In this document: positions 1 to 64,000 of the stretch, piece by piece
Layout: each line of letters opens with the position of its first letter
Position numbering within the stretch: the first letter of the stretch is position 1
NCBI GenBank assembly: GCA_963714095.1
Contig: OY970230.1
Coordinates: 198,206 to 262,205, forward strand
Direction of reading: 5' to 3'
Length of the DNA: 64,000 nucleotides
DNA from: Candidatus Gottesmanbacteria bacterium
Lineage (GTDB): Bacteria > Patescibacteriota > Microgenomatia > UBA10105 > UBA927
Position numbers and translations under genes: made by a program
The notes under the pieces: model-generated
What the model saw: the letters and a program-made list of their open reading frames with translations, nothing else
Told to the model about the DNA's origin: nothing
The model's database searches: none

Positions 1-605
1 TGATCTATCTCGTCCGTCACGGGGAAACGGAATGGAACGTGAAAAGAGTAATGCAGGGAAAGACAGACATCCGCTTAAACGCTTTAGGACGGAAACAAGC
101 TAGAACTGTAGCAATCACCCTTAAAAATATTCACTTTGATGCATTTTATTCTTCGCCTCTTACCCGCACGATGGAAACAGCAAAAATAATTAACAAATTT
201 CACCATCTATCAATAATTACTGACAGTGATCTGCAGGAAAGAAACTTTGGTAGCCTTGAGGGTAAGTCCTACGAAGAAGTAAATAGGTTTCATCCGGGTC
301 TCATATTTAGTGAAATATGGAATTATCCGAACTTTAGGCCACCGGATGGTGAAAGCGCGTCGGACGTACTCAAACGGGCGAAGCGATTTTCAGTTAAAAT
401 CTTACGGATTCATAAGGGCCAACATGTTCTTGTTGTTTCACACGGAGACGTGCTTCGCTCTATTATCGGATCTTTTATGAACATCCACCCTAAATATTTT
501 TTAGATGTGTATGTAGGAAACACCGGTTTAACCGTACTGGAAACATCAGGCAAAGGTGAACCAACATTACATGTCATGAATTATAAAACTCCAATAAATC
601 ATTAG
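1..605 (+). CDS. histidine phosphatase family protein (phosphoglycerate mutase-like), 5' end cut by window edge
   Basis: The frame is open from nt 3. Nt 3-38 translate to IYLVRHGETEWN (RHG catalytic motif) and run directly into listed ORF 39..605, whose start is only a GTG. A second His motif, VVSHGDVLRS, lies near the C-terminus. Confidence 0.85.
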   Translation, partial: IYLVRHGETEWNVKRVMQGKTDIRLNALGRKQARTVAITLKNIHFDAFYSSPLTRTMETAKIINKFHHLSIITDSDLQERNFGSLEGKSYEEVNRFHPGLIFSEIWNYPNFRPPDGESASDVLKRAKRFSVKILRIHKGQHVLVVSHGDVLRSIIGSFMNIHPKYFLDVYVGNTGLTVLETSGKGEPTLHVMNYKTPINH

Positions 606-1075
606 AGCGTGTAATCTTTGGAGAACTGGCTTTTGGCGCCGGAGGTGTCGGTAAATTCCAGATTCAGCGTTACTTTTGAAACTCCGGGGTCGGGTGTGCA
701 GACATTCCTTGAGCAGGTGCCCAGATAGATTTCCTGGCTGATGGCGTCCTTTCCGGTCACGTCCATCGGCTTACTTCCGCTCGTTACGCCTTTCACAAGC
801 CCGTTACTGTCATAGGTAAGCTCATAGGCAATGCTGGCCATTTTGCTGCCCATTCCCTTCACACTGATGTCGACGGTGTTGGCAGCAGTCGCACTTTTGG
901 TAAAATCAACGCTGATGGACGCGTCAACCGAAGGAACCGGGGTAGTGGTAATATCCGTCGTCGTTTGAGTCGTCGCGGGCGGCGTACCGGAAAAAACCGC
1001 TTTATACACAACAAATCCCGTAACCAAAAGTAAAACTACTAAAACGCTGATAATAATTCTGATCTTTTTGCTCAT
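602..1075 (-). CDS. hypothetical membrane-anchored surface protein with Thr/Pro-rich linker
   Basis: N-terminal hydrophobic helix IIISVLVVLLLVTGFVVY, then linker TPPATTQTTTDITTTPVP, then a ~110-aa domain with a single Cys pair (CSRNVC). No family recognised. Confidence 0.55.
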   Translation of the reverse strand: MSKKIRIIISVLVVLLLVTGFVVYKAVFSGTPPATTQTTTDITTTPVPSVDASISVDFTKSATAANTVDISVKGMGSKMASIAYELTYDSNGLVKGVTSGSKPMDVTGKDAISQEIYLGTCSRNVCTPDPGVSKVTLNLEFTDTSGAKSQFSKDYTL

Positions 1076-1084
1076 ATTTCCAGC

Positions 1085-2371
1085 TTACCCGTTTCCCAAT
1101 TTTTCGTCAATATAGGCCGCGAGTTTACTGATATTGACGCGGTCCTGGCGAGTCGTGTCGCGGTCACGCACCGTTACCGTATCATCCTCCAGGGTTGTGT
1201 AGTCGACTGTAATGCACCATGGTGTGCCGGCTTCATCCTGCGCCAGATACCGCTTGCCGATGTTCCCGCGGTCATCCCACGCAGTCAGAAAGCGCGTTTT
1301 GATGCTGTCATAGACAGTTTTAGCCGTACGAACGAGCTCAGGTTTGTTGGCAACCAGCGGGAATACGGCGGCCTTTTTTGGAGCCAACCGCGGATCAAGT
1401 TTCAGGACAATCCGCTTTTCCTCCTGAACATACGCCTCCAGTAGGAAAAACAACGCAGCACGGTCAACGCCTCCGGATGTTTCGATAACCCACGGCGTAT
1501 ATTCTACGCCTGCGATATCATCTCTGTATTTCAGCTTATGATTCCCCAAATCAAAATCGCCGCGGTGATGGATTCCCTCAAATTCGCTCCATCCGAACGG
1601 CGCATTATATTCAATATCCGTTGCGCGCCGTGCATAGTGCGCCCGCTCATCGTCCCGGTGATCCCGAAACCGCAGATGTGAAACATCCATACCCAGTGAC
1701 GTATACCATTTGATACGCGCTTCTTTCCAGTACTCAAACCATTTATCCCCTTCCGTATCGTCGGGTTTGACAAAAAACTCCAACTCCATCTGTTCAAACT
1801 CCCGTGAGCGGAAGGTAAAATTCCCCGGGGTTATTTCATTCCTAAATGCTTTTCCGATTTGGGCAATACCAAAGGGAATTTTTATACGGGTTGAATCAAC
1901 GACATTTCTGAAATTTACGAAAACCCCCTGTGTGATTTCTCCGCGAAGATACACTTTCTCTTTTGGCTCAGTAACACCCAAGTAAACTTCCGTCAGAAGA
2001 TTAAACTGTTTTGGCTGCGTCCATTCTATTTTCTCTTTATGCTCCTTCTGGTGATCTGTAAGGAGCTCCTGTTTATCAGCACGGAACCGCTTATGGCAAA
2101 TTTTACATTCAACTAAGGGATCGGCAAACGCTTTCGTGTGGCCTGAAGCTTCCCAGACGACAGGGTTCATGATGATGGCGGCATCCATGCCCACGACGTC
2201 ATCGCGCAGCTGCACCATCGTGCGCCACCACTCGTTTTTGATATTCTTTTTCAGTTCCACACCTAAGGGGCCGTAATCCCAGAACCCGGTAATGCCTCCG
2301 TAAATCTCACTGCCCGGATAAATAAATCCGCGGCGTTTGGCAAGAGCTACAATGCTGTCCAGACTGGTCAT
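1085..2371 (-). CDS. glyQS: glycine--tRNA ligase (class II, alpha2 type)
   Basis: The N-terminus LAKRRGFIYPGSEIYGGITGFWDYGPLGVELKKNIKNEWW is the canonical GlyQS opening. Length (428 aa) and class II core motifs (FRNEITPGNFTFRSREFEQMELEFF) fit. Confidence 0.95.
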   Translation of the reverse strand: MTSLDSIVALAKRRGFIYPGSEIYGGITGFWDYGPLGVELKKNIKNEWWRTMVQLRDDVVGMDAAIIMNPVVWEASGHTKAFADPLVECKICHKRFRADKQELLTDHQKEHKEKIEWTQPKQFNLLTEVYLGVTEPKEKVYLRGEITQGVFVNFRNVVDSTRIKIPFGIAQIGKAFRNEITPGNFTFRSREFEQMELEFFVKPDDTEGDKWFEYWKEARIKWYTSLGMDVSHLRFRDHRDDERAHYARRATDIEYNAPFGWSEFEGIHHRGDFDLGNHKLKYRDDIAGVEYTPWVIETSGGVDRAALFFLLEAYVQEEKRIVLKLDPRLAPKKAAVFPLVANKPELVRTAKTVYDSIKTRFLTAWDDRGNIGKRYLAQDEAGTPWCITVDYTTLEDDTVTVRDRDTTRQDRVNISKLAAYIDEKLGNG

Positions 2372-2383
2372 AGTGAAATTGTA

Positions 2384-2944
2384 TCAAATGTTGAAGTGGG
2401 ACACCAGCCGCACGGTTTTAAGCCGCCGTTCCAACAACTGTTCAACATAGGAATCCAATGATCCTGTCGGGGGCCTGCGTCCCCGTTCCAAATATCCAAG
2501 CTCGCGAAGGAGGGCCGCGGCAAAACGCTCCCGAAGTACATCAATACGTTCACCTTTCACGGAGGAAAGAGCGGCAAGAGCATCGCAAAGAAGCAAAAAG
2601 ACATCTTCGTGCGCCTGCCCGGCTGGAAGTAATCCGTCAATAAGTTCGCACAGATAATAGGCGGCGCCGATGCGATGAAGATCCGACCGTACTCCTTGGT
2701 ATGAAGCAATCGGCGATACTTCCGTCAGGGTTTCCATCCCGCTTCCTATGTGGATCGTCGCAATAACGCGGTTAAATATCTCAATATGAGGTCCGCGTTT
2801 ACTGGATATTTTGCGTACCCCTTTTGCAAGCCACCGCATTTTGCCGGATTGTCTGGTAAATACCGTCAGAATTCTGTCTGCCTCGCCAACATTGTGTCGT
2901 TTGAGAATAACGCCTTCGACCGTATACACACGCGGAGGCGGCAT
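2384..2944 (-). CDS. recO: DNA repair protein RecO
   Basis: OB-fold N-terminus VEGVILKRHNVGEADRILTVFTRQSGKMRWLAKGVRK is typical of RecO. It is short (186 aa), as in reduced genomes. Confidence 0.8.
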   Translation of the reverse strand: MPPPRVYTVEGVILKRHNVGEADRILTVFTRQSGKMRWLAKGVRKISSKRGPHIEIFNRVIATIHIGSGMETLTEVSPIASYQGVRSDLHRIGAAYYLCELIDGLLPAGQAHEDVFLLLCDALAALSSVKGERIDVLRERFAAALLRELGYLERGRRPPTGSLDSYVEQLLERRLKTVRLVSHFNI

Positions 2945-2945
2945 G

Positions 2946-4940
2946 TTAGAAGGTAAATTCTGTATCAGACAGGAGGGTTGTATTCACTTTTTCGTTCCCG
3001 TTTAGCTTCAGTATAAAATTCTGATCAGATGAACCGGACTGGCGCTGGACTAGGAGGTGATATTTTCCGTCAGTTTCTTTGACCGGCGACGAATACGTGA
3101 GTGTCAGTTGCGCAACACCCAACGGGTTCACGGTAAGGAAACCCTGGAACATCGTCTTTCCCAAACTCGACGCGGTGGTCATGGGTGTCGCCTTCCCGTC
3201 TTGCGGTGACTGGGTCCCCTGACTTTGCTTGAGCTGGCTCCCCGCCGGCACATAGATGCGGATCCAATCCCGAAGCGGAGCATTCAGACACAATCCGCCG
3301 CTGGCCAAACCGCAATCGCTGCCCGGATACGGATTTTTGTAGTCAATCGTGAGATTGGTCGTCATCGTGCCATCACCGTTCACCGTTGTATCTTTTGTGA
3401 TCTTTTCCGAAACGAACATATTGGATTTGGCGCCGCCCATGTTCGCTTCGTTAATCGTAAGATAATCCCACCCCTGCCCTTCCTTATACTTCAATATTGC
3501 GGCACTTTCCGATGCTGTCATAATACGTCCGGCCATATTAAAATTCTCTGCGGCTTTTTGGATTGTGGGGTCAGTAAAATACGTCTGTATATGTTTATCC
3601 GTAATCTCTGTCAAGAGCATCTGGAAGAGGTTTCCCCAATATTTTGACGGGGAAACGCCGAGGGCCATTTGTAACATCTGGCGCATCAGCTCACCGATTT
3701 CGCCTTTCCGGTCAGTACGGACATAATTAACCGGCCTCGAAGAATAATCCTCAAGCTCGTAAATCGCCTCAGCACAATTGCAGCGGGGATCAATAGCCGC
3801 ACTAAATACTCTCCCGCTTGCGTTGATGGGGCCCAATATTTTGAGCGCATCTACGAGTACATGCGTATCCATGGTGATAATACCGTCTATGTTGTGTTCT
3901 GTCCCGGACGTATTATCGTACATTGACTGAAATTGCTGCATGGAAATTTTAAAATCCGGTGATAAATTCGAATCCCGGATATTTAAATTGTAAACACCCG
4001 GCAAATACGCAAGAATTTCCGGTGGTGCAGGATATTTTTTGGTAAGCGCTGCATCGAGAGAATAAATATCATCGGATTTCTCCAGAATTGCTTTTCCGCC
4101 GACGAACCGAAACTGCGCATATGATGTCATGAATCCACCTGTCGGCCGCAGCTCCTTGTCATTTTGGAAAATCACCAGGTACCGCTTTTCCGCAGGATAC
4201 CCCAGAATTTTCGGCAGATTAGTAAGGAGGGGCTGGGCGTTCACAAACAAGTTCGCGGCATTTTCTATAACCTCCTTGGCTCCGACCAGCTGAGGCCGTA
4301 TAGAAGTTTTGCCGATGTGATCCGGATAGCGGTTGGGGTCGATATAATCAATTTCTTTCCGTAACGTATCGATACTCGACGCCATGGTGTTGATTTTCGG
4401 AACCAAGGCGTTCATGGTTTTGACTGCAGTCTGGATCCGGTCGTCTGCCGTTCCCGAAACGAAATTACTTTTACCCTTGAGTCCTAAAAGATCAGCGTTC
4501 GGTTCCAAAGCAGCGACAGCCGCGTCCCCCGCATCAAGCCCCGCAAATCCGGCTTTTATGGCATGATCGCCGTCTGAGATATACGCGCCTAAAAACGGAA
4601 CATGTTCCAAAGGAAGTACTTTGTTATATTCGTCTCGAAGTGCAGTCAGGCTCGTCCTCGTTGCCGCGAGCCCTTCTTTGGTTTTGACAATGTCCTGTTT
4701 TTTAATCGCCGCGCCAGTCTCACGAGCGGCGGCAATGACGGCCGGTGCTTTGGAAATCACTCCGCGCAGCGGTAAAAGCATAATGCCGATAATGACAAAA
4801 ATAAGGACAAGGATTCCCAAAGGAATAGCGATAATTTTCCACGGAAATGATTTTTTTGTATGCATAGGTGGCGGTACTATCGGCATCACCCGCGGAGCAG
4901 GTGTCGTCGGTAAATTAATTTTTTTCAGTTCCTCGGGCAT
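2946..4940 (-). CDS. DUF4012 domain-containing membrane-anchored protein
   Basis: Single N-terminal TM (IIAIPLGILVLIFVIIGIMLL) and a large ectodomain. It carries the DUF4012-type signature FQNDKELRPTGGFMTSYAQFRF. Confidence 0.75.
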   Translation of the reverse strand: MPEELKKINLPTTPAPRVMPIVPPPMHTKKSFPWKIIAIPLGILVLIFVIIGIMLLPLRGVISKAPAVIAAARETGAAIKKQDIVKTKEGLAATRTSLTALRDEYNKVLPLEHVPFLGAYISDGDHAIKAGFAGLDAGDAAVAALEPNADLLGLKGKSNFVSGTADDRIQTAVKTMNALVPKINTMASSIDTLRKEIDYIDPNRYPDHIGKTSIRPQLVGAKEVIENAANLFVNAQPLLTNLPKILGYPAEKRYLVIFQNDKELRPTGGFMTSYAQFRFVGGKAILEKSDDIYSLDAALTKKYPAPPEILAYLPGVYNLNIRDSNLSPDFKISMQQFQSMYDNTSGTEHNIDGIITMDTHVLVDALKILGPINASGRVFSAAIDPRCNCAEAIYELEDYSSRPVNYVRTDRKGEIGELMRQMLQMALGVSPSKYWGNLFQMLLTEITDKHIQTYFTDPTIQKAAENFNMAGRIMTASESAAILKYKEGQGWDYLTINEANMGGAKSNMFVSEKITKDTTVNGDGTMTTNLTIDYKNPYPGSDCGLASGGLCLNAPLRDWIRIYVPAGSQLKQSQGTQSPQDGKATPMTTASSLGKTMFQGFLTVNPLGVAQLTLTYSSPVKETDGKYHLLVQRQSGSSDQNFILKLNGNEKVNTTLLSDTEFTF

Positions 4941-4995
4941 GTTCTTTATTGTCTCGTATTTGCCAGGTACTTGTCAATGGACCGCGGACGGAAGA

Positions 4996-5634
4996 CTAGA
5001 CTGCGCCTTTACCGGAGATCATTGCCCACGGACTCCTGAAAAGTATGGCGATATCCATGAGCAGTGACCGTTTTTTTACGTAATCCGCATCCATTTTAAT
5101 CCGTTTATCAAAATTCACCTCGCTTCTCCCCGACACCTGCCAATGCCCGGTAATGCCAGGTTTGGCAGACAGCACAATTTTCACTAAATTTTTGGTATGC
5201 GGGTATTTCCGCTGCTGTTCCACGAGTTCGTCCGGATAATACGGACGGGGTCCCACGAGACTCATGTCTCCGCGGATCACATTCACAAGCTGGGGAATTT
5301 CATCAAGAGAATGTTTCCTTATAAACCGTCCCACCCGAGTGACCCGGGGATCATCCAACAGTTTGTAACTATTCCGTTTATATTCGCTGTACAGTTTTGC
5401 CAACTTAGGATCACTCCGGAGCTGTTCATGGGCATTCACGACCATGGAGCGGAATTTAAAGAGTTTAAAGAGTTTCCCGTTTTTTCCGACCCGCTGGGGA
5501 GTATCGGCAAATACCGGACCTTCACTATCCAAAACAATTGCGACGGCTGTAATAAGGCTGATCGGCAGAAACAAAAGGAATATGAATATGCTTCCCACAA
5601 GATCAATGCATCGTTTAATAAACGTGTATATCAT
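4996..5634 (-). CDS. polyprenyl-phosphate sugar-phosphate transferase (small bacterial sugar transferase, WbaP/PglC-like)
   Basis: One N-terminal re-entrant hydrophobic helix. Motifs [21 protein letters not shown] and [14 protein letters not shown] are typical of the bacterial sugar transferase family. Confidence 0.9.
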
Positions 5635-5646
5635 ACGTTGAACCCC

Positions 5647-6729
5647 TCAGGTAAGATGCTCGTTTTGGGTACCCTTTAAACTTTCAACGAGTTTTTTAAT
5701 TTTCGGAACGGAGGATTTGTTGCAGACCAGAATCACATCGTTTGTTGCAACGATAAGGGCATCCTTCACGTCTATCGTCGTCACCAGCTGATCCGTGTAA
5801 TTATAGACCAATGAATCTTCCGTGTCCGTCAGGAGCACTTTTCCCTCCGTTACGTTTTTATCCGCAGCCTCCTCAAGCGCTTCTTTTAATGCTTCCCACG
5901 CCCCGATATCACTCCATCCGATATCCTCAGAAATAACATAGGCAGTAGACGGATTCAGATTTTCCAGAATCAGATTATCAAAACTGTTTTTTTCCAATGT
6001 AGGATAGACGCTGGCAAGCGTTTCCTCGAACCGATCTGTATGCCAGCTCTCGGAAATACGGGAAAGTCCCGCATATATATTCGGTGCAAACTGTTTATAT
6101 TGCGACCATAAAAATTGCGGCGTGGTGACAAAGTATCCTAGATTCCAAGCATGATGATCACTTTCAAAGTACCGTTTCGCTGTTTTTGCGTCAGGCCGGT
6201 ATTGACAGTCAACAAACGAATAAATTGGAATTTCGTTGGCGGTCATCATTCTTTTACCGTACTCAATCCACCCCAAATTTTCACTGGCAAACCGTGGTTT
6301 TTGCGCAACAAACACTATCCTGTTGGAATCTTTTTTTACAATTTCTCCTGCAGCAACAAGAATTTTCCGGAACAGTGCTTCCTTTTTTACCAAATGATCG
6401 CTCCACACAATGACCATAGGCTCCAGAGGAAAATCCCGGACAAGGAGTGACGTAATCAAACCAACCGCAGGCCCGACATCCCGCATCTCCGGCTCGCCTA
6501 TCACGTGATCAGGCGGCAATTCCCCTAATTGTTTTTGGACGATCGCAACATACGGCGCGCCCGTGGAAACATAGATGTCCTTCCATGAAAAGTCCGGCAG
6601 CAATCTGTTGGCTGCCAGCTGCAAGGTTGAGGAACTTCCTATAATTTTTTCAAACTGTTTCGGAGATTTTTTCCGGGAAAGCGGCCATAACCGCGTTCCC
6701 ACTCCTCCTGCAAAAATGACTGCTTTCAT
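5647..6729 (-). CDS. mannose-1-phosphate guanylyltransferase-like nucleotidyltransferase (no PMI domain)
   Basis: N-terminus MKAVIFAGGVGTRLWPLSRKKSPKQF is the ManC/NTP-transferase signature. Length 360 aa. Confidence 0.8.
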   Translation of the reverse strand: MKAVIFAGGVGTRLWPLSRKKSPKQFEKIIGSSSTLQLAANRLLPDFSWKDIYVSTGAPYVAIVQKQLGELPPDHVIGEPEMRDVGPAVGLITSLLVRDFPLEPMVIVWSDHLVKKEALFRKILVAAGEIVKKDSNRIVFVAQKPRFASENLGWIEYGKRMMTANEIPIYSFVDCQYRPDAKTAKRYFESDHHAWNLGYFVTTPQFLWSQYKQFAPNIYAGLSRISESWHTDRFEETLASVYPTLEKNSFDNLILENLNPSTAYVISEDIGWSDIGAWEALKEALEEAADKNVTEGKVLLTDTEDSLVYNYTDQLVTTIDVKDALIVATNDVILVCNKSSVPKIKKLVESLKGTQNEHLT

Positions 6730-7817
6730 TGTATTTTTGTGGCGAGTCTTTCAACCGTGACCCGCATTTCTTTTTTAAATCTTTCTATACCAAAACGTTC
6801 TGCGTTAGCTCTGCATGAACCGCTATCATACCACCCTTTGTTAAATATATGCAAAGCGCGGATCAACGATTCTTTTGTCTGTGCATCAAACAAAATTCCT
6901 GTTTTCCCTTCGATCACAGTTTCCGCCATGCCGCTCTGTCGATAACAGATAACCGGCTTACCGCACGATTGTGCTTCAAGAGCGATTAAACCAAAATCCT
7001 CATCGCCTGCGAACACAAAAGCACGGCACCTTTGATAATAGGCAACAAGATCTGCGTCTGTCAAATAACGCGTAATAAAAGTGATATTATTTTTTGCCCT
7101 CCTCTGCAACACCCGATTGCCCAATCCGCTCCCGATAATTATGAGCGGCCAGCCAAGCTCGTTAAACGCATCAATGACGAGATCTATGCGCTTGTATGGG
7201 ACAAAGCGGGATACCAAAAGAAAATAATTTTCCTTATTCTTTGCAATTCTAAATGTATTCGTATCTATCGGAGGATAAATCACCGTATCGACGTTGCGAT
7301 GATAATATTTCTTTATACGATCCGCGACGTGGCTCGAAATAGTAATGTAATAATCAGGCCGGGAAGAGGCAATTAAATCCCACCGCTTCAGGGTTGGTGT
7401 AAACATTTTCAACATACGTGCGGATACATAATCGGCCCGTTCCATATAGGTCGAATTTCCGCTCCATAAATACCGTGTCGGCGTAAGGCAATAGCAAATA
7501 TGGACGGTGCCCGGCTTGGTAATGATGTTTTTGGCTTCGGCAGACGTCACTGATAGAACCACATCGTACGCGTCAAAAGAAAATGACTCAAACGCCATAG
7601 GGGTAAGCCACGGAAACAGTTCGTGATGCCTTTTTGCAAACGGCACATGCTGCAGAAACGAAGTGTGAACGTCAAAAACGTCTGCCCATGACGCACGGCG
7701 CGGATCATAGACTGCGGTAAAAAGAGGCGCGTCCGGCCAAATCTCATGAAGAGCGAGTAAGACTCGTTCCGCCCCGCCCCATTTATTAACCCGGTCGTAC
7801 ACCAGTGCAATTTTCAT
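6726..7817 (-). CDS. glycosyltransferase family 4 (GT-B)
   Basis: C-terminal donor-binding region FAGDEDFGLIALEAQSCGKPVICY (E-x7-E type). 4-nt stop/start overlap with the downstream gene. Confidence 0.85.
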   Translation of the reverse strand: MKIALVYDRVNKWGGAERVLLALHEIWPDAPLFTAVYDPRRASWADVFDVHTSFLQHVPFAKRHHELFPWLTPMAFESFSFDAYDVVLSVTSAEAKNIITKPGTVHICYCLTPTRYLWSGNSTYMERADYVSARMLKMFTPTLKRWDLIASSRPDYYITISSHVADRIKKYYHRNVDTVIYPPIDTNTFRIAKNKENYFLLVSRFVPYKRIDLVIDAFNELGWPLIIIGSGLGNRVLQRRAKNNITFITRYLTDADLVAYYQRCRAFVFAGDEDFGLIALEAQSCGKPVICYRQSGMAETVIEGKTGILFDAQTKESLIRALHIFNKGWYDSGSCRANAERFGIERFKKEMRVTVERLATKIQ

Positions 7818-8271
7818 ATATTTTTAACGTATCACTCGCCATTTTGTGCCAGGAATATTTTTTCACAATACTTGAATCAACTGGTGGTCTTTTTTTTGCT
7901 GCACGGGTCAAAATTTTTGCAAGATCCTCTGCGCTGTGCGGATCAAAATAGATTGCACAGTTCCCGAGTATCTCATGAAACACAGGAATGTCGCTTACTA
8001 TCACGGGACAATTATTTGCAAGAGCTTCAAGGGCCGGAAGACCGAACCCTTCCATAAGCGAAGGAAACACGAGCGCCTGGGCATTTTTATATAACTCTGA
8101 AAGTTCTACGTCGGTTACGGTTTTGGGTTGTACCCCTAATCGTTTATAGAAAAAATCATCGTTCCCGACAAAAACAACCCGTACACCGGCCTTCAATGCA
8201 GCGCGCATAAGTAACTCCACATTCTTATGCGGGTATGCATTCCCCACGTATAAAAAATAGTTATCCTTCAT
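7786..8271 (-). CDS. glycosyltransferase family 4, C-terminal (donor-binding) domain only
   Basis: Starts at the usual C-domain opening YFLYVGNAYPHKNV and contains EGFGLPALEALANNCPVIVS. It has no N-terminal Rossmann domain of its own. Confidence 0.75.
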   Translation of the reverse strand: MKDNYFLYVGNAYPHKNVELLMRAALKAGVRVVFVGNDDFFYKRLGVQPKTVTDVELSELYKNAQALVFPSLMEGFGLPALEALANNCPVIVSDIPVFHEILGNCAIYFDPHSAEDLAKILTRAAKKRPPVDSSIVKKYSWHKMASDTLKIYENCTGVRPG

Positions 8272-8782
8272 AAATAACTTCTATCTGCTCGGACAACACA
8301 TCAAAATGATCAAGAATTTCTTTTTTCGTACTTTCCGAAACGGCAATTATTTTTTCGCTCCAGAAAATTGCTTTTAACAGAGAAATATAATATCCCAGGC
8401 GGCGGATTTTGTAGAAAACATACGACAGCGTCGTTGCTTTTCCTGTGTCAAAATGCAAAATCGTCAGGTCGTGGATGGTCACGATACATTTTCCGAAATA
8501 GAAAAGCGGGACATTAAAATAGGGAACATGCAAAAGATCGAGATGCTCACTGTTAAAAATCGCCGGCATGAACAGCTGTTCAGTGACACTATGCCATGGA
8601 ATGTCCGCTAACCGTTTCGTCCATCTGGCATTAGGCAATGCAAACGAATCAAACGCAGATTTCCGTAAAAAAACCACGTAGGAATTTTTATCATCAATCT
8701 TCCCCAATTCTGCAATAAGATTGCGGACATATCGTCCGACGCCGGTCTCGTTTACAAGACGTGCATCTATGCCTATCTTCAT
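8261..8782 (-). CDS. glycosyltransferase family 4, N-terminal (acceptor) domain only
   Basis: MKIGIDARLVNETGVGRYVRNL opening. Ends ...IEVIYEG-stop at the end of the N-domain. Its last codons overlap the ATG of 7786..8271 (reverse-strand sequence GTTATTTATGAAGGATAA). Confidence 0.75.
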   Translation of the reverse strand: MKIGIDARLVNETGVGRYVRNLIAELGKIDDKNSYVVFLRKSAFDSFALPNARWTKRLADIPWHSVTEQLFMPAIFNSEHLDLLHVPYFNVPLFYFGKCIVTIHDLTILHFDTGKATTLSYVFYKIRRLGYYISLLKAIFWSEKIIAVSESTKKEILDHFDVLSEQIEVIYEG

Positions 8783-9648
8783 ATAGAAAATTGTTTTAAG
8801 AAAAATAACCGCATCGAATAAAATAGATTAATGACGAGAGATACAACCGGTCCGTATTTTTTCGCATAATGTTTTTTGTAAAACAGCCAGTTATACTCAT
8901 GAAAATAAATCTCGGTTATAACCGCCCGCGAACGAAGAGCACTGCTTCTTCCGCTCTGCTTCTTCTTATGAAGGACTATCGCCTCCGGATTAAACCACAC
9001 TTCCCAACCCTTCTGTTTAAACCGGTACGCCCAATCGATATCCTCAGCATACATAAAATAATCTTCATCAAGGAGACCCACCTCATGTATTGCCTCACTC
9101 CTAGCAAAGAAAAATGCACCGCTCACGCAGTCCACCTGATGGGGAATCGTGATATTTTTGTACCCCATGTGATACTGCCCGAAGATGCGCGACTCTGGGA
9201 ATAATTTTTCAAGACCAATCATATACGTGAAAGCTGCCCACGGCGTCGGGAATCCCCTGTGGCACGCCGGATCCATCTTTCCGTTTGCCAATTCCAGCCG
9301 GCAGGTGGCAGCCCCCGCCTTCAGGTGCCCGTCCATAAACCGCAGCATCGCGCCGATGGAGCCCTCCCGGATCTCCGTATCTGAATTTAACAGTAAAATA
9401 TATTTTCCTTTGGCAATTTTTATCCCTTTGTTATTCGCTTTGGCAAACCCTAAATTCTTCGTGTTCAAAATGAGCCGTATGTCGGGAATCTTTTTGAATA
9501 GTTCCGTGCTTCCGTCGGACGACCCGTTATCTACCACGATAATTTCCAACACTACTCCTTCCGACCACTTCCGTATCGAGTCCAGACATGCCTTCGTCAT
9601 GTCTTTTGTGTTGTAATTGACAATAATAATGGAAAGCTCAGTGTTCAT
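8779..9648 (-). CDS. glycosyltransferase family 2
   Basis: LSIIIVNYNTKD...EIIVVDNGSSDGS...LLLNSDTE is the GT-A DxD architecture, WbbL/rhamnosyltransferase-like. Length 289 aa. Confidence 0.9.
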   Translation of the reverse strand: MNTELSIIIVNYNTKDMTKACLDSIRKWSEGVVLEIIVVDNGSSDGSTELFKKIPDIRLILNTKNLGFAKANNKGIKIAKGKYILLLNSDTEIREGSIGAMLRFMDGHLKAGAATCRLELANGKMDPACHRGFPTPWAAFTYMIGLEKLFPESRIFGQYHMGYKNITIPHQVDCVSGAFFFARSEAIHEVGLLDEDYFMYAEDIDWAYRFKQKGWEVWFNPEAIVLHKKKQSGRSSALRSRAVITEIYFHEYNWLFYKKHYAKKYGPVVSLVINLFYSMRLFFLKQFSI

Positions 9649-10786
9649 ACGCTTCTATCCAAACTCTGTCCTGTTGTTGGGCTATCCTGTCCCACGAATA
9701 TTCTTTTTCTATAAGCGCACGGGCGTTATGTACGATATCCGCACGCTTTTTTGCGTCACGAAGTTTTACTATCGATTCCAAAATTTCATCAGTAGTATCG
9801 GCAACCAAAAAATGTTTTTCTGCTTCTCCCTGCATCCCCGCGATTCCCAAAGAAGAAGCTACAACCGGCAGTCCTGCTGCCATCGCTTCCAATATTTTAT
9901 ATTTTGTCCCGCCCCCGATACGTATAGGAGCCAGCATAATGTCTGCACCGTTGAGTTCATCCTGAATACTGTCTACGCTGCCGGCATAATACGGACCGCG
10001 CGGAGCATATTTACCCACGATACGAAGCTGAGCGTCGGGGTACACTTTGCCAATCGCTGGCCAAATATCATGGATAATGTACTGGGCTGCGTCCCTGTTT
10101 TCCATCCACCGGAAATTCCCGACATATAAAAATTTTGGATTTTTGGACATTATTTTTTTCGGACGGAATGCAAACGCCTTCGTATCTACGCCGTTGGGCA
10201 CGACGGAAACATTGGGCTGCCCTATATACGACCGGTCACTTTCCGACACGGAAATTATCTTTGTTGCCTTTCTCCACACATGCCGTTCCCACAATTTCAT
10301 TTTTATGACATCGCGTAAAAGCAGCGGCCGCAGTACACCGATTTTAAATTTCCTCACATAGGATTCATACACGGTATGTTCAATGTTATGTTCGGCTACA
10401 ACTATAGGAATACGGTGCTCCGTCGGAATCGAGGGCCATACGTATCCCGGCTCGATATGGATACAATCATAGTTACCCATGGAAATCTCATCAGATAAAA
10501 GCGCAAGCATCTCACTGTTATGATAACTTTGCCATAATAACGGGTATGAACCGATCATGGATTTTAATAGATATTTCGGCTGCCACACGCGTCCGCGGTG
10601 TACCGTTGTGACACTTTTACAAAATGACAATTCCGGCAAGTATTTCTTTTCACTTTCTGACCGGATAAACGAATAAAGATGGATCTCGTGTATTCCCGCG
10701 AGGCGTTTCAGTAAATTATATATGCGGATCTGACCTCCGGAGTACAGCGGGTATGGCAATATTGCTGATACGAATAAAATCTTCAT
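9638..10786 (-). CDS. glycosyltransferase family 4 (GT-B)
   Basis: MKILFVSAILPYPLYSGGQIRIYNLLKRL opening and C-terminal GGGTKYKILEAMAAGLPVVAS. Confidence 0.9.
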   Translation of the reverse strand: MKILFVSAILPYPLYSGGQIRIYNLLKRLAGIHEIHLYSFIRSESEKKYLPELSFCKSVTTVHRGRVWQPKYLLKSMIGSYPLLWQSYHNSEMLALLSDEISMGNYDCIHIEPGYVWPSIPTEHRIPIVVAEHNIEHTVYESYVRKFKIGVLRPLLLRDVIKMKLWERHVWRKATKIISVSESDRSYIGQPNVSVVPNGVDTKAFAFRPKKIMSKNPKFLYVGNFRWMENRDAAQYIIHDIWPAIGKVYPDAQLRIVGKYAPRGPYYAGSVDSIQDELNGADIMLAPIRIGGGTKYKILEAMAAGLPVVASSLGIAGMQGEAEKHFLVADTTDEILESIVKLRDAKKRADIVHNARALIEKEYSWDRIAQQQDRVWIEAYEH

Positions 10787-10790
10787 GAAT

Positions 10791-12236
10791 TTACTTTGCC
10801 GCAGCAGGTGTCGCTTCTTTTGGCTTTGTTAAATCAATGATTGCAAATGTATCGTTCCGTACTAATACCGTGTACTTTGCGGCAAGGTCGCGGGTCTCAG
10901 TATCGGCATCGGTTGGTGACACGGTGACGTATGCAGTTGCTCCCATGGCGATTTTCTTATCGATATCAAACCCCTCGGGCCAACCCTGACGCTGGGTCTG
11001 ATACAAAAATGTCGTGTCTCCGTTATATGGCGCTATCACTTTGGCATCTTTCGGAAGTATAGCGTCGGCGGCTTTCCCCGCCGCAACAATTTCAGGATGA
11101 TTAATCCAATAATATGTCCGTATCGTAAACCATGAAAAACCGAGCGCCGCGGCTATACTTAGAATCGCGACGATAATCCCGGGAATTTTCATTCTGAACA
11201 GTGATACGAAGCCTTTCGCGGTATAAATCGCGACAACCGGAAGAATAAGAATTTGATAATAATCATGCTGGACGTTGCCTGTGGCAAAAATAATAAAATA
11301 CAGAAGAGTTCCGACGGCTAACCATCGGAAAATCCATCCTTCTTTTTTATCCGCAGATGACGCCAGGCCTAAACCGAACGGGATAAGCCCCCAGAATCCG
11401 AGGATAAGATCTCCCAAACGGGTCGCAAAAAGCCAGTGAAACCATGCGCCTTTGAAGCGGATACCGTTGCCGTTTAATAACCATGTACTTGCCGGAATGC
11501 CTTCCGGAAATTGAAGTATCCAGCGGCGCCATAATAAAAGTGGGATCACCGAAATAGTGCCGTACAGAAGGTATTTAAAAAATGTTTGTTTCGAAATACC
11601 AGATTGCCTAAAAATAATATACGGGATGGGAATAAGAAGAAATACCGCCATGGGTTTAGACAACAATGCCAATGCGCCTGCAATAGCGCTGACAATGACC
11701 CAGCGAAAATTTTTCCTCCGCCCGACCAGCCACAAACTCAACACGGACCAGAATACCATCTGCGGATCCGGCAGTATGGTTCTGCCGTAGTACATACTGT
11801 ACGGCAGTACAGCAAAAAGAAATGCAGCAAACAAACCGGTAACAGGGTCAATATATTGGGCTACCAATAGTCCTAAGACAACCGTTGTTCCGGCGGATGC
11901 CGCGATCGTCACGATTCGGAGCCACACTTCAATCGGAATCTTCGGAATACTCAATTTGCCCAATACCGCAATAACCTGATAGATCGGGAATTCCACCATC
12001 CGCCAGCCCTGCGGGTTATCTTTACCGGATTGAATGTTCGAGAGGTCATCATATCTCGGGTGTAGTGGGTCTATCCCGAACCGCAAAAAATTCCGGGCAA
12101 CAGCAGCGGTATCGGCCTGGCGCCAACTATGCCAGTCCGCGACCGGATACGTAATATGGTATAACCGCACACCACAAGCCGCCACGCCAATACAAAACAA
12201 AAGGGGAATAAAATATTTAGCGATAAATTTTCCCAT
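10791..12236 (-). CDS. GT-C fold glycosyltransferase, PMT_2/ArnT-like (family 39/83-like)
   Basis: About 12 hydrophobic segments. The first-loop motif DWHSWRQADTAAVARNFLRFG is as seen in PMT_2-type lipid-carrier-dependent transferases. C-terminal soluble tail. Confidence 0.7.
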   Translation of the reverse strand: MGKFIAKYFIPLLFCIGVAACGVRLYHITYPVADWHSWRQADTAAVARNFLRFGIDPLHPRYDDLSNIQSGKDNPQGWRMVEFPIYQVIAVLGKLSIPKIPIEVWLRIVTIAASAGTTVVLGLLVAQYIDPVTGLFAAFLFAVLPYSMYYGRTILPDPQMVFWSVLSLWLVGRRKNFRWVIVSAIAGALALLSKPMAVFLLIPIPYIIFRQSGISKQTFFKYLLYGTISVIPLLLWRRWILQFPEGIPASTWLLNGNGIRFKGAWFHWLFATRLGDLILGFWGLIPFGLGLASSADKKEGWIFRWLAVGTLLYFIIFATGNVQHDYYQILILPVVAIYTAKGFVSLFRMKIPGIIVAILSIAAALGFSWFTIRTYYWINHPEIVAAGKAADAILPKDAKVIAPYNGDTTFLYQTQRQGWPEGFDIDKKIAMGATAYVTVSPTDADTETRDLAAKYTVLVRNDTFAIIDLTKPKEATPAAAK

Positions 12237-12239
12237 ACA

Positions 12240-15233
12240 TTATTTTTCGACTTTCATAAGCTGTTTCAACTGATAGTTTTCGAAAATAAATCTCTCCGCT
12301 GCAAACCCTACTTGTACTGGCGTGCTATATGCGGCTTCAGGCGTTGAAACGTTTGTCGTCGTATACCCATATGCATTCAACCGGAAAATATGCCACAAAG
12401 GATCCGCTAACCCTGTCGGGAAAATCCACGCGCGCCCGTACCTGATTGGCGTATTGATAAATATGAAACTGGTATATTGCCGAAGCGGGAAAAATTGCTT
12501 ACTTAAAGCAAGAAGTGTATTCTGGGAAACGGAACTTGCTTTTTTCCAATCAGTACTCAAACGCCCGATTTCCGACACATTCCATACGATAAGTCCTGCG
12601 ATTGCGGCAACGACAACGAATTTCACGGCGGCCTGCCGTGAGCGTTTCCACCATACAGATATCCCCGTACCCAGTGCCACAATAAAAAATCCGCTCGCGG
12701 CAAACACGTACCGTTCACTCATGTTTCCCAACCCGATAAATGCCAAAAGTGCAACGAAGCCGCATAATGCCCAGAAAAACACTGCGCGGTACGCGGCAAC
12801 GCGGCGCCAAACTTTCCATACGCATGCGGCAACGCCACCGATAAGCAATAACCCAGTCCCCACGGCAATCATGCGATGAATCCGCAGATACTCCCGCAGT
12901 ATTCCCCAGGATTCAATGACGCGGGTTCCGAAAAAGGTTGAGACGACATAGCCGACGGTGTTTCCGATAACGTTAAACGGCAACGTCGAGAGTTTGTAGC
13001 CATAATCTCCTGATGGAGGCACAGCACCCGAAGCAGTCCTGACAATCCAATACAGCGGTATTGCTATCAAAGGTAAGAACGTTGTCCAGTGGCGTTTACC
13101 CAGTATTACCCACGCAACGAGACAGTAAATAAGAGGCGCGACGATCATCCCATCATATGAGAGCATAGCGGACACGAGTAAAAGGAGTGACGCACAATAT
13201 ACTACCCATTTACCCCATGTAGGGCGCCGTCCGTACATCACCAAAAGAACGATACTGCCGAACAAACTGGCTGCAGAAAGTAAACTGCTCTGCCCTGAAA
13301 TCCAAAAAACATTTTCGTTGTGTATGGCAAGTGAAGTAAAGAGCAAGGCAAAAACCAGCGCTACCCAACGTTTGACGTCCGTCAGAACCAGCAGAAGATA
13401 CACAAAATACGCGCTTACGGCCAAAAGCAGGTACGACAAGAAGTGATACCCTTCGGGCTTCAGCCAAAACACCGCATACAGGACAAAATACCAAAACTTC
13501 GGTATCGGACGATAAAAAAATCCCTGGGCATTCGTAAAGTACGAAAGCAAACCCGAGAACGGCGTACTGGCTGCCCACCGCAGCCAGGTAAAATCATCCG
13601 CGACGAAATAGTTAGAAATGGAAGAACCGAAAAGCACAATGGCTGCCAGAAATAAATACATGGCATATGCGATATCATGCGTTAATGCGCGCCACATCAG
13701 TCTCATATAATCCGTAAACCGAAATTCAACCGTCGTAAGGAGTGCAAGCGCGACTCCAAGGAGTAACCATAACGTAAAGGCCACCTTCGACGCTTCAAAC
13801 ACGTCAATAAGAATCCCGTTAAATATTAAACCCGTGAGACCTCCGAATACGCCGACAACAAACGCCTTCTGATATCCGACGAGCGTTTCTTTCCGCCTGA
13901 AAAATATAACATAGGCGGCAAGAAGTATCCCTAAAAACGCAACAGTTCCCAATATGCCGGTTTCACCCAGCATCCTGACATAATCGCCGTCGGATGCCAC
14001 TGATAGCGTCGAATAGCCGCTCCCCAACAGGATATTCCGTTTGAAAGCGGTCATTGCTAGAGGCCACTCCCCCTGCAGACGCGTCGTGATGGAAATGTCA
14101 TAAACGAGCGCCTTCTGGATGAGGAAGCTTCCGGAAACCGTAGCGATTTCTCCCGTTCCGCTTTCGAGACTCACGCTGGTGTAAGAAATCGTCTTTACCT
14201 GGCTCGAAGCCGAAGCAGGCGCCTGCGACGCAGGCAAACCGATATATTCACTTCCTGTCGGCAAATTTTCCACAGCCGGAGATGCAGACTGCTGAACAAC
14301 CGCAGTTGTCCCTTCGAGGGACGCAAGTGTCCCGACCGGTTTACCGGTAGACAAATCCACAATGACGTCATTATATCTGAATGTTTTATAAAACCGATCC
14401 GATGCACCATTAAAAAAATTCAGCAGGAAAAAACTGAAGAGTATAACCGGAATGATAAACCATTTCTTTTTATACCAAAAAAGCATCACGCTTATCGCGA
14501 CAAGATACACGAGAAACGACGTCCGTGATTGTGTGAGAAACAGCATGACGAGCGATCCGACGGACACCATGAAAAATATAATTTTCTGCCACAGTTTATT
14601 GGCCGCAAATACAAACGCGGTAAGAATCGGAACGGTGAAAACGACAAATGCAGCAAGATCATAATGTCCTCCAAAGGTTGAAGGGATGCGCGCCGTAGGC
14701 GGAAGACGAAGCGGTATTCCCTTTGCGAACTGCTCGTTCATCGTCAAAAATGCCGGCCAGCCGAAAAATTTTTCACCAAGTCCGTATACGATAATGCCTA
14801 CTGTTGTTCCCACAAGCGTCCAGATGACCGCCGTAACCAACGACTTCTTCCTGGCAACGACGTCAAATGCTATAAAAAACAGCATCATGTATTCTATCCG
14901 CCGGAGCCAATGCAGCAAAACAAGATGGGGGAAATACCCGACAAGCTTTGGACCGATAAAAATCATGGAAAAGACAGCCGAAATAAGGCCGACGCCCCAA
15001 AAAACAAGAATCGGCCATGTAAGCGGCGTTTTCGGAATATGACGCTGCTGTAGGCGCAGCAGAACATACACACCAACTGCAGCCGCAACAAAAAAATCTT
15101 CCAGGCGTATATAAACAAACGTCCGGATAACATTAATAAGCGGCAACTTCGGATAGAGCGGAATAAACGCCAAAAAAAACAATATCGTCAGTCCGCCGAT
15201 GTTACTGGTTAACCAATGCAAGGCCTTCTTCAT
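12240..15233 (-). CDS. fusion membrane protein: O-antigen ligase/polymerase (Wzy_C) domain plus second GT-C-like polytopic domain
   Basis: Residues ~1-515 carry Wzy_C-like features (FLTQSRTSFLVYLVAI ... LLGSGYSTL ... DYVRMLGETGILG) with a ~100-aa Ser/Ala/Thr-rich loop insertion. Residues ~520-997 form a second multi-TM block opening with YFVADDFTWLRWA. Confidence 0.65.
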   Translation of the reverse strand: MKKALHWLTSNIGGLTILFFLAFIPLYPKLPLINVIRTFVYIRLEDFFVAAAVGVYVLLRLQQRHIPKTPLTWPILVFWGVGLISAVFSMIFIGPKLVGYFPHLVLLHWLRRIEYMMLFFIAFDVVARKKSLVTAVIWTLVGTTVGIIVYGLGEKFFGWPAFLTMNEQFAKGIPLRLPPTARIPSTFGGHYDLAAFVVFTVPILTAFVFAANKLWQKIIFFMVSVGSLVMLFLTQSRTSFLVYLVAISVMLFWYKKKWFIIPVILFSFFLLNFFNGASDRFYKTFRYNDVIVDLSTGKPVGTLASLEGTTAVVQQSASPAVENLPTGSEYIGLPASQAPASASSQVKTISYTSVSLESGTGEIATVSGSFLIQKALVYDISITTRLQGEWPLAMTAFKRNILLGSGYSTLSVASDGDYVRMLGETGILGTVAFLGILLAAYVIFFRRKETLVGYQKAFVVGVFGGLTGLIFNGILIDVFEASKVAFTLWLLLGVALALLTTVEFRFTDYMRLMWRALTHDIAYAMYLFLAAIVLFGSSISNYFVADDFTWLRWAASTPFSGLLSYFTNAQGFFYRPIPKFWYFVLYAVFWLKPEGYHFLSYLLLAVSAYFVYLLLVLTDVKRWVALVFALLFTSLAIHNENVFWISGQSSLLSAASLFGSIVLLVMYGRRPTWGKWVVYCASLLLLVSAMLSYDGMIVAPLIYCLVAWVILGKRHWTTFLPLIAIPLYWIVRTASGAVPPSGDYGYKLSTLPFNVIGNTVGYVVSTFFGTRVIESWGILREYLRIHRMIAVGTGLLLIGGVAACVWKVWRRVAAYRAVFFWALCGFVALLAFIGLGNMSERYVFAASGFFIVALGTGISVWWKRSRQAAVKFVVVAAIAGLIVWNVSEIGRLSTDWKKASSVSQNTLLALSKQFFPLRQYTSFIFINTPIRYGRAWIFPTGLADPLWHIFRLNAYGYTTTNVSTPEAAYSTPVQVGFAAERFIFENYQLKQLMKVEK

Positions 15234-16071
15234 ATATTGTGACCAAATCCTGCTTTCCGAGGATTTTACCGATACTAATTGAAACGGTCGCCTTAACCGT
15301 CAACATAAATTTTAACACAGATACCTCCTGCGGTGTTTTGTGCTTCCGATAAAAATACAGAAGCCCGCGGAATATATTTGCCACTGGCGCCCGCTTATTG
15401 CCGCTGGAAGCGGCACCGGTATGAATAAAGCGCGCGTCAGGAGTAAAAAAGACGGAATATCCTTTTCGAGCCGCACGATAGAGAAATTCTATCTCATCCA
15501 TATACATAAATATCCCCTGATCGAATAACCCCACATCATAAAAAGAGTCCCTAGTGCCGAGTAAACATGCTCCTGACACCCAACCAACACGCCTCGTATG
15601 GTCCGGCGAATACCGGGTTATCGATATCTTATCTCCGCGGCAAAACAACATGAGAAATATATACCAAAGGGAAAACTCGGGCCCGCAGGACGGCTGAAGC
15701 GATCCATCCTCGTTGTAGAGTTTTCCTCCGACGAAAGATTTAGGATGTGCCAGAGCAAATTCATATAATTTTTCAAAAGCACCATTGAGCGCATCGATAT
15801 CGGAATTGAGCATAAGAACATAGGTCCCCTTCGCAATATGAAGACCCATGTTATTGGCGGTACCATAACCTACATTTTCCTTATTGAGTATTTTTATTAC
15901 CTGAGGAAATTGTGTATTCAACATCGCAACAGAACCGTCACGGGACGCATTATCGACAACAATGATTTCATATGTCAACTTGGAATGTTTAAGAGTCTCA
16001 ACGATTGACCGCAGACACCGCCCCGTCAAGTGTTTAGTGTTAAAACTGGGGATAATAATTGATAGATCCAT
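15202..16071 (-). CDS. glycosyltransferase family 2
   Basis: MDLSIIIPSFNTKH...EIIVVDNASRDGS...LMLNSDID. Same 289-aa length and subfamily as 8779..9648. Confidence 0.9.
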   Translation of the reverse strand: MDLSIIIPSFNTKHLTGRCLRSIVETLKHSKLTYEIIVVDNASRDGSVAMLNTQFPQVIKILNKENVGYGTANNMGLHIAKGTYVLMLNSDIDALNGAFEKLYEFALAHPKSFVGGKLYNEDGSLQPSCGPEFSLWYIFLMLFCRGDKISITRYSPDHTRRVGWVSGACLLGTRDSFYDVGLFDQGIFMYMDEIEFLYRAARKGYSVFFTPDARFIHTGAASSGNKRAPVANIFRGLLYFYRKHKTPQEVSVLKFMLTVKATVSISIGKILGKQDLVTIYEEGLALVNQ

Positions 16072-16074
16072 ACG

Positions 16075-16638
16075 TCACTGGAAGAGCCTCGAAAACTTCA
16101 GCGTATAGTGAAGATTTTTCGACCGGTCTCGGATATGGCTAGCCGGGACCCCCCCGACCACTTCGTAGTCTCCCACGTCTTTGGTGACGACTGCCCCGGA
16201 TGCTATGACTGCCCCGCGTCCTACATGGACACCGGGTAAAATCGTAACTCTCGTTCCTATGACTGCATAATCATCGATAACAACCGGCGCCGCGACTTCG
16301 ACAAAATCCGGGCTATCTATATCATGCTCCATGGTGTAAATGCGTACTTCACCGGCAATCGACACATTATTGCCTATTTTTAATGGGTGTCCATTCGATT
16401 TTAGATAGGTAACGAAATTTTTCATCCGGCCGTCTAAAAATGCATCATTACCTATCACGGTATTGTGCCCTATCGCGACACCCGCCGGCTGATTAAACTC
16501 CGCACGCCAGTGAATAGAAGAGTCCTTTCCGATTTTAATCCGGAAGAGTGTCCGGTAAAGAAATAAACGAATCGTATGACTCGGAATATAGCCGGTAAGC
16601 GTACAAAGATATACCCAAAAATCTATGAGTGCCCTCAT
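16075..16638 (-). CDS. hexapeptide-repeat (left-handed beta-helix) O-acetyltransferase
   Basis: Repeats IGHNTVIGNDAFL, IGNNVSIAGEVRI, IDDYAVIGTRVTILPGVHVGRGAVIASGAVV. I moved the start to the ATG at 16638, which forms an ATGA overlap with the stop of 16635..17768. The listed ORF extends to 16695. Confidence 0.85.
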   Translation of the reverse strand: MRALIDFWVYLCTLTGYIPSHTIRLFLYRTLFRIKIGKDSSIHWRAEFNQPAGVAIGHNTVIGNDAFLDGRMKNFVTYLKSNGHPLKIGNNVSIAGEVRIYTMEHDIDSPDFVEVAAPVVIDDYAVIGTRVTILPGVHVGRGAVIASGAVVTKDVGDYEVVGGVPASHIRDRSKNLHYTLKFSRLFQ

Positions 16639-17768
16639 ACTTTGCCTCCCACTTTTTCCAATACCTCCAGTGTCTGTTGTGCCGCTTTTTCCCATGTAAA
16701 TTTTTTCACCTGTGCAAGTCCCGCGTCCACACGCTGCCGCCCTTGTATCAGGTTTCTCTGCCGTACTGCCGTAAGAAGCCCGGCAGCGATACTTTCTGCA
16801 CTACCCGCGTCCACATAAATCCCTGCCCTGCCAGCTATCTCAGGAAGACTGGAAACGTTCGAAACGACTACTGGGCATTTATACGCCATCGCCTCCAGAA
16901 CCGGAAGCCCAAACCCTTCGTACAGGCTCGGGAGAGCAAAACAGAGCGCATGTTTGTAAAAAGACGGAAGTTCACCATCAGGCACAAAATCCAAAAATTT
17001 TACGCTCTGAATGACTCCGAATTTTTTCGGAGCGGCAAGGATATCCTCATACAGCCAACCCTTTTTCCCGATGATGACAAGCTGAAGATCGGAGAACTTC
17101 TGCTTATTGGTTCCGATAAACCGTGCAAACGCCTCGATGAGCTTCACATAATTTTTTCTTGGCTGAATCGTGCCTACAGATAGGATAAAATTCCTGCTCA
17201 TATCGTATTTTTTTGTCAACGTTTCAATTGGAACAGAGGAAGTCGTTTTTTTATCCATAGTGAAACCGGGATACATCACAAAAACCCTATCCCCGGATAC
17301 GTGATATTGCCTAATTATAGCATTTTTGCTGAACTCGCTTATCGTCAGTATCCTTGCCGCATGTGCGACTCCATACCCTGTCCATTGCTTCAGCTGATAC
17401 AGATCCTTCGGTTTAAACATTTCGGGATACAACAGGTACGACAAATCCATAATCGCCATCACCCTGGGAACGCGTACAAAACGGGGTATATAGTGCGTCG
17501 GAGAAAACATAACATCAAGTGCAGGCTCCTCTTTCCGAATCGCCAGAGGCAATCCCACCAACGTCCATAATTTCGACGGTCTGCATACGCGATACTGCCA
17601 GTACCTCGTTTCTTTCGGCATATCATTTTGCGCAGACCCGGGCAAAAACACAGTTACGTTGTGCCCAGCCATGAGCGGATAAAGATGCACAAGAATTTCG
17701 TACGCGTACCGGCCGATACCCACGCGGTTAACGACATTTGCTTCATACCCGTCGATTCCTATATTCAT
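16635..17768 (-). CDS. glycosyltransferase family 4 (GT-B), full length
   Basis: MNIGIDGYEANVVNRVGIGRYAYEIL opening. C-domain FILSVGTIQPRKN and EGFGLPVLEAMAYKCPVVVS. Confidence 0.9.
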   Translation of the reverse strand: MNIGIDGYEANVVNRVGIGRYAYEILVHLYPLMAGHNVTVFLPGSAQNDMPKETRYWQYRVCRPSKLWTLVGLPLAIRKEEPALDVMFSPTHYIPRFVRVPRVMAIMDLSYLLYPEMFKPKDLYQLKQWTGYGVAHAARILTISEFSKNAIIRQYHVSGDRVFVMYPGFTMDKKTTSSVPIETLTKKYDMSRNFILSVGTIQPRKNYVKLIEAFARFIGTNKQKFSDLQLVIIGKKGWLYEDILAAPKKFGVIQSVKFLDFVPDGELPSFYKHALCFALPSLYEGFGLPVLEAMAYKCPVVVSNVSSLPEIAGRAGIYVDAGSAESIAAGLLTAVRQRNLIQGRQRVDAGLAQVKKFTWEKAAQQTLEVLEKVGGKV

Positions 17769-18325
17769 AATGAAAACCCCGGATATATAACGTGGAGTTT
17801 GCTTTCAGGAATGTGCAACAGCTCCATAATGTCTTTTTTTGTCGATTCACTGTCACAAAAAATGGCTGCGCATTCTTTTTTCACCCACCTGAGCCTCCGT
17901 GCATGCGTAGCCACAATACCCATATCCATTTCCTTTAGAAAACGTATCGTCGAAAGATCATGAACGGTTGTCACACCTTTTGCATGGAATAGCGGCGGCT
18001 GCGTCCAATCGCTGCTCCAAAAAACATCCAACGGCCCGGTAAATGTTTCAACAGGCAGAACATGAAAACTGTTCCACATGATGTCCAAGAGTTTCGGCGG
18101 AAGAGGAATCCTCTTTAATTCTACATTTGGATTTATCTTCCTCATTTCCTGAAAAAACTCTTCAAATATATGTTTTTTCCGGAGTGATGCGCCGAATAAA
18201 ACATATGTATTTCCCTTATCAATTTTTAAAAGCGTTTTAACCATGCGCCGGACATAGGCTGCCACTCCGGTGCCCTCGTAGACTATCTGGCTGATATCTA
18301 TTCCGATACGCATATACCCTATCAT
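17765..18325 (-). CDS. glycosyltransferase family 4 N-terminal domain only (truncated paralogue of the downstream gene)
   Basis: MRIGIDISQIVYEGTGVAAYVRRMV opening. Ends ...LHVIYPGFSL-stop, aligning with ...VFVMYPGFTM in 16635..17768. 4-nt overlap with that gene. No C-domain ORF follows. Confidence 0.7.
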   Translation of the reverse strand: MIGYMRIGIDISQIVYEGTGVAAYVRRMVKTLLKIDKGNTYVLFGASLRKKHIFEEFFQEMRKINPNVELKRIPLPPKLLDIMWNSFHVLPVETFTGPLDVFWSSDWTQPPLFHAKGVTTVHDLSTIRFLKEMDMGIVATHARRLRWVKKECAAIFCDSESTKKDIMELLHIPESKLHVIYPGFSL

Positions 18326-18326
18326 C

Positions 18327-19940
18327 TCATTTTTCAGGTAAATAATACAAAAACTCCTGTGCTTTTGCCCGTTGCTGTTGTGTTAACCCTGATACTAAAG
18401 ACTTTTTTATATAGAGACATGTAGGTTTTCCTTCCGAATACCACTGTGCATAGAAAGGTAAAAATTGGGACGGAAAACGCGGATGAACCGGTGCGTCCGG
18501 AGTGCAAAAATCATACAGGATATCCGGCGGATCATGGGTAAACATATCGATCATGGCGTTATAATATTTATCTTTAAATCGGATCGGGTAGTAAAACGAA
18601 TATGAATAAGAAGAACTCCTGCCTGATGCGACATACAAAAACTCATCCGCTCCGTTGGTAAAAAGCGTTTGCTGAGGCACAGTTACTGCTTTAATAACTT
18701 CACTTATCTGCAAATAATTCCCGTAATTGGTGATAAACTCCGTCTGCTCGTCAACGTGCTGGTAGATGAAAGATCGCGGAGAAAATAACACGTAGGCAAC
18801 TAAGCACCCTATGATAATAAAAAATATGTATCGTTTACGGACTACCCAAAGCATTTCATAAAAAAGATACAACGACGAAAACAGGAAAATACCATACCAG
18901 TTTATTTCGTGAAACGCTTCAAAATATTGCAAACCCGGAATTGCAGGCCGGAGATTTGCCAAACCCAAAACAATAAAAAGGAATCCCAATACCCACATGT
19001 TTTTCTTTGTTTTCAGCCACAGAAAAACAGAAAAACCAAAAACGACAGTCAAACATATCAATTGAATACGAAAATCATTCCACCTTCCGGCAATAAGAAT
19101 ATAGAGGGGGTAAAAAAATGACTTAACGACGCCGGTACCGAAAAAATGACCCGCTTGCAGCTCGCTGGGTAATCCTGTCTGTAAATTCAGGGTAATAACA
19201 TTATAAACAAAATCACGGACAGGAAACAATATGAATAATCCCGCGGTTAAAATAAAAAATATAGCGAGGGCGATTTTACCGACATTTTTGAAAAACACAG
19301 GGCGGATAATAATGCCAAAAAGAAATATCGCTACCAACACGTACGGTTCTCGCATAAACACAACAAACCATAGACACAGGGCTGTTAAAACGATCTCCCA
19401 ATGGAACACAGGTTTCTTGCGGAGCGTATGCAATCCCAAACCGGTTAGGTACACGAGGGGATATACGATAAAACCTTCAGCCAGAAACCTATCACCAAAA
19501 ACATAAAATTTTGAAAATTCATATAAGAGTGTATATGCAAATCCGGTTATTCCGAACCTCCAACAGATAAAAACGTCAAAAACAAATCCAAACACTAATA
19601 AAAACTGCCGGTGTTGCAATAACAATGCATATATATTAACCGGATGCCCATAGTGCTGAATAACCAAACTAAGATATGCCATAAGCGGCATGTGGTTAAA
19701 GTAAATTTGTGAATACAGTTGCTTGCCCTTCCCAATAAAATATCCGCCAACATAGTTAAAACAGTCATCGAAACAACCAAACGCATTAATTTTCGGAATA
19801 TAGATCTTATAAAGAAAATAATACACAGGGATAAGAAGAATAAACCAGATCGTCAGGCGTACTAACGGATGTGATAAAACGGCGTTCCATGCAAAAGCAT
19901 TATTCTTTTTTTGCATAAGGATCAGGGGAATAACCATCAC
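18327..19940 (-). CDS. polytopic membrane protein, possible GT-C-like glycosyltransferase or polymerase
   Basis: More than 10 hydrophobic segments. The first loop has an acidic cluster, FGCFDDCFNYVGGYF. Soluble C-terminal ~130 aa. An alternative start at the ATG at 19916 would shorten the overlap with galE. Confidence 0.5.
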   Translation of the reverse strand: MMVIPLILMQKKNNAFAWNAVLSHPLVRLTIWFILLIPVYYFLYKIYIPKINAFGCFDDCFNYVGGYFIGKGKQLYSQIYFNHMPLMAYLSLVIQHYGHPVNIYALLLQHRQFLLVFGFVFDVFICWRFGITGFAYTLLYEFSKFYVFGDRFLAEGFIVYPLVYLTGLGLHTLRKKPVFHWEIVLTALCLWFVVFMREPYVLVAIFLFGIIIRPVFFKNVGKIALAIFFILTAGLFILFPVRDFVYNVITLNLQTGLPSELQAGHFFGTGVVKSFFYPLYILIAGRWNDFRIQLICLTVVFGFSVFLWLKTKKNMWVLGFLFIVLGLANLRPAIPGLQYFEAFHEINWYGIFLFSSLYLFYEMLWVVRKRYIFFIIIGCLVAYVLFSPRSFIYQHVDEQTEFITNYGNYLQISEVIKAVTVPQQTLFTNGADEFLYVASGRSSSYSYSFYYPIRFKDKYYNAMIDMFTHDPPDILYDFCTPDAPVHPRFPSQFLPFYAQWYSEGKPTCLYIKKSLVSGLTQQQRAKAQEFLYYLPEK

Positions 19941-20910
19941 GATGATTTTTATGCCATTTCCAGGCAGATGAAACGATAGTTTCTATATCTGAGTATTTTG
20001 GCCGCCAGCCGAATTCTTTCTTAAAATGTGTGGAGTCTGCAACGAGACTGTGCGGATCACCCGCCCGCCGCGGTGCCTCCCGCACGGCAAAATCTACCCC
20101 GGTCACCTTTTTAACCTCCGCGACAACTTCCTTATTTGTCATCCCATCCCCTGTTGCGAGGTTATATACGTCGGTTTTATGACCATGAGTTAATGCGTCC
20201 AGCGCCAATAAATGCGCCTCCGCAAGGTCCTCAATATGAATGTAGTCCCGCAGACACGACCCGTCGCGCGTCGGATAATCAGTTCCATACAGCAAAAATT
20301 CTTTCTGCTTTCCCATAGCCACACGGATCGCAACCGGAATAATATGTGTTTCAGGGAGATGATCTTCGCCGTTATCACCGCCCAGCGCTGCACCGCATGC
20401 ATTAAAATACCGGAGACTGATACTTCTTATATGATGCTGATAATCCGTCACGCGTAATAGCTCCTCGAAACACCATTTCGACAGCCCGTACGGGCTCGTG
20501 GGATTTTTTGCATGACTCTCCGGTATCGGAATAATTGTCGGATTTCCGTAGACGGCGGCAGTGGAAGAAAAAATAATTGTATCAACCCCATGCTCCTGCA
20601 TCACAGCGAGGAGTGTCATGGGCGCAATAATATTATTTTTCATGTATTTAATAGGATCCCGGACGGATTCTTCCACCATGAGGTATCCGGCAAAATGGAT
20701 GACTGCTTCAATCGAATATTTTGAAAAAATCGGCTCGAGCGTTGCTTTATCTTTAATATTACCCACGATAAGAGGCACCGTGGCCGGTAACGCCTGCCTG
20801 TGGCCGTATTCGAGGGAATCCACGACGATCGGGTGGTAGCCCCGCGCAACAAGCATCCGCACCATATTGCTTCCGATATAGCCGGCGCCTCCGGTAACAA
20901 GCACGTTCAT
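19900..20910 (-). CDS. galE: UDP-glucose 4-epimerase family (GalE)
   Basis: MNVLVTGGAGYIGSNMV, SSTAAVYG and PYGLSKWCFEELL (YxxxK) give a canonical GalE layout. Length 336 aa. Confidence 0.88.
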   Translation of the reverse strand: MNVLVTGGAGYIGSNMVRMLVARGYHPIVVDSLEYGHRQALPATVPLIVGNIKDKATLEPIFSKYSIEAVIHFAGYLMVEESVRDPIKYMKNNIIAPMTLLAVMQEHGVDTIIFSSTAAVYGNPTIIPIPESHAKNPTSPYGLSKWCFEELLRVTDYQHHIRSISLRYFNACGAALGGDNGEDHLPETHIIPVAIRVAMGKQKEFLLYGTDYPTRDGSCLRDYIHIEDLAEAHLLALDALTHGHKTDVYNLATGDGMTNKEVVAEVKKVTGVDFAVREAPRRAGDPHSLVADSTHFKKEFGWRPKYSDIETIVSSAWKWHKNHRDGYSPDPYAKKE

Positions 20911-20914
20911 TCCT

Positions 20915-21136
20915 CTATTTTACTTTATTGGGCCGCAGGAGGGAAATCAGAAGGAAAGAGAGCGTGAACGCAGCACCATACCAAGTCAGACGCTCGGCGG
21001 TAAAAAAAGTCCACGTAGCAAATAACGGAATCGCCAAAACCCAGCTTGCGAGGCCGGCAAACAGAAATAACCGGGGCTTTCTAATTAAAAGTAATACGAC
21101 AAATACCAGAAAAAATCCTATATCCTGCGGCTTCAT
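20915..21136 (-). CDS. small hydrophobic membrane protein (73 aa, 2-3 TM)
   Basis: Almost entirely hydrophobic (FFLVFVVLLLI, LFLFAGLASWVLAIPLFATWTFF, AAFTLSFLLISLL). Tightly packed between the UXS-like gene and galE with a 4-nt overlap. Confidence 0.5.
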   Translation of the reverse strand: MKPQDIGFFLVFVVLLLIRKPRLFLFAGLASWVLAIPLFATWTFFTAERLTWYGAAFTLSFLLISLLRPNKVK

Positions 21137-22077
21137 TGTTTGTAATATGCAATCGTTTTATGTAACCCATCTTCGACGGTCACCTTTGGCGTCCATTGTA
21201 AACGGGTTTTTATCTTTGTTATATCCGGCTTACGCTGGGTCGGATCATCCTCCGGCAATGCTTCAAAAGTAATGGGGGACGCCGATCCTGTCAGCACCTT
21301 AATTTTTTGAGCAAGATCTTTAACCGTGTACTCTTCCGGATTTCCCAGATTAAATACTTCACCTTTGAGGTTGTCGGCGAGCATAACCGCCAGAATTCCG
21401 GATACGAGATCCGAAACGTAACAAAATGACCGGGTCTGTGAACCGCTCCCAAATACCGTCAACGGTTTTTCTTCAAGGGCCTGGTTAATAAAATTTGAAA
21501 CCACACGACCATCATCTTTGCGCATCCTCGGGCCGTAGGTGTTGAATATGCGGATAATACGGGCATCAAGGCCGTATTTCCGAACATAAACCATTGTGAT
21601 TGCCTCTGCAAACCGCTTGGATTCATCGTAACATGCGCGGACTCCGTTAGGATTCACGTTCCCCCAATACAATTCTGTCTGCGGATGCTCCTTTGGATCC
21701 CCGTATACTTCCGATGTGGATGCCTCTAAATATCGTGATGTATGATCCCGCGCAAACTGCAACATATGAATGGTCCCAACTGAGTTGACCAACGCAATTT
21801 CCTCGGAGAGTTTTTTAAAATCCATCGGCGAAGCCGGAGACGCAAGGTTAAAGACGTAATCAATGTGTCCTAGAATATCGGGAGCTGACTCGATAATATC
21901 GTGGCGCAAAAACGAGAAATTTGAGTTTTGTTTCGCCGATTCAATATTTTTTTCAGATCCTGTCAGAAGATTATCTATGCACAATACTTTGTGCCCGAGT
22001 CCCAGTAACGCATCACAAAGGTGCGATCCGATAAATCCTGCCCCGCCGCTAACTACGCTGGTTTTTTGATCTGTCAT
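21133..22077 (-). CDS. UDP-glucuronate decarboxylase (UDP-xylose synthase / ArnA C-domain-like SDR)
   Basis: VVSGGAGFIGSHLCDALL...IDNLLTGSEKNI...STSEVYGDP...YDESKRFAEA matches the UXS family pattern. I chose the start at the ATG at 22077 (MTDQKTSVV); the listed ORF extends to 22116. Confidence 0.82.
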   Translation of the reverse strand: MTDQKTSVVSGGAGFIGSHLCDALLGLGHKVLCIDNLLTGSEKNIESAKQNSNFSFLRHDIIESAPDILGHIDYVFNLASPASPMDFKKLSEEIALVNSVGTIHMLQFARDHTSRYLEASTSEVYGDPKEHPQTELYWGNVNPNGVRACYDESKRFAEAITMVYVRKYGLDARIIRIFNTYGPRMRKDDGRVVSNFINQALEEKPLTVFGSGSQTRSFCYVSDLVSGILAVMLADNLKGEVFNLGNPEEYTVKDLAQKIKVLTGSASPITFEALPEDDPTQRKPDITKIKTRLQWTPKVTVEDGLHKTIAYYKQ

Positions 22078-22081
22078 GCAT

Positions 22082-22792
22082 CTATTGTAGCATACGGATA
22101 CGGATGGCTCCTGCAAGCGACCGCAGGAGTTCTTTCACGTTTGCATTGGAAGCTCCATGTGTTCTGTCCCGGAAACTTATGGGGACTTCCGTTATTCGAA
22201 AACTGTTCTGCTTCAGTTTATATGCTATTTCCGACAGTACGATAAACCCGGTTTCATGAAGGTGCACGCGCACCAAAAATTCCGCTGCTTTTCGGGAGTA
22301 TAATCGGAAACCGTTGGTATAATCCGTTAAGTGCAACCCAAGCCATATGCTTAACAAGGCGTTAATTACTCTGCTTTGAATAAGTCGACGCCACGGCCAT
22401 TTTACAATATGGCTCTGTTTAAGATACCGCGAACCGATAACCAAATCTGCCCCGCGGCGTACGGCTAAAAACCGTCCGAACTCTGCCGGTGAATGCGCTA
22501 GATCTGCATCCATCTCAAAACAATATTGTATTTCCTTATGTTTGAGGGCTTCAGCTAATCCCCGAATGACGGCACTCCCTCTGCCCATTTTGTGCTCGCG
22601 GGAAATAAGAACCACGTTGGGAAAATCCCTTTGAAGCATTCCTGACAGTTGTATTACTTCGTTGGCAGGAGAGTCATCAACAACCACGATCAGAGCATCC
22701 GGGAGGTATTTTTCTATATCTTTTAATAAAATACTTAAATTTTTTTGTTCGTTATACGCCGGAATAATGACTGAAATACCTTGATTATTCAT
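22082..22792 (-). CDS. polyprenyl-phosphate glycosyltransferase, GT2 (DPM1/ArnC-like)
   Basis: ISVIIPAYNEQKNL...VVVDDSP...GRGSAVIRG...FEMDADLAHSP has the DPM1-type MDADLSH-like motif. Length 236 aa, no TM tail. Confidence 0.8.
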   Translation of the reverse strand: MNNQGISVIIPAYNEQKNLSILLKDIEKYLPDALIVVVDDSPANEVIQLSGMLQRDFPNVVLISREHKMGRGSAVIRGLAEALKHKEIQYCFEMDADLAHSPAEFGRFLAVRRGADLVIGSRYLKQSHIVKWPWRRLIQSRVINALLSIWLGLHLTDYTNGFRLYSRKAAEFLVRVHLHETGFIVLSEIAYKLKQNSFRITEVPISFRDRTHGASNANVKELLRSLAGAIRIRMLQ

Positions 22793-22813
22793 ATAAGTAT
22801 TTAATATTCACGG

Positions 22814-25096
22814 CTAATTTTTTTCAAATATTGCTATTTGTGCGTTATCGAATATCTTTGTCAGGTGTAACGACGTAATTTCATAATCGGAAATATCAGA
22901 GCCCAGATATCTGGGGATAACAATAAGTTTACTGTCGTAATCTGATATCTTAAGAACGTTATCTTCCGGTCTCATAACCATTTCCCACTTTTTGCCGGTT
23001 ATCGTTTGTCCTATACGGTAGTCAGTATATACAATCGGTTTTACTGCTTTATATATCGGCAGTATCGAATTATCTACCTGCTCTACATACAACACGCTCT
23101 TTTTTTGATTTTTAATAATTTGCAGCGCATGTATTTCATACGTTGTAAGGGCATACTTGCTCCTTGAATAAACAACAGTTACTGCAAGAGACAACAGAAT
23201 GAGGGGAGGGATAATACTGCATAACACTAACATATTCCTCGTTTTGTACTTCCGGAATATAACGATAGCAATCGTAACCAGCACAATTGCAAGAACAGCG
23301 AGGGATGCAAATACAGCCCCGTATGTTGTTTTATCGAGAGGAAAATACGGAACATGCATATACAGAAATACCATCAGCGCATAATAGGCCCAATACAGAT
23401 ATTTCTTTACCTTTCCTGAAGGTCTAACGATGAATACATAATGAAGGACAAACAGGATAAAAAACGGCAGAACTTTACTGACGTACACGGTGGTTAAAAC
23501 GGGAAAAAGATGTAAAGAAAAAAGAATGATAAGTGGTATTGTCTCTTTTTTGTCAAAAAGAAAGGTTACATTTTGTACTAAAAACGGAAACGCAATAAGG
23601 AGCGGAAGGAGTAATAATAAAAACTCATTCACTGATGTCCGGATATTTTTTCTGATGCAACAGATGACGGCGAAATAGAGAATGTAGAGGACACAGAGAA
23701 TCTGAAATGGGCTCATTCCCGGTTTTTCCTGATCAAACGAGAAACTTTTTCCGCCGCGACTCTCAGGGTACACCTGTACTCCCGTCGGAGTAAAATATGC
23801 AACTTTATCGTTTCCTGCATACAGCTCTACATCGTTTCCTTTTTCCTTCGTCGTAAGCTGGTCGCTCGTTTTTCTGATGAAAATACCCTGATCGGGAAAG
23901 GTCATTGAATCAATAATTTCCTGCTCATTTATTCTTAAGGTTGGCTGACTGTTCGGAAGGATATCGAAATCCTCCGGAATCTTATCTGCGTAATTCCTTA
24001 GATCAACGAAAGAAACAACGCCGTTTATTTTCTGCACCGTCGCCCGGTAGTTTTCCGACATATACCAGAATGACTGATTGTTTGAGTCGTAATCCGTTGA
24101 GAGAAAATGGGTTCTGCCTGCAAATACTTTCTTCTGCGCCAAAAACCGCTGGGCGTACTCCTGTGCCGGCACTATATCTACTTTGCCGGATGCCTGTATT
24201 TCCCTGGCTTTGGTGAGCATCGTTTTATACGATTGCTGAAATGTTTCGAGTGTTTCTCCGTTCTCCAGTCCCATCACGAAATTGCCGAATGGTTTCTGCA
24301 AAAAAATCGAGGCAAGGTAGTCGACGTACTCCGGTGTATATCCTCTCGCCGAATAATCCTGCAGACTATACAAAGGATCTGCATACCCTTTAAGGGGATC
24401 CCGTATCGCCCACTGCAGAATTACCACCTTTGTGCTTTCGGCAAACGATGCTGCCGGTATTCCCTCATTCCCTTTTGAAGGAAGATACGGAATATCCCAC
24501 GGAGTCCCCCAAATGGAATACGTATCCAAATTAAATTGGTCTGCCGCCCTCAGAGCTGCGGTGATCCCGTATTTTTCCTGCATATAAGAAAGCGAGTCTC
24601 CGCCGATCCACCAGGCGCCGACTGTCTTGGGATAATATCCGAAAATTTCCTTAAATTTAAAAAAGGCCGCGTCTATCAACTTTCGTCTTTCGCTCTGATC
24701 ATAGGAGCTTAATAATAATCCGTCGGAAAAGTACCATTCCCCCTGTCCCCGAAACTGAACGTTGGATTTCTGGGCATAATTCCTGTCAATCTCAAACAGC
24801 AATCCGAATTCCTGGCCCTTCATTTCCTGTTTGGCAAATTCGGTCATGTCTTTATTCTCCAAAGCTCCATATTGAAACAGCCACGTCGCATAAACACCGA
24901 CCTCACTCGTAACCTGCCACTGAGCTTTCAGGCTGGCAAGCAAATCATCAGACGCGTGTCCGAGTCCGTTCCCCCGGACAAGATTGATGACGGTAATTGC
25001 GGGACGTGAGGCACTATCCTGAGCTTCGGAATGACACGGGAAGCAGAAAAAGAAAACAATGATTAAAAAAGTAAACAGAACAATTCTTTTTATCAC
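22814..25096 (-). CDS. large membrane protein: signal/anchor, ~440-aa ectodomain, ~8 TM block, C-terminal domain; function unknown
   Basis: N-terminus IVLFTFLIIVFFFCFPCHSEA. The ectodomain has YPKTVGAWWIGGDSLSYMQEKYGI (faintly polysaccharide-deacetylase/NodB-like, unverified). Hydrophobic cluster at about residues 465-640. Confidence 0.5.
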   Translation of the reverse strand: MIKRIVLFTFLIIVFFFCFPCHSEAQDSASRPAITVINLVRGNGLGHASDDLLASLKAQWQVTSEVGVYATWLFQYGALENKDMTEFAKQEMKGQEFGLLFEIDRNYAQKSNVQFRGQGEWYFSDGLLLSSYDQSERRKLIDAAFFKFKEIFGYYPKTVGAWWIGGDSLSYMQEKYGITAALRAADQFNLDTYSIWGTPWDIPYLPSKGNEGIPAASFAESTKVVILQWAIRDPLKGYADPLYSLQDYSARGYTPEYVDYLASIFLQKPFGNFVMGLENGETLETFQQSYKTMLTKAREIQASGKVDIVPAQEYAQRFLAQKKVFAGRTHFLSTDYDSNNQSFWYMSENYRATVQKINGVVSFVDLRNYADKIPEDFDILPNSQPTLRINEQEIIDSMTFPDQGIFIRKTSDQLTTKEKGNDVELYAGNDKVAYFTPTGVQVYPESRGGKSFSFDQEKPGMSPFQILCVLYILYFAVICCIRKNIRTSVNEFLLLLLPLLIAFPFLVQNVTFLFDKKETIPLIILFSLHLFPVLTTVYVSKVLPFFILFVLHYVFIVRPSGKVKKYLYWAYYALMVFLYMHVPYFPLDKTTYGAVFASLAVLAIVLVTIAIVIFRKYKTRNMLVLCSIIPPLILLSLAVTVVYSRSKYALTTYEIHALQIIKNQKKSVLYVEQVDNSILPIYKAVKPIVYTDYRIGQTITGKKWEMVMRPEDNVLKISDYDSKLIVIPRYLGSDISDYEITSLHLTKIFDNAQIAIFEKN

Positions 25097-25120
25097 AATG
25101 AATTATTTTAAAACATACCC

Positions 25121-26980
25121 TTATTTCGCATCTATACGAAGTATCAGGTATTTCGTGTCTTCATAGACTGTTTCGTATGTTGCGGTAAGCAATTTTTCGT
25201 CAACGGCATACGGAAAATCGTTTTTCTTCCATCTCGGAATAAGGATATATGAGATATTACTTGCTTTGGCAGCCGAGATATCACCCTGGTACACCCTAGA
25301 AACAACAGGCGACCGGTCTACCCAGCCGACATTCCCGTAAAAACCGAAATAATTGGTCCTCCCTGCTAAAACTACCGGGTCTATGATGTCCGAATATGAC
25401 ACAAAAATCGCGTCTCGTTGTGTGTTTTTTTTAATCCAGGAAATAACCGCGGCTGTATCCTTATCTACCAGCGGATACGCGAACTCATTCTTTACGACCA
25501 TAAGGTCGATAGCACCTGATACCGTAAGGGTAAATAAAAGAGCGAGTGCAAGCAGTCTAAATCCGACTCTTTTCCGCCGCAAAAGCCAAACAATTCCGCA
25601 TGCGGCACTGATATTGACACCGATGATGAGAACTGACAGAAATTTCTGGTCAAATCCATGCTTCCCGTACGCCGCATACAGGCATAGAGCAGCAAAAAAC
25701 AGAAAGAACGGAGCGATGACACCTCTTCGTTGTTTAGGAATTACGAAAAAACCCGCAACTGCAACGAACGGCAATATGCCGAGATTTTCCCACAAATACT
25801 GAAAAATGTTCCATTGCGGTAACCGGCCCGTTCCCTGTAATGATAACCCCAGTGACCATACGCTTTTCCATACGGAAACAAACGGCAAAACTGACATCAC
25901 AACCGTTCCTAGTGCGCACACGGAAAACGTAACCGACTCACGCCATCGTCTCCTCAAAAGCATAAGAAGAACAATGATTGCTCCGACAAGTGCACTGACA
26001 GGTATGTTCCAAAAAAACATACCGCCGGTTAATACACCCAATACGGCGCCGTTGAAATTCGTTAACCGTTTATCATCGGACAGCTTGAGGAGACACATAA
26101 TCAGGAAAAGCCCGAGCGCAATACTAAAAGCCAGATGCCGCTGATTCACATAATTATTGAGCGTCATAAAAACGGAAATAACGGATCCGTCATACGGTCC
26201 GGCAAACGGGTACGCGGGAAGTCTCCAGGTGGTATGAAAAAATGCAAAGTTAAAACCTTTTTGGGGTATGAAATACCAAAACGTCAGCGTACTGTGCGTA
26301 ATTGTCAACAATACCGCAACCCATCCGGCGAGTTTCGTTTGTTTCAGAAATACTTGCGGCAAAAAATAAACAATTATGAGAAGTGACGCAAATGAAACTA
26401 TGCTGGGAATATTCATAGCCCATACGATCGGAACACCGAAATATTCCCAGAGAGCGACGAAAAAATAGAAAAGGAAATGATAAAAAAATGGCAGTCCAGA
26501 CTGAAACGGAGACATAAACGGAATATTATTTCCCCATGAAAATGACCGCACGATCCCGAGTGAATGCCCGAAATCAAACACGTTATTACTTCCGACAAAT
26601 AATGTTCCGCCTGTTCCTGCACGAAACGTTTTCATCATCAGCCACGAACTGAAAAGAACTGAAAAAAGGACGATAAGTACGTCACCAAATGTCAGGACAG
26701 ACGTTGAATTCGATTTTTTTATTTTCACAAAACGGCTTAAGATGAATACTACTGCGATAAAGAGAACCGTGCTCCAAAGAATCGATTCTCCGGTTTGCCT
26801 CAGTAAACTTGCCAATATATAGGTTGTCGGTACTCCGATACCGATGCCGACTATCATGGAACCGACAAACGCAAGCAATACAGGCATTCCGGAAAACCAT
26901 TTTTTTACGACGATCGAACCCAAAAACGTTAATGAAATAATGTAGAGAGCAAGAATGAGCAAATGGATACCCTGTTGCAT
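25121..26980 (-). CDS. polytopic membrane protein, GT-C-like (unassigned family)
   Basis: About 14 hydrophobic segments followed by a ~130-aa soluble C-terminal domain (ArnT/PMT-like overall layout). No family motif confidently recognised. Confidence 0.5.
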   Translation of the reverse strand: MQQGIHLLILALYIISLTFLGSIVVKKWFSGMPVLLAFVGSMIVGIGIGVPTTYILASLLRQTGESILWSTVLFIAVVFILSRFVKIKKSNSTSVLTFGDVLIVLFSVLFSSWLMMKTFRAGTGGTLFVGSNNVFDFGHSLGIVRSFSWGNNIPFMSPFQSGLPFFYHFLFYFFVALWEYFGVPIVWAMNIPSIVSFASLLIIVYFLPQVFLKQTKLAGWVAVLLTITHSTLTFWYFIPQKGFNFAFFHTTWRLPAYPFAGPYDGSVISVFMTLNNYVNQRHLAFSIALGLFLIMCLLKLSDDKRLTNFNGAVLGVLTGGMFFWNIPVSALVGAIIVLLMLLRRRWRESVTFSVCALGTVVMSVLPFVSVWKSVWSLGLSLQGTGRLPQWNIFQYLWENLGILPFVAVAGFFVIPKQRRGVIAPFFLFFAALCLYAAYGKHGFDQKFLSVLIIGVNISAACGIVWLLRRKRVGFRLLALALLFTLTVSGAIDLMVVKNEFAYPLVDKDTAAVISWIKKNTQRDAIFVSYSDIIDPVVLAGRTNYFGFYGNVGWVDRSPVVSRVYQGDISAAKASNISYILIPRWKKNDFPYAVDEKLLTATYETVYEDTKYLILRIDAK

Positions 26981-26983
26981 ATG

Positions 26984-28672
26984 TTATTTCCGGCGTTTCA
27001 GTATAAGTATTACTGCTGAACTGACGAGCGTAATACTACTGATTCCGACACCTATATTTGCCAGTATTTGTTGTCTGGCGACGATCGGAGGAATTGTACT
27101 AATCATAGTAAACTGAGTATTTTTAAAAACCGCTACACCGGTAAAATCAGTGTCCTCAATAAGTGTCGTATTTTTAAGAGCATCTATTAGGAGGCTGCGT
27201 TCGTCGGGATTAAAACGGTAATCCGTAAGGAAAAACTGCTTCGTGAGATCAGTCGGCACGATCACATATCCGACTCCTGAATCTGCCAGACTCTTCATAA
27301 ATTCAGGCGTTTTAATCATGGCGATAACGGCAGATATTGAAGCGCCATTAAACAGTTCATTGGATGTCAGCAATGGGTGAACCTCTGACGTATATGCAAA
27401 CGGGTCGTTTTGAGGTATCCATAACGTGCGCGATGGTTTTGCATCCCCGACCAGTACATCTTTCAGGCGGACGTAATCGGCGGAAATTCGCGGTGGCAGG
27501 AAATTGCCCCGCATTTGGCCTAAAAAAACCGGCCGGATGGTAAAACACCAATACAACAGAAAGATGGTCCATATAAGTATTTCATTTATATGAATTTTTT
27601 CCGTGAGCCGCTGAAGTGTATACGGGATTAAAACGGAATATCCAAGAGCAGTAAAAACATATACTTTCGTGGGATCGCGGAACATGACAAATCCGGGTAT
27701 ATGGATAAACATCCACTGAAAAATTTCTCCGAACGGATCATTGACGCCTTTTGCAAGAAACACACCCAGAAGCGCGAGCACACCGAAAAAAAATATTTTT
27801 CTTGACCGATCCGCGGCTTTTTTTTCAACGAACAAAAACGCGCAAAATGCCAGGAGAGGCAAAATGAGAAATTCCGGCTGCAGGAAATAGACTTTTCCGA
27901 ATAAATTTTCCGGCCAATTCGGATGAAGAAGTGAAAGCGCATGGGAAAAATCCGCAGAGCTTAAAAATTTGAGCATGCCGGGACTCGTAAATTGATCTCC
28001 GAGTGATTGTATCCCACCTCCGCCAAACACCGTCGGCAAAATCCAAAAAGCGTGCGAACAAAGTCCGATGATGCCGGGGACAATAAACGTCGAAATAATT
28101 ATCGTGCCGATATATTTACTTCCGTACAGATACCAATGGAGAAAAAAATATAAACCTATAGCGATAACTGCAAGATATGCCAATCGTATATCGAGTACTA
28201 TTAACAACGCAAAATATAAACCGTTTCCAATAGACGTTCGTATATTCTGTTGTACGGGGGTATCAATACCCTCCGTAAACTTCAGAAACACCAAGGGCAG
28301 AAATGCAAATGCCCAGGCAACACCCAACTGACCTCCGCTGAAAAGAAGGAGAAAATATGTATTTGTGGTATAAATTACGGAACCCAACACGGCAAACAAG
28401 GGTCTATTAACACATCTTCTGACCAGCCGATATGATGAATACACTGCCAGAACAAAAGCGATGATCCAAAATAGTTTGTCTATGAAAAACCATGAAAATC
28501 CGAGCAGTGATAGTATTTTCAACACGAAACGGTACGGATATTCAAGCCACAAACGGGGCAACAGACTTTGCCCGAAACCTTTTGTCGTATCCCAAACGGG
28601 CGGCAACCATGAAAACTGCCGGATTTGTTCTTCAAACAAAAACGGCGCATCACCGGAAGCAAAAAATATCAT
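26984..28672 (-). CDS. polytopic membrane protein with C-terminal ectodomain and terminal TM anchor (AftD/YfhO-like layout)
   Basis: I moved the start to the ATG at 28672, which forms an ATGA overlap with the stop of 28669..31629. N-terminal loop SWLPPVWDTTKGFGQS. It ends in a hydrophobic anchor, GVGISSITLVSSAVILILKRRK. Confidence 0.5.
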   Translation of the reverse strand: MIFFASGDAPFLFEEQIRQFSWLPPVWDTTKGFGQSLLPRLWLEYPYRFVLKILSLLGFSWFFIDKLFWIIAFVLAVYSSYRLVRRCVNRPLFAVLGSVIYTTNTYFLLLFSGGQLGVAWAFAFLPLVFLKFTEGIDTPVQQNIRTSIGNGLYFALLIVLDIRLAYLAVIAIGLYFFLHWYLYGSKYIGTIIISTFIVPGIIGLCSHAFWILPTVFGGGGIQSLGDQFTSPGMLKFLSSADFSHALSLLHPNWPENLFGKVYFLQPEFLILPLLAFCAFLFVEKKAADRSRKIFFFGVLALLGVFLAKGVNDPFGEIFQWMFIHIPGFVMFRDPTKVYVFTALGYSVLIPYTLQRLTEKIHINEILIWTIFLLYWCFTIRPVFLGQMRGNFLPPRISADYVRLKDVLVGDAKPSRTLWIPQNDPFAYTSEVHPLLTSNELFNGASISAVIAMIKTPEFMKSLADSGVGYVIVPTDLTKQFFLTDYRFNPDERSLLIDALKNTTLIEDTDFTGVAVFKNTQFTMISTIPPIVARQQILANIGVGISSITLVSSAVILILKRRK

Positions 28673-31629
28673 ACGCGATGAATCCTTTGTTGATCTTTTC
28701 GCACTGTCAGAATAATAGCAACGCAAACGAAACCCGCAATGGTTATCACGGCCCCGATATAAAATATGCTCTGCGGTTGATAATAGATGGTTGCATCATA
28801 TGTTCCCTTTGTATCTATAATCCAACCGTTGGCAAAACCGTTTGTCAGGACATGCCGGCTTTCCTGTAAGGTCTCCCCGTTGATTTTTATCTTCCACCGC
28901 GCGTCGAAGCCGGCGTTGTAGAGTAACAAAAATGCTTTTTGGGCATTATTGATGTGCACTGTGACATTTGTAGGATTCTTTTGAATAAATGTAACAGCCG
29001 GCGAAGAGATGTTTATGGATTCATGATTCCGGTGGGCATAAACGGCGGGTTGCTGCCTGGGAACATTATCGGCCGCAGCAGTAAGTTCAACTGTGTGAAA
29101 GCCTGCGGTCAAATAGACATTTTTTGGATTGGTAACTAATGATCCGTCTAATTTGAGAGTCTGGGAGGAGACATCATAAACGAGCAGCTGGTAATTGGCA
29201 TCAGTATCCACGGTCAACCCATACCGGTATTCCTGTTGTCCGTCTCCCATCCAAACCAAAGGTTGTACGCGGACAATCATTGTCTGGAAATACGACTCAA
29301 ATTCCGGATCCTTCCCTAATTCTCTTTGCTGGGCCAGAAAATAAGCCAAAATACGGTTTGCATAGACCGTTTTATCGCGTCCGGAAAGATTGTCCATAAT
29401 CTTCACAGCATCGTTCATCGCCAATTCGTACCGCGCTTGTGCCGATTGTAACCGGGCAATATTATTTTCCGTGCGGAATTCCATATACTCTCCCAGTCTG
29501 GTCTGTGCGTGGGCAATAAGTACGTCGATCTTTGCAGAGCCGGTCTTCGCGTTATTATTTTCACGCTCTTCTTTCCATGTTATGTATGGATATGCCACGG
29601 AACCGGGGAGTATGCGCGGCCGGAGTATCGTGATTCCTGATACATATTTATTCCATTCTGCCGTTTTGCAAAAATAACATTCACCACCGTACACAATAGA
29701 TGTAGCCAGGGAAGTAGCCGGACCCGCTCCCGTTCCATCCCCGATTTCGACGACCGGCACCGCAGGTTCAACTCCTACGATATCCGAACCGCTCGCGGAT
29801 AAATCCCCCTGAAAATCTGTCACCGCACCTGCGGCTTGGACAATCGGAGGTGCGGATCCCGGCAAATCCCATAACTGCCACTCCCCTTTGTCAAACGTTT
29901 TCGTTAAACCGAAAGCGGTAGCAATAGGCACAAAATCAGGGGCAGGTTGAGGCTTGGAAAACTGAACATCGCGCCGGACCAAAATAGAACGGACTCGAAG
30001 TATGGATGCCAGATTGAAAAATGAACGCCTATCATGACTATCCAGTGCCTCATACATACGGTTCACCAGCTCGCCACCTGTACCGGTGGCGTCATTGGCA
30101 ATAATCGGAACGGTCGAGATTAATCTCGGAAGCACGTCGAGACTGTAAAACCCCCACCGATACGTATCAATCGGCTGATTAATAAACCCCGCGTCAAGCG
30201 GCGGATAGATGAGGATATTCCCTGAATACGGGTCTGCGCTATTCATAACTTTTGCCGTGTCTGTTACATAAGGCGGAACCGAGACGCGCGTGGTAAAATC
30301 TTTGGAGAATTGAAATATGTCCGATACAAAAAACGGATAGTGATACACGAATAAACCCGTAATGAAACCCGCGGCAATAAGAGCCTGCACCAGTCTTCCT
30401 TTTATGGATTGCAGAACGGAGTTCAGCATAAAACCGGAAAGAATAATCATCGGAATCCACACTAACGGCGCAAATTTATAAAAGCTTGAACGGAAAATTG
30501 CAAATCCCGGCACGTGACGCATCGCCCAAATAAATGCCACACCGAACGGGGGATGCGATCCAGCGGCCAGTACCAACCCTATGAGCAAAAGTATGTAGAG
30601 ACATACAAGGAACCAGATCTGACGGATATTTTTTCTTTTCCATAACAGGAATATTGAACCGACAAAAACGATAATTGCAGGAATAAAACTTGCAATAATC
30701 AAAAGATGGTTGGTAAGAAATTGATGCGCAAACGGATTATAGACATTGTCATACCAATCGGGGATTCCCTGTAAACGCAGAAGATTTATAATGCTCGCAT
30801 TTTTGCTGATCACACCTTCCCATGCAATGAGCCCCTCAATTCCCCCATAAGCTCCTACCGTCTGACTGTATGTTCCGAGATATAGACTGAGCTGCGGTAA
30901 AACCCAATAGGCATTGACAGTCAAAAACGAAACGGACATGCCGCACGCGATGAAACATAACCGCTTCAGCACCCCCCGTCCGTCTTTGCGGATTGCAATG
31001 ATAGAAAAAATAATAAATGAACATACCAGCCCGACAAGCGTTGCCCCATACAACGGCGGAGACCCTCCCCCGTTCAGAATAAAATAGAGAAGCCCGAAGG
31101 CAATTGCATGCCTGACAATATTCTTCTTACGGATAATTGTCCGGTACAGAAGAGCAACTGCTATAGGGAGCGCGGCAAACAGTGAAAATTCTGCCCGCTC
31201 CGCAATAAACCACCCCTGTAAAATATAAAAATTGTACATCGCAAATGCCGATGACCACAGACGTAAAAATCTGTATTGCTTCTGCGGAAATACGAGATAT
31301 ATACCTAGCCACATGCCGAAACCGATAAGAAAAAACCACAATACGAGAGCGATTCGTTGACCCCAAAGGATCGATCCTGTAAGTACTGAAAATAGCGTTT
31401 CCGGAAACTGCGTCACAAGAAATGCCTTGTATAACGCCCAATCTATCCCGAAGTTCACAATCGGATTCCACGAATAAAACAAATTTTTTAGATTTACCAC
31501 TGGCATCAGCCGGAATCCACTATCATGCCCGAGAAGCATCTGACTACCACTCAACCAATGAAGAGGTAAAAGAGATGTAATGAATATAAACAGGAGTTCA
31601 ATAAAATATGCACGTCGAATATATTTCAT
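28669..31629 (-). CDS. very large polytopic membrane protein with ~450-aa C-terminal ectodomain and terminal TM anchor (AftD/DUF3367-like layout)
   Basis: 986 aa. N-terminal loop LLGHDSGFRLMPVVNLKNLFYSWNPIVNFG, then more than 12 TM segments, then a beta-rich ectodomain ending ...HVLTNGFANGWIIDTKGTYDATIYYQP followed by IGAVITIAGFVCVAIIL. Confidence 0.5.
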   Translation of the reverse strand: MKYIRRAYFIELLFIFITSLLPLHWLSGSQMLLGHDSGFRLMPVVNLKNLFYSWNPIVNFGIDWALYKAFLVTQFPETLFSVLTGSILWGQRIALVLWFFLIGFGMWLGIYLVFPQKQYRFLRLWSSAFAMYNFYILQGWFIAERAEFSLFAALPIAVALLYRTIIRKKNIVRHAIAFGLLYFILNGGGSPPLYGATLVGLVCSFIIFSIIAIRKDGRGVLKRLCFIACGMSVSFLTVNAYWVLPQLSLYLGTYSQTVGAYGGIEGLIAWEGVISKNASIINLLRLQGIPDWYDNVYNPFAHQFLTNHLLIIASFIPAIIVFVGSIFLLWKRKNIRQIWFLVCLYILLLIGLVLAAGSHPPFGVAFIWAMRHVPGFAIFRSSFYKFAPLVWIPMIILSGFMLNSVLQSIKGRLVQALIAAGFITGLFVYHYPFFVSDIFQFSKDFTTRVSVPPYVTDTAKVMNSADPYSGNILIYPPLDAGFINQPIDTYRWGFYSLDVLPRLISTVPIIANDATGTGGELVNRMYEALDSHDRRSFFNLASILRVRSILVRRDVQFSKPQPAPDFVPIATAFGLTKTFDKGEWQLWDLPGSAPPIVQAAGAVTDFQGDLSASGSDIVGVEPAVPVVEIGDGTGAGPATSLATSIVYGGECYFCKTAEWNKYVSGITILRPRILPGSVAYPYITWKEERENNNAKTGSAKIDVLIAHAQTRLGEYMEFRTENNIARLQSAQARYELAMNDAVKIMDNLSGRDKTVYANRILAYFLAQQRELGKDPEFESYFQTMIVRVQPLVWMGDGQQEYRYGLTVDTDANYQLLVYDVSSQTLKLDGSLVTNPKNVYLTAGFHTVELTAAADNVPRQQPAVYAHRNHESINISSPAVTFIQKNPTNVTVHINNAQKAFLLLYNAGFDARWKIKINGETLQESRHVLTNGFANGWIIDTKGTYDATIYYQPQSIFYIGAVITIAGFVCVAIILTVRKDQQRIHRV

Positions 31630-33266
31630 ATCTTTTCTCGTTTCTTAAAAATTTCAATAGTTGATCCATCGATGGGAACGAAAACGTCACGAAAACGATC
31701 GTATCCCAACGATTCTATCACTGTGGCATTAACGCCCCCAGGTACTTTATCCAACACATAATCGGCCTGATGTAACTCCAACTTTTTGGGCAATACGGCA
31801 TCTTTCGGCACTTCTGTGTCCATAACCATTATATCTCGCTGCTCGTACGTCAGAATGGACAGGAACGCATTATCAAGCGGCTCAAAGGCAAACAGCTTAA
31901 CAACGTCTGGCTTTCCGGGCCCTTTCCAATCATTACGAATTGTTGACACCATCACATCCGCATTAACAAATTCTTTATTCGGCGGCCACACTATGGGCGT
32001 CAGATATATACGGCGCGGATGATGAATAAATTCCGGGAGAACAATATCCTTTAAACCCTGTTTCCCCATCGGACCAATTGCCCAAAACGCACCGAAATAA
32101 CTGCAAACGGCAACCACCACGAAACAAACCGTGAAAAATCTTCTGACCGCCGAATGTTGGATGCCCGCAAGGGGTAATACGGCCAAAAAAGCCATATAGG
32201 GATACAAAGGCACGATGAACCGGTCTTCCTTCCACACCGCCATACCAGTAAAAAACAGATACGGCACCGCGACACCCAGAAGGGGCACCCCATATCGTTT
32301 CCATTTCCATAGTGCAATAAGCACACCGACCGCAAACGGAATAAAAATCCAAACCGTATTCTGGGACATAATGTTGAAATAATACATGACGGATCTTGTT
32401 GATAACGTATTTGCCATATCGGGGCTGCGGTATTGTGCCACCCACTCTGCTCCGTACGTCTGGTTGTTCTTAACGTATACGTCAAAAAAAATGTGGGCGT
32501 TGGGAATGTAATATGCAAAAATCGGTACAACTACTCCGATAATCAAAAATAAGACAATGTTAACGATAATGTTCTTTCTGACTTTCTTTTCCCTCACAGC
32601 CTGCCCGACAGACATAATAAATACCGCCAGCGCCGGCCCCAACACAAATACCGGTCCAACCCAACGCGTCAGTGATGCCAGTGCCAGAAAAACTGCCGCA
32701 ACGAGAGTTTCTTTTGTTTTTACGAAACTATTTGTTTTGAGAAGAAATACGACCGACCATATACAGAACGTGCTCACCGCTGTTTCCGTATATGTAAAAT
32801 GTGAATAAAACAATACGTTTCCTAAACTTGCAAATACTATTGCGACAAGAAGTGATTTTTTTTGAGTAAAATACGTTCTGGCTATTACATACGTCCCGAT
32901 AATCGCCGCAAGGTAAAAAAGTCCGTTCAGAAGCAATGCCATCTTGTACGTATACGCTGTTCCGAAAATCAGTAATAATAGTGCTATAACAATACTGAAT
33001 ACCGGCTGCCGGTATCCGCTCGCCGCAAGAATACTCCCCCACGAAACTGACAATGGATGACGGAATTGATCATACAAATTCACTGCCAGAGAAAGATATT
33101 GATGTTCGTCCCATTGGGGATATTGATGAGATCTATAGATATAAAAAGCAAATGAAAGATAAACAAAAACAAGAAGACTTATACTTATCAGACTAAAAAG
33201 TTTATGGTGCGATTGAAGCTGACCCTTGTTGTTTTTTTGTAGCTCTCTTTCATAAAATAACCTCAT
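31626..33266 (-). CDS. GT-C fold glycosyltransferase, PMT_2/ArnT-like
   Basis: First-loop motif YPQWDEHQYLSLAVNLYDQF, more than 11 TM segments and a soluble C-terminal ~130 aa. I chose the start at the ATG at 33266 (MRLFYERELQ) because the listed start 33356 leaves only 25 nt to the divergent gene. Confidence 0.68.
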   Translation of the reverse strand: MRLFYERELQKNNKGQLQSHHKLFSLISISLLVFVYLSFAFYIYRSHQYPQWDEHQYLSLAVNLYDQFRHPLSVSWGSILAASGYRQPVFSIVIALLLLIFGTAYTYKMALLLNGLFYLAAIIGTYVIARTYFTQKKSLLVAIVFASLGNVLFYSHFTYTETAVSTFCIWSVVFLLKTNSFVKTKETLVAAVFLALASLTRWVGPVFVLGPALAVFIMSVGQAVREKKVRKNIIVNIVLFLIIGVVVPIFAYYIPNAHIFFDVYVKNNQTYGAEWVAQYRSPDMANTLSTRSVMYYFNIMSQNTVWIFIPFAVGVLIALWKWKRYGVPLLGVAVPYLFFTGMAVWKEDRFIVPLYPYMAFLAVLPLAGIQHSAVRRFFTVCFVVVAVCSYFGAFWAIGPMGKQGLKDIVLPEFIHHPRRIYLTPIVWPPNKEFVNADVMVSTIRNDWKGPGKPDVVKLFAFEPLDNAFLSILTYEQRDIMVMDTEVPKDAVLPKKLELHQADYVLDKVPGGVNATVIESLGYDRFRDVFVPIDGSTIEIFKKREKI

Positions 33267-33381
33267 ATTGTTTCGTTGGTTCGTATGCAATACTATGTAC
33301 CTATTATATCCTGACTTTACCGAAAATCTTGATAATAAATAATAACACAGTTGCAAAAATTTAACTAAACCGCAAAGCCTT
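33267..33381. promoter_or_regulatory. probable divergent promoter region
   Basis: First strand switch in the locus. It lies between the likely start of the minus-strand GT-C gene and the plus-strand acyltransferase gene. No consensus boxes confidently identified. Confidence 0.25.
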
Positions 33382-34593
33382 ATGAACCGACAACCCTCTC
33401 CCCATTATGCATTTTTAGACGGCCTCAAAGGAATTGCTATTGTCATGATTGTCGCGTTTCACCTACAATTTATATATTCAGGATTTTCCGATTATTTAAG
33501 CAAGCTCCTAGCGTTTAGCGGTGTATGGGTAAATATGTTTTTCGTAATTTCCGCGTTTACCCTCACGGCGAGCGTCTATAATCAGCGTTTATTTAATTTT
33601 TTCCGGTATTTCTATAAACGTTTTCTTCGGATAACACCAGCATATTACGTAATGCTTGTTATTGCGTTTATCGTTATGCCAACTATGGTCAGAACATTTC
33701 TGTGGGGAAATAATATCCAGAATCTATTTCAACACATTCTCTTCATTAACACAGCCCCGTTTAATCATACCAATCAAGTTTCAATTCTGGGAGTGGAATG
33801 GTATATACCGGTACAATTTTGGCTCTATCTTGTCATACCATTTATCGTAATCACCCTTAGGGGAAATGGTATTATATTTTCGGCGCTTTTATTGGTATCG
33901 TTGTTTCTTCATTCAGATAAAAACGCACTCTTCCATTATCAGAATTTTTTTGATTTCGCCTCAAGTATACAGAACTTTCTCTGGGTCTATGTATTTGCTA
34001 TCGGTGCTCAAATGGTGCGTATGAATAAAAAAATTCATCTGTCGTTCTCATCCATTATCACAGGACTGGGAATTCTGGCAGGCTCTGTTTATTTTATTCT
34101 CACTATCCAAACTAAAAGTGAACGGTTCTATATAACTGCATTGATCGTCATGTTATATCAGATCCTCTTGAAAACACGCATTATCCGCCGCGTATCAACA
34201 ACCCATTCCTCGTTGGTACCGATACTCGAACATATTGACGTTCTTATATTATTTATTTTGTTTTATAAATATATCCTGAATTGGTACTTTGTAAAAAACC
34301 CTCATGAATTTATGGCATTCTGGTCAATTGCGCTGGTTATTGCGTCATATGCCCGCCCATGGTTCCTCCAGAAGTTATTGGAAAATCGTGCTGTTGTACT
34401 GCTGGGGAAATATAGTTATGAGATCTATCTCACGCATTTTTTCGTTATTACGGCGGTAGGTTATATTATTCCAAAACAAGGGCCATACATCCGCACGCTC
34501 TACATTCTTCCCATCATCGCCATTCTCTCGTATCTTTTACGCCAATTTGTTTCCAAACCTGCGCTGGATTTATATCCACTCAAAAATCAATAA
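33382..34593 (+). CDS. acyltransferase family 3 membrane protein (OafA/WecH-like O-acyltransferase)
   Basis: FLDGLKGIAIVMIVAFHL opening (conserved His), about 10 TM segments, C-terminal LGKYSYEIYLTHFFV motif. Confidence 0.85.
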   Translation: MNRQPSPHYAFLDGLKGIAIVMIVAFHLQFIYSGFSDYLSKLLAFSGVWVNMFFVISAFTLTASVYNQRLFNFFRYFYKRFLRITPAYYVMLVIAFIVMPTMVRTFLWGNNIQNLFQHILFINTAPFNHTNQVSILGVEWYIPVQFWLYLVIPFIVITLRGNGIIFSALLLVSLFLHSDKNALFHYQNFFDFASSIQNFLWVYVFAIGAQMVRMNKKIHLSFSSIITGLGILAGSVYFILTIQTKSERFYITALIVMLYQILLKTRIIRRVSTTHSSLVPILEHIDVLILFILFYKYILNWYFVKNPHEFMAFWSIALVIASYARPWFLQKLLENRAVVLLGKYSYEIYLTHFFVITAVGYIIPKQGPYIRTLYILPIIAILSYLLRQFVSKPALDLYPLKNQ

Positions 34594-35612
34594 CTTATGT
34601 ATCGTTTCATTACCCTATGATAACCATAACGTACTTCAGAGTATCCGTACGCCATGAGCGTCATGAAACATGCAATAGGATGCAGGAACCATGCGCCTTC
34701 ATGAACCGCAATGTAGCCTCGGATACTCAACGAAAGCGGTTCAATAAATGTCAGTGAATAGATAATAAACAGTAATAAATTTTTCCGGTCTGTGGCAGAA
34801 TGAGGATCGTAGACCAAATAATGACGCTTGGATTTTAACGGATCATAATATCGCCCCTTATACTCAACACGGCGTTTAAGAAATGAGACAATACTCGATC
34901 CTGTATAATGAATTATCGAATTATTAACAGCAGCAAATTCGGTATATCCCTTCTCAACAAGCATCGCAAATGCGTCGGTATGGAGGAAGGTATCAGGATT
35001 CAGATTGACCTTCATTATCAGATCTCTCCGGAACATATGTCCGTTATCACCAAGAGTGGGTAACGTATCCTTTGTATAAGATAAAATTGTATACCCATGT
35101 GTTCGCTTTCGTTCAATTCCTTTATGATATTCCGATTCAAACCGCGGAAGCTTATCGGATTTATCAAGATAGTAAAGAAGAGGGTCATTAATACCGAATA
35201 ACGCACAATATTTTGTAAAGGCGGGCATTGATGCCTCGTACGTATTATATTTACTGAACGCGCAAACGACGTTCCTGTTTTGAACAAACGGTTGAACCAT
35301 CTGTTGTAACCAATTTTTGCTGGGGAGAATATTATCCGGTTCAAGAATCAAAATAAGTTCTCCCCTGGCAAGTTGAATCCCCAGAGATATCCGTACCTGT
35401 GCCTTTTCTAATAAATCTTTTCGTACAACGACGCGTGTATTATATTGTTTAATAAAATCAAGCGTCTCTTTGGGTGAACCGGCGTCCATAACGATATGTT
35501 CGATTTTTGAACAGGGATAATCCTGATTACGAATTGCTGTAAGCATCTTTCTCCATAGAAAAATTGGTGTATTATATGATCCAGTAATAATAGTTATAGA
35601 CGGATGAACCAT
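34587..35612 (-). CDS. glycosyltransferase family 2
   Basis: ITIITGSYNTPIFL...NQDYP...HIVMDAGS...LILEPDN gives a GT-A layout. The 3' end converges on and overlaps 33382..34593 by 7 nt. Confidence 0.8.
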   Translation of the reverse strand: MVHPSITIITGSYNTPIFLWRKMLTAIRNQDYPCSKIEHIVMDAGSPKETLDFIKQYNTRVVVRKDLLEKAQVRISLGIQLARGELILILEPDNILPSKNWLQQMVQPFVQNRNVVCAFSKYNTYEASMPAFTKYCALFGINDPLLYYLDKSDKLPRFESEYHKGIERKRTHGYTILSYTKDTLPTLGDNGHMFRRDLIMKVNLNPDTFLHTDAFAMLVEKGYTEFAAVNNSIIHYTGSSIVSFLKRRVEYKGRYYDPLKSKRHYLVYDPHSATDRKNLLLFIIYSLTFIEPLSLSIRGYIAVHEGAWFLHPIACFMTLMAYGYSEVRYGYHRVMKRYISY

Positions 35613-35768
35613 AATAAAATTATAAATTCTCTTTTTTATGATCCTCGTAGCGTTGAGAATAATATTTCGCTATTATCGAACATATTTTAAAAATGAATGT
35701 ACGATATCTAAATAATTTGGTTATTTACAATAATATTAACTTCATCTCTGATATTTGTAGGGAAAATA
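35613..35768. promoter_or_regulatory. AT-rich intergenic gap, possible internal promoter
   Basis: 156-nt non-coding, very AT-rich spacer in a locus where most genes abut or overlap. No motif confidently assigned. Confidence 0.2.
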
Positions 35769-36455
35769 TTATTTAATTCGTCGAATAAATTTAGCAGGAA
35801 TACCGGAAACAATTGTATAGCTTTGTACATCTTTTGTAACCACCGATCCGGCACCAATAATAGCACCTTTACCTATGGTTACCCCACACAAAATAGCCAC
35901 TCCCGTTCCAATCCACACATCTTCACCAATATGTACTCCGCCGGTACTACCTGTTTGAAACCGTTTAGGAATTTTTGTATTTTTATAACCATGGTCCAAT
36001 GTATACACTCGTACGTGATCCGAAATCATCGTATTATCTCCGATTTCAATAAGCCCCCCTAACCCATCAATAAAACTACCGATGGAAAGCGAAAAGTTTT
36101 TCCCAATTCGCACTCCGTCCGGTCCCGACCATATAGCGGCCCTGTCATAAATCATACTATTATCACCTATTGATATTTTTCCTGAAGCGAAAAGTGTTAC
36201 ATAATCCTTAATCCAGATGTTACGGCCAAGATGAATTTTTGAACCTCGAATAAATTTACACCCACGTCCGATCAGAATTAACCCATTGGAAGAAATTTGA
36301 ATTTTGGAAAATAAACCTCGTAAAATACACAAAAATAATCCTGAACCGGAGGAGAATATATGAGAAATCAAGTCATCAACTAAGGCATGAACCAATTCAT
36401 CGTTGTTCGATACATGATAATACTGCCGTAACAAACTTATTCTTCTTGATTTCAT
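35769..36455 (-). CDS. hexapeptide-repeat (left-handed beta-helix) acetyltransferase
   Basis: [57 protein letters not shown] repeats. Confidence 0.85.
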
Positions 36456-36577
36456 AGTTAAAATAGAATATTACGCAATCACCTTGATCACTTGAATATA
36501 AAATCACCTAATTTTAATTTCGTTTTATTCCAATATCTATCGTAATAGTTTTGCATATATGACAGCTATGATAAGAT
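36456..36577. promoter_or_regulatory. divergent promoter region with short direct repeats
   Basis: Lies between divergently transcribed 35769..36455 (-) and 36578..37765 (+). AATCACCT occurs at 36477-36484 and 36502-36509, with a variant GATCACTT at 36486-36493. Confidence 0.3.
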
Positions 36578-37765
36578 ATGTTGCATTATACAAATACCGA
36601 AGCAAGAATGAAACATCTCAAAAGTGTACTGTATATTAATTTCGCACCGTACGATAACGCGGGAAAAATTCTGGATTATCTGCTCACGCGATATGAATAT
36701 GTTTATCATTTTTCCTTCAATTTCCATTATCTGCATAATGCGGAAAATGATAGTTCTTTGGTTATTTACAAACACCGTGTCATTATATCGAGACAATCAA
36801 TATTTCAACTCTTACCCCACCCCGGACTTATCTTTCTTCTTTTGCCGATACGATCGATTATATTTCTTCTGGAAATAATCCGTTATAGCAAAACAATAAA
36901 TAAACGGTACGGTGAAATAGATGATTATTTTACTGTTAATGCTTATACGGCATGGTGCGGCCTAATCCTTAAAAGATTACATTTTGTAAAGAGAACGATA
37001 TTCTGGGTATGGGATTATTATCCGCCGCACGATAAAAGCAAAGTTGTTACCTTTATGCGGTGGCTCTATTGGCACTTCGATAAACGAGCAACCCATTCTG
37101 ATAGGCTTATTTTTCTTAATCACCGGCTTGAAAATCTCAGAAAAAAAAATGGGATTTTACCCGCCTCGAAGCGTTACCCTATTATCGGAATCGGAACCAA
37201 TCTCATACAGATGAAACGAAAAATATCCGATTCACTCTTATTTATAGGCGTATTGAAACATAGTCAGGGGTTGGAATTACTTATACGGAATAGCGATAAA
37301 CTTCACCGCGCATATCCAAAACTGGATGTGCATATTATTGGCACCGGCCCGGAAGAAAATTATCTTAAAAGTATTGCAACACAGAGCTCTGTACCGTTTT
37401 ATTTCCATGGAATTCAGGATGTGTTTTCAACGACAGCAAAAAATATTATCAAAAAAACTTCAATCGGAATAGCACCATATAAACCAGAGGCGGGAAACGT
37501 TTCTTATTACGGTGACCCGTCCAAAATAAAAAACTATATCGGATACGGATTGCCGGTCATCACAACAAATGTCTTTGAATTTGCCAAAGAGATTCGCAAT
37601 TCTCATGCGGGCATAGTCATACAATATGATATTAATGCTTTTATCCGAGCATTAAACACAATCTATAAAACGTACGGCGAATATGCCGAAAACGCACATA
37701 ATTTGGCTAAAAAATACGACTACAGAACTAACTATGCAGATATGTTTGAGGATAATGAAGGGTAA
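36578..37765 (+). CDS. GT-B glycosyltransferase (GT4-like) with hydrophobic insert in the N-domain
   Basis: C-domain LLFIGVLKHSQGLELL ... YGDPSKIKNYIGYGLPVITT. Hydrophobic stretch LIFLLLPIRSIIFLLEII. Paralogue of 38820..39983. An alternative start lies at the ATG at 36608. Confidence 0.7.
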   Translation: MLHYTNTEARMKHLKSVLYINFAPYDNAGKILDYLLTRYEYVYHFSFNFHYLHNAENDSSLVIYKHRVIISRQSIFQLLPHPGLIFLLLPIRSIIFLLEIIRYSKTINKRYGEIDDYFTVNAYTAWCGLILKRLHFVKRTIFWVWDYYPPHDKSKVVTFMRWLYWHFDKRATHSDRLIFLNHRLENLRKKNGILPASKRYPIIGIGTNLIQMKRKISDSLLFIGVLKHSQGLELLIRNSDKLHRAYPKLDVHIIGTGPEENYLKSIATQSSVPFYFHGIQDVFSTTAKNIIKKTSIGIAPYKPEAGNVSYYGDPSKIKNYIGYGLPVITTNVFEFAKEIRNSHAGIVIQYDINAFIRALNTIYKTYGEYAENAHNLAKKYDYRTNYADMFEDNEG

Positions 37766-37773
37766 TAGAAAAC

Positions 37774-38823
37774 TCAATGTTTTCCTGCATTAAAACACAT
37801 ATCTGACAGAATCTGATCAATAGTATATGTATAATTCCACTTGGGGTAATGTCGTTTAAATTTATTTACATCAGATATATACCAAATATGATCTCCTATC
37901 CGTGGTCTATCAACATATCGAACACGAATTTTTTTGTCAAGTAATTTTTCAACTTTCCGGATTGCTTCAAGAATAGAAATACTGGCATGTCTGGATCCGC
38001 CGATATTGTAAACCTCACCGCTCCTTGGTTTCTTATATACCTCATAAAATGCTCTTATCAGATCCATTGAATGGATATTGTCGCGAACCTGTTTCCCCTT
38101 ATAACCCAGAATAGTATATTCCGTGTCTTCTTTGATGCATTTTACAAGATATGCTAAAAACCCGTGAAGTTTAACTGCGGAATGCATTGGTCCTGTAAGG
38201 CATCCGCCCCTAAACACGGTTGTTTTCAAGCCAAAATATCTTCCGTACTCCTGAACCATAAGATCAGCAGAGGTCTTTGAAACTCCAAAAATACTGTGTG
38301 TTGTATGGTCCAGACTCATCGTTTCATCAATTCCGTTATATAAGTGATGGCTGCGAGGAAGTTCCCATCGTGTTTGTTTTTCAATAAACGGCAGCAGGTT
38401 CGGGCTGTCACCATAAACTTTATTGGTTGAGGTAAATATAAATACCGCTTTCGGACAATATTTTCTGTATTGCTCTAATAAGAGAAGTGTCCCATATGCA
38501 TTAACCGAAAAATCCGTTAATGGTTCTTTTGCTGCCCAATCGTGTGACGGCTGGGCCGCCGTATGTATAATTAAATCAAAGGTATGATGAGAAAATAGAT
38601 TCCGTATTTTTATTTCATCACGTATATCAATTGTATGATGGTGATAATTACTAAATAATTTTATTAATCGTTTTTTGCTCCACGTTGTGTCACCATCTTT
38701 ACCAAAAAAATACGATCGCAGGTTATTATCTATACCATGAACGTCAAAATCTTTTGCACAAAAAAAAGCTACCGCTTCGGATCCAATAAGGCCATTCGAT
38801 CCTGTTATGAGAACTTTTTTCAT
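37774..38823 (-). CDS. NAD-dependent sugar epimerase/dehydratase (extended SDR; possibly CDP-paratose/tyvelose 2-epimerase-like)
   Basis: [18 protein letters not shown] Rossmann motif, [24 protein letters not shown] (YxxxK-type). The subfamily guess rests only on length, overall pattern and the CDP-sugar context. Confidence 0.75.
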
Positions 38824-39983
38824 ACCTTCTGAAATGCTTGATCAAATAAATTATCCCAATTATAGGATTCCGCCATATGACGTGCAAGCAATCGGGCACG
38901 ACAGATTTTCTTTGAATCCTTCATAAGCGAAGTTAAGAGCGTAACCAACGCATTCTTTGTATATGGTATTACATACCCACAGCCTTTTTTAACAAGTTCT
39001 TTTGCAACGTATGGCACCTTTGTGGTGATAACGGGTATCCCTGCCAAAAGATATTGCTTTATTTTTGACTGATCAGCATAAAAGGAAAACGGATGATCAG
39101 AGGTATATAGTGCTAATCCAATGGCCGATTTTGAGAGTCGACTAATAATATATTTTTGGTCATCGGAAAATCCAAGGAAATGGACTCTCGACGTTACGCC
39201 ATACTCATGTGCAATTTTTTTTAGAGTACCTTCATAATACCCCGAACCGATAACAATCAGACAAACCTTTTTAAATCTGCCAGCAAGTTGAGGTAACGCT
39301 TCTATTGCCAGTTGTACACCCTGTTCTTTTGTTAAAAACCCAAGATATGCGATTTCAAATGGATTAAACACTGTTAAATGGCCCGCGGACCTTCGTGATA
39401 AGTGAACACCATGAGGAACCACTATTTGATGCGGAAACTTCACACCCCATCTTTGTTCCCTTGCTTTTATCATACGGGGTGTGAGATTCCATGTTGAAGT
39501 AGCATAACGAGCACATAACATCTCTAAATAATGATAAAAACGATTTACTATTTTATTCTTAAATCTAACAGGAACATAATCGATAACGTAATATATTGTT
39601 TTTTTTACAATACCTATTCGCATAAGAATAATTCCGCAAAATGCGTTAAGGTTACCGGCTCCTATAAAGTAATCGACACGCCCTTTTAAAACATAAACAG
39701 ACCAAAACAGTGTAACAAATGAATCTTTTAGATACGCAATAAATTCAGGAAGCCTCATTCGGATAAAATGACCGCGTTTTTGGAGAACACCGAATTCGTA
39801 TAACGAATACGAAGATTCTACTATTGGATTGTGTGCTGTTTGATATGGATGGCTAATGAAAAGCACTCTCAGGGCGTGCTTCTTTAATAAATAATCACGA
39901 ACTTCATGCGGTATACCATGAACAATATCATGGCAGACGACAACTGCGCTTTTTGAGGTAAAATCCATATTCATATCACTCAT
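38820..39983 (-). CDS. GT-B glycosyltransferase (GT4-like), paralogue of 36578..37765
   Basis: [35 protein letters not shown] aligns with DYFTVNAYTAWCGLILKRLHFVKRTIFWVWDYYP of the plus-strand gene. C-domain [20 protein letters not shown]. Confidence 0.7.
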
Positions 39984-40020
39984 ACCTCGTATAATATATT
40001 TCTACCATGGTAGTCTGAAG

Positions 40021-41694
40021 TTAATATTCCTTGCTCAATTGCTCACGAACAACACCACGAATATCGTTTGATATATCCCTCACAATATGTATGTCTCCGA
40101 AATAAGATAATGCGATGATTTGGTCGGTTTTTAATAAAGAATTATGTTTAAATAGATCTATTAACGCGTGAGTGTCCGTAAAATATCCGAAACCCATACC
40201 GTTAACTTCTCGATATCCTTGTTGATTTACCCCCCACAAAAAAGCATCTTTTTGAGACAGCAATGCAGGGGACACTTTACCGCTTTTGTAGTACATGCAC
40301 ATCAGCGTATACCCTATCCCCTGTTGAAACGGTAAATGTTGATTCGGAATCAGATAAAAATTCTCCACGTTACCGGATATATAAAATATCGGGTTTTTGG
40401 GAGGCATAGGTATAATAGTTAAAACCTGTTTAATAACGGATTGGCGTTCCTCTGCAACAACAATCTGGCCTCCGACATCTCGTCTGATGAATTGTATATT
40501 CTTATACAAATATCCAAGGCAAATCAACAAAATTAAAGAAACAACGCTTCGACGTATAAACGCAGACGTTGACTTTAGCTTGCTTAAGAAAATATCCGTA
40601 TAGATACCAAGTAATATTCCCCCTCCCGCCATGCTGAAGTAAAAATATCGGGAATCCAAATAACTTGACCCTCTTATAAGGACGGCATATGGTAAAAAGC
40701 TACAAAGAATCAAAAATGTTCCAGCAAAAATTACATTCCTCTTGTCTTTCAATATAACTGCTGTAATTGCGATACCTATTAATAAAATAATCGAGACGGA
40801 AAGAAATAGCGTATCTGTATAATGAGAAATTAAACCCAACGACGGGCTTATTTTGACAACTAACGGGTAAGGAATAAATACCTGTGAAAAAGAAATAACC
40901 GGATAAAAAATTACATTCTTACTAATTTGTACAACACCACCGGAAGACTGACCGACAAAGGCACCAACTTGCGTCGATGGCTGCATGAATTGGATAATAT
41001 TGACAAAAACGATAATAGAAAAAAATAGTATTAATGGCAAAAACAGTTTGATAATTTTTCGTAATTTCAATTTCCCGCGATTGAGCAACAGAAGCAGTAC
41101 AGGCAAAAAAATAACCAGACTGATACTAAGCTCTTTCAAATAATAGGACATAATCAGGCATAATTGAGCCCAGACAACATATATATTTTTATTTTTCCGT
41201 ATATACATGACGGTCAATAAGATAGAAAACAAACTTAAAAAAGATGATGCAAGCGTAGGTGGACTCGTGGCAAACCAACTTAAGGCCTGAATTCCGTTAT
41301 ACGATGCAACAAAAAACATCCCTGCTACCCATGCGGCAATAAGATTTCCAGTGAGCAGACTGACAATCCCAAATACAAGAATTCCGTTTGCAGCGTGCAT
41401 AATGATAGAAAATAGGGCAAACGGCCATACCTGGAACGGGAAAATACGAAAAAATATGTAAAGGATTGGCACCGTCAGCGGGCGCCCAGTTCCCAATAAA
41501 AGCTGAAACCACGTTTCCCCTTTTAAGTTTCCGCTTAGACCGTTCGATAGGAACAACCCTAATCCAGCCCACTCGTCCTGTTGATAAAACGTTTTGAATA
41601 ATCCGCTGTATGCGGTGATAGTCAATACAAGGGAACACAGAGAAAAAATAATAAAAGATGTCTTTGAAAAACTAGACTGCTTCTTCATAATCAT
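40021..41694 (-). CDS. polytopic membrane protein, GT-C-like
   Basis: More than 12 hydrophobic segments. The first loop is acidic (FYQQDEWAGLGLF). Soluble C-terminal ~150 aa. Confidence 0.55.
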   Translation of the reverse strand: MIMKKQSSFSKTSFIIFSLCSLVLTITAYSGLFKTFYQQDEWAGLGLFLSNGLSGNLKGETWFQLLLGTGRPLTVPILYIFFRIFPFQVWPFALFSIIMHAANGILVFGIVSLLTGNLIAAWVAGMFFVASYNGIQALSWFATSPPTLASSFLSLFSILLTVMYIRKNKNIYVVWAQLCLIMSYYLKELSISLVIFLPVLLLLLNRGKLKLRKIIKLFLPLILFFSIIVFVNIIQFMQPSTQVGAFVGQSSGGVVQISKNVIFYPVISFSQVFIPYPLVVKISPSLGLISHYTDTLFLSVSIILLIGIAITAVILKDKRNVIFAGTFLILCSFLPYAVLIRGSSYLDSRYFYFSMAGGGILLGIYTDIFLSKLKSTSAFIRRSVVSLILLICLGYLYKNIQFIRRDVGGQIVVAEERQSVIKQVLTIIPMPPKNPIFYISGNVENFYLIPNQHLPFQQGIGYTLMCMYYKSGKVSPALLSQKDAFLWGVNQQGYREVNGMGFGYFTDTHALIDLFKHNSLLKTDQIIALSYFGDIHIVRDISNDIRGVVREQLSKEY

Positions 41695-42709
41695 ATTTTC
41701 CCGAAAGAAAAGATGCGTAATAACGGTAATTCGGATACTTCATGATCATGGGAAATAGTTGTGAGTCTGCTTTTTTCCGTATAACCCGCTGAATATAGGC
41801 ACGTTGATGCATCGTTTTCCCAATTGAACGAATATTCCACCATATTGCCCGATGAATTGCCAACCATAATGAAAATTTACCTCTGAGGAGCATATACCAT
41901 GCCATACAAAGGGACAAAAACAGGTGAAACGGAACTATTTCAAAAATCGCGGGCGTACCAAGATTCTTGGTATAGGAATTAATCCTGTTTTTAAACGAAT
42001 GAAACTGAATAAATGCGTTATTCATGGAACTGCTCGTTGCGCCCATTTTGTGGTAAATAATGGATTTATATGCATACACAATTTTATACCCCGCAAGCCA
42101 CACACGGTGACACATATCAGTTTCCTCAAAATATGCAAAATAATCAGGATCGAATATATTTCCATTAATAGATATCAGGCTCAAAACAGATTTTTTAAAC
42201 ATCATACATGCGCCTTTGGCTGTATAGAGATAAATCTGTTTATCGTATTTCGGCTGGTCTTTTTTTCCGAAACCGTAATGATACAAAAAACCCGTCGGCG
42301 TCAGAAATGCGCCCACACTATCGTATGTATCGGGCCTATCCATAAGAAGAATTTTACTTTGAGCACACGCGATTTTTTTATCGGTTTCCAATATCTCAAC
42401 TAATTCCGTGAGAAACGTTTTCGTCACCCGCGTGTCGTTATTAAGAAACAAAACATATTTCCCTTTCGATTCCCTATACCCGATGTTATTGGCATCTGAG
42501 AAACCAAGATTCTTTTTGTTTATAAGAATTTTAGTTTTGGGGTACTGTTTTTTAACCCAATCCACCGAACCGTCTTTAGAAGCGTTATCAACGAAAATTA
42601 TTTCATAATTTTTATAGTCCTGTTTCGCAAGCGAACCAAAACATTCCGGCAACCACTGTATTCCGTTCCAATTTACTATAATAATAGATACTAACTGATT
42701 GATTTTCAT
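41672..42709 (-). CDS. glycosyltransferase family 2
   Basis: VSIIIVNWNG...EIIFVDNASKDGS...LFLNNDT, with a C-terminal hydrophobic segment. Confidence 0.9.
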   Translation of the reverse strand: MKINQLVSIIIVNWNGIQWLPECFGSLAKQDYKNYEIIFVDNASKDGSVDWVKKQYPKTKILINKKNLGFSDANNIGYRESKGKYVLFLNNDTRVTKTFLTELVEILETDKKIACAQSKILLMDRPDTYDSVGAFLTPTGFLYHYGFGKKDQPKYDKQIYLYTAKGACMMFKKSVLSLISINGNIFDPDYFAYFEETDMCHRVWLAGYKIVYAYKSIIYHKMGATSSSMNNAFIQFHSFKNRINSYTKNLGTPAIFEIVPFHLFLSLCMAWYMLLRGKFSLWLAIHRAIWWNIRSIGKTMHQRAYIQRVIRKKADSQLFPMIMKYPNYRYYASFLSGKYDYEEAV

Positions 42710-42771
42710 ATAAACGGACCTGTGTTCATTTATTTCTTATTGCAAATGCTAGAATTATATACGTATCAATA

Positions 42772-43587
42772 CTATCTTTTTGTAAATACGAACAATCCGC
42801 ATCCGTAATCCGAATTTGCTAAAATACGCTGAGCTATGTGCTCTCGAAAATTTCCTTGATCATCAACACCAGATAGTTCAACAAGTTGTAAATCTTTAAA
42901 ATAATCAAGTATTTGTTGGGGAGAATGGACCCTGTGGGCATTAAAACATAAACGTGGTTTTCCTACCGGAAGAGAAAAATAGAGTTTACCATGTTTAGAA
43001 AGCACACGAACGAGTTCTTTGCATGCTTTCTTTGTCCCATAAGGATCTAAACGATCACCATATCTGCCCAACCCAATATGTTCAGCAACGTGAAGGCAAG
43101 ATAAGGAATCAATTGAGTTGTCCCTAAACGGCAAATCAAGTATATTACCCTTCTGTGAATCAAGATTATGTAATTTTGCCTGGAGTGGACGTATATCAAT
43201 AAACGTTACTTTAGTGAAAGAAGATAAATGACCAACCAAAAAAATACTTGATCCTATATCATAGTGGTGTTTTACACGGGATTCATAAATTTTTTTACTT
43301 GCCCATGTATCCTGATAAAAATAGTGCTTATCAAAATCTGTTTTTGGTGTCCGGTCATAAATCATAGGATATGTATCAAGTAATGCAAGAGGCTCCGCCC
43401 CTTTCATGGCGGCGTATCGAATCATATCGTAAACGTACCGACCATATCGGGGTATCGAAATAAATAACCTTATTGGATCGATGATAGGATTAATGCTTCG
43501 ATATATAAAGTATTCAACATCAAGACGAACGTTATGGAATTTCTTCATAGGGAGGATTGTATAGTTTTTCCATTTCGTTGTATACAA
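42772..43587 (-). CDS. SAM-dependent methyltransferase-like protein
   Basis: LDLPFRDNSIDSLSCLHVAEHIGLGRYGD ... LVRVLSKHGKLYFSLPVG resembles class I methyltransferase motifs post-I to III. An N-terminal GxGxG was not clearly seen. Confidence 0.6.
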   Translation of the reverse strand: MYTTKWKNYTILPMKKFHNVRLDVEYFIYRSINPIIDPIRLFISIPRYGRYVYDMIRYAAMKGAEPLALLDTYPMIYDRTPKTDFDKHYFYQDTWASKKIYESRVKHHYDIGSSIFLVGHLSSFTKVTFIDIRPLQAKLHNLDSQKGNILDLPFRDNSIDSLSCLHVAEHIGLGRYGDRLDPYGTKKACKELVRVLSKHGKLYFSLPVGKPRLCFNAHRVHSPQQILDYFKDLQLVELSGVDDQGNFREHIAQRILANSDYGCGLFVFTKR

Positions 43588-43593
43588 ATCCCT

Positions 43594-44421
43594 TCATAAA
43601 GTTATCCTTCCAACTAAATAGCCAATCCCCAATACTCCCATTTCGCATGACTTCATAAACAACATACCTATTCCAACGAAAGGATTTGTAAATAATAGGC
43701 GAGGTTGAGAGAAAAATAAACCAAAACGGGAATGAATACTTCCCTGCCGCCGTCCATATTGTGCATTAGATTTCTTTTTCAGATATTGCGGCACTCGTTT
43801 ACCGTAATAATATTTCTTACTCAGAGTTTTAATAAGCGATAACCGTCCTTCATTATGGAAGATATATGAGGCAATTCGTCCGATAGAGTCTTTCCCGTAT
43901 CTTTCTTTTAGTCGCTGCGGCAAATCATAGTCTTCCGGTCCTGTAAGTTCTTCATCATAACCGCCGAGTTTAATAAATATATCCTTCCGGTAAAAACGTG
44001 CCGCTTCGATCCATTCAACACCTTCGTAAAAGGATCTCTCCAATGCCTTACAGTCTGACCAAAATCCGGCACCGACCGATCGCTCGGGAATAATAACGGC
44101 AGTGTATTTATTCGTTAGCACTGTTTTAACACACTCCAGAACAATATTGGGTGATAATATCATGTCGGCGTCTACGAAAAGAAGATAGTCTCCTTTTGCC
44201 TTTTTTGCACCAAAATTACGCTGGGCAGACCGTTCCGGCCCCCTATCATAGACCAAAGCATCCAGTTCTTCCGCTATATTTTTTGTCCCGTCTGAAGATG
44301 CATTATCTACAACTATCAATTCAATGAACTGATATGATTGTTTTTGTATACTGGAAAGGCATGCGCGAATATTAGCTTCCTCATTACGCGTTGTAACAAT
44401 GACAGATACGAGTGTTTTCAT
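43594..44421 (-). CDS. glycosyltransferase family 2
   Basis: I chose the start at the ATG at 44421 (MKTLVSVIVTTRNEEANI). Also VVDNASSDGT and LFVDADM. The listed ORF extends to 44670 but that extension has no GT2 homology and overlaps the divergent gene. Confidence 0.85.
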   Translation of the reverse strand: MKTLVSVIVTTRNEEANIRACLSSIQKQSYQFIELIVVDNASSDGTKNIAEELDALVYDRGPERSAQRNFGAKKAKGDYLLFVDADMILSPNIVLECVKTVLTNKYTAVIIPERSVGAGFWSDCKALERSFYEGVEWIEAARFYRKDIFIKLGGYDEELTGPEDYDLPQRLKERYGKDSIGRIASYIFHNEGRLSLIKTLSKKYYYGKRVPQYLKKKSNAQYGRRQGSIHSRFGLFFSQPRLLFTNPFVGIGMLFMKSCEMGVLGIGYLVGRITL

Positions 44422-44500
44422 AAGTACAATTTCCTTGATTGTATCAAAAGCCGGACATTTCTTCTTGTAAGACATATAGAAGCGTCCTATACTTATCCGC
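44422..44500. promoter_or_regulatory. probable divergent promoter region
   Basis: 79-nt spacer between divergent starts at 44421 (-) and 44501 (+). Confidence 0.25.
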
Positions 44501-45010
44501 ATGAATCGTTCAGGTATTACTTTTGTCTTATTATTCATTCTATTACTGTCCCTTTGCACAACCGTACATGCCACGTCATGCCAAACGATACCAATGGAGC
44601 AAAAAATGTATCTTAAAATTATGGATCTTCGTGATAGGGCAATGATCTTTTTTCTCATGGACCCGCTCAAGAAAATTTCATATAGGCAAAAACGGGCGGA
44701 TGAACTCTATCAACAGGCTTCCCAAACTACCAATCCCTCGCTCACATATGCGGAAGCACTTCGGGCGGAAGATTCAATAACGCAACTTGTGAGTGATATT
44801 CGGTCATTACCAAATACCGAAAAAGTTGATATCGTTAGTTTAGAACAGTCAATGCGGCAGCATCAGCAAATTATTTCTTCAATGAAAACTAATTGTGATT
44901 GGAGCCTGATTAACCAGTTTATTCAAAAAAACAGATTTATTGCAAGACAACTCTATTTTGAACGATTACCGACTGATAAAAACCAGCAGTTATTTAAGGA
45001 AATCCGATAA
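44501..45010 (+). CDS. small secreted/exported hypothetical protein
   Basis: Signal-peptide-like N-terminus MNRSGITFVLLFILLLSLCTTVHA, then a predicted helical, Gln/Glu-rich 145 aa. No family recognised. Confidence 0.5.
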   Translation: MNRSGITFVLLFILLLSLCTTVHATSCQTIPMEQKMYLKIMDLRDRAMIFFLMDPLKKISYRQKRADELYQQASQTTNPSLTYAEALRAEDSITQLVSDIRSLPNTEKVDIVSLEQSMRQHQQIISSMKTNCDWSLINQFIQKNRFIARQLYFERLPTDKNQQLFKEIR

Positions 45011-46979
45011 CACGAATAGAAATATCTTTCCATTGACATGTGCCGAGATTCTGTTGAAATATCCGGATACCCTGAAGTTCCTCTCCTGCAAATTGTTCTA
45101 CTGCGCGTGAATCGGGATAGACATTTAGTTCACCGGCAAAATCCGCCGGTTGTTCAGAAAAACGATACCACGTAGTGCCGTCCGAGGAACCAAAAATATA
45201 CGCACTTGCGATAGGGTACGCACATTCGGGCTTAACAAAGTTAAACTCAATTCTTTTCACCCTGTTTTGCTTTTCCATACGCAATTCCAACAGATCAGAC
45301 GCCTTTTCCGTCACCTCAAACTTCTCATTTCTTTCATGGGTCATATCTACGCCGTGCGCAAGATGCAACGGGTCGTTTTTCCATATATACAGAAGCGGAA
45401 CACCATCAATCTGAACCGTATAAACCGGAGTGAGCATATTACGCAGAAAACGCATCCGGAAAAAATCATTGACGTTCAAACCCGGATATGTCAATTCCAT
45501 TACATATTCTCCTTGTTGCGCATAGAGGTCGGAATTCGTACCCACGAGGACTAAATCGTTCCGAAAATAGACCGTTGGAACCGCCGAAAAAATTGCGGTA
45601 CCGAGAGCTATCTTTGATCCGAGTTCGGCATGAGCATTAATCCAAAGAGCTCCCTGTTTATATGCATTTCCATACGTATTATTTGCGCCATCCAAACCAT
45701 ATTTCATGGCGCCGGGTAATCCTCCGATGAGTGCGTTATAATACACGTTTTCGTTCGGATGTAATTGAACCATTGTATAGATAATCGGTATATATCCCGA
45801 AATCGCAATCAGAATAATGATCTGCCGTATCGCCCGCCTTTTTTGCAATCGCATAACATGTTCAACTGCTACTCCACAAAGGAGTGATAAGGGGATCATA
45901 TACTCCATAATTTGACGCAGGCTGCCGCCATATAAATACTCGAGGGGAATTGTTGCCCGACCTACTGTAACAAAAATCCAAAGTAACCAAAGAAAAACCG
46001 CGCTGCTTTTACCGAAAGCATATTTCCAGCCAATAACACTCCCCGTCAAAAAAAACAGAAGCGTCGGAATTGGCATCGACGTGCATAACACTACTATGGT
46101 ATTCCAGTCTGAACAATGCACGAACCAGGGAATCGTACCAAAATAATATCCGCAGCTATTTGCGGCATTGGATACTCCCAAATAATACTGAATTACCTGG
46201 AATGTCTTCTGAATCGGCGATGACCACAATGCCGGATACGATATGAAAAACATCCCATATGCAATAATCGGAATAACGATACAGGAGGTAATAACTATCC
46301 GCCGGAGCGGTTTTTTCTCCCACCACCTCAGGGATATAAACCACGGAATGAGAATAAATACAGAAAATACTATATTGAACTTGGTCCCGAGGGATAATCC
46401 GAAAAAAATTGCCGAAACGAAAACCGGCCAATATTTTTTGTATTCAACGGCGAACCATAGAAAAAATAGCGCACCTGTATAATATGAAGCAACCAACGGA
46501 TCCTTAATATTAAAATGCTGTTCGGCAAACAACAGCGGCAACGTGATTAAGGAACACACCGAAAAAAAAGACGCTACAGGACCAAAAACCAGATATGACC
46601 AGCATCCGACTAGGACGACCATGAAGAGAGTCATAAGCAAAACATACACTTCATAGCTTTCAATATCTCCGACTAATCCAAATTTACCCCACAGAATTCT
46701 GTTTGTTGCCGCCATCAAAATGTCAGAAAGCGGCGGGTGACCAATAGTCATTTTCGTCGTCCATGCCCAATCTAACGGACTATTCTGGTAATAACTTAAC
46801 CTTTTGGATTTGAGATCAGGCTTGTCAGTTTTACCAGTTTCAAAAAATCGTAAATAGATATTTCCCCGGACCAAATGCTGATACGTGTCCCAATTTACAC
46901 CGTAATCGTAGATGGTTTTAAACGATAATACGGAAAAAACCGCGATAAGGAAGAGTGTCGGAAATATTCGCCATTTCAT
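44994..46979 (-). CDS. GT-C-like polytopic glycosyltransferase with ~170-aa C-terminal soluble domain
   Basis: I chose the start at the ATG at 46979, which forms an ATGA overlap with the stop of 46976..47680. First loop YDYGVNWDTYQHLVRGN ... GHPPLSD (ArnT/PMT-like PPL element). More than 12 TM segments. Confidence 0.62.
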   Translation of the reverse strand: MKWRIFPTLFLIAVFSVLSFKTIYDYGVNWDTYQHLVRGNIYLRFFETGKTDKPDLKSKRLSYYQNSPLDWAWTTKMTIGHPPLSDILMAATNRILWGKFGLVGDIESYEVYVLLMTLFMVVLVGCWSYLVFGPVASFFSVCSLITLPLLFAEQHFNIKDPLVASYYTGALFFLWFAVEYKKYWPVFVSAIFFGLSLGTKFNIVFSVFILIPWFISLRWWEKKPLRRIVITSCIVIPIIAYGMFFISYPALWSSPIQKTFQVIQYYLGVSNAANSCGYYFGTIPWFVHCSDWNTIVVLCTSMPIPTLLFFLTGSVIGWKYAFGKSSAVFLWLLWIFVTVGRATIPLEYLYGGSLRQIMEYMIPLSLLCGVAVEHVMRLQKRRAIRQIIILIAISGYIPIIYTMVQLHPNENVYYNALIGGLPGAMKYGLDGANNTYGNAYKQGALWINAHAELGSKIALGTAIFSAVPTVYFRNDLVLVGTNSDLYAQQGEYVMELTYPGLNVNDFFRMRFLRNMLTPVYTVQIDGVPLLYIWKNDPLHLAHGVDMTHERNEKFEVTEKASDLLELRMEKQNRVKRIEFNFVKPECAYPIASAYIFGSSDGTTWYRFSEQPADFAGELNVYPDSRAVEQFAGEELQGIRIFQQNLGTCQWKDISIRVIGFP

Positions 46980-47680
46980 ATTTTTTGCATACAGCAATAA
47001 ATATTGGTAAACCCCCGTTCCTTTTGATATTCCTCGTCCAATTTTCGCTCAAAAAATCGGGCGAAAAATGGGGATCTGCGGAAAATCCATTTTGATATAT
47101 AAAGATTTAAAATCCAGGCTGTTTCCCACCATGCACCGGCACATTGGATTTTAACAATCTTCATGCCTGACCCCCGGACATACGCGATAATCGAACCTAC
47201 CGTATAATGCCTGTGGCCAGTTAACCAAAACGCCGGATCCAATAACGTGCTAATAATAAACCGGTGCGGCGTAGAAATATAACACGCACCACCCCGTTTC
47301 AGTACGCGGGAAATCTCCCGAAACATTATATATTCCGTTCCTTTTGGAATGTGCTCGAGAACTTCCCACGATACGACTGTATCAAACGAACGTTTTGGAA
47401 AAGGTATTACTGTGGCGCTGCCGACGATAAAATGAATTTTTTTGTCATAAATAGACCGCTTCGCCGTACGAAAATCTTCCTCAGTCAACTCAGTTCCCAC
47501 GATAGATCGGACGTTATTTTTTTTCGCAAATACCTCAAACCACCCATACCCGCAGCCGATATCGAGAACTTTTTTATATGTTATATCACCGATCCGTACA
47601 AAAGAAGCCGTAAAACGCAGACGTTCATGAAGCGGAGCATATGGCGATACCTTGGTGATATTTTTCATACAGGGCGACAA
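46976..47680 (-). CDS. class I SAM-dependent methyltransferase
   Basis: Motif I VLDIGCGYGWFE, followed by FDTVVSWEVLEHI and LKRGGACYIST. Confidence 0.85.
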   Translation of the reverse strand: MSPCMKNITKVSPYAPLHERLRFTASFVRIGDITYKKVLDIGCGYGWFEVFAKKNNVRSIVGTELTEEDFRTAKRSIYDKKIHFIVGSATVIPFPKRSFDTVVSWEVLEHIPKGTEYIMFREISRVLKRGGACYISTPHRFIISTLLDPAFWLTGHRHYTVGSIIAYVRGSGMKIVKIQCAGAWWETAWILNLYISKWIFRRSPFFARFFERKLDEEYQKERGFTNIYCCMQKI

Positions 47681-47720
47681 ATAACTCCTTGCTTATACCT
47701 ATGATTCGCACAAAATACCC

Positions 47721-49031
47721 TTATCGCAGGTTTTGTAATCGGAAAAATGATTCCAATGTTTTTTCTATATATCCGATCATTTGAACTGTAATACCGGGCC
47801 AGACTCCTATCCAAAATCCGTAATTCATAACCGTGTCTGAATTTTTCATAGATCCGGAAATACGTATATCTTTTCTACCGATATAGGCGGGGTGACGAAG
47901 AAGGTTTCCGGCAAACAGATTTCGGGTCCCGATGTTATGTTCCTCCAAATACTTGACCAATTCCAGCCGTGTAAATGGCGCAGTATCTTTGACAACCAGC
48001 ATAAATCCGAACCAGCAGGGGTCAGAGACCGGATCCCACTCGGGCAAAATAAAATATTTCTCATATTTTTTGAAAAAATCATATAGAAGGGTGAAATTTC
48101 TCTTACGCTTTTTTATAAATACGGGAAGTTTTTTTAACTGGGCAACGCCGATAGCCGCCTGAAAATCAGTCAGCTTGAGATTGTAACCGATTTGAGAATA
48201 AATATATTTATGATCGTATCCTTTCGGCAGTTCCCCAAGCTGCCAGCCAAAACGCCGTTTGCATGTATTGTCCTTCCCCGTATCGCACCAGCAATCCCTC
48301 CCCCAATCACGGAACTGACGCAGAGCCTTATGAATCAGAGGATTATTCGTCACAATCGCCCCGCCTTCGCCCATGGTAATCTGATGTGCCGGATAAAAAG
48401 AAAAGGTCCCGATATGGCCAAACGTGCTTAACTTTTTGCCCTGATATGTCGATCCGAGCCCGTCGCAGCAATCCTCAATAAACCATAGATTATACTTCAC
48501 TACGAGCCGCATAATGCCCTCTATGGGCAAAGGATTCCCGAGGGTATGTGCAAGCATGATAACCCTTGTTTTCTTCGTTATAGCCTGTTCTATAGCCTCA
48601 CACGTAGGATTTCTTGTCCCCAAATCAACATCTACGAATACCGGCACGCATTTATTCTGAATAATAGGATTAACGGTCGTCGGAAAGGCACACGCTGCGG
48701 CGATGATTTCATCTCCCGGCTTGAGTGCTTTTTTGCCGAATACGGAAGACGTGAGGGCGGTCAATGCCAGCAAGTTGGCGGAAGATCCGGAATTTACCAG
48801 TGTTACGTATCGTATGCCGAGATACGAAGCAAAATTCTTTTCAAACTTTTTGGCAAACTCCCCCTCCGTCCACCACCCGTCCAGCACTGCTTCCGCACCA
48901 CTGAGCAATTCCTGTTGGTCAAACACTTTCCCGGAAACCGGTACTGAAGACTTTCCGGGTTTAAATGGACGGGTGGAATATTTCTGACGTGCGTATGAAC
49001 GAATTAGCCCTGCAATATTTGCTGGCATCAT
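47721..49031 (-). CDS. rfbH: CDP-4-keto-6-deoxy-D-glucose 3-dehydrase (E1; RfbH/DdhC/AscC type, PMP and [2Fe-2S] dependent)
   Basis: DegT-family fold, but the Schiff-base Lys is replaced by His: FYPAHQITMGEGG, with H216 at nt 48384-48386 (checked; codon CAT). Cys189, Cys247, Cys249 and Cys257 give exactly C-X57-C-X1-C-X7-C. RfbH-type N-terminus PVSGKVFDQQELLSGAEAVLDGWWTEG. Confidence 0.9.
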   Translation of the reverse strand: MMPANIAGLIRSYARQKYSTRPFKPGKSSVPVSGKVFDQQELLSGAEAVLDGWWTEGEFAKKFEKNFASYLGIRYVTLVNSGSSANLLALTALTSSVFGKKALKPGDEIIAAACAFPTTVNPIIQNKCVPVFVDVDLGTRNPTCEAIEQAITKKTRVIMLAHTLGNPLPIEGIMRLVVKYNLWFIEDCCDGLGSTYQGKKLSTFGHIGTFSFYPAHQITMGEGGAIVTNNPLIHKALRQFRDWGRDCWCDTGKDNTCKRRFGWQLGELPKGYDHKYIYSQIGYNLKLTDFQAAIGVAQLKKLPVFIKKRKRNFTLLYDFFKKYEKYFILPEWDPVSDPCWFGFMLVVKDTAPFTRLELVKYLEEHNIGTRNLFAGNLLRHPAYIGRKDIRISGSMKNSDTVMNYGFWIGVWPGITVQMIGYIEKTLESFFRLQNLR

Positions 49032-49954
49032 ATATTTTTCTTCAAAATCGACTGAATTGTTTCTATAATTTGGTTGACAGTCAAACCGTTGGCCTCTCTC
49101 ATATATTCCTGCAAACCCATACCTTTCGTAAACCTATCGGGTACACCGATTCGCCTGAAAGGAATTGCATTACCGTGTTCCGCGAGTATTTCCGATACTG
49201 CGCTTCCTAATCCTCCGATTACACTGTGTTCCTCCAAAGTAAATATCGCTTTCGTGTATTTTGCGGAATCCAAAATCAATTGCTGATCTATGGGTTTTAT
49301 TGTATGCATACTGATCAACCGTCCCTGCATTCCCTGAATGGCAAGTTTCTCAACCACATCTATACCGCGTGCGACAAGCGTTGATGTTGCAATAAGACAA
49401 TAGTCCTTTCCTTTCCTCAGGATAATACCCTTACCAATTTTAAAATGCGGCGGCTTATCATACAAACGAGGTTCTCCGGCTTTCCCGATCCGCAGATAGA
49501 CGGGACCTTTGTGCATCAAGGCGGCCCGCGTCGCTAGCTCCGCCTCTATCGGATCTGCCGGGCAGACTATTGTCATGTTCGGGAGGGTTCGCATTATACC
49601 GATATCTTCCAGACTATGATGTGTATGTCCGTAGGGACCGTATGCGAATCCCGCCCCAACACCGACAATTTTAACATTCAAATTTTGATAGCAAATATCA
49701 TTCCTCACCTGTTCAAAATTCCGCATGGTAACAAACGGAATAATAGAATAGATAATAGGAATTTTTCCCTCAAGCGCCATACCCGCCGCGACCCCTGTCA
49801 TGTTCTGCTCGGCAATCCCCATATTAATATATTGCCGGGGCACCTCATGAATATACTTTTCAAAAACGGAATATCCCAAATCTCCTGTAAGCAGGATGAT
49901 CCGTCTATCTTGTTTTGCCAACTGAAGTATCGTTTTCGTAAATGCTATTCTCAT
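49028..49954 (-). CDS. transketolase, C-terminal (pyrimidine-binding/C-domain) subunit
   Basis: MGIAEQNMTGVAAGMALEGKIP and HHSLEDIGIMRTLPNMTIVCPADP are typical of split transketolase subunit B. ATGA overlap with the rfbH start. Confidence 0.9.
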   Translation of the reverse strand: MRIAFTKTILQLAKQDRRIILLTGDLGYSVFEKYIHEVPRQYINMGIAEQNMTGVAAGMALEGKIPIIYSIIPFVTMRNFEQVRNDICYQNLNVKIVGVGAGFAYGPYGHTHHSLEDIGIMRTLPNMTIVCPADPIEAELATRAALMHKGPVYLRIGKAGEPRLYDKPPHFKIGKGIILRKGKDYCLIATSTLVARGIDVVEKLAIQGMQGRLISMHTIKPIDQQLILDSAKYTKAIFTLEEHSVIGGLGSAVSEILAEHGNAIPFRRIGVPDRFTKGMGLQEYMREANGLTVNQIIETIQSILKKNI

Positions 49955-50796
49955 ACTGCTTCCAAATCCTTTAATGCTTTATCAAACTCCTTTTCCGTCG
50001 GAGCTTTATACTGGGACGAAACTGTGCCTATATACCTGGCTACACCCCCAAGACCTTTTATCGTATGAGCGATAATTACCGATGGCTTTCCGTTTCGGAA
50101 TGGAAGAGTTCTAAACGTTTGGATAACTTTCTTAATATTATGCCCGTCTACCTCCGCGACTTCCCAATCAAAACTTTGCCATTTTTCTTTCAACGGTTCC
50201 AGATCTAACACATCTTTGGTGAATCCGAAGCCCTGCAGCTTATTATAATCGACGATAGCAATAAGGTTATCCAGCTTATGATATCCGGCAAACAATATAG
50301 CTTCCCATGTAGAACCTTCATCACATTCACCGTCGGACAGTACAGCGAATACTCGATAAGCCTTTTTATCCTGTTTCCCTACCCACGCCATTCCTGCAGC
50401 CATGGGTAACCCGTGGCCCAGAGAACCGGACGAAATTTCAATACCCGCGATACCTCGTACCGAATGTCCCGGCAATAATCCGCCGTCATGCTCATAGCCT
50501 TTCAACAGTTTTTTATCAAAGAAGCCACGTTCTGCAAGTACGGCATACAGAGCTTTAGCGTCATGCGCTTTGCTGAATACCAGCCTGTCCCGACGTGGAT
50601 TCACCGGATCGCCGGGATATACCTTCATTATCCGAAAATACAACGCTACCAAAATTTCCACACACGATAGCGCGCCGCCCGTATGTGCACTCTGAGCCAG
50701 ATAGCTCATCGTCAGAATATCCCGACGGATATCTCTTGCAATAGTTTCTAACGTTTTTCTTTTACTACGGGTAATTGTTCTCATCTTCAGTATCAA
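49951..50796 (-). CDS. transketolase, N-terminal (ThDP-binding) subunit
   Basis: SAHTGGALSCVEIL, SKAHDAKALYAVLAERG, and the ThDP/Mg motif VLSDGECDEGSTWEAILFAGYHKLDNLIAIVDYN. Confidence 0.9.
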   Translation of the reverse strand: MILKMRTITRSKRKTLETIARDIRRDILTMSYLAQSAHTGGALSCVEILVALYFRIMKVYPGDPVNPRRDRLVFSKAHDAKALYAVLAERGFFDKKLLKGYEHDGGLLPGHSVRGIAGIEISSGSLGHGLPMAAGMAWVGKQDKKAYRVFAVLSDGECDEGSTWEAILFAGYHKLDNLIAIVDYNKLQGFGFTKDVLDLEPLKEKWQSFDWEVAEVDGHNIKKVIQTFRTLPFRNGKPSVIIAHTIKGLGGVARYIGTVSSQYKAPTEKEFDKALKDLEAV

Positions 50797-50921
50797 TATA
50801 ATAATTATTTATCGTTTTACGCATGATCAACCTCACTATACTTTTTTAAACCCTGCATTCGTTTCAGAAACATTTTCCTCTTCGTTCTATCAGGGGATGC
50901 ACGCTTCTCTGCTTTTCTTCG
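50797..50921. promoter_or_regulatory. intergenic gap inside the CDP-sugar cassette, possible internal promoter
   Basis: 125-nt spacer between the aminotransferase and the transketolase genes. On the transcribed strand it ends in an AT-rich stretch with TATTAT/TATATT-like boxes just upstream of 50796. No convincing -35 found. Confidence 0.2.
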
Positions 50922-52034
50922 TTACCGATATCGAATAAGTTTTGTGAGCTTCTCACAAATGAATGCAACGTCCGATTCTGTTATATCGGCGGCAGACGGC
51001 AGGTTGAATCCATATTTCTCTACTTTTGCGGCTTCAGGATTAGGGAATCGGCGCTCGTACATGGGAAATCCGCTCATCCGGGGAAACGCGACCCTTCCAT
51101 GAATATTCCATCGTTCCAATTTACTTACCAAATCCTTATTGGATATTTTTTTTGAAGTGAGTAAAGCGGAGGGATATGCGTAATTACTGCGGCATCCGGG
51201 CCTTTCTTTAATGAGTTTTAATTCATGTACATCTTTCAGCCGTGAGTAATACCAGCCGAATATTCTCCGTTTTTTTGCAACGAGTTCTTCTATGCGCTCG
51301 ACCTGAGCAAGCGCCAGGGCTGCTGTCACATTTGCCATTTGATATTCATATCCCAGTGAATCACACCAAAAATTGAATTTCCTATTCGTTCTGCCCATGT
51401 TACTGAAAAGAATAGCTTTATCAAGGTATGCCTTATTATTTGTAATAAACATCCCGCCTTCACCAGAAACGGCGATTTTTGCCCCATGAAATGAATAGGC
51501 GCCGACGTCACCGAACGTGCCCACTTTCTTTCCTTTATATAAGGAGCCGAGCGAAGGAGCCGCATCTTCAATAACTTTAAGTTTATACTTTCCGGCAATT
51601 CGCATTATTTCATCCATTTCCGCCGGATGCCCGAAGGTATGAACGAGCATAATACCTTTCGTCTTTTTTGTAATTGCGCGTTCTACGGCTTTGGGATCAA
51701 TACACCATGTATCAGGATCAATATCAACAAATACAGGAGTTGCACCCGTATATGCGATCACGTGAGCGGTTGCGGCCCAACTGGTATCCACACATATTAC
51801 CTCGTCACCTTTTTGAAAACCGCAGACCAAACATGCAAGATGGAGTGAATGTGTTGCACAAAAACCGGCTAAAGAATACTTCGCACCGGTATAGTCACAC
51901 ATACGTTTTTCTAGTTTCTTTATATGCTTGTCAAATGTTGAGTACCACCCTGTCTTAACAGCATCGACAACATAATCAACTTCTTTTTGAGTCATCGATG
52001 GACCTGCAAAACTAATCCTTTTATATTTTTTCAT
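50922..52034 (-). CDS. DegT/DnrJ/EryC1/StrS-family NDP-sugar aminotransferase (PLP-dependent)
   Basis: Retains the catalytic Lys: AYSFHGAKIAVSGEGGMFITN. Length 370 aa. Confidence 0.9.
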   Translation of the reverse strand: MKKYKRISFAGPSMTQKEVDYVVDAVKTGWYSTFDKHIKKLEKRMCDYTGAKYSLAGFCATHSLHLACLVCGFQKGDEVICVDTSWAATAHVIAYTGATPVFVDIDPDTWCIDPKAVERAITKKTKGIMLVHTFGHPAEMDEIMRIAGKYKLKVIEDAAPSLGSLYKGKKVGTFGDVGAYSFHGAKIAVSGEGGMFITNNKAYLDKAILFSNMGRTNRKFNFWCDSLGYEYQMANVTAALALAQVERIEELVAKKRRIFGWYYSRLKDVHELKLIKERPGCRSNYAYPSALLTSKKISNKDLVSKLERWNIHGRVAFPRMSGFPMYERRFPNPEAAKVEKYGFNLPSAADITESDVAFICEKLTKLIRYR

Positions 52035-52719
52035 ACGGTAATTTCATAACTACACTATATCGTTTTATTGTTCCTTTATAACCTTTGGGTGCATTTTGCC
52101 ATTCAATTCTATCAGATTTAACAATCCTGATCATGGGCGTCCGTTTCACTTCAGTAAAATCAAGCTTTCGGTAAAGGCGAATGGCTCTTATATTATCAGA
52201 CGTTGTAGACAGCATATACGTTTTAATTCCAAATTCAACCCTGCCCCAACATATCATATGACGTATCGCATCTTCTATAATTCCGGGGTATAAATTCACA
52301 CCACGCACAATATTATCTATTTCGCAGATACGTTTTTGAAAATTAAAACGATACAAGCCGATATGACCGATGTACCGGTTTTTTACTTTTATCATAAATA
52401 AAATCCTGTCGGGTTCATTCACAACTTTATCGCGCAACCATTTTTCGGTTCCTTCCAAGGTAACCGGGAATATTGCAGGAAACCATTGCTCATGCTTTTT
52501 TCTCCATAACGCGAGTAGTTTAATAATTTTTTTATCAGTTCTCTGGTTGTCCGTAACGAGAACTAAATAATAACGAATTTTTCTAAAAATTATTTTAATT
52601 TGTAATTTTTTTCCGTGTTTAAGCAATGAAATTTTGTCTTTCACCAAACTGCTGATATCTCGCTCCGTTAATTTCATAATCAACCTAATGCTCTGTCTTT
52701 TATTCTTTCGATATATCAA
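52021..52719 (-). CDS. GNAT-family N-acetyltransferase (PseH/WecD-like sugar N-acyltransferase candidate)
   Basis: IGHIGLYRFNFQKRICEIDNIVRG ... AIRLYRKLDFTEV has a GNAT-like core. Overlaps the aminotransferase start by 14 nt. Confidence 0.6.
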   Translation of the reverse strand: MIYRKNKRQSIRLIMKLTERDISSLVKDKISLLKHGKKLQIKIIFRKIRYYLVLVTDNQRTDKKIIKLLALWRKKHEQWFPAIFPVTLEGTEKWLRDKVVNEPDRILFMIKVKNRYIGHIGLYRFNFQKRICEIDNIVRGVNLYPGIIEDAIRHMICWGRVEFGIKTYMLSTTSDNIRAIRLYRKLDFTEVKRTPMIRIVKSDRIEWQNAPKGYKGTIKRYSVVMKLPYEKI

Positions 52720-52723
52720 CTAA

Positions 52724-53686
52724 TTATTTCAAGATAGAATTATACCAGCGGCGGATTAAAGGAAGTGTGTTTTTAATCGAATATGTAGGTCTCCATCCCA
52801 GATTGATAATCTTCCCTGCATTCAAATGCTGGTACGGAATTTCGTTCTTCGCCGAGTTTTCTATAACATACGGTATTTTTCTTTTTAGTATCCTTTCTGT
52901 TTGCCTGATGAGAGCTATCACTGAACACGAGTCGCTGGAGGATAAATTAAATGCCTCCCCATTAGTTTTATCTCTATGTTCAAGAAGGAACAAATAGCCG
53001 GATACTACATCTTCAACGTAAATATAGTCCCGGACATATGAACCGTCACTTCGAATAACCAATTTTTCTTTCGTGACAACTGCTTTCATTATTCCCGGAA
53101 TAATCCGTGAAAAATTCAGATCACCTTCTCCGTAAATATTTCCTGCCCGTGTAACGACGATAGGCAAATGGTATGTTTTTGCGTATGCGTGTGCGAGAAG
53201 ATCCGTTGCCGATTTAGAAACCTCATATGGATGGTCGCCTCTCAAAGGATCCGTCTCGATATAGGGTTTCCTGCTTTTTCCGTAGCTTTTATCAGACGAT
53301 GCAACAATGACTCCTTTCACATGAGTAAAAAGTCGTGCCGCATCGAGAATATAGGTGGTACCCATGATATTAGTTTCAATTGTTTCCACGGGATTTTCGT
53401 AGGCAGTAGGCACTATTGCCTGAGCGGCTAAGTGGAAAATATAGTCAATTTCATATTTTGACACGATATCAAAAACCCGATCTTTATCTTTAAGGTCACA
53501 TGAAACAAGAACGGTATTTTTTGATAACCGTTCGGTCATGAAATATGAACGGGGGTCTAATGATCGAAACGGCACAAATACCGTTGCATGCCTCCCTAGT
53601 AAGGCTTTCACAAGATGACTTCCAACAAACCCCGTTCCGCCTGTGACCAGAATGTTCTTTCCTGTTAATCTTTCCATATTTTCCAT
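52724..53686 (-). CDS. NDP-hexose 4,6-dehydratase, CDP-glucose 4,6-dehydratase (RfbG)-like
   Basis: ILVTGGTGFVGSHL, PYEVSKSATDLL (YxxxK), and TRAGNIYGEGDLNFSRIIPGIMKA resembling the RfbG RAGNVIGGGD...R.iP element. It sits next to rfbF. It is shorter (320 aa) than the classical RfbG. Confidence 0.65.
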   Translation of the reverse strand: MENMERLTGKNILVTGGTGFVGSHLVKALLGRHATVFVPFRSLDPRSYFMTERLSKNTVLVSCDLKDKDRVFDIVSKYEIDYIFHLAAQAIVPTAYENPVETIETNIMGTTYILDAARLFTHVKGVIVASSDKSYGKSRKPYIETDPLRGDHPYEVSKSATDLLAHAYAKTYHLPIVVTRAGNIYGEGDLNFSRIIPGIMKAVVTKEKLVIRSDGSYVRDYIYVEDVVSGYLFLLEHRDKTNGEAFNLSSSDSCSVIALIRQTERILKRKIPYVIENSAKNEIPYQHLNAGKIINLGWRPTYSIKNTLPLIRRWYNSILK

Positions 53687-54441
53687 TCAGGATTCCGTTT
53701 CCATAATGTATTAAGACGTTCCAAATCCGCATATGTATCCATCGATTGCCAAAAACCTTTATGGACAAAAAGAGATAGCTCCCGGTCTTTAACAAGCCTT
53801 TTTAGTGCCTCATGTTCATATTCAGCCGGCCGCAGATAATTAAAAAACTTTTTATCAAATACCATAAATCCGCCGTTTACCCAATCCTGTAAAACAGGTT
53901 TTTCGACAAACTCCGTTACCCTGTGTTTAACATTTTGCCGGACCATTCCGTATTTACTTTTCGGATACACGCCAGTTATGGTACCGATTGTTTTTTGTTT
54001 TCTGTGAAACTGAACTAATTGCCGGATATTGATATTAGACACACCGTCCCCGTACGTAACCATAAAATCTTTATCAGTTTTCGGGATATAATCTTTTACA
54101 CGTATTATTCTTTCACCCGGAAGTGTCCCCTCTCCCGTATCTACAAAGGTAATTTTGAAATTATCGGCGGCAGATGGGTTTTTATGAAAAATCGCTGAGC
54201 CGGATTTTGTGGATAACGTAAAATTTTGTGAAAAATATTTTTGATTTAAAAAATACTCCTTAATCATATCCCCCTTATACCCGAGGGCAATGATAAAATC
54301 ATTAAACCCGTAGTACGCATACATTTTCATGATATGCCACAGGATTGGTTTATTGCCGACCAACACCATGGGTTTTGGTTTAAACTCTGTTTCCTCCTTT
54401 AATCTGTATCCTATACCGCCACATAAAATAATCGTCTTCAT
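53665..54441 (-). CDS. rfbF: glucose-1-phosphate cytidylyltransferase
   Basis: MKTIILCGGIGYRLKEETEFKPKPMVLVGNKPILWHIMKMYAYYGFNDFIIALGYKG is the canonical RfbF N-terminus. Length 258 aa. Confidence 0.92.
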   Translation of the reverse strand: MKTIILCGGIGYRLKEETEFKPKPMVLVGNKPILWHIMKMYAYYGFNDFIIALGYKGDMIKEYFLNQKYFSQNFTLSTKSGSAIFHKNPSAADNFKITFVDTGEGTLPGERIIRVKDYIPKTDKDFMVTYGDGVSNINIRQLVQFHRKQKTIGTITGVYPKSKYGMVRQNVKHRVTEFVEKPVLQDWVNGGFMVFDKKFFNYLRPAEYEHEALKRLVKDRELSLFVHKGFWQSMDTYADLERLNTLWKRNPEWKIWKD

Positions 54442-54498
54442 ATTTAGTGGCCTATTATAACATTTATTGTCTTTTCGAAAAGTTTTACCGGGGCAGTT

Positions 54499-55608
54499 TT
54501 AGATGTGTATTGCTTTATTTAATAAATGGAGACTTTGTTTAACGGCATCTGTCCAACGCAGGTTGGCTACCCACTTTCTGGCGTTTATTTGATATTCTTT
54601 ATAGTGTAATTTGTCTCTATATAATTTCACCGCCTCCCGTGCCATTTCTCGGGGCGAGCAGCTTTCGATAACCATCCCTGTTTTTCCATGAATGACAACG
54701 TCCCTCAATCCGGGAACGTTATAAACAATTGCAGGTGTGCCTACGGACGCAGCCTCAAGAACAACAAGTCCCCACCCCTCTTTCACAGATGCGTGAAGAA
54801 GAAGGTGTGCCCGTGCCATACGGTTATATTTTTCTTTTTCAGAAACGTTTCCAAAAAAGATTACCCGTTCTTTTATACCGTATTCCGTTATCATTCTTTT
54901 CAATTCATCGATATACTCAGGCTCACCGCCTCCGATAATCCATAACACTGCATCCGTCTGTTCACGCACAATAAACGAAAACGCTTTAATAACCTCCTCG
55001 ATACCCTTCATACGGACGACACGGGATACAAACAGGTATGTAGGATGTATTTCTTTATTTTTCGAGGTTATATGAAACCGGCCGTGTACGGTAATCGGAC
55101 AGGGAATATTTACGCATTGTGATCGGGGAATACCGCGGGATACCAGTTCATCAATCGTCGACGGCGCATCCGTCCAAAAATAACAGTGACGATACAATCG
55201 GAAACACCATCGTTCCAGAAATTTTCCGATGACGTTTTTGGGAAACGAAAACATATAATCCCATATTTCTCCTGCTATCTCATGAATAAAAACGACGACC
55301 GGTTTCCCAGTGAAGAGCGTAGAAAAAAAAGGAAATCCGTGCACCTCGTCGACAATGATATCAAAAGCATTCCTGTGAGTAAGCAAGTAAAATGGGACGT
55401 ACAGATATATTGTGAGTGAGCCCGCCCGCCGGATAAAACGGACACTCTGAACCGTTTCTTCTTTTTTAGCACCGGAATATGCGGCAGTGAGCCATGTCAC
55501 ATCATTCCCCGCTGCCACCCACCCCTTTGCATGCTCAAAGGTCACTACTTCGGCCCCTCCGGATTTCGGATGACGAACATCACGCCAATTAAGTATTAAT
55601 ATGCGCAT
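54499..55608 (-). CDS. glycosyltransferase family 4 (GT-B)
   Basis: MRILILNWRDVRHPKSGGAEV opening. C-domain EGWGLVVLEAASVGTPAIV. Confidence 0.9.
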   Translation of the reverse strand: MRILILNWRDVRHPKSGGAEVVTFEHAKGWVAAGNDVTWLTAAYSGAKKEETVQSVRFIRRAGSLTIYLYVPFYLLTHRNAFDIIVDEVHGFPFFSTLFTGKPVVVFIHEIAGEIWDYMFSFPKNVIGKFLERWCFRLYRHCYFWTDAPSTIDELVSRGIPRSQCVNIPCPITVHGRFHITSKNKEIHPTYLFVSRVVRMKGIEEVIKAFSFIVREQTDAVLWIIGGGEPEYIDELKRMITEYGIKERVIFFGNVSEKEKYNRMARAHLLLHASVKEGWGLVVLEAASVGTPAIVYNVPGLRDVVIHGKTGMVIESCSPREMAREAVKLYRDKLHYKEYQINARKWVANLRWTDAVKQSLHLLNKAIHI

Positions 55609-55616
55609 AATTCTTC

Positions 55617-56807
55617 CTATTTATGTCCGGCAGTAAATACCTTTATGATTGTTTGGATTTCTCCAGTCGTCAGTTCCGGATTATTGCCAAAATATAATCC
55701 TTGTTCATGTATGAGCTTCACGTTGACGCATTCGCGGAAATTACCCTTCACGTATTTGGTAAAAAACGGTTGTTCTGTCATATCGCCGCCGACAACCGGC
55801 CTGATTTCAATCCTGTTACCGCAGGCCTTTACTAACGAATCCCGGATTGCGGTTGATTTGCATATAACGGGCACGGCAAAATTTGAAATTGTATCCATGT
55901 GATCATATCGTATAGGATAGTAATCCGGCGACTGATAAATTCTTCCGGCAATTTTTTTAAAATTATTCTGCCGTTTCTTAATTATTTCAGGGAGAAATTT
56001 AATTTGAATTTGTCCTAGATACCCGGTAATTTCCGTCGGACGGAAATTATACCCTAAATCATAGAACGTATACCGCCCATAAAACGACGGGTTTGCAAGA
56101 AATTTTCTCCGGGCCGTCTGTTCCGGAACTGACAGATTTCTATCCCAACCGTGAGCCCGCACCATGATGAGCATACTCGCGAGATCACTGTTATCTGTAC
56201 AAACCGCACCTCCTTCGACTGTTGACATGTGGTGTCCAACGTAAAACGAAAATGTACCTGCCTCTCCGAAATTACCGAGTTTTTTGGCATGATAAACAGA
56301 TCCCAGAGATTCACAGTTGTCTTCTACGAACAGCATGCCGCGTTTATTGCAGAGATCCATAACTTTATCAATATCGTCACATAATCCGAGAAGGTTTGTA
56401 AGGAGAAGTGCTTTTAGTTTATACCTAGCTAATGTGTTTAACAGGGTTCTACTGGATACATTCAGGGTGTCTAGTTCCACGTCAACTGGTACCGGCTTCA
56501 GACCCAACTGAATAAGCGGCATAACGTTGGTAGACCATGTGACGGCGGAAAATCCGACCATGTCTCCTTTGTGAATTTTACCTAGATTAAGAAGGGCCTG
56601 AATAAGCGCTAAATTTGCGGAACTGCCGCTGTTGAGCAATACACAGTATTTTTTCCCCTGCCAGAAAGCAAATTGTTTCTCAAATGCTTCGCACTCCTTA
56701 CCGAAACTTAACTGTTTGGCGACCAATAAAAATTGGATCAGCTTCCGTTTTGTTTCGTTTTCTTTATAAAATGTCGATTTTATAAGTGTAATCATGTTAA
56801 TGAACAA
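55617..56807 (-). CDS. ColD-like NDP-4-keto-6-deoxyhexose 3-dehydratase (DegT fold, His replaces catalytic Lys)
   Basis: GTFSFYVGHHMSTVEGGAVCTDN (H192 at the Lys position, nt 56232-56234), EDNCESLGSVY, VRAHGWDRNL, IEIRPVVGG and GLYFGNNP. These closely parallel the ColD sequence as I remember it. There is no Fe-S Cys motif. Confidence 0.78.
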   Translation of the reverse strand: MFINMITLIKSTFYKENETKRKLIQFLLVAKQLSFGKECEAFEKQFAFWQGKKYCVLLNSGSSANLALIQALLNLGKIHKGDMVGFSAVTWSTNVMPLIQLGLKPVPVDVELDTLNVSSRTLLNTLARYKLKALLLTNLLGLCDDIDKVMDLCNKRGMLFVEDNCESLGSVYHAKKLGNFGEAGTFSFYVGHHMSTVEGGAVCTDNSDLASMLIMVRAHGWDRNLSVPEQTARRKFLANPSFYGRYTFYDLGYNFRPTEITGYLGQIQIKFLPEIIKKRQNNFKKIAGRIYQSPDYYPIRYDHMDTISNFAVPVICKSTAIRDSLVKACGNRIEIRPVVGGDMTEQPFFTKYVKGNFRECVNVKLIHEQGLYFGNNPELTTGEIQTIIKVFTAGHK

Positions 56808-56823
56808 AATTGCGCGTCGTAAA

Positions 56824-57615
56824 TTACCCTATGTTTATGCGGAAATTCAATTCCGGATCAAACCGCCACTTTCGTTTGCTTGCATCATCATAATAATGAA
56901 GAATACGCAAACGATAAAATACTGCAAGAGTATCATTCAGCGTATTGTAAATGACCGGCAGAAATTTTCTCCAGGAAATGCTCGATTTTGCGGAAAATAA
57001 ATTAATTTCTATCGGCGCTTCATATATTTTTCTGTATCCTAAATAATATGCCACGGCAAGTATTTCAATATCGAAGGCAAATTGTTTTACGAGGAGTCTC
57101 GGAAGAACATCTTCTAGAAGCTTTCGCCTGTATATTTTCATCCCCACCTGCGTATCACGCACATTTAGTCCGAATAATATTCTCGTAATTTGTTGATATA
57201 CCCACGAAATAATTTTTCGTATATACGGATACTCTACTTTTGAATCCGGGTGGCGTTTACTTCCGATAATTGCATCCGCATGTTGAAACTCAAATTCTGC
57301 AAGCATGAGAGGAAGTGCTTCCGGCTTAAGATCTCCCCCCGCATCCATAAAACCGACAACATCTCCTTTTGCCTGAGAAAAACCGAATCGCACTGCATAT
57401 CCCTTTCCGTGATTGGTTTGATAACCTGTTATATGAACCCGAGAATCATGTATTGTTTTAATTTCTTCTGTGCTCTTATCCAATTTTCCGTCAATGACCG
57501 GAATAATCTCAAAATCTCTATGCATCTTTGATAATACGTTGATGATATCCGTGATATCACGTTTAATTGTTTTTTCCTGTTTATAGACCGGAATAATAAG
57601 ACTAAATTTTTTCAT
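56824..57615 (-). CDS. GT2 glycosyltransferase, polyprenyl-phosphate glucosyl/mannosyl-transferase-like
   Basis: FSLIIPVYKQEKTI...HGKGYAVRFGF...FMDAGGDLKPE has the DPM1/Alg5-like layout. Length 263 aa. Confidence 0.75.
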   Translation of the reverse strand: MKKFSLIIPVYKQEKTIKRDITDIINVLSKMHRDFEIIPVIDGKLDKSTEEIKTIHDSRVHITGYQTNHGKGYAVRFGFSQAKGDVVGFMDAGGDLKPEALPLMLAEFEFQHADAIIGSKRHPDSKVEYPYIRKIISWVYQQITRILFGLNVRDTQVGMKIYRRKLLEDVLPRLLVKQFAFDIEILAVAYYLGYRKIYEAPIEINLFSAKSSISWRKFLPVIYNTLNDTLAVFYRLRILHYYDDASKRKWRFDPELNFRINIG

Positions 57616-58858
57616 GGGATCCTAAAAGATAATATCCTCCGGCAATTATATCGTAAAGCATACATACGCTGATATTAATATAAATAACTCCGATTATACT
57701 CGAATGGAACATACTTATACCGATAATCTGCACGACCGCCGCTCCCATAGAAAATAACCAAATATGCAGTTTTCCAACGGCCAGACATGACATTGCGATG
57801 ATGTTGGCCACGGAAAACAGGCCCAGGAAAATCCCGAACAGCCCCAGCATTGCCCCTGCCCCGGCATATGCGTTTCCAAAAAGCATACCTACGATAAAGT
57901 TCGGGAACACAAAATAAAGAATGGTTATGGCAACCGATATTGCTCCAACTATTCCGACGGCAGAAAAAATAAGTTTTTTTGTTTTGGAGCCCGTGGCTAC
58001 CCGCTCAGAAGCAATCGGAAAAAGCACTATTGGAACAGCCGATGACGCGTAAAATATAATTTTTCCGAGAATCGCCAGCGCGGCATACAATCCTGCGTCA
58101 TGCGCACTGAAAAAATGTCTGACGAGTATGATATCCGTTGAGTAAAGTGATGTAATACCAAGCTGCATGAGAAGCGTTGGTACTGCAAAGGCAAACATAT
58201 CACGGCCTTTAAGTTTTGTTGGCCGCGCCTTTACCGACAACACGAATCGAAGCGGAATAAAATACAAAGCGTAAACAATAATACTCGCCAGTACCGCAGC
58301 CAACATCACTCCCGGGACTCCCCACGCGACCAAAGGAATACTCACCAAAAGTTTTACAAGGATGGCAAGAGCTCCCATAACGCCCACCCAAATAAATTTT
58401 TGATATCCGTTCAGCATGCCTGCTGTTGCAACTGTTACCAGTGAAACAACGAACAATGCATAGAGGAGCATAATCAATACTGAAGACGATAAATGAAGAA
58501 ATGATGTTATATACGGTCCTGTTATGAGAATAATCGGCACACCAACCACGGTGACTATCACAAATACTTTCGTTGCTTCAATGAAGAGCGATTTCGCCTG
58601 TCCGACTTCGCCATGTGCTTTAAAACCTGAAACAAATTTCACGATCACGGTTTGCGCAACCGTCAGCGGCACGGTAAATATATAGAGGAGCGATAAAAGA
58701 GAAGCTAATGCGCCATAGCCGGACGGACCAAGAAGTCTTCCCATTATCAGGTGATACAGGTACGAAAGCACATTGGCGCTCATGGTCCCGACAAAGACGA
58801 TAGCGCTGCTCCGTGCTAATTTATTTGAGGTAAACTTCTGTATAAATCCTTTATTCAT
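57602..58858 (-). CDS. MOP-superfamily oligosaccharide flippase (Wzx-like)
   Basis: 418 aa with about 12 TM segments. N-terminus KLARSSAIVFVGTMSANVLSYLYHLIMGRLLGPSGYG is typical of polysaccharide biosynthesis/Wzx proteins. Confidence 0.8.
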   Translation of the reverse strand: MNKGFIQKFTSNKLARSSAIVFVGTMSANVLSYLYHLIMGRLLGPSGYGALASLLSLLYIFTVPLTVAQTVIVKFVSGFKAHGEVGQAKSLFIEATKVFVIVTVVGVPIILITGPYITSFLHLSSSVLIMLLYALFVVSLVTVATAGMLNGYQKFIWVGVMGALAILVKLLVSIPLVAWGVPGVMLAAVLASIIVYALYFIPLRFVLSVKARPTKLKGRDMFAFAVPTLLMQLGITSLYSTDIILVRHFFSAHDAGLYAALAILGKIIFYASSAVPIVLFPIASERVATGSKTKKLIFSAVGIVGAISVAITILYFVFPNFIVGMLFGNAYAGAGAMLGLFGIFLGLFSVANIIAMSCLAVGKLHIWLFSMGAAVVQIIGISMFHSSIIGVIYINISVCMLYDIIAGGYYLLGSHEKI

Positions 58859-58872
58859 ACGTTATCGCGTAT

Positions 58873-60336
58873 CTAGCGCCATTCCTCTGTTTGCCTGTAT
58901 ATCTCACTGGAGTTGATACGTTGATACCCCGCCTTACTAAGCTCTGCACTTGAACTGCCGGACAAATCCAAAAAAGACGTGCCCCCTATACGAAATGATT
59001 GCCGATTTTCAACATTATTTGATGGTATCATATTCATTCCGATTTTAATTCCTGCCTCACCTGCCCGCCCTTCCGCCTCCAGGAACAGCTCTAGGGCTAA
59101 GGGTAAAGGATATTGAGCTTTATAATCATACAAAGCAATGTGTTTTCCTGGGTACCGTGAATATAACGATGTTTTCCAAATCTTAACTAATTGATCTACC
59201 ACATTAACTTTTCCTGTAATCTCTCTACAATCGGATGTAAAGCTCATTATAACAACGAATAGACAAACTAGAATTCCCAGGAATCGAGATTTCATAAATA
59301 TCTTATAAACTACCCAGGCGGAAAGGGTGAGGATAAATGGCTGAAGAAATACCGTATAGCTATCGAATAAAGGAACGTGTGAGTAGCGGAGCATACCTAA
59401 AATTCCGAAAAAAGAACAAATAATTACAATAAATTCAGCAACAATTTTTTTTCTGATGCATCCATATATAAATAACACCGAGACCAATATCATAAAGCCT
59501 GCTCCTATAAATTGATTGCCTCCGATTATTCTTCCCCATGTCGTTGGCCAATAAATTGTAAGGTATGTCAACCATCTTCTTCCTAAAGCTTCCAGTGGTA
59601 TGCGATACTGATCAAAACGGATGTAATAGATCATATTTCTCATATTAACGAACCCGTTCCGTATATCGAATAGTAATATCGGTAATGCACCAATAATACC
59701 GCCTGCGAGTAACAAAAGAACATTTGATACGTGAAATTTTTTCTCCGTGATTTGTGCGATTAAAACACAAATTCCGAGGATAAAAAGACCGCTACCCTGA
59801 AGATGAAAAGACGCACCCGTTGAAATCAAAAAACCTAATGCAAAGATATAACGGTTCTTACCTGATCGTAAAAAACGAACAACTGACCATAATGCGAATA
59901 TCGATATTATTGCCAAGGGAGATTCATTTGTCAGGCTGACTGATTGAGCGATTTGAGCGGTTGATACCGCGCTAAATAATCCCAATAAAATTCCAAACTT
60001 CGTATCAATTAACTCTGTACCAAACTGAATCATCAAGTAAACAAAAAAAACATATATCAAAGTCAAAACTATCCAGGGAGTTAAGACAGAAGCCGGATAT
60101 AACGCGGTTGCCGCCATAATAAACCAATACCACTGACCACCTGTTTGAAATGGTCCAGCTGACGAAAAAGGTCCGAGAAGCGGAATTTTATGTTCAGCGA
60201 GAGCCGCACGGGCAACAAGAGCGTCATGAGCTTGATCATACCCGAGCTCCCAACGATTACCATAATCGTAAAACCTCAAAATAAATGCCAAGAGAACAAT
60301 GCCTACTGTAACGATAATTATGCTATGTTTCTTCAT
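58873..60336 (-). CDS. GT-C fold glycosyltransferase, ArnT/PMT_2-like
   Basis: First loop LRFYDYGNRWELGYDQAHDALVARAAL, more than 11 TM segments and a soluble C-terminal ~110 aa. Sits beside the DPM1-like GT2 at 60353..61039. Confidence 0.7.
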   Translation of the reverse strand: MKKHSIIIVTVGIVLLAFILRFYDYGNRWELGYDQAHDALVARAALAEHKIPLLGPFSSAGPFQTGGQWYWFIMAATALYPASVLTPWIVLTLIYVFFVYLMIQFGTELIDTKFGILLGLFSAVSTAQIAQSVSLTNESPLAIISIFALWSVVRFLRSGKNRYIFALGFLISTGASFHLQGSGLFILGICVLIAQITEKKFHVSNVLLLLAGGIIGALPILLFDIRNGFVNMRNMIYYIRFDQYRIPLEALGRRWLTYLTIYWPTTWGRIIGGNQFIGAGFMILVSVLFIYGCIRKKIVAEFIVIICSFFGILGMLRYSHVPLFDSYTVFLQPFILTLSAWVVYKIFMKSRFLGILVCLFVVIMSFTSDCREITGKVNVVDQLVKIWKTSLYSRYPGKHIALYDYKAQYPLPLALELFLEAEGRAGEAGIKIGMNMIPSNNVENRQSFRIGGTSFLDLSGSSSAELSKAGYQRINSSEIYRQTEEWR

Positions 60337-60352
60337 GAAGACTACACAGTTA

Positions 60353-61039
60353 CTAATTTATAAACCGGTATTTAATGATCGTCCAGAAAGCAATAATGCC
60401 GTCACGCCATGTCAGTTTTTTCCCTTCATTAAACTTTCTTCCGTAATAGGAAATAGGGACTTCATATATTTGGTACCCGTTTTTAAGTACTTTGACTGTA
60501 AGTTCCGGTTCGACATCAAACCGCTTGGCACGAATCGTGATTCCGTTCAGCACCCCATGCCGGAATACTTTGTAACAGGTTTCCATATCCGTGATATCGG
60601 TATTGAATAATATGTTTGTTACAAATGTCACAAATTTATTCCCCTGCGCATAAATGAACATAGTTGAAAGATGTGGGCCCAAAAATCGCGAGCCGTACAC
60701 CACATCAACGTGCGGGTTGTCAAATGGAGATAAAAGCACGGGGTAATCGTTCGGACTATATTCCAAATCCGCATCCTGAACCAAGATCACGTCTCCCGTA
60801 GCTTTTTTAAATCCGATGCTTAAGGCGTTTCCCTTTCCTTCATTTTTTTCTTTGTAAATAACACGTACCTTCTTCTCCCAGGATTTCAAAACCGTTTTTG
60901 TGCGGTCTTTTGATCCGTCATCAACAACAATTATTTCCTTTGACCAGCCGGGTATGGCAACCTTTTCGATCCGCTGAAGGATTTCGTTAATCGTATGTTC
61001 TTCGTTATACACGGGTACGATAACGGAAAGTTTTTTCAC
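60353..61039 (-). CDS. polyprenyl-phosphate glycosyltransferase, GT2 (DPM1/ArnC-like)
   Basis: LSVIVPVYNEEHTI...IIVVDDGSKDRT...GKGNALSIGF...VQDADLEYSP. Length 228 aa. Confidence 0.82.
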   Translation of the reverse strand: MKKLSVIVPVYNEEHTINEILQRIEKVAIPGWSKEIIVVDDGSKDRTKTVLKSWEKKVRVIYKEKNEGKGNALSIGFKKATGDVILVQDADLEYSPNDYPVLLSPFDNPHVDVVYGSRFLGPHLSTMFIYAQGNKFVTFVTNILFNTDITDMETCYKVFRHGVLNGITIRAKRFDVEPELTVKVLKNGYQIYEVPISYYGRKFNEGKKLTWRDGIIAFWTIIKYRFIN

Positions 61040-62076
61040 ACCAATGCCCTTTCATACGCCGCGACAGTCTCCACTACGACTCTTTTCCAGGTAAACTGTT
61101 TTACCCATACCAATTGACGCATCGCCTGAGCTCGTCTGTCGACAGTAAGCATTTTCTTTATGCCCGCAAGGATCTCTTCCGGTTTTGGTGACACCTGTAA
61201 CGCCGGCCCTGCTATCTCTTTGAGGCTTGAGGTATTTGTGCAAACAACCGGGCAACCGCAGGCCATAGCTTCCAGTACCGGCAGACCGAATCCCTCATAG
61301 TAAGAGGGTTGTACATAGACCGAAGCCATGGAGTAAAAACCAGCAAGATCAGCCAGAGGCACGTTTCCCGGACAAATAACCACGTGTTCCAAATCATGCT
61401 CAAGAATAAACTGATTGATTTCCTGCGTTTCGGTGAGCGTCTCGCAAAATGCTCGGCCGACAAGAACTAATTTATATTCTAATAATTCACTGTGTTGACG
61501 AAGCGCTGCAAAAGCCTGCAATAGCCCGATCACATTTTTATTCCAATTGACGTCCCCGACAAAAAGAATATATTGTTTTGGTAAGGCATATTTCTTTCGT
61601 ATAGCAGCTACTAATTTTGAATCGGTAACCGGATGATACATCGCGTCACGAGCTAAATAAACAGTATCGACAATCTCTTTTTTAACGCCTACAATCCGTA
61701 CAATATCATTTTTTGAAGCGTTTGAGTCAGCAATAATTCGACTCGCGCCTCGAAGTGACAATTTCTGGACCTGCCATTTGATGTTGCCGCGGATGCCTGC
61801 CGGAAATTTGTACGGGAACACCAGAGGAATAAGGTCGTGAACCGTCACCAAAGTCGGCTCCGGTTTAACCAGAGGCAACGTCAGGAAAAACGGGTCAAAA
61901 TACGGATAATGCACGATATCTGCATCGTCCGGCACACGCTGATGACCTGTAAAATAAATATATGTGTGCTGTTTTCCGTATTTTTCCAACCCATCAATAA
62001 GATTCTTCGTATACACACCGATCCCCCGTGCGCGATGCGCGGATTCCAAAGGAGTTATGTCTATTGCTACCTTCAT
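61036..62076 (-). CDS. glycosyltransferase family 4 (GT-B)
   Basis: I chose the start at the ATG at 62076 (MKVAIDITPLESAHRARGIGVYTKNL), which forms an ATGA overlap with the upstream stop. C-domain EGFGLPVLEAMACGCPVVCT. The listed ORF extends to 62169. Confidence 0.9.
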   Translation of the reverse strand: MKVAIDITPLESAHRARGIGVYTKNLIDGLEKYGKQHTYIYFTGHQRVPDDADIVHYPYFDPFFLTLPLVKPEPTLVTVHDLIPLVFPYKFPAGIRGNIKWQVQKLSLRGASRIIADSNASKNDIVRIVGVKKEIVDTVYLARDAMYHPVTDSKLVAAIRKKYALPKQYILFVGDVNWNKNVIGLLQAFAALRQHSELLEYKLVLVGRAFCETLTETQEINQFILEHDLEHVVICPGNVPLADLAGFYSMASVYVQPSYYEGFGLPVLEAMACGCPVVCTNTSSLKEIAGPALQVSPKPEEILAGIKKMLTVDRRAQAMRQLVWVKQFTWKRVVVETVAAYERALV

Positions 62077-63641
62077 TGTAAAGAAGTATACCCTAAAATG
62101 ACCAGAACGGCCACGCTTATAACTGAAAGCGCATCCGCGACTTTTCGCACGGGCGTATCGGCAAACCACACGCGGATAGCGTGAGTTCCCTGCGGCACGG
62201 ATATATGTATGATGCCGTCACCTCTATAGTTGATGGGGACTTCTTTGCCGTCAACGGATGCTGTCCATCCGGGAAAATACAGCGTACTCACCGTTACAGT
62301 ACCGGCTTTGTCCATAAGGACGGTAAAATCCTTTTCCATGTACTCCCAACGAGTCTTCTGGGTCATCTGCCCGTTTTCAATTGCATACGGTGCTGCCGGC
62401 CGAGTAGTTTTCCATCCTGTCCAGATCGTCGAGAAACTGTTTCCCATAGACGAGGTTCCGTCGGTAAAATTCGGCCTTGCCAGGTAGTATGCCTCGTTTC
62501 GCGGTTCATAAAGAACCGGACGTGCGTAGGACGCGGCAAGCGCGACACTCAAAACAGCCAAGAATAACCCCCACCACGGACGTTTTAGTCTACTAGTCCA
62601 TACTGCCGCGCTGAAACCGGCAACCGGAATAACAAATGATAACAATCTCCAGGGGTATTGCACAAACGAGAGAGGCTTTATAAGCTCCCACAGAGGAGTA
62701 GAAATCGGCAACATAAAAACGATGCACAAACCGATGATACTCAAAAAATACGCAAATAATTTCGTGTAAGCGCTTTTTGGCTTACGCAACAAAACCCATA
62801 ATGCTCCTGCCATTGCCAACATCGGGGCTATTCCTATCTGTACGGACATGGCAGTACCAAAACTTCCGGTTCCTGAAAAACCTGTTCCCCAGGATGGAAT
62901 TAATAGTTCATACCAGTCAACAAAATATTGCCGGAAGTTCACGGTATTGAGACCCACAACATATTTGGATTCGATAAGTGCCGGCAGCCAGAAAAATGCG
63001 GAAAGTCCGATCCCACCAAGCATCCATAGGGCTCCTTTTTTATTCCGAATAAGAGCATACCCCAGTAAAAACGGCGTATAAAGCATCGCCATGATGTTGT
63101 GCGAAAGAATAAGGAGCCCATATACAATAGCGAACCAGAATAACTTTTTCTTTTCCAGCAGGTAAAAGCACAACAAAAGAAATGCAGTCGCCCAGACTTC
63201 ACCGATCGATCCGCGCACGTACATATCGACAAAAAGATACGGGACAAAGGCGGCAACGATTGATCCGACTGCGGACGGAAGGGCACCAAACAGGGTCAGT
63301 AGCCAGAGAAAAGCCGCCGCTGAGAGTGCTATATACCCCAAACCCATACTCATCTGAAATGCGTATACAGCATCATGAGTCAACATGCGCATAAATGAAC
63401 CGATATAGTCAGGCATGGGGTACTGATAATTAAAAATGGGTATCCCGTACCCGCTGTTCATATCCGGCGCCCATCGGGGAACTATGTATCCGGCTCCCAA
63501 CATCCGGGAAAATTCGACGATGCGGATAATATGATATTCACCGTCATGTGTCGGTATATACGCCTTACCAAACAGTGGACTGACCGCAAAAAAAATTGCC
63601 GCAATACATATGACGGCGGAGAGGACTACAGTTTTTTTCAT
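62073..63641 (-). CDS. polytopic membrane protein, PTPS-related-domain / GT-C-like, with C-terminal ectodomain and terminal TM anchor
   Basis: N-terminal loop HDGEYHIIRIVEFSRMLGAGYIVPRWAPDMNSGYGIPIFNYQYPMPDY resembles the membrane 6-pyruvoyl-tetrahydropterin-synthase-related family. The C-terminus has LYFPGWTASVDGKEV ... then the SVISVAVLVILG anchor. Confidence 0.65.
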   Translation of the reverse strand: MKKTVVLSAVICIAAIFFAVSPLFGKAYIPTHDGEYHIIRIVEFSRMLGAGYIVPRWAPDMNSGYGIPIFNYQYPMPDYIGSFMRMLTHDAVYAFQMSMGLGYIALSAAAFLWLLTLFGALPSAVGSIVAAFVPYLFVDMYVRGSIGEVWATAFLLLCFYLLEKKKLFWFAIVYGLLILSHNIMAMLYTPFLLGYALIRNKKGALWMLGGIGLSAFFWLPALIESKYVVGLNTVNFRQYFVDWYELLIPSWGTGFSGTGSFGTAMSVQIGIAPMLAMAGALWVLLRKPKSAYTKLFAYFLSIIGLCIVFMLPISTPLWELIKPLSFVQYPWRLLSFVIPVAGFSAAVWTSRLKRPWWGLFLAVLSVALAASYARPVLYEPRNEAYYLARPNFTDGTSSMGNSFSTIWTGWKTTRPAAPYAIENGQMTQKTRWEYMEKDFTVLMDKAGTVTVSTLYFPGWTASVDGKEVPINYRGDGIIHISVPQGTHAIRVWFADTPVRKVADALSVISVAVLVILGYTSLQ

Positions 63642-64000
63642 ACCTTTCGTTTCGCAAGATACCGGAATCCGAGATATCCCGCATAGAAGACTAAAGGAAT
63701 GACGGTTAATCCGGAACGAAGAGCGGGCCCGGGTCCTTCATAATACCCCATCCACATATACGGAAGATTCCGTAGTTCCAAGGCAAATGAGAGTACTATC
63801 GTAAATCCCCACAAATACCGATGTGACGCAAACGGCAATAATGCTGCGGTTGCAACGAGCCATACTGCATACCATGGATACAATTCTTCGCGGATCGGGG
63901 CAACGATAAAAAAGACCGCTGCCAGAAAAATATATGCATATACGAGCATCCGTTCAAAAGAGACATTCCGGAAAAACAGAAGTGGCGCCAATACAACCGT
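63638..64000 (-). CDS. membrane protein, 5' end beyond window edge (partial)
   Basis: The listed start at 63991 is a TTG, and the frame stays open to nt 64000 (upstream codons give T-V-V). The sequence is hydrophobic throughout. 4-nt overlap with the downstream gene. Confidence 0.5.
   Translation of the reverse strand, partial: TVVLAPLLFFRNVSFERMLVYAYIFLAAVFFIVAPIREELYPWYAVWLVATAALLPFASHRYLWGFTIVLSFALELRNLPYMWMGYYEGPGPALRSGLTVIPLVFYAGYLGFRYLAKRKV

Follow-up and report, generated by a model that had tools for sequence, protein, structure and literature searches.

The stretch of DNA analyzed here, called the window below, covers 64 kb of a ~1.09-Mb contig from a Candidatus Gottesmanbacteria-like CPR bacterium, a tiny-genome organism of the groundwater type. 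It carries a glycan operon with the gene order rfbF-rfbG-GNAT-aminotransferase-TK_N-TK_C-rfbH-methyltransferase (Table 1). Several of these genes are tightly packed. The GNAT gene overlaps the aminotransferase gene, the end of TK_N and the start of TK_C share 4 nt, the stop of TK_C and the start of rfbH share another 4 nt, and the methyltransferase gene follows 40 nt downstream of rfbH. The rfbH gene is translationally coupled to the split transketolase, an association that an earlier note on this DNA had overlooked.

Table 1. Genes of the rfbH operon and two further genes of the window (positions counted from the first nucleotide of the window).
Feature	Position	Strand	Length	Family or structure matches
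Glucose-1-phosphate cytidylyltransferase-like (RfbF-like)	53665..54441	(-)	258 aa	PF00483, TIGR02623
NDP-hexose 4,6-dehydratase (RfbG-like)	52724..53686	(-)	320 aa	PF01370, PF16363, TIGR02622
GNAT-family N-acetyltransferase	52021..52719	(-)	232 aa	PF13302, PF00583, weak PseH-like match
DegT-family sugar aminotransferase	50922..52034	(-)	370 aa	PF01041, 330 bits
Split transketolase N-terminal ThDP-binding subunit (TK_N)	49951..50796	(-)	281 aa	PF00456
Split transketolase C-terminal subunit (TK_C)	49028..49954	(-)	308 aa	PF02779 (Pyr), PF02780 (TK_C)
E1/RfbH-type 3-dehydrase (rfbH)	47721..49031	(-)	436 aa, ATG start	PF01041, NF011936, 3BCX
Class I SAM-dependent methyltransferase	46976..47680	(-)	234 aa	PF08241, PF13649
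ColD-type dehydratase paralog without the Cys loop	55617..56807			
Nearest SDR ortholog	21133..22116			

The rfbH gene is a clear ortholog of the gene for a well-studied enzyme and adds a new member to a known family. A Pfam scan placed its product in the DegT/DnrJ/EryC1 family of fold-type I aminotransferases (296 bits), and the protein passed the NCBIfam RfbH equivalog model NF011936 with 650.5 bits (cutoff 423), the match running end to end (protein residues 4-432 on positions 11-438 of the 440 in the model). The E1 of Yersinia pseudotuberculosis (PDB 3BCX) aligned to residues 5-432 with E=1.6e-155 and 54% identity over 428 aligned positions, with one 1-residue gap near the C-terminus. In the translation (FYPAHQITMGEGG), His216 stands six residues ahead of the Glu of GEGG and pairs with H220 of E1; in the H220K mutant (PDB 3BB8) its partner is K220. 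Cysteines occur at positions 188, 189, 247, 249 and 257. A search with the regular expression C-X57-C-X1-C-X7-C gave a match from C189 through C257. C189, C247, C249 and C257 pair with C193, C251, C253 and C261 of E1 in a region of the alignment that is free of gaps; we take these E1 residues to be the cluster ligands, in the numbering of Agnihotri et al. 2004. His216 and the four cysteines were invariant in an alignment of 209 family members that represent many phyla, and C188, the neighbor of C189, was variable (C/N/S/D/T).

Because the alignment with E1 is in register and the residues are invariant in the 209 homologs, the match to the Cys pattern is not due to chance. The existence of a four-Cys motif in E1-type 3-dehydrases has been confirmed (PMC8987622). 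We propose His216 as the catalytic residue and Cys189, Cys247, Cys249 and Cys257 as the cluster ligands, and the protein is predicted to be a PMP- and [2Fe-2S]-dependent CDP-4-keto-6-deoxy-D-glucose 3-dehydrase, a true E1 (RfbH/DdhC/AscC) ortholog. The earlier note had described a DegT-fold protein with His216 replacing the Schiff-base Lys and with this same Cys spacing, and had assigned it to E1/RfbH; the open reading frame, the pattern match, the model score and the E1 alignment all agreed with that description. ColD, the GDP-4-keto-6-deoxymannose 3-dehydratase, has the fold and the catalytic His in common with the window enzyme but lacks an Fe-S cluster and needs no reductase. A ColD-type assignment was rejected, as the Cys motif is complete and ColD matched much less well (E=1.9e-55) than E1.

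The resemblance to the E1 enzymes of Yersinia pseudotuberculosis and Salmonella (AscC/DdhC/RfbH, with the partner E3 AscD/DdhD) includes the DegT fold, the His in place of Lys, the Cys spacing and the presence of rfbF- and rfbG-type genes upstream. Among the differences, E1 Cys257 is Lys253 in the window protein, and the genetic context is another. The E3 gene has no counterpart in the cluster or in the rest of the window, and the split transketolase, the aminotransferase and the GNAT protein of the CPR glycan operon stand where Yersinia and Salmonella have an abequose, paratose or ascarylose synthase.

Genes that could supply the substrate lie in the same operon. TIGR02623 was the best family of the RfbF-like protein (272.8 bits, full length), just under its cutoff of 300, and the CDP-glucose 4,6-dehydratase model TIGR02622 was that of the RfbG-like protein (189.5 bits, under the cutoff of 278). 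As both fall below the NCBIfam cutoffs, a nucleotide other than CDP could in principle be used. Of the 88 tabulated sources, 66 carry an RfbF-like gene beside RfbH, and most carry an RfbG-like gene there, the tally of 72 also counting other SDRs. The cytidylyltransferase-like and CDP-glucose 4,6-dehydratase-like genes in the operon support the CDP-3,6-dideoxyhexose-type intermediate that had been suggested earlier. The DegT-family aminotransferase of the operon keeps the Schiff-base Lys (FHGAKIAVSGEGG) at the position equivalent to H216, and its top NCBIfam match was the LegC-family aminotransferase model, below cutoff. The GNAT gene has a counterpart in the equivalent Gottesmanbacteria operon (L008). 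The rfbH gene of another locus (L001) is likewise followed by a methyltransferase gene, and the methyltransferase of the window is probably a tailoring enzyme.

The two transketolase subunits matched the split transketolase of Carboxydothermus hydrogenoformans, TK_C with PDB 6YAJ (E=1.3e-71) and TK_N with PDB 6YAK (E=4.8e-58). The same split transketolase and RfbH module was present in the window and at nine other loci, and its hosts are CPR bacteria, Acidobacteria, Anaerolineales, Stygiobacter, Margulisiibacteriota and a gammaproteobacterial MAG. We surveyed the neighbors within 10 kb of RfbH at 83 non-redundant loci, which came from the best 80 matches to the CPR query out of at least 592 found and are not a random sample. 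A ThDP enzyme lay within 10 kb at 51 of the 83, and YerE-like genes flanked RfbH at 41. Transketolase and YerE-like genes occurred together once, transketolase alone 11 times, YerE alone 40 times and neither 32 times (Fisher p=0.0035). The split transketolase and RfbH module tends to exclude YerE-like ThDP enzymes.

YerE and YerF of yersiniose A synthesis and ErwE and ErwF of erwiniose synthesis offer a parallel, as their ThDP enzyme works on CDP-4-keto-3,6-dideoxyglucose, and the acceptor of YerE and ErwE is exactly the E1 product (PMC9306805, PMC12247030). In the window too, a ThDP enzyme is genetically coupled to the predicted maker of an NDP-4-keto-3,6-dideoxy acceptor. It is, however, a two-subunit transketolase, whereas YerE belongs to the decarboxylase/ALS family, and no YerF-type reductase gene is adjacent, the aminotransferase and GNAT genes being found instead. 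Unlike most transketolase-type loci, the window has no SDR gene directly beside the transketolase genes; the nearest ortholog lies at 21133-22116 (Table 1). [quoted passage not shown] In the account of a 2025 review, these candidates all belong to secondary-metabolite clusters of Streptomycetes, none has been characterized and the reaction is still unproven (PMC12247030). The pair of the window type accompanies RfbH in operons for surface glycans, both in CPR bacteria and in a number of other phyla.

The 4-nt overlaps and the recurrent transketolase and RfbH module that tends to exclude YerE make it probable that the E1 product is an intermediate toward a C-branched sugar and that the 3,6-dideoxy-4-keto sugar is not the end product. 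A broader and more tentative model is that, in CPR bacteria as well as in several further phyla, an E1/RfbH that works without E3 feeds a dedicated split-gene transketolase, which would install a hydroxyacetyl-type branch at C-4. This would be a second way to C-branched surface sugars, based on a transketolase that takes the place of YerE.

Alternatively, the split transketolase could be a housekeeping enzyme of the pentose-phosphate pathway, the E1 product being directly reduced or aminated to a plain 3,6-dideoxy or 4-amino sugar. The closest structure (6YAJ/6YAK) is indeed that of a biochemically normal split transketolase, the host genome is small, as in other CPR bacteria, and the adjoining aminotransferase and GNAT protein could act on the 4-keto group. 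From our reading of the 6YAJ and 6YAK alignments, the phosphate-binding Arg/Ser/His/Arg positions are apparently kept in the pair, which would fit a housekeeping role; as a means of discriminating housekeeping from dedicated transketolases these residues were discarded, their apparent conservation being uninformative. We nevertheless consider this alternative rather unlikely, as the TK_N, TK_C and rfbH genes overlap, the module is nearly exclusive with YerE-like enzymes, and it adjoins RfbH in Acidobacteria, Anaerolineales, Stygiobacter and a gammaproteobacterial MAG, all of which are expected to own ordinary full-length transketolases.

No cluster-encoded E3, that is, a protein with an N-terminal plant-type Fer2 domain followed by FNR-like FAD and NAD domains, was found in the window. 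Pfam scans of all 55 non-shadow ORFs of the 64-kb window that reach 100 aa gave no Fer2, FAD_binding_6 or NAD_binding_1 protein. One NAD_binding_1 match at 17765-18325 (E=3e-4, 21.9 bits, cutoff 22) was considered as an E3 remnant and rejected, as the ORF encodes a GT4 glycosyltransferase N-terminal domain. Matches to ferredoxin-type Cys motifs in the window all fell within longer genes, in shadow ORFs that are out of frame, and were not retained as ferredoxin genes. Searches with real E3/FNR and LdpA-like proteins gave no phmmer match among the window ORFs that have 70 aa or more, and a six-frame tblastn against the raw window DNA returned noise only (best E=0.64), with positive controls at E=0; the E3-bearing locus L084 was found by the same methods. 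E3 was also absent from the ~4.8 kb past the right end of the window, which brings the DNA covered to about 6% of the contig.

In the survey, an FNR-family gene was present within 10 kb at 6 of the 83 RfbH loci and absent from the other 77, and the canonical Fer2-FAD-NAD architecture of E3 was seen at a single one (L084). Neither was found within 10 kb at any of the nine CPR loci. E3-type or FNR plus Fer2 proteins accompany RfbH at four loci (L084, L069, L082 and L083). The idea that E3-linked RfbH proteins form a subgroup nearer to the Yersinia E1 was dropped, as mean identity to that enzyme was 59.5% for the FNR-linked loci and 59.4% for those without an FNR or ThDP partner, with no clear separation. 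Unbiased clustering of all neighboring ORFs gave no other conserved redox partner, the largest unexplained clusters being rfbH shadow ORFs, glycosyltransferases, methyltransferases, SDRs and NeuB. Among the sampled loci, a missing E3 is therefore the usual arrangement and not an anomaly. The earlier note had reported the absence of E3 from the window, which stands, but the weight that it gave to this absence is to be corrected; its suggestion that the electron donor is encoded elsewhere or is different is consistent with all of our observations.

A precedent exists in SpnQ, the TDP-4-keto-2,6-dideoxyglucose 3-dehydrase of Saccharopolyspora spinosa, a PMP/[2Fe-2S] enzyme with the same cluster motif and without a dedicated E3, for which ferredoxin/FNR or flavodoxin/reductase pairs replace E3 (PMC8987622). 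By analogy, the window enzyme likely uses general reductase pairs in the same manner. The two systems are not identical: SpnQ has a TDP-2,6-dideoxy substrate and belongs to a secondary-metabolite cluster, whereas the nucleotidyltransferase of the window is cytidylyltransferase-like, and the window enzyme also passes the RfbH equivalog model. The TDP-sugar context of SpnQ, with its 2,3-dehydratase and 3-ketoreductase genes, was not found either, no window ORF having a Pfam match to a 2,3-dehydratase family.

One could also imagine that a dedicated E3, a Fer2 plus FNR flavoprotein of the DdhD/AscD type, is encoded unlinked elsewhere on the ~1.09-Mb chromosome and forms the textbook pair with the window enzyme. 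Our search covered about 6% of the contig, and the four loci named above do carry such proteins with RfbH. This is improbable, however, as FNR partners, where present, sit inside the cluster within 10 kb. Their absence from 77 of the 83 loci and from all nine CPR loci suggests that the majority of the family manages without a dedicated E3, and the genomes of CPR bacteria are strongly reduced.

The specific E1 reductase replacing E3 could instead be an LdpA-like Fe-S protein (two [4Fe-4S] clusters plus LdpA_C) encoded elsewhere in the genome. Such a protein of ~330 aa occurs in a conserved cassette, rfbF-rfbG-(SDR)-LdpA-like-HAD-HMGL-HpcH-YerE-like, in all five contexts inspected (Microgenomates, two metagenome contigs, Omnitrophica and Magasanikbacteria), where it is the sole redox protein of the cluster. 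Four of the five have a DegT gene downstream, and three of these genes are the size of RfbH (414-420 aa); that of the fifth context (L090) is out of range. For the window enzyme we regard this as quite improbable, since the LdpA-like protein is absent from the window at both protein and DNA level and from every transketolase-type locus, and none of the 120 homologs listed is on the contig of the window. It could equally serve the synthesis of the keto-acid donor of the YerE-like enzyme, and it has no solved relative beyond the ferredoxin domain.

A mode without any external reductant, in which the enzyme would act as ColD does (enamine hydrolysis and restoration of PMP through transamination) or would be a 4-aminotransferase, could be read from the lack of a reductase gene in the window and from the aminotransferase activity that SpnQ displays with PLP and glutamate when its reductase is absent, but E1 has no such activity under those conditions (PMC8987622). 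It is just as improbable, as the invariance of the four cysteines in 209 sequences points to selection for an Fe-S cluster, and the ColD-type dehydratase and the Lys-containing aminotransferase of the window (Table 1) already cover the two activities.

Taken as a whole, the model that we find likely is an E1 served by a general electron carrier and followed by transketolase branching and tailoring. The RfbF-like and RfbG-like enzymes of the operon would provide CDP-4-keto-6-deoxy-D-glucose, the E1 substrate. E1 would form the PMP-ketimine, and His216 would take the C4' proton with expulsion of the 3-OH. Reduction of the 3,4-glucoseen-PMP adduct formed in this way would proceed in two one-electron steps through the [2Fe-2S] cluster held by Cys189, Cys247, Cys249 and Cys257, giving CDP-4-keto-3,6-dideoxyglucose. 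We infer that the electrons most likely come, as for SpnQ, from a general low-potential carrier whose gene lies outside the window, for example a ferredoxin or a flavodoxin with its reductase. The split transketolase would then take the E1 product as its ketone acceptor and place a ketol branch of two carbons on C-4, the role that YerE has in yersiniose synthesis; this reaction and the nature of the final sugar are what we infer from the company of genes in the operon. The aminotransferase, the GNAT protein and the methyltransferase could tailor the sugar before glycosyltransferases attach it to the surface glycan.

The absence of E3 itself matters little, as the enzyme is a clear ortholog, the situation is common and a published precedent exists; the transketolase context of rfbH is more informative. 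The textbook pairing of E1 with E3 appears exceptional among the sampled RfbH loci. The recurrent LdpA-like Fe-S protein of the YerE-type cassettes is one concrete candidate for a physiological reductant of E1-type dehydrases. The rfbF-rfbG-TK_N-TK_C-rfbH set is a compact cross-phylum candidate for the transketolase-catalyzed branching of keto sugars, and it is small enough to be reconstituted. If the model is true, this would be the first split-gene transketolase for sugar branching outside Streptomyces secondary metabolism. The operon also indicates that CPR bacteria with reduced genomes devote resources to elaborate surface sugars of the deoxy or branched type.

The rfbH gene, which begins with ATG and encodes a 436-aa protein, adds a new member to the well-known E1/RfbH (DdhC/AscC) family of sugar 3-dehydrases. 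Its product falls into the DegT_DnrJ_EryC1 family (Pfam, 296 bits) and matches the RfbH equivalog NF011936 (NCBIfam) end to end at 650.5 bits, the curated cutoff being 423. The top PDB match was E1 of Yersinia pseudotuberculosis (3BCX, E=1.6e-155), followed by the E1 mutant H220K (3BB8), while the Fe-S-free 3-dehydratase ColD reached E=1.9e-55 only. The protein and E1 are 54% identical over 428 aligned positions, with one single-residue gap close to the C-terminus. The earlier note had based this assignment on a His in place of the Schiff-base Lys and on C-X57-C-X1-C-X7-C spacing; both its observation and its interpretation are correct. His216 lies in FYPAHQITMGEGG and aligns with E1 H220; Cys residues occur at 188, 189, 247, 249 and 257, and the stretch from C189 to C257 fits the pattern. 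C189/247/249/257 align with E1 C193/251/253/261, reportedly the cluster ligands (Agnihotri et al. 2004); C188 aligns with C192, and Lys253 occupies the position of E1 Cys257. His216 and the four Cys were invariant across 209 aligned sequences of the family, made up of E1, 88 proteins from genomic loci and 120 homologues from databases, but position 188 varied (Cys in 167, Asn in 23, Ser in 9, Asp in 8 and Thr in 2), and because of this the comparison supports C189, not C188, as a predicted cluster ligand. E1 and SpnQ, an E1-like 3-dehydrase, share the four-Cys [2Fe-2S] motif, the His replacing Lys and a need for external electrons, a requirement that ColD lacks (PMC8987622).

The claim that no E3 partner (DdhD/AscD-type, with Fer2 and FNR-like FAD and NAD domains) is encoded in the 64 kb also held in every search. 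By Pfam, none of the 55 non-shadow window ORFs with 100 aa or more was a Fer2, FAD_binding_6 or NAD_binding_1 protein. Queried with authentic E3/FNR sequences and one LdpA-like Fe-S protein, phmmer matched no window ORF of 70 aa or longer, and six-frame tblastn of the window DNA returned noise only (best E=0.64; controls E=0 on their own loci). Ferredoxin-type Cys motifs were confined to out-of-frame shadow ORFs, and a sub-threshold NAD_binding_1 match at 17765-18325(-) was rejected as an E3 piece, lying inside a GT4 N-terminal domain that stands alone beside a full-length GT4. A stretch of about 4.8 kb past the right end of the window (L092) contained only glycosyltransferases and unknowns.

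A missing E3 is the common condition of RfbH loci and no anomaly. We surveyed 80 diverse loci from species-representative genomes, of at least 592 confirmed, plus 7 CPR loci; among these, where the 80 are the most similar to this CPR query and enterobacterial E1/E3 clusters are under-represented, an FNR-family ORF lay within 10 kb of RfbH in 6 of 83 non-redundant loci and in none of 9 CPR loci, and near RfbH in 5 of the 52 whose two flanks each span 8 kb or more. The canonical Fer2-FAD-NAD architecture occurred in L084 only; the Fer2 domain was C-terminal in L069, L082 and L083, and L060 and L077 had an FNR without further E3 domains. Unbiased clustering of all ORFs neighbouring RfbH gave no other conserved redox partner. 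SpnQ, with the same cluster motif, lacks an E3 of its own and receives its electrons from general ferredoxin/FNR or flavodoxin/reductase pairs (PMC8987622), a published precedent. The electron donor of the enzyme studied here is most likely a general ferredoxin or flavodoxin system.

An LdpA-like protein of ~330 aa, which combines two [4Fe-4S] motifs with an LdpA_C domain, may be a functional substitute for E3, acting as a non-FNR donor to E1. Its gene directly follows rfbF-rfbG in 5/5 contexts examined, in cassettes ordered rfbF-rfbG-LdpA-like-HAD-HMGL-HpcH-ThDP enzyme (YerE-type; CPR, Omnitrophica and other hosts), where it encodes the sole redox protein, and an RfbH-size DegT gene lies downstream in L001, L088 and L089. 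The protein could equally serve keto-acid donor synthesis, and it is absent from the window (phmmer, six-frame tblastn) and from all loci with transketolase genes beside RfbH (TK-type).

Features of the window and of comparison loci (L-numbers); the first eight rows follow transcription order
Feature	Location	Strand	Remark
rfbF-like	53665-54441	-	
rfbG-like	52724-53686	-	
GNAT	52021-52719	-	
Lys-aminotransferase (DegT paralogue)	50922-52034	-	ordinary; Lys kept (FHGAKIAVSGEGG)
TK_N	49951-50796	-	N-terminal transketolase subunit
TK_C	49028-49954	-	C-terminal transketolase subunit
rfbH	47721-49031	-	His + Cys loop
SAM methyltransferase	46976-47680	-	
ColD-type 3-dehydratase paralogue, 396 aa	55617-56807	-	catalytic His-His (FYVGHHMSTVEGG), no Fe-S Cys loop
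LdpA-like genes	L001:3746-4741; L088:7001-7993; L089:7001-7996; L090:7001-7978; L091:7001-7990		
TK-type loci	L003, L005, L008		CPR
TK-type loci	L040, L055		Acidobacteria
TK-type locus	L013		gammaproteobacterial MAG
TK-type locus	L068		Anaerolineales
TK-type locus	L077		Stygiobacter
TK-type locus	L081		Margulisiibacteriota

The nearest RfbH homologues (65-81% identity) came from Microgenomates-group CPR (Nealsonbacteria, Gottesmanbacteria, Amesbacteria). DUF4012, DUF5667 and many PMT_2-type membrane proteins, typical of CPR genomes, occur in the window, which is almost entirely one minus-strand glycan-biosynthesis region. Its three DegT-family genes are each in a different active-site state. 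The top PDB match of the ColD-type paralogue was ColD itself (2GMS, E=4.7e-61), and its presence alongside a ManC-like gene (5647-6729) and two SDRs (19900-20910, 21133-22116) suggests that this glycan region also encodes a separate route to a GDP-3,6-dideoxyhexose (colitose-like). A GT4 gene at 7786-8782(-) is split or frameshifted, since its Glyco_transf_4 (N-terminal, 8261-8782) and Glycos_transf_1 (C-terminal, 7786-8271) domains lie on separate overlapping ORFs. Five large ORFs (760, 619, 580, 986 and 576 aa) stand in a row mid-region at 22814-33356(-), three without Pfam match, one with a weak DUF5667 and the last with a sub-threshold PMT_2; 40021-41694 and 18327-19940 also lack Pfam matches. 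G+C is 36-40% in 32000-44000 vs 44-49% in most other parts, and plus-strand acyltransferase_3 (33382-34593) and GT4 (36578-37765) genes occur in this otherwise minus-strand stretch, which may be a horizontally exchanged, variable section of the glycan locus. NeuB-family (PEP-condensing, sialic-acid-synthase-like) genes lie a few kb from RfbH in 15 sampled loci (e.g., L078:12333-13376), and none is found in the window.

The split-gene transketolase at window:49028-50796(-) is translationally coupled to rfbH, with 4-nt overlaps at TK_N/TK_C and TK_C/rfbH. The pair looks canonical by sequence, and its closest match is the split-gene transketolase characterised from Carboxydothermus hydrogenoformans (6YAK E=4.8e-58; 6YAJ E=1.3e-71). 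The SDR adjoining the TK genes in most TK-type loci is absent here, and the Gottesmanbacteria locus L008 matches the window in gene content, aminotransferase and GNAT included. A ThDP-dependent enzyme was encoded within 10 kb of RfbH in 51 of the 83 loci (37/52 with full flanks); YerE-like decarboxylase-family enzymes were present in 41/83 and both TK subunits in 9/83. With the window counted in, one locus had both types, 11 TK only, 40 YerE only and 32 neither (Fisher p=0.0035). Several phyla share the TK+RfbH module, which is seldom found together with YerE-like enzymes.

The sugar-branching enzymes YerE and ErwE use as ketone acceptor exactly the E1 product, CDP-4-keto-3,6-dideoxyglucose (PMC9306805, PMC12247030). 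According to a 2025 review (PMC12247030), miharamycin and amipurimycin biosynthesis and 13 Streptomycete clusters are the only cases in which split-gene transketolases have been suggested to branch keto sugars, and none of these enzymes has been characterised; our literature search found no link between split transketolases and rfbH or dideoxyhexoses. From the YerE/ErwE acceptor, the recurrence of the module and this literature, we infer that the E1 product would be an intermediate, branched at C-4 by the TK pair of the window. YerE-type branching relies on a decarboxylase-family ThDP enzyme, whereas a two-subunit transketolase stands in its place here. The pair found in the window and in TK-type loci is a candidate for keto-sugar branching of the TK type in organisms other than Streptomyces, and the most novel defensible reading concerns this coupled split transketolase, not E1 itself.

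Follow-up and report, generated by a model that had tools for sequence, protein, structure and literature searches.

One of the closest described counterparts of the locus studied here is the YerE/YerF system of yersiniose A biosynthesis in Yersinia pseudotuberculosis, where a ThDP-dependent enzyme forms a carbon–carbon bond within a pathway of cytidylyltransferase (CytT), 4,6-dehydratase (4,6-DH) and the dehydrase E1 (PMC12247030). It provides a chemical precedent, as YerE acts on exactly the product of E1 (PMC12247030). Two-subunit ThDP enzymes and split-gene transketolases (TKs) have also been proposed to branch keto sugars, and for none of the transketolases has use of a ketone as acceptor been demonstrated (PMC12247030). 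The alpha-keto acid dehydrogenase-2 enzymes, known from aldgamycin and, as KbDH-alpha/beta, from kibdelomycin, place a C2 branch onto NDP-keto sugars, after which the branch ketone can be reduced, methylated or transaminated (PMC12247030). For the split TKs of the miharamycin and amipurimycin clusters, transfer of a hydroxyacetyl group to a keto sugar was proposed; none of these enzymes has been characterised in vitro, and the same review counts 13 further such sequences, exclusively in Streptomycetes (PMC12247030). Branching of a keto sugar by a split-gene TK is thus an existing proposal, made only for Streptomyces antibiotics. A preliminary description of the present locus had regarded the function of such pairs as biochemically not established, in agreement with this 2025 review (PMC12247030).

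Here, we analyse a split TK encoded in a sugar cassette of an uncultivated CPR bacterium. The pair belongs to a specialised clade, combines an altered pocket with intact catalysis residues, and is linked to genes for CDP-sugar synthesis and 3-dehydration.

Organization of the locus

The minus strand of the window, i.e., of the whole stretch of 64,000 nucleotides that was analysed, carries the genes of TktN (49951..50796), TktC (49028..49954) and the E1/RfbH dehydrase (47721..49031) in head-to-tail order, and all other features described below lie on it as well. Both junctions are ATGA stop/start overlaps read directly from the sequence, at 49951..49954 (TktN/TktC) and 49028..49031 (TktC/E1). 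The preliminary description had reported the TK pair, E1, the latter overlap and the ThDP motif, and had placed the pair between the aminotransferase/GNAT genes and E1; we recovered all of them at the same positions, and the gene calls confirm the order. An alternative E1 start, the next ATG at 49028, leaves a 1-nt overlap with TktC. Overlaps of 4 nt make up 8 of the 50 same-strand junctions in the window and overlaps of any length 22 of 50. An ATGA overlap by itself is not unusual here; what exceeds chance is that relatives have conserved the TK/E1 neighbourhood, and in one of these (L002) the TktC/E1 overlap is also 4 nt long. The TktN reading frame spans 281 aa from a TTG, and the public gene call on an identical contig begins at ATG 50784 and yields 277 aa ('MRTIT...'); the latter is probably the true start.

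The cassette comprises genes for a cytidylyltransferase, a 4,6-dehydratase, a GNAT protein, an aminotransferase, the TK, E1 and a methyltransferase. The first pathway step is assigned to a glucose-1-phosphate cytidylyltransferase-like (RfbF-like) protein (53665..54441; Pfam NTP_transferase), which matches NCBIfam TIGR02623 over its full length with 272.8 bits, slightly below the cut-off of 300.25, and has orthologues of 51-71% identity in 6 of 9 related PY-clade contexts. An extended SDR resembling CDP-glucose 4,6-dehydratase (RfbG-like, 52724..53686; Pfam Epimerase and GDP_Man_Dehyd) reaches 189.5 bits on TIGR02622, below the cut-off of 278, with orthologues at 50-60% identity in related contexts. 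Since both proteins stay below their equivalog cut-offs, CDP-glucose is likely rather than certain. The GNAT N-acyltransferase (52021..52719; Pfam Acetyltransf_3 and Acetyltransf_1, weak match to PseH) again adjoins the TK pair in L006, L086, L087, and L088.

The DegT-family aminotransferase (50922..52034; Pfam DegT_DnrJ_EryC1, 330 bits) is Lys-type and perosamine-synthase-like, with 231 bits to the perosamine synthetases 3BN1 and 3DR7 and the Lys kept ('SFHGAK'). An aminotransferase of this C4 type would compete with a branching enzyme for the C4 ketone unless it works on the branch carbonyl. The class I SAM methyltransferase (46976..47680; Pfam Methyltransf_11 and Methyltransf_25) is a probable tailoring enzyme, and in L003 a methyltransferase is likewise located 3' of the E1 gene. 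A second PMP-type sugar 3-dehydratase (55617..56807) is ColD-like (His, no Lys), with 210 bits to ColD/WbdK 2GMS, 'GHH' opposite the ColD 'SHH' at the Lys position, and no Fe-S cysteine motif. It is part of the same glycan island, its tie to the TK being unproven.

The gene downstream of TktC codes for a CDP-4-keto-6-deoxy-D-glucose 3-dehydrase (RfbH/AscC/DdhC), which reaches 650.5 bits on the RfbH equivalog of NCBIfam, where the cut-off is 423, and matches E1 of Y. pseudotuberculosis (PDB 3BCX) with 521 bits. It keeps the PMP-type His216 (FYPAH216Q) in place of the PLP Lys as well as the four [2Fe-2S] ligands C189, C247, C249, and C257, equivalent to C193/C251/C253/C261 in Yersinia and spaced C-X57-C-X1-C-X7-C. 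Judged by every sequence criterion, 47721..49031 is a genuine E1. A motif-level search for the plant-ferredoxin or FNR motif of a dedicated E3 gave no hit in the ORFs of the window or in 12 related loci, and no ferredoxin/FNR-type Pfam domain was present among the called genes of the window and the related loci.

Domains and active-site residues

TktN is the ThDP-binding (PP) subunit (Pfam Transketolase_N, 111.7 bits; 200 bits against the split-TK N chain 6YAK). TktC (308 aa; 244 bits against 6YAJ) is the pyrimidine-binding and C-terminal subunit (Transket_pyr 122 bits, Transketolase_C 84 bits). The ThDP motif of TktN, 'VLSDGECDEGSTWEA...IVDYNKL', contains the ThDP/Mg ligands Asp155 and Asn185 and retains the SDG-X27-N spacing, the canonical GDG having become SDG (Ser154). 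Alongside these two ligands, His38, His78, and His111 (yeast H30/H69/H103) are kept. TktC keeps Arg2 (yeast R359), Ser29 (Ser386), Glu49 (E418), His112 (H481), and Arg155 (R528); Glu49, the cofactor-activating residue, is invariant in the homologue alignment. The pair thus possesses both Mg ligands of the ThDP motif and the activating Glu.

Other positions differ from canonical enzymes. TktN reads GSLG-His128-G where these have Gln (GSLGQG), and Gln262-Tyr263 in place of His-Gly (yeast His263). In TktC, yeast His469 corresponds to Gly100 and Glu476-Asp477 to Pro107-Tyr108. Gly100 and Tyr108 are invariant in 120/120 closest homologues, and Tyr105 and Tyr108 of the active-site loop are invariant within the clade. 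In the yeast enzyme, His469 binds the substrate phosphate and the His30/His263 pair holds the C1-hydroxyl of the donor, while Asp477 is taken by us, from mutagenesis of yeast TK, to bind the 2-OH of the acceptor. Among the residues for substrate phosphate and acceptor hydroxyls (Arg359, Ser386, His469, Asp477, Arg528), only the two Arg and the Ser are retained; of the His30/His263 pair, the equivalent of His30 is kept and that of His263 is Gln262. In these residues, the catalytic core is intact and the acceptor pocket is remodelled. These changes fit an acceptor other than a 2-hydroxy-aldose phosphate: the retained Arg2 and Arg155 fit an anionic (diphosphate) substrate, and a 3-deoxy acceptor agrees with a hydrophobic Tyr at the site where TK binds the hydroxyl beside the carbonyl of its acceptor.

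On the transketolase model NF004559 (cut-off 488), TktN scores 234.9 and TktC 198.6 bits, which even summed remain below the cut-off. An NJ tree unites the Gly-100 variants in a single clade, separate from about 66 canonical split TKs of the H..ED..H type, and the Tyr-108 group is monophyletic inside this clade.

Three family assignments were considered and not adopted. The lost residues, the sub-cut-off score, the separate clade and the sugar-nucleotide neighbours speak against a canonical transketolase (EC 2.2.1.1). The fold of YerE-like sugar-branching lyases does not apply, as the subunits match only Transketolase_N, Transket_pyr, and Transketolase_C and none of TPP_enzyme_N/M/C. Membership in alpha-KADH2 (PDH-E1 alpha/beta) is dismissed with 19.2 bits on Pfam E1_dh (cut-off 22) and 60-70 bits on PDH E1 beta models (cut-offs >320).

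Distribution and synteny of related pairs

Eight of the 10 clade contexts have a true RfbH orthologue (65-68% identity) no more than 4.5 kb away, usually immediately downstream of the TK pair, whereas none of the 69 canonical split-TK loci has one (Fisher p = 1.7e-9). All ten clade contexts contain some CDP-sugar gene and none of the canonical loci does, neither CytT, 4,6-DH nor RfbH having been found next to the TK in the latter (0/69). The operon of the pair includes CytT, 4,6-DH, and E1, and the placement of the split TK inside an NDP-keto-sugar cluster is kept in 10/10 contexts; synteny holds across genomes sharing only 60-70% identity. Two outcomes named beforehand as speaking against a sugar-specific role, grouping with the pentose-phosphate pathway's housekeeping enzymes and relatives situated away from sugar genes, did not occur: the pair stands apart from the canonical split TKs in the tree, and all ten contexts are sugar clusters. 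These data support a specialised, non-canonical enzyme tied genetically to the CDP-3,6-dideoxyhexose pathway.

The contexts vary in detail. In L002, the TK pair and E1 are accompanied only by CytT, 4,6-DH, and an SDR. Exceptions are given by L005 and L087, in which an E1-like His-type DegT protein without Fe-S cysteines follows straight after TktC. L170, a further Tyr-108 variant, has the order SDR / His-type DegT / SDR / TktN / TktC, its dehydratase also being devoid of Fe-S cysteines. In L003 and L085, a YerE/ALS-like ThDP enzyme shares the cluster with the TK pair (446 and 392 bits on a model for ALS whose cut-off is 538); C4 branching there could belong to this enzyme and the TK to something else.

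In several other phyla, more distant variants occupy glycan loci, where they often adjoin an SDR. In Acidobacteria (L014) the order is CytT / RfbH / methyltransferase / 4,6-DH / SDR / TktN / TktC / GT2 / Wzy_C / Bac_transf. The Paenibacillus locus L013 encodes a fusion of an SDR with TktN; its neighbours there include an NDP-hexose C-methyltransferase and a TylF-like O-methyltransferase. Fusions of TktC to ADH and to methyltransferase were found as well. L014 has E1 together with Ala-Leu at the Pro107-Tyr108 positions, and L171 and L169 have the Tyr and no dehydratase nearby. The association of Tyr-108 with a 3-dehydratase is a trend, not a rule.

Proposed function and alternatives

We put the probability at roughly 0.5 that the pair is a ThDP carboligase which acts on CDP-4-keto-3,6-dideoxyhexose and adds a carbon branch, rather than serving central metabolism. 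TktN and TktC would form a heteromeric ThDP-dependent enzyme of transketolase fold, from a clade dedicated to nucleotide-sugar tailoring and not to the pentose-phosphate pathway. Cytidylyltransferase and 4,6-dehydratase would provide CDP-4-keto-6-deoxy-D-glucose, from which E1 would take off the 3-OH to yield CDP-4-keto-3,6-dideoxy-D-glucose, presumably with electrons from a donor that is not dedicated to it, since an E3 gene is missing. A ThDP-bound C2 carbanion, derived from a small donor (most likely hydroxypyruvate or another ketol, or pyruvate), would then be added to the C4 ketone, resulting in a 4-C-branched tertiary-alcohol sugar, chemically like the YerE step of yersiniose biosynthesis. 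Finally, the branch carbonyl or the sugar may be tailored, here by aminotransferase, GNAT, and methyltransferase, in relatives by an adjacent or fused SDR. In this scheme, we infer that the CDP-keto sugar is the acceptor and is attacked at C4, and likewise which donor serves and how the tailoring steps are ordered. The preliminary description had suggested that the TK may take the role of YerE, adding a glycolaldehyde-type C2 branch or extension to the E1 product. Its notion of a specialised enzyme linked to the sugar pathway stands, while the YerE/ALS-like enzyme alongside the TK pair in L003 and L085 speaks against the TK simply standing in for YerE.

The same observation points to another, somewhat unlikely role for the pair, that of a ThDP-dependent carboligase or lyase in the same glycan pathway with a task other than branching the E1 product at C4. 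Its substrate might be CDP-4-keto-6-deoxyglucose, ahead of E1, or another, SDR-made keto intermediate; it might also build or extend a side chain for aminotransferase and GNAT, or deliver a ketol or 2-oxo-acid-derived donor to a YerE-like enzyme. Consistent with this are the hydroxy-2-oxo-acid-forming enzyme PanB encoded next to the module in L086, the AspAT-like aminotransferase and HAD phosphatase flanking the TK in L003, the aminotransferase and GNAT accompanying the TK in 5 contexts, and the many members of the wider family that occur with CytT and SDRs and without E1 (L007, L010, L013, L171). However, the 3-dehydratase is the tightest and most constant neighbour of the Tyr-108 clade, often overlapping TktC translationally, and the gene set of L002 follows exactly the yersiniose logic without another ThDP enzyme. 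A true transketolase clustered for co-regulation and feeding glycan precursors, e.g., sedoheptulose-7-P for heptoses or xylulose-5-P for pentitols, is improbable: no clade member has retained the equivalents of His469, Asp477, and His263, even though those of Arg359, Ser386, and Arg528 are kept. L002 and L087 do have heptose-pathway genes (SIS/GmhA-like, GHMP kinase, HAD, NTP transferase) no more than 10 kb away, and a canonical TktC-SIS fusion (P0261) demonstrates such coupling for canonical TKs, but no heptose genes surround the pair in the window, L003, L006, L085, L086, or L088, and canonical split TKs never adjoin CytT, 4,6-DH, or RfbH.

The absence of a ferredoxin/FNR-type E3 motif from the window and 12 related contexts, the fully conserved Fe-S ligands of E1, the translational overlap of TktC and E1, and the invariant Tyr105 and Tyr108 of the active-site loop would also suit a TK-like enzyme that substitutes for E3, oxidising a ketol or 2-oxo acid and passing the two electrons of the ThDP-enamine to the [2Fe-2S] cluster. 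Transketolase can indeed oxidise the dihydroxyethyl-ThDP intermediate with ferricyanide. We know of no precedent for such a substitution and consider it very improbable: the same TK clade occurs beside E1-like dehydratases without Fe-S cysteines (L005, L087, L170), and the wider family also without any dehydratase. E1 homologues such as SpnQ run on general cellular reductases, so that a missing E3 needs no special explanation. A branching TK that also feeds E1 electrons in place of E3 is likewise unlikely. Hardly credible is an ordinary pentose-phosphate transketolase brought into the sugar cluster by chance. In many bacteria, Microgenomates among them, the housekeeping TK is normally a split one (PMC7143001), but the pair falls into a separate clade, has lost substrate-binding residues, scores below curated cut-offs and keeps its synteny across genomes at only 60-70% identity; moreover, the housekeeping TK genes of the Microgenomates Ch65 adjoin an aldolase and not sugar-tailoring genes (PMC7143001).

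Returning to branching of the E1 product, we tentatively suggest that the Tyr-108 clade might represent the first transketolase-fold enzymes with a nucleotide-activated ketone as acceptor, (hydroxy)acetylating CDP-4-keto-3,6-dideoxyhexose. If true, 4-C-branched dideoxy sugars would be reached by yet another, third ThDP route independent of the others, and undescribed branched-chain, possibly amino-branched, surface sugars would be present in many CPR/Patescibacteria and some Acidobacteria, Planctomycetes, and Firmicutes.

Comparison with known systems

With the E1/E3 systems (AscC/AscD, RfbH/RfbI) the locus shares every E1 criterion in the gene downstream of TktC; these systems have an E3, whereas no ferredoxin-FNR E3 was seen in the window and the related contexts. 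The best structural relative of the pair is the canonical split TK of Carboxydothermus hydrogenoformans (6YAK/6YAJ; 200 and 244 bits). Its split point (C chain from the Arg359 equivalent) and its ThDP and catalytic residues are the same, but it keeps His469, Glu476-Asp477, His263-Gly, GSLGQG, and GDG, which the pair does not, and canonical split-TK loci are without sugar-nucleotide neighbours, unlike the present one. The enzymes of aldgamycin and kibdelomycin biosynthesis are also two-subunit ThDP enzymes; they are pyruvate-using members of the PDH-E1 alpha/beta family, whereas our pair matches transketolases best. Compared by description, the miharamycin/amipurimycin enzymes of Streptomyces are likewise two-subunit TKs within sugar-tailoring clusters, yet these are nucleoside-antibiotic clusters with no CDP-sugar or E1 context. 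YerE, in turn, is a single-chain member of the ALS-like decarboxylase superfamily (TPP_enzyme_N/M/C) that uses pyruvate, in contrast to the two chains of transketolase fold found here. Its substrate is the product of the very enzyme encoded just after TktC, and as the reductase YerF follows YerE, so SDRs accompany the TK in relatives.

Gene cluster in the window

The window represents a single-strand glycan island with many glycosyltransferases. Its long ORFs are located on the minus strand in all but two cases (plus-strand 33382-34593 and 36578-37765), GC skew is below zero in nearly all 2-kb bins, and its cumulative curve declines almost monotonically from 1 to 64000, a strand bias resembling that described for the Microgenomates genome Ch65 (PMC7143001). 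GC content falls to 0.36-0.38 at 34-44 kb. Two large minus-strand ORFs are found among the glycosyltransferases, one of 997 aa (12240-15233) without Pfam match and one of 986 aa (28669-31629), apparently a large membrane protein with multiple passes.

A tight run of eight genes extends on the minus strand from 54441 to 46976. It is composed of a glucose-1-phosphate cytidylyltransferase-like gene (53665-54441; TIGR02623 272.8 bits, cut-off 300), a CDP-glucose-4,6-dehydratase-like SDR (52724-53686), a GNAT (52021-52719), a Lys-type DegT aminotransferase (50922-52034; 231 bits to perosamine synthetase), the split transketolase (TK) genes TktN (49951-50796) and TktC (49028-49954), the 3-dehydrase E1 (47721-49031), and a SAM methyltransferase (46976-47680). 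On the identical contig, public annotation has TktN begin at the ATG at 50784. The series bears out the position assigned to the TK pair in the preliminary description, with aminotransferase and GNAT on one side and E1 on the other; the adjoining aminotransferase is of the C4-aminotransferase type. The E1 gene reaches 650.5 bits with the RfbH equivalog model, whose cut-off is 423, and 521 bits with Yersinia E1 (3BCX), has His216 at the PLP-lysine position and keeps four of four [2Fe-2S] cysteines; judged by its sequence, it is a genuine E1.

ATGA junctions were found both at 49954-49951 (TktN/TktC) and, as previously described, at 49031-49028 (TktC/E1). However, overlaps of 4 nt occur at 8 of the 50 junctions in the window, and overlaps of any length at 22 of 50. 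Since they are this frequent, the ATGA overlap is non-specific as a sign of special coupling and shows co-transcription and no more. Scanning 44.5-57 kb for promoters and terminators gave counts at shuffled expectation and was thus uninformative, and the window yielded no hit in Rfam or tRNA scans (e.g., for a TPP riboswitch before TktN). Neither the window nor any of 12 related loci showed a ferredoxin or FNR motif of an E3/AscD reductase partner; presumably, E1 draws on a general reductase.

Besides E1, the island encodes a second, PMP-type sugar 3-dehydratase (55617-56807, minus strand), which is ColD-like (210 bits to 2GMS), carries 'GHH' at the lysine position and is without Fe-S cysteines. 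It is located 5 kb upstream of the TK genes and adjoins a GT4; the island therefore holds two different 3-deoxygenation enzymes. For a 349-aa extended SDR (37774-38823, minus strand), the orthologue in the related locus L006 is 71% identical and immediately precedes the cytidylyltransferase gene; the SDR may belong to the same CDP-sugar pathway, though located 10 kb off in the window.

Active-site residues of TktN and TktC

Among solved structures, chains 6YAK (200 bits) and 6YAJ (244 bits) of the Carboxydothermus hydrogenoformans split transketolase come closest. The curated transketolase cut-off is missed by TktN, by TktC, and by their summed scores. We mapped the residues of both subunits onto human and yeast TK. 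TktN retains His38, His78 and His111 (yeast H30, H69, H103), and the ThDP motif noted earlier, 'SDGECDEGSTWEA...DYN', is indeed present with Asp155 and Asn185. TktC retains Arg2, Ser29, Glu49, His112 and Arg155 (yeast R359, S386, E418, H481, R528).

Substitutions in TktN concern yeast His263-Gly (Gln262-Tyr263), GSLGQG (GSLGHG) and GDG (SDG). In TktC, yeast His469 is replaced by Gly100 and Glu476-Asp477 by Pro107-Tyr108. None of the 120 closest database homologues of TktC (62-70% identity) departs from Gly100 or Tyr108; their named sources are Gottesmanbacteria, Microgenomates and Patescibacteria, which places the window in a CPR genome. In transketolases, His469 contributes to holding the phosphate of the substrate, and the hydroxyl beside the carbonyl of the acceptor is bound by Asp477. 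As these two are lost while the catalytic machinery and the two arginines remain, the pair would be an active ThDP enzyme whose substrate differs but is still anionic.

A clade separate from canonical split transketolases

Scanning of species-representative genomes yielded about 66 canonical split TKs with the signature H..ED..H and a smaller Gly-100 set. Genome and metagenome contig scans with one generic search pattern returned mostly canonical TKs of Firmicutes, which served as control set. A neighbour-joining tree built from 87 TktC sequences places the Gly-100 proteins in one clade, within which the Tyr-108 proteins are a monophyletic subclade; checked for grouping with the canonical split TKs, the variant pair separates from them. 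Position 100 is occupied by Gly in 116 of the 150 best representatives (50% identity) and H-E-D is seen in only 4; position 108 is highly variable. The variant TK family is thus large, and NCBIfam holds no model specific to such split TKs.

Several proteins deviate from the simple two-gene arrangement. P0138 and P0224 are natural fusions of a variant TktC with a zinc alcohol dehydrogenase and a methyltransferase, respectively, and in P0261 a canonical TktC appears to be fused to a SIS (GmhA-like) domain. In L169, a Tyr-108 relative (GMY), TktC is intact and TktN is cut to an 81-aa remnant (7763-8008), which may reflect decay of the module. The canonical (H-E-D) loci L052, L057 and L144 carry a DegT aminotransferase-like gene directly downstream, and no other canonical locus has a DegT neighbour; the two named records among the three are Stomatobaculum MAGs.

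Conservation of the gene neighbourhood

Nine further Tyr-108 contexts (L002, L003, L005, L006 and L085-L089) were compared with the window. A sugar-nucleotide cluster surrounds the TK pair in all nine. In seven of them a true RfbH orthologue (65-68% identity) is located within 4.5 kb, mostly directly after TktC, and in L002 the two genes overlap by 4 nt. Including the window, TK and RfbH co-occur in 8 of 10 contexts versus 0 of 69 canonical loci (Fisher p = 1.7e-9). A check for TK pairs away from sugar genes, which would have implied chance adjacency, revealed a CDP-sugar gene in 10 of 10 contexts versus 0 of 69 canonical loci.

L005 and L087 encode, instead of a true RfbH, a 404-aa E1-like DegT protein directly after TktC on the opposite strand. 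Together with a protein of L170 they form a subgroup with 37-40% identity to RfbH, apparently a 3-dehydratase class that is cluster-less and uncharacterised. The members in L087 (8918-10132, minus strand; RfbH model 343 bits, below cut-off) and L170 (4991-6229, plus strand) have His for the PLP lysine and are without the four [2Fe-2S] cysteines; that in L005 (about 11000, minus strand) is assigned to the group from tblastn alone (RfbH 246 bits, 38% identity). The partner of the Tyr-108 subclade is a 3-dehydratase. As a strict marker of an adjoining 3-dehydratase, Tyr-108 was rejected: the association is a trend (12 of 14 contexts), with L014 as a counter-example.

In the wider Gly-100 family, the most frequent partner is an extended SDR directly upstream of TktN. 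Members from outside CPR occur in similar surroundings. L014 from Acidobacteria is a classical polysaccharide locus (GT4, CytT, RfbH, FkbM methyltransferase, 4,6-DH, SDR, TktN, TktC, GT2, Wzy_C, GT2, Bac_transf); the orders in L170 and L171 are SDR, His-type DegT, SDR, TktN, TktC, GT10 and SDR, SDR, TktN, TktC, respectively. Locus L013 of Paenibacillus sp. MMS18-CY102 comprises CytT, 4,6-DH, an NDP-hexose C-methyltransferase, an SDR-TktN fusion, TktC and a TylF-like O-methyltransferase; the fusion is a single continuous 650-aa ORF (8052-10004) joining the extended SDR to TktN. This strain is cultivable, so that a variant TK could be studied there.

Proposed reaction and alternatives

Going beyond clade, residues and synteny, the most economical reading is that the TK pair acts as a ThDP-dependent branching enzyme on the E1 product. 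Cytidylyltransferase and 4,6-dehydratase would provide CDP-4-keto-6-deoxyglucose, which E1 would convert to CDP-4-keto-3,6-dideoxyglucose. The ketone of this product would accept a ThDP-bound C2 carbanion on the TK-like enzyme, and the resulting 4-C-branched sugar would be tailored by SDR, aminotransferase, GNAT or methyltransferase. Tyr at the Asp477 position (elsewhere Leu, Ala or Gln) fits an acceptor without a hydroxyl beside the carbonyl, and the retained arginines fit its diphosphate. In engineered transketolases, histidines of the His103/His481 type needed replacing before pyruvate was accepted. Because both equivalents are retained here, a hydroxylated donor, e.g., hydroxypyruvate or a ketol, seems slightly favoured. 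Within the CPR sugar cluster of L086, the module of aminotransferase, GNAT and TK is immediately preceded by a gene for a bona fide PanB (3-methyl-2-oxobutanoate hydroxymethyltransferase; 4468-5373, 348 bits, cut-off 272), an enzyme that may make a hydroxy-2-oxo-acid donor. In L003, a HAD phosphatase sits between TktC and RfbH. This phosphatase, the PanB and an AspAT-like aminotransferase in L003 hint at dedicated 2-oxo-acid or ketol donors.

The preliminary description had the transketolase possibly replacing YerE, the ThDP enzyme of yersiniose formation. Against a simple replacement speak L003 and L085, where an ALS/YerE-like ThDP enzyme shares the cluster with the TK pair (6118-7905, 446 bits, followed by the AspAT-like aminotransferase, and 538-2379, 392 bits, followed by two SDRs, respectively; ALS cut-off 538). 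Each having a second ThDP enzyme, the TK there is therefore not simply 'the YerE'. The C4 type of the aminotransferase beside the TK pair in the window also speaks against the proposed reading, so that the site of attachment and the order of steps given above are tentative. That the pair is a carboligase with a role elsewhere in the same pathway we regard as possible, if rather doubtful. A true TK supplying sugar precursors would suit the heptose genes near L002 and L087, but is unlikely given the loss of substrate-binding residues. Very improbable is a substitute for E3 feeding electrons to E1, since the variant TK is also partnered with cluster-less dehydratases. Least probable of all, a housekeeping TK placed in a sugar cluster by chance is rejected on residues (Gly100/Tyr108, lost H..ED), on the tree, where the pair is separate from the canonical clade, and on synteny with RfbH.

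Comparison with known systems

Biocatalysts for making chiral tertiary alcohols are sought among ThDP enzymes that attach carbon units to a ketone, and for the TK class such an addition is a proposal only, from a handful of Streptomyces clusters. Here, a large clade is defined by a clear sequence signature, with Gly in place of His469, Asp477 lost and, for this subclade, Tyr-108. Genetically, the clade is tied to E1, and since the E1 product is the proven YerE substrate and accessible in vitro, the question is directly testable. The clusters also hint that uncultivated ultra-small bacteria carry undescribed branched sugars on their surfaces. Counting 'transketolase' in CPR genomes as pentose-phosphate capacity is likely an annotation error; the housekeeping TK genes of the Microgenomates genome Ch65 share an operon with an aldolase, a pentose-phosphate context (PMC7143001).

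The proposed reaction parallels the YerE/YerF system, in which the substrate of YerE is exactly the E1 product (PMC12247030). For split-gene TKs, transfer of a hydroxyacetyl unit onto a keto sugar has been proposed in miharamycin and amipurimycin biosynthesis, and 13 further bioinformatic candidates, all from Streptomycetes, are listed, none characterised (PMC12247030). The same review agrees with the earlier statement that TK pairs of surface-sugar loci lack established biochemistry. In the literature, we found no report tying such TKs to E1, CDP-dideoxyhexose loci or CPR. Since the 2025 review lists the miharamycin and amipurimycin enzymes, the sugar-branching split TK is already known as a proposed concept; this clade, its signature and its linkage to E1 therefore represent a new variant of it.

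Follow-up and report, generated by a model that had tools for sequence, protein, structure and literature searches.

A probable Fe-S-independent, ColD-type NDP-sugar 3-dehydratase with no gmd or colC in the surrounding 64 kb of Candidatus Gottesmanbacteria DNA

The window analysed here, a 64-kb stretch of Candidatus Gottesmanbacteria DNA taken at its full length, probably encodes a PLP/PMP-dependent, Fe-S-independent NDP-sugar 3-dehydratase of the ColD type, which is an orthologue of a Patescibacteria-wide family. The protein is an ordinary enzyme of a known family, and only its genomic surroundings are somewhat unusual. The simplest account is a known enzyme type with partners encoded outside the window. 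To judge from the sequences compared, the odd feature of the locus is most likely the loss or relocation of these partners, the enzyme itself being ordinary. The features discussed below are listed in Table 1.

Table 1 Features of the window relevant to the ColD-type dehydratase. Empty cells, not reported.
Feature	Coordinates	Strand	Details and evidence
ColD-type 3-dehydratase CDS	55617..56795	-	392 aa from ATG 56795; orthologues, Pfam DegT, PDB match
His188 codon	56232..56234	-	G187-H188-H189 context; translation SFYVGHHMSTVEG
Dehydratase-GT4 junction	55609..55616	-	8 bp; slot of the colC-like SDR in loci L090 and L086
GT2 glycosyltransferase	56824..57615	-	263 aa; conserved upstream neighbour; Pfam, NCBIfam
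GT4 glycosyltransferase	54499..55608	-	369 aa; conserved downstream neighbour of colD(-colC); Pfam
Glucose-1-phosphate cytidylyltransferase-like (RfbF-like)	53665..54441	-	TIGR02623, 272.8 bits (cut-off 300)
CDP/dTDP-glucose-4,6-dehydratase-like SDR, short	52724..53686	-	
GNAT acetyltransferase	52021..52719	-	Pfam
Lys-type DegT aminotransferase	50922..52034	-	Pfam
True E1/RfbH-type Fe-S 3-dehydrase	47721..49031	-	NF011936 RfbH, 650 bits (cut-off 423)
CDP-tyvelose-2-epimerase-like SDR	37774..38823		
UXS/ArnA-like SDR	21133..22116		
GalE SDR	19900..20910		
ManC-like mannose-1-phosphate guanylyltransferase	5647..6729	-	Pfam NTP_transferase and ManC_GMP_beta-helix

The dehydratase gene lies in an open reading frame of 396 codons (55617..56807, minus strand) that opens with TTG. 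A preliminary description had assigned this frame to a DegT-fold protein with two His residues at the position of the catalytic Lys; the frame exists, and FYVGHHMSTVEGG is obtained by direct translation. The true start is probably ATG 56795 rather than TTG 56807, because all orthologues begin with MIKLIKSTF and an identical database protein (P0001, 100% identity) is 392 residues long. Numbering from this ATG places the catalytic His at position 188, the same as in ColD. With thousands of homologues, and with an identical protein encoded on three contigs of the same genome in at least two assemblies, the gene is real and not a chance reading frame. The protein retains 85 of the 86 family-conserved columns (those at least 95% conserved across 76 orthologues), a value equal to the family median. 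On these sequence criteria the gene is intact, with no sign of decay. A foreign origin was considered and dropped, as the GC content around the gene (0.41) is the same as that of its neighbours and synteny with relatives is kept.

The protein has the DegT/fold-type I aminotransferase fold, as evidenced by a Pfam DegT match (PF01041, E=2e-58, residues 18-390) and by an AF2 model (pLDDT 82.9, pTM 0.85) whose top 12 Foldseek matches in the PDB are all ColD chains (TM ~0.82). Sequence searches of the PDB rank ColD entries first (best match 2gms, 4.7e-61, 210 bits), followed by E1 (7.6e-47) and aminotransferases (≤1e-28). The catalytic Lys that forms the internal aldimine is absent and is replaced by His, whereas K occupies this column in the Lys-type DegT proteins encoded in the window and in related loci. 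The replacement occurs in a G187-H188-H189 context, compared with S187-H188-H189 in ColD, and each of the 77 family members compared has a [G/A]-H-H tripeptide here. His188 aligns with the His mutated in the ColD structures 3b8x (H188N) and 2r0t (H188K). Residues aligned with the active-site residues D159, E162, R219, N248 and R331 of ColD are invariant in 30 orthologues. The four ColD-like blocks named in the preliminary description (EDNCESLG, RAHGWDRNL, IRPVVGG and GLYFGNNP) were all found; their E. coli ColD counterparts are EDNCESMG, RAHGWTRNL, CRPIVTG and GLFVGNH.

The dehydratase lacks the four-Cys [2Fe-2S] motif of E1 enzymes, which consists of one Cys in EDCCD and three in a C-x-C-x7-C stretch. 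In the alignment, EDNCES and HGWDRNLSVPEQ occupy the sites at which E1 has EDCCD and RDCYCAPGCDNTC, in line with the earlier report that the motif is missing, and no Cys occurs in the 216-235 loop. Cys residues at all four columns are found only in Yersinia E1 and in the E1 of the window, and neither in the dehydratase nor in 109 representatives of its clade. The window E1, the gene of which lies 6.6 kb downstream of that for the dehydratase, keeps EDCCD and RDCWCDTGKDNTC. The RfbH model scores the dehydratase at 216 bits, below the cut-off of 423. E1 proteins (RfbH/DdhC/AscC; PDB 3BCX, 3BB8) have a homologous fold, the same His-for-Lys replacement and the same first half-reaction. In contrast, they carry the Fe-S cluster, need a reductase, act on a CDP-sugar (CDP-6-deoxy-D-xylo-4-hexulose) and are ~45 residues longer.

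In a neighbour-joining tree rooted on the aminotransferase of the window, the dehydratase falls inside an Fe-S-less clade that includes E. coli ColD, and E1 is sister to this clade and outside it; resolution within the ColD plus dehydratase clade is poor. His is present and the Cys motif is absent in 109/109 sampled clade representatives. Both results bear out the initial assignment of the protein to the ColD type, and the tree groups it with ColD and not with aminotransferases that lost their Lys. Within the Fe-S-less clade, the dehydratase belongs to a separate branch with thousands of orthologues across Patescibacteria. Several of these are named DegT/DnrJ/EryC1/StrS aminotransferase by NCBI, and literature searches retrieved no biochemical data on any member of the branch.

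ColD (WbdK) of E. coli O55 and Yersinia pseudotuberculosis, a GDP-4-keto-6-deoxy-D-mannose 3-dehydratase (PDB 2GMS, 3B8X, 2R0T, 3GR9), is the best match in both sequence and fold. The two proteins share the catalytic His188 followed by a second His, the absence of the Fe-S motif and the EDNCES, RAHGW(D/T)RNL and GYN(F/V)RP blocks, and orthologues of the window protein are found in colitose-like gene cassettes. They differ in that the window dehydratase is only slightly closer to ColD (35% identity) than to E1 (32%), has Gly in place of Ser at position 187, and is not adjoined by gmd and colC. GDP-perosamine synthases (PDB 3BN1, 3DR4) are among the next-best fold matches; they have the DegT fold and act on C4 of GDP-4-keto-6-deoxymannose, but they use a catalytic Lys, transaminate without dehydration and are ~22-24% identical to the dehydratase in structural alignments. 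The C3-dehydratase of Campylobacter jejuni HS:5/HS:11 is a PLP-dependent enzyme of the ColD type that acts on GDP-6-deoxy-4-keto-D-lyxo-heptose (PMC10440746), indicating that the ColD family tolerates different sugar moieties. At 62-67% identity, this enzyme is far closer to ColD than the window dehydratase is. A heptose substrate was rejected for the latter, as no heptose-nucleotide genes were found in the 64-kb window.

Gene neighbourhoods were compared in 78 loci, including that of the window, and partners were counted within three genes of colD. A bona fide gmd gene is present in 43 of the 78 loci and a gene for an Fcl-like (ColC-like) reductase in 44. The usual arrangement is gmd-colD-colC, at times followed by a Gmm-like Nudix gene: gmd is directly upstream of colD in 25 loci and directly downstream in 11, and the Fcl-like SDR gene directly follows colD in 35. 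The neighbouring Gmd proteins score 508-578 bits against TIGR01472 (cut-off 415). For the partner SDR, the top-scoring family is GDP-fucose synthase (205-281 bits), and the structures it matches best are those of GDP-L-fucose synthase and GDP-mannose 3,5-epimerase; the best match of the Nudix protein is GDP-mannose mannosyl hydrolase. Orthologues that are 47-66% identical to the window dehydratase are found in gmd-colD-(Fcl-like) cassettes; for instance, locus L010 (65%) has the order gmd-colD-colC-Nudix. The nearest relative, L090 (82%), has the order GT2-colD-SDR-GT4, in which the SDR is a ColC-like protein of 317 residues, and L086 (71%) has colD-SDR-GT4. In L087 (74%) the order is GT2-colD-GT4 with no interposed colC, as in the window. 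Heptose-nucleotide genes occur near the L086 orthologue.

The GT2-colD-GT4 order of the window is orthologous to the flanks of colD in L090, minus the colC-like gene, in place of which only 8 bp are present; protein identity is 82% for GT2 and 70% for GT4. The GT2 protein is 82% and 73% identical to the products of the genes at the same position in L090 and L087, respectively, and its best family matches, which are weak, are polyprenyl-phosphate sugar transferases (ArnC, PgfS, PpgS). The GT4 protein is 66-71% identical to the GT4 encoded after colD or colC in L090, L086 and L087. Family-profile searches of the window found no Gmd and no Fcl/ColC-like SDR, in agreement with the preliminary description: four SDRs are encoded, all of other types. 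Neither gene was found in the 4.8 kb past the right end of the window, which encode a GT2 and an MptA_B-like protein, and no E3-type reductase is encoded in the window. When the ColC-like protein of the 71% relative was used as query, the best 120 matches (at least 65% identity) included none from this genome, which probably lacks a close colC-like gene for that reason. Of the genes of the GDP-mannose pathway, the window shows only the ManC-like one pointed out earlier, which is counted as substrate supply. Its Pfam domains agree with this assignment, and its TIGR01479 score (213 bits) is below the cut-off of 373.

The comparisons show the fold, the His-for-Lys replacement, the missing Fe-S motif, the membership of the family and a gene neighbourhood conserved in relatives; the nucleotide carried by the substrate, the reaction itself and what becomes of its product here are inferred. 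The dehydratase is likely to act as a GDP-4-keto-6-deoxymannose 3-dehydratase whose partners are encoded elsewhere in the genome or have been replaced. A GDP-sugar is the most likely substrate of the family because its members at 47-66% identity lie in gmd-colD-(Fcl-like) cassettes and a colC-like gene accompanies the 82% orthologue. Against this reading, those Microgenomates-type loci that are nearest to the window usually have no gmd within 10 kb of colD. By analogy with ColD, the C4 keto group of GDP-4-keto-6-deoxy-D-mannose would react with PMP to give a Schiff base, after which His188 would take the C4' proton and the 3-OH would be expelled. Hydrolysis of the enamine would yield GDP-4-keto-3,6-dideoxy-D-mannose and ammonia. 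PLP would then be recharged to PMP by glutamate, so that no reductase would be needed. In most relatives, Gmd would make the substrate and the Fcl-like epimerase/reductase would use the product, in a pathway that may end in a colitose-type 3,6-dideoxyhexose for a surface glycan; transfer of the 3,6-dideoxy sugar is probably the task of the flanking GT2 and GT4. As the colC slot is empty and the window has no gmd, the genes for both partners would lie elsewhere, or other enzymes would stand in for them. The preliminary description had left open whether the locus makes two different 3,6-dideoxyhexoses by two distinct deoxygenases or the enzyme acts on another NDP-4-ketosugar. That a single locus should make two 3,6-dideoxy sugars, each by its own mechanism, is plausible; L028, where E1 is encoded beside gmd-colD-colC, provides a precedent. 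The other option is not favoured, as the cassettes of the orthologues make a GDP-sugar most likely.

It is unlikely that the dehydratase has been uncoupled from ColC and that its product is aminated and acetylated to 4-acetamido-3,4,6-trideoxyhexose or, in a variant of this scheme, that the enzyme has switched to a CDP-sugar. Taken by itself, a CDP-sugar substrate is quite improbable. The same chemistry would apply to CDP-4-keto-6-deoxy-D-glucose, or to the manno epimer made through the TyvE-like SDR. The source would be the second and third genes downstream, which encode the cytidylyltransferase-like and 4,6-dehydratase-like proteins, and the enzyme would provide a reductase-independent route beside E1. 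These two genes, an alternative local source of an NDP-4-keto-6-deoxyhexose (52724..54441), share a co-directional, tightly spaced string with the dehydratase gene, and the absence of gmd, colC and an E3-type reductase from the window fits such a route. The short SDR scores 189.5 bits against TIGR02622 (cut-off 278), compared with 168.9 for dTDP-glucose dehydratase, and matches the PDB entries 1rkx (1.4e-37) and 6bi4 (7e-37). A CDP-tyvelose-2-epimerase-like SDR is also encoded in the window; the closest solved relative of this protein converts CDP-glucose to CDP-mannose (PMC13098431). Moreover, a related generic short 4,6-dehydratase-like SDR is encoded directly upstream of colD in L016, at the position of gmd in other loci, and three genes upstream in L007. 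However, the RfbF-like/SDR pair constitutes a separate module, because it coexists with an intact colD-colC-like pair in L007 and L016, where it lies 6-7 kb downstream, and in L037, where the distance is ~1 kb. In addition, the partner conserved across the family is GDP-fucose-synthase-like, the dehydratase shows no departure from conserved family positions, and CDP-sugars are already catered for by the E1 of the locus.

Amination in place of colitose formation is decidedly doubtful. GDP-4-keto-3,6-dideoxymannose would be transaminated by the Lys-type aminotransferase and N-acetylated by the GNAT protein, both of which are candidates for using up a 4-keto-3,6-dideoxy sugar. The best PDB matches of the aminotransferase are 7b0m and the GDP-perosamine synthases 3bn1 and 3dr7 (E ~1e-67). 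The latter structure contains GDP-3-deoxyperosamine, indicating that enzymes of this type accept a 3-deoxy sugar. In L013, which has a 63% orthologue, the gene found instead of colC encodes a Lys-type DegT aminotransferase and overlaps the dehydratase gene by 4 nt, and both the window and L087 lack colC next to an intact dehydratase gene. Yet the aminotransferase/GNAT pair lies within the string of genes from RfbF-like to E1 and might just as well act on the product of E1. The window aminotransferase shares just 34% identity with the gmd-adjacent one of L010, and orthology of the two was not established; no orthologous GNAT was found beside colD in the other loci, and the scheme still requires Gmd, which was not found. 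A 4-acetamido-3,4,6-trideoxyhexose ('N-acetyl-3-deoxyperosamine') is not a known component of natural glycans.

A decaying relic, stranded without a pathway after the loss of colC and perhaps of gmd, is very unlikely. The empty colC slot, the lack of gmd in the window and the lack of a protein of this genome among the best 120 ColC-like matches would fit this scenario, but the reading frame is intact, conserved columns are kept at the family median, the identical protein recurs on three contigs, and the gene is tightly packed in an operon. A second lineage (L087) likewise keeps colD without an interposed colC. Finally, despite the DegT family membership and the aminotransferase names given to several orthologues, it is extremely improbable that the protein is an ordinary sugar aminotransferase devoid of its Lys, as His is found in every sampled clade representative, the characterised ColD belongs to the clade, from which the Lys-type enzymes of these loci are set apart, and the neighbourhood pattern is that of a colitose pathway.

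The analysis brings out a large branch of the ColD family in Patescibacteria that is uncharacterised and whose members are often labelled as plain aminotransferases or mislabelled as E1. The presence of this branch implies that the surface glycans of these ultra-small organisms would commonly contain colitose-type 3,6-dideoxy sugars. An intact dehydratase gene with a cleanly missing reductase gene, located beside a CDP-sugar/E1 module, may inform on the modularity of such pathways.

The gene under study (target) lies on the minus strand, and its reading frame contains all of the motifs quoted in the preliminary description; direct translation of 56211..56249 yields SFYVGHHMSTVEG. Because P0001, the identical database protein, has 392 residues, all orthologues begin with MIKLIKSTF, and an ATG is present at 56795, 28 nt past the stop codon of the upstream gene, the start was moved from TTG to this ATG. 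With numbering from there, the HH pair begins at residue 188. The GC content around the gene (0.41) equals that of the neighbouring genes.

The protein features the DegT/DnrJ/EryC1/StrS domain (Pfam, E=2e-58), and the best NCBIfam model, RfbH (E1, the Fe-S CDP-sugar 3-dehydrase), scores 216 bits, far under its cut-off of 423. PDB sequence searches retrieved four E. coli entries of ColD, the Fe-S-independent GDP-4-keto-6-deoxymannose 3-dehydratase, as the best matches (2gms, 4.7e-61, 210 bits), followed by E1 (3bcx, 7.6e-47) and by 9wvy, a “putative NDP-4-keto-6-deoxyglucose-3-dehydratase” (3.6e-36), with aminotransferases ranked lower. Identity is 35% to ColD and 32% to E1. His188 aligns with the catalytic His of ColD, marked by the mutant chains 3b8x (H188N) and 2r0t (H188K). 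E1 carries the Fe-S motif (EDCCD and RDCYCAPGCDNTC), whereas the target has EDNCES and HGWDRNLSVPEQ at these sites. The E1 motif is kept in a second DegT-like gene of the window, the E1/RfbH gene. In Foldseek comparisons with the PDB, the 12 best matches of the AlphaFold model (alignment of 30 orthologues as input; pLDDT 82.9, pTM 0.85) were ColD chains (TM about 0.82), followed by a sugar transaminase, E1 and a GDP-perosamine synthase.

ORFs were called and clustered in the fetched loci of orthologues (labelled L; n=78, including the window), and the gene order around each orthologue was read. A recurrent order was observed, in which one gene precedes the dehydratase and another follows it, all on the same strand. 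The first is Gmd, the GDP-mannose 4,6-dehydratase, as evidenced by GITGQDGSYLAELLL, by TIGR01472 scores of 508-578 bits (cut-off 415), and by 90% identity to NCBI-named GDP-mannose 4,6-dehydratases. The second encodes an Fcl-like SDR of about 315 residues, the best family of which is GDP-L-fucose synthase (205-281 bits, about 465 in few loci; cut-off 500), and the best structures GDP-L-fucose synthase and GDP-mannose 3,5-epimerase; as judged from sequence, this is the profile that a ColC-type GDP-sugar epimerase/reductase should have. Within three genes of the dehydratase, Gmd is found in 43 loci, the Fcl-like SDR in 44, and either or both in 59/78. The Fcl-like SDR is directly downstream in 35 loci, while Gmd is directly upstream in 25 and directly downstream in 11. 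In some loci, a small Nudix gene, the best match of which is, weakly, GDP-mannose mannosyl hydrolase, often adjoins the cassette. Orthologues with as much as 82% identity to the target share a conserved neighbourhood of the GDP-sugar type, which matches the colitose pathway gene set (gmd, colD and colC, with gmm).

As the preliminary description had reported, neither Gmd nor an Fcl-like SDR is encoded among the ORFs of the window, which contains four other SDRs (see table); gmd is also absent from the 4.8 kb past the right end. The gene order is GT2-dehydratase-GT4, the latter two being separated by 8 bp (55609-55616). In L090 (82% identity to the target), the order is GT2 (263 residues)-dehydratase-Fcl-like SDR (317 residues)-GT4, and the flanking genes are orthologous to those of the window (GT2 82%, GT4 70% identical). 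L086 (71%) features dehydratase-Fcl-like SDR-GT4. L087 (74%) has GT2-dehydratase-GT4, and an Fcl-type gene stands apart, 4.4 kb downstream. Within a conserved GT2-colD-[colC]-GT4 block, the colC-like gene thus shows a clean presence/absence polymorphism. A search with the L086 colC-like protein recovered the corresponding proteins of the relatives at 82% and 79% identity; none of the best 120 matches, all at least 65% identical, comes from the contigs of this genome that carry the target, and a close colC-like gene is therefore probably absent from the genome.

Features of the window, and of orthologue loci where indicated
Feature	Position	Strand	Remarks
ColD-type dehydratase (target)	55617..56807	-	396 aa from TTG
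GT4	54499..55608	-	first gene downstream of dehydratase
Glucose-1-phosphate cytidylyltransferase-like			second downstream; 272.8 bits, cut-off 300
Short CDP/dTDP-glucose-4,6-dehydratase-like SDR	52724..53686
Lys-type aminotransferase			downstream of GNAT; GDP-perosamine synthases among its top PDB matches (E about 1e-67)
Split transketolase	N half 49951-50796; C half 49028-49954		followed by E1
True E1/RfbH	47721..49031		650 bits (RfbH model); methyltransferase next
CDP-tyvelose-2-epimerase-like SDR	37774..38823		best solved relatives 9rl0 (2e-38), 1orr
UXS/ArnA-like SDR	21133..22116
GalE (SDR)	19900..20910		399 bits
Large ORFs, 557-986 aa	22814-31629; 40021-41694		Pfam match none or marginal (DUF5667, Wzy_C-like elsewhere)
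Lone GT4 N domain	17765-18325		beside full GT4 (region 16635-18325)
Split GT4 domains	N alone 8261-8782; C alone 7786-8271
Short SDRs of other loci, 309-320 aa	L016:9022-9951; L007:7180-8118; L020:6456-7418
Dehydratase/aminotransferase pair of L013	L013:10001-12303

It is rather likely that the target is a ColD-type, glutamate-recharged, reductase-independent GDP-4-keto-6-deoxy-D-mannose 3-dehydratase, the partners of which are outside the window or replaced. By analogy with ColD, as summarised in PMC8987622, the enzyme would dehydrate GDP-4-keto-6-deoxy-D-mannose at C3 without a reductase, glutamate recharging the cofactor. The analyses show the fold, His188, the missing Fe-S motif, the clade and the GDP-sugar neighbourhood of the orthologues; nucleotide, chemistry and fate of the product in this organism are what we infer for the target.

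Between about 5 kb and its right end, the window consists nearly throughout of glycan-synthesis genes on the minus strand. In transcription order, the dehydratase is followed by GT4, the cytidylyltransferase-like gene, the short SDR, GNAT, the aminotransferase, the split transketolase, E1 and a methyltransferase. No E3-type reductase is encoded in the window. The transketolase next to E1 points to a 3,6-dideoxy sugar that has a branched chain or is extended by two carbons. The large ORFs probably encode uncharacterised membrane or surface proteins. The GT2 gene upstream of the dehydratase is intact in the window (263 residues) and split (153 + 112 residues) in L088, another assembly of the same genome; this and the split GT4s are probably frameshift errors of long-read assembly, or pseudogenes.

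A CDP-sugar supplied by the adjacent cytidylyltransferase/SDR module is an unlikely substrate. In its favour, the module adjoins the dehydratase, and a short SDR with generic 4,6-dehydratase scores (CDP 156 bits, dTDP 154, LegB 141) is directly upstream of colD in L016, where gmd is found in other phyla, and three genes upstream in L007. The short SDRs of L016, L007 and L020 may be non-canonical 4,6-dehydratases supplying the dehydratase. However, the partner of the family is of the GDP type, and the two modules are independent in relatives: downstream of an intact dehydratase/colC-like pair, the cytidylyltransferase-like/SDR module follows at 6-7 kb in L007 and L016, and at about 1 kb in L037. 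It follows that the CDP-type module is a unit of its own, which often shares a glycan island with the dehydratase but is not its usual partner. In L016, the module is followed by a transketolase subunit that has 64% identity to that of the window. In L007, the orthologue of the CDP-tyvelose-2-epimerase-like SDR directly follows the dehydratase; in both L007 and L016 it is part of the module. CDP-glucose is converted to CDP-mannose by the 9rl0 enzyme (PMC13098431).

The preliminary description had proposed, as one option, that two mechanistically distinct deoxygenases operate in the same locus; the coexistence of both types, the part on which other loci bear, has precedent. In L028, E1, with its Cys motif preserved, is followed by a membrane protein gene and then by gmd-dehydratase-colC-like, and E1 homologues are found within 10 kb of the dehydratase in L073 and L013 (in the latter, 7 kb beyond the dehydratase/aminotransferase pair).

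That the aminotransferase and GNAT take over the ColD product is slightly less probable than a CDP-sugar substrate. The aminotransferase resembles perosamine synthases, one structure of which (3dr7) contains GDP-3-deoxyperosamine. Moreover, in L013 (63% orthologue), a Lys-type DegT aminotransferase gene occupies the slot of colC and has a 4-nt overlap with the dehydratase gene. That the target is a stranded relic is improbable, as the protein is conserved: it keeps 85 of the 86 columns at least 95% conserved in 76 orthologues. The sole change is Phe to Leu, one deviation being the family median, and the protein shows no sign of decay.

Homologues of the target number in the thousands. The best 120 are 64-82% identical, and all organism-named matches among them are Patescibacteria (Microgenomates, Levybacteria and others). 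Across species-representative genomes, 80 loci (47-66% identity) were recovered, most of them recorded as Patescibacteria: Microgenomates-type, Parcubacteria, Peregrinibacteria/Peribacteria, Kerfeldbacteria, Berkelbacteria, SR1 and Vampirococcus. When 1.84 billion 50%-identity representatives were searched, 704 had E<=1e-30; of the best 150, 109 were near-full-length, and every one of these carries His at the catalytic column without the four-Cys pattern. Some ColD-type representatives of 520-880 residues, including P0243, P0244, P0288, P0293, P0298 and P0306, are fused to a domain of about 150-370 residues, at the N- or C-terminal side depending on the protein. JGI names many orthologues “CDP-4-dehydro-6-deoxyglucose reductase, E1” or “CDP-6-deoxy-D-xylo-4-hexulose-3-dehydrase”, while names from other sources are generic aminotransferases; the E1 names are probably wrong, because the orthologues lack the Fe-S motif and have a gmd/fcl-like neighbourhood.

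With the Lys-type aminotransferase of the window as root, a neighbour-joining tree placed the two E1 sequences as the sister group of one large, internally poorly resolved clade. E. coli ColD falls in one part of this clade, and the target, together with the other Patescibacteria sequences, in another. It is very hard to credit that the target is an aminotransferase that lost its Lys, since it does not group with Lys-less true aminotransferases, the placement named in the preliminary description as contrary to its proposal. Target and ColD belong to a common Fe-S-less, His-type clade, and are predicted to work alike.

Placement in ColD proper (GDP-4-keto-6-deoxymannose 3-dehydratase of the colitose pathway) is putative and rests on the gene neighbourhood of the orthologues; the window does not have gmd and colC nearby. 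The sugar moiety can vary within the family, as in the C. jejuni GDP-heptose C3-dehydratase (PMC10440746). Literature searches did not turn up any account of colitose-type genes from Patescibacteria. The finding, correct and well observed from the outset, is ordinary at its core; its sole unusual element is that, with colC cleanly absent and gmd absent within 64 kb, the dehydratase gene is intact.
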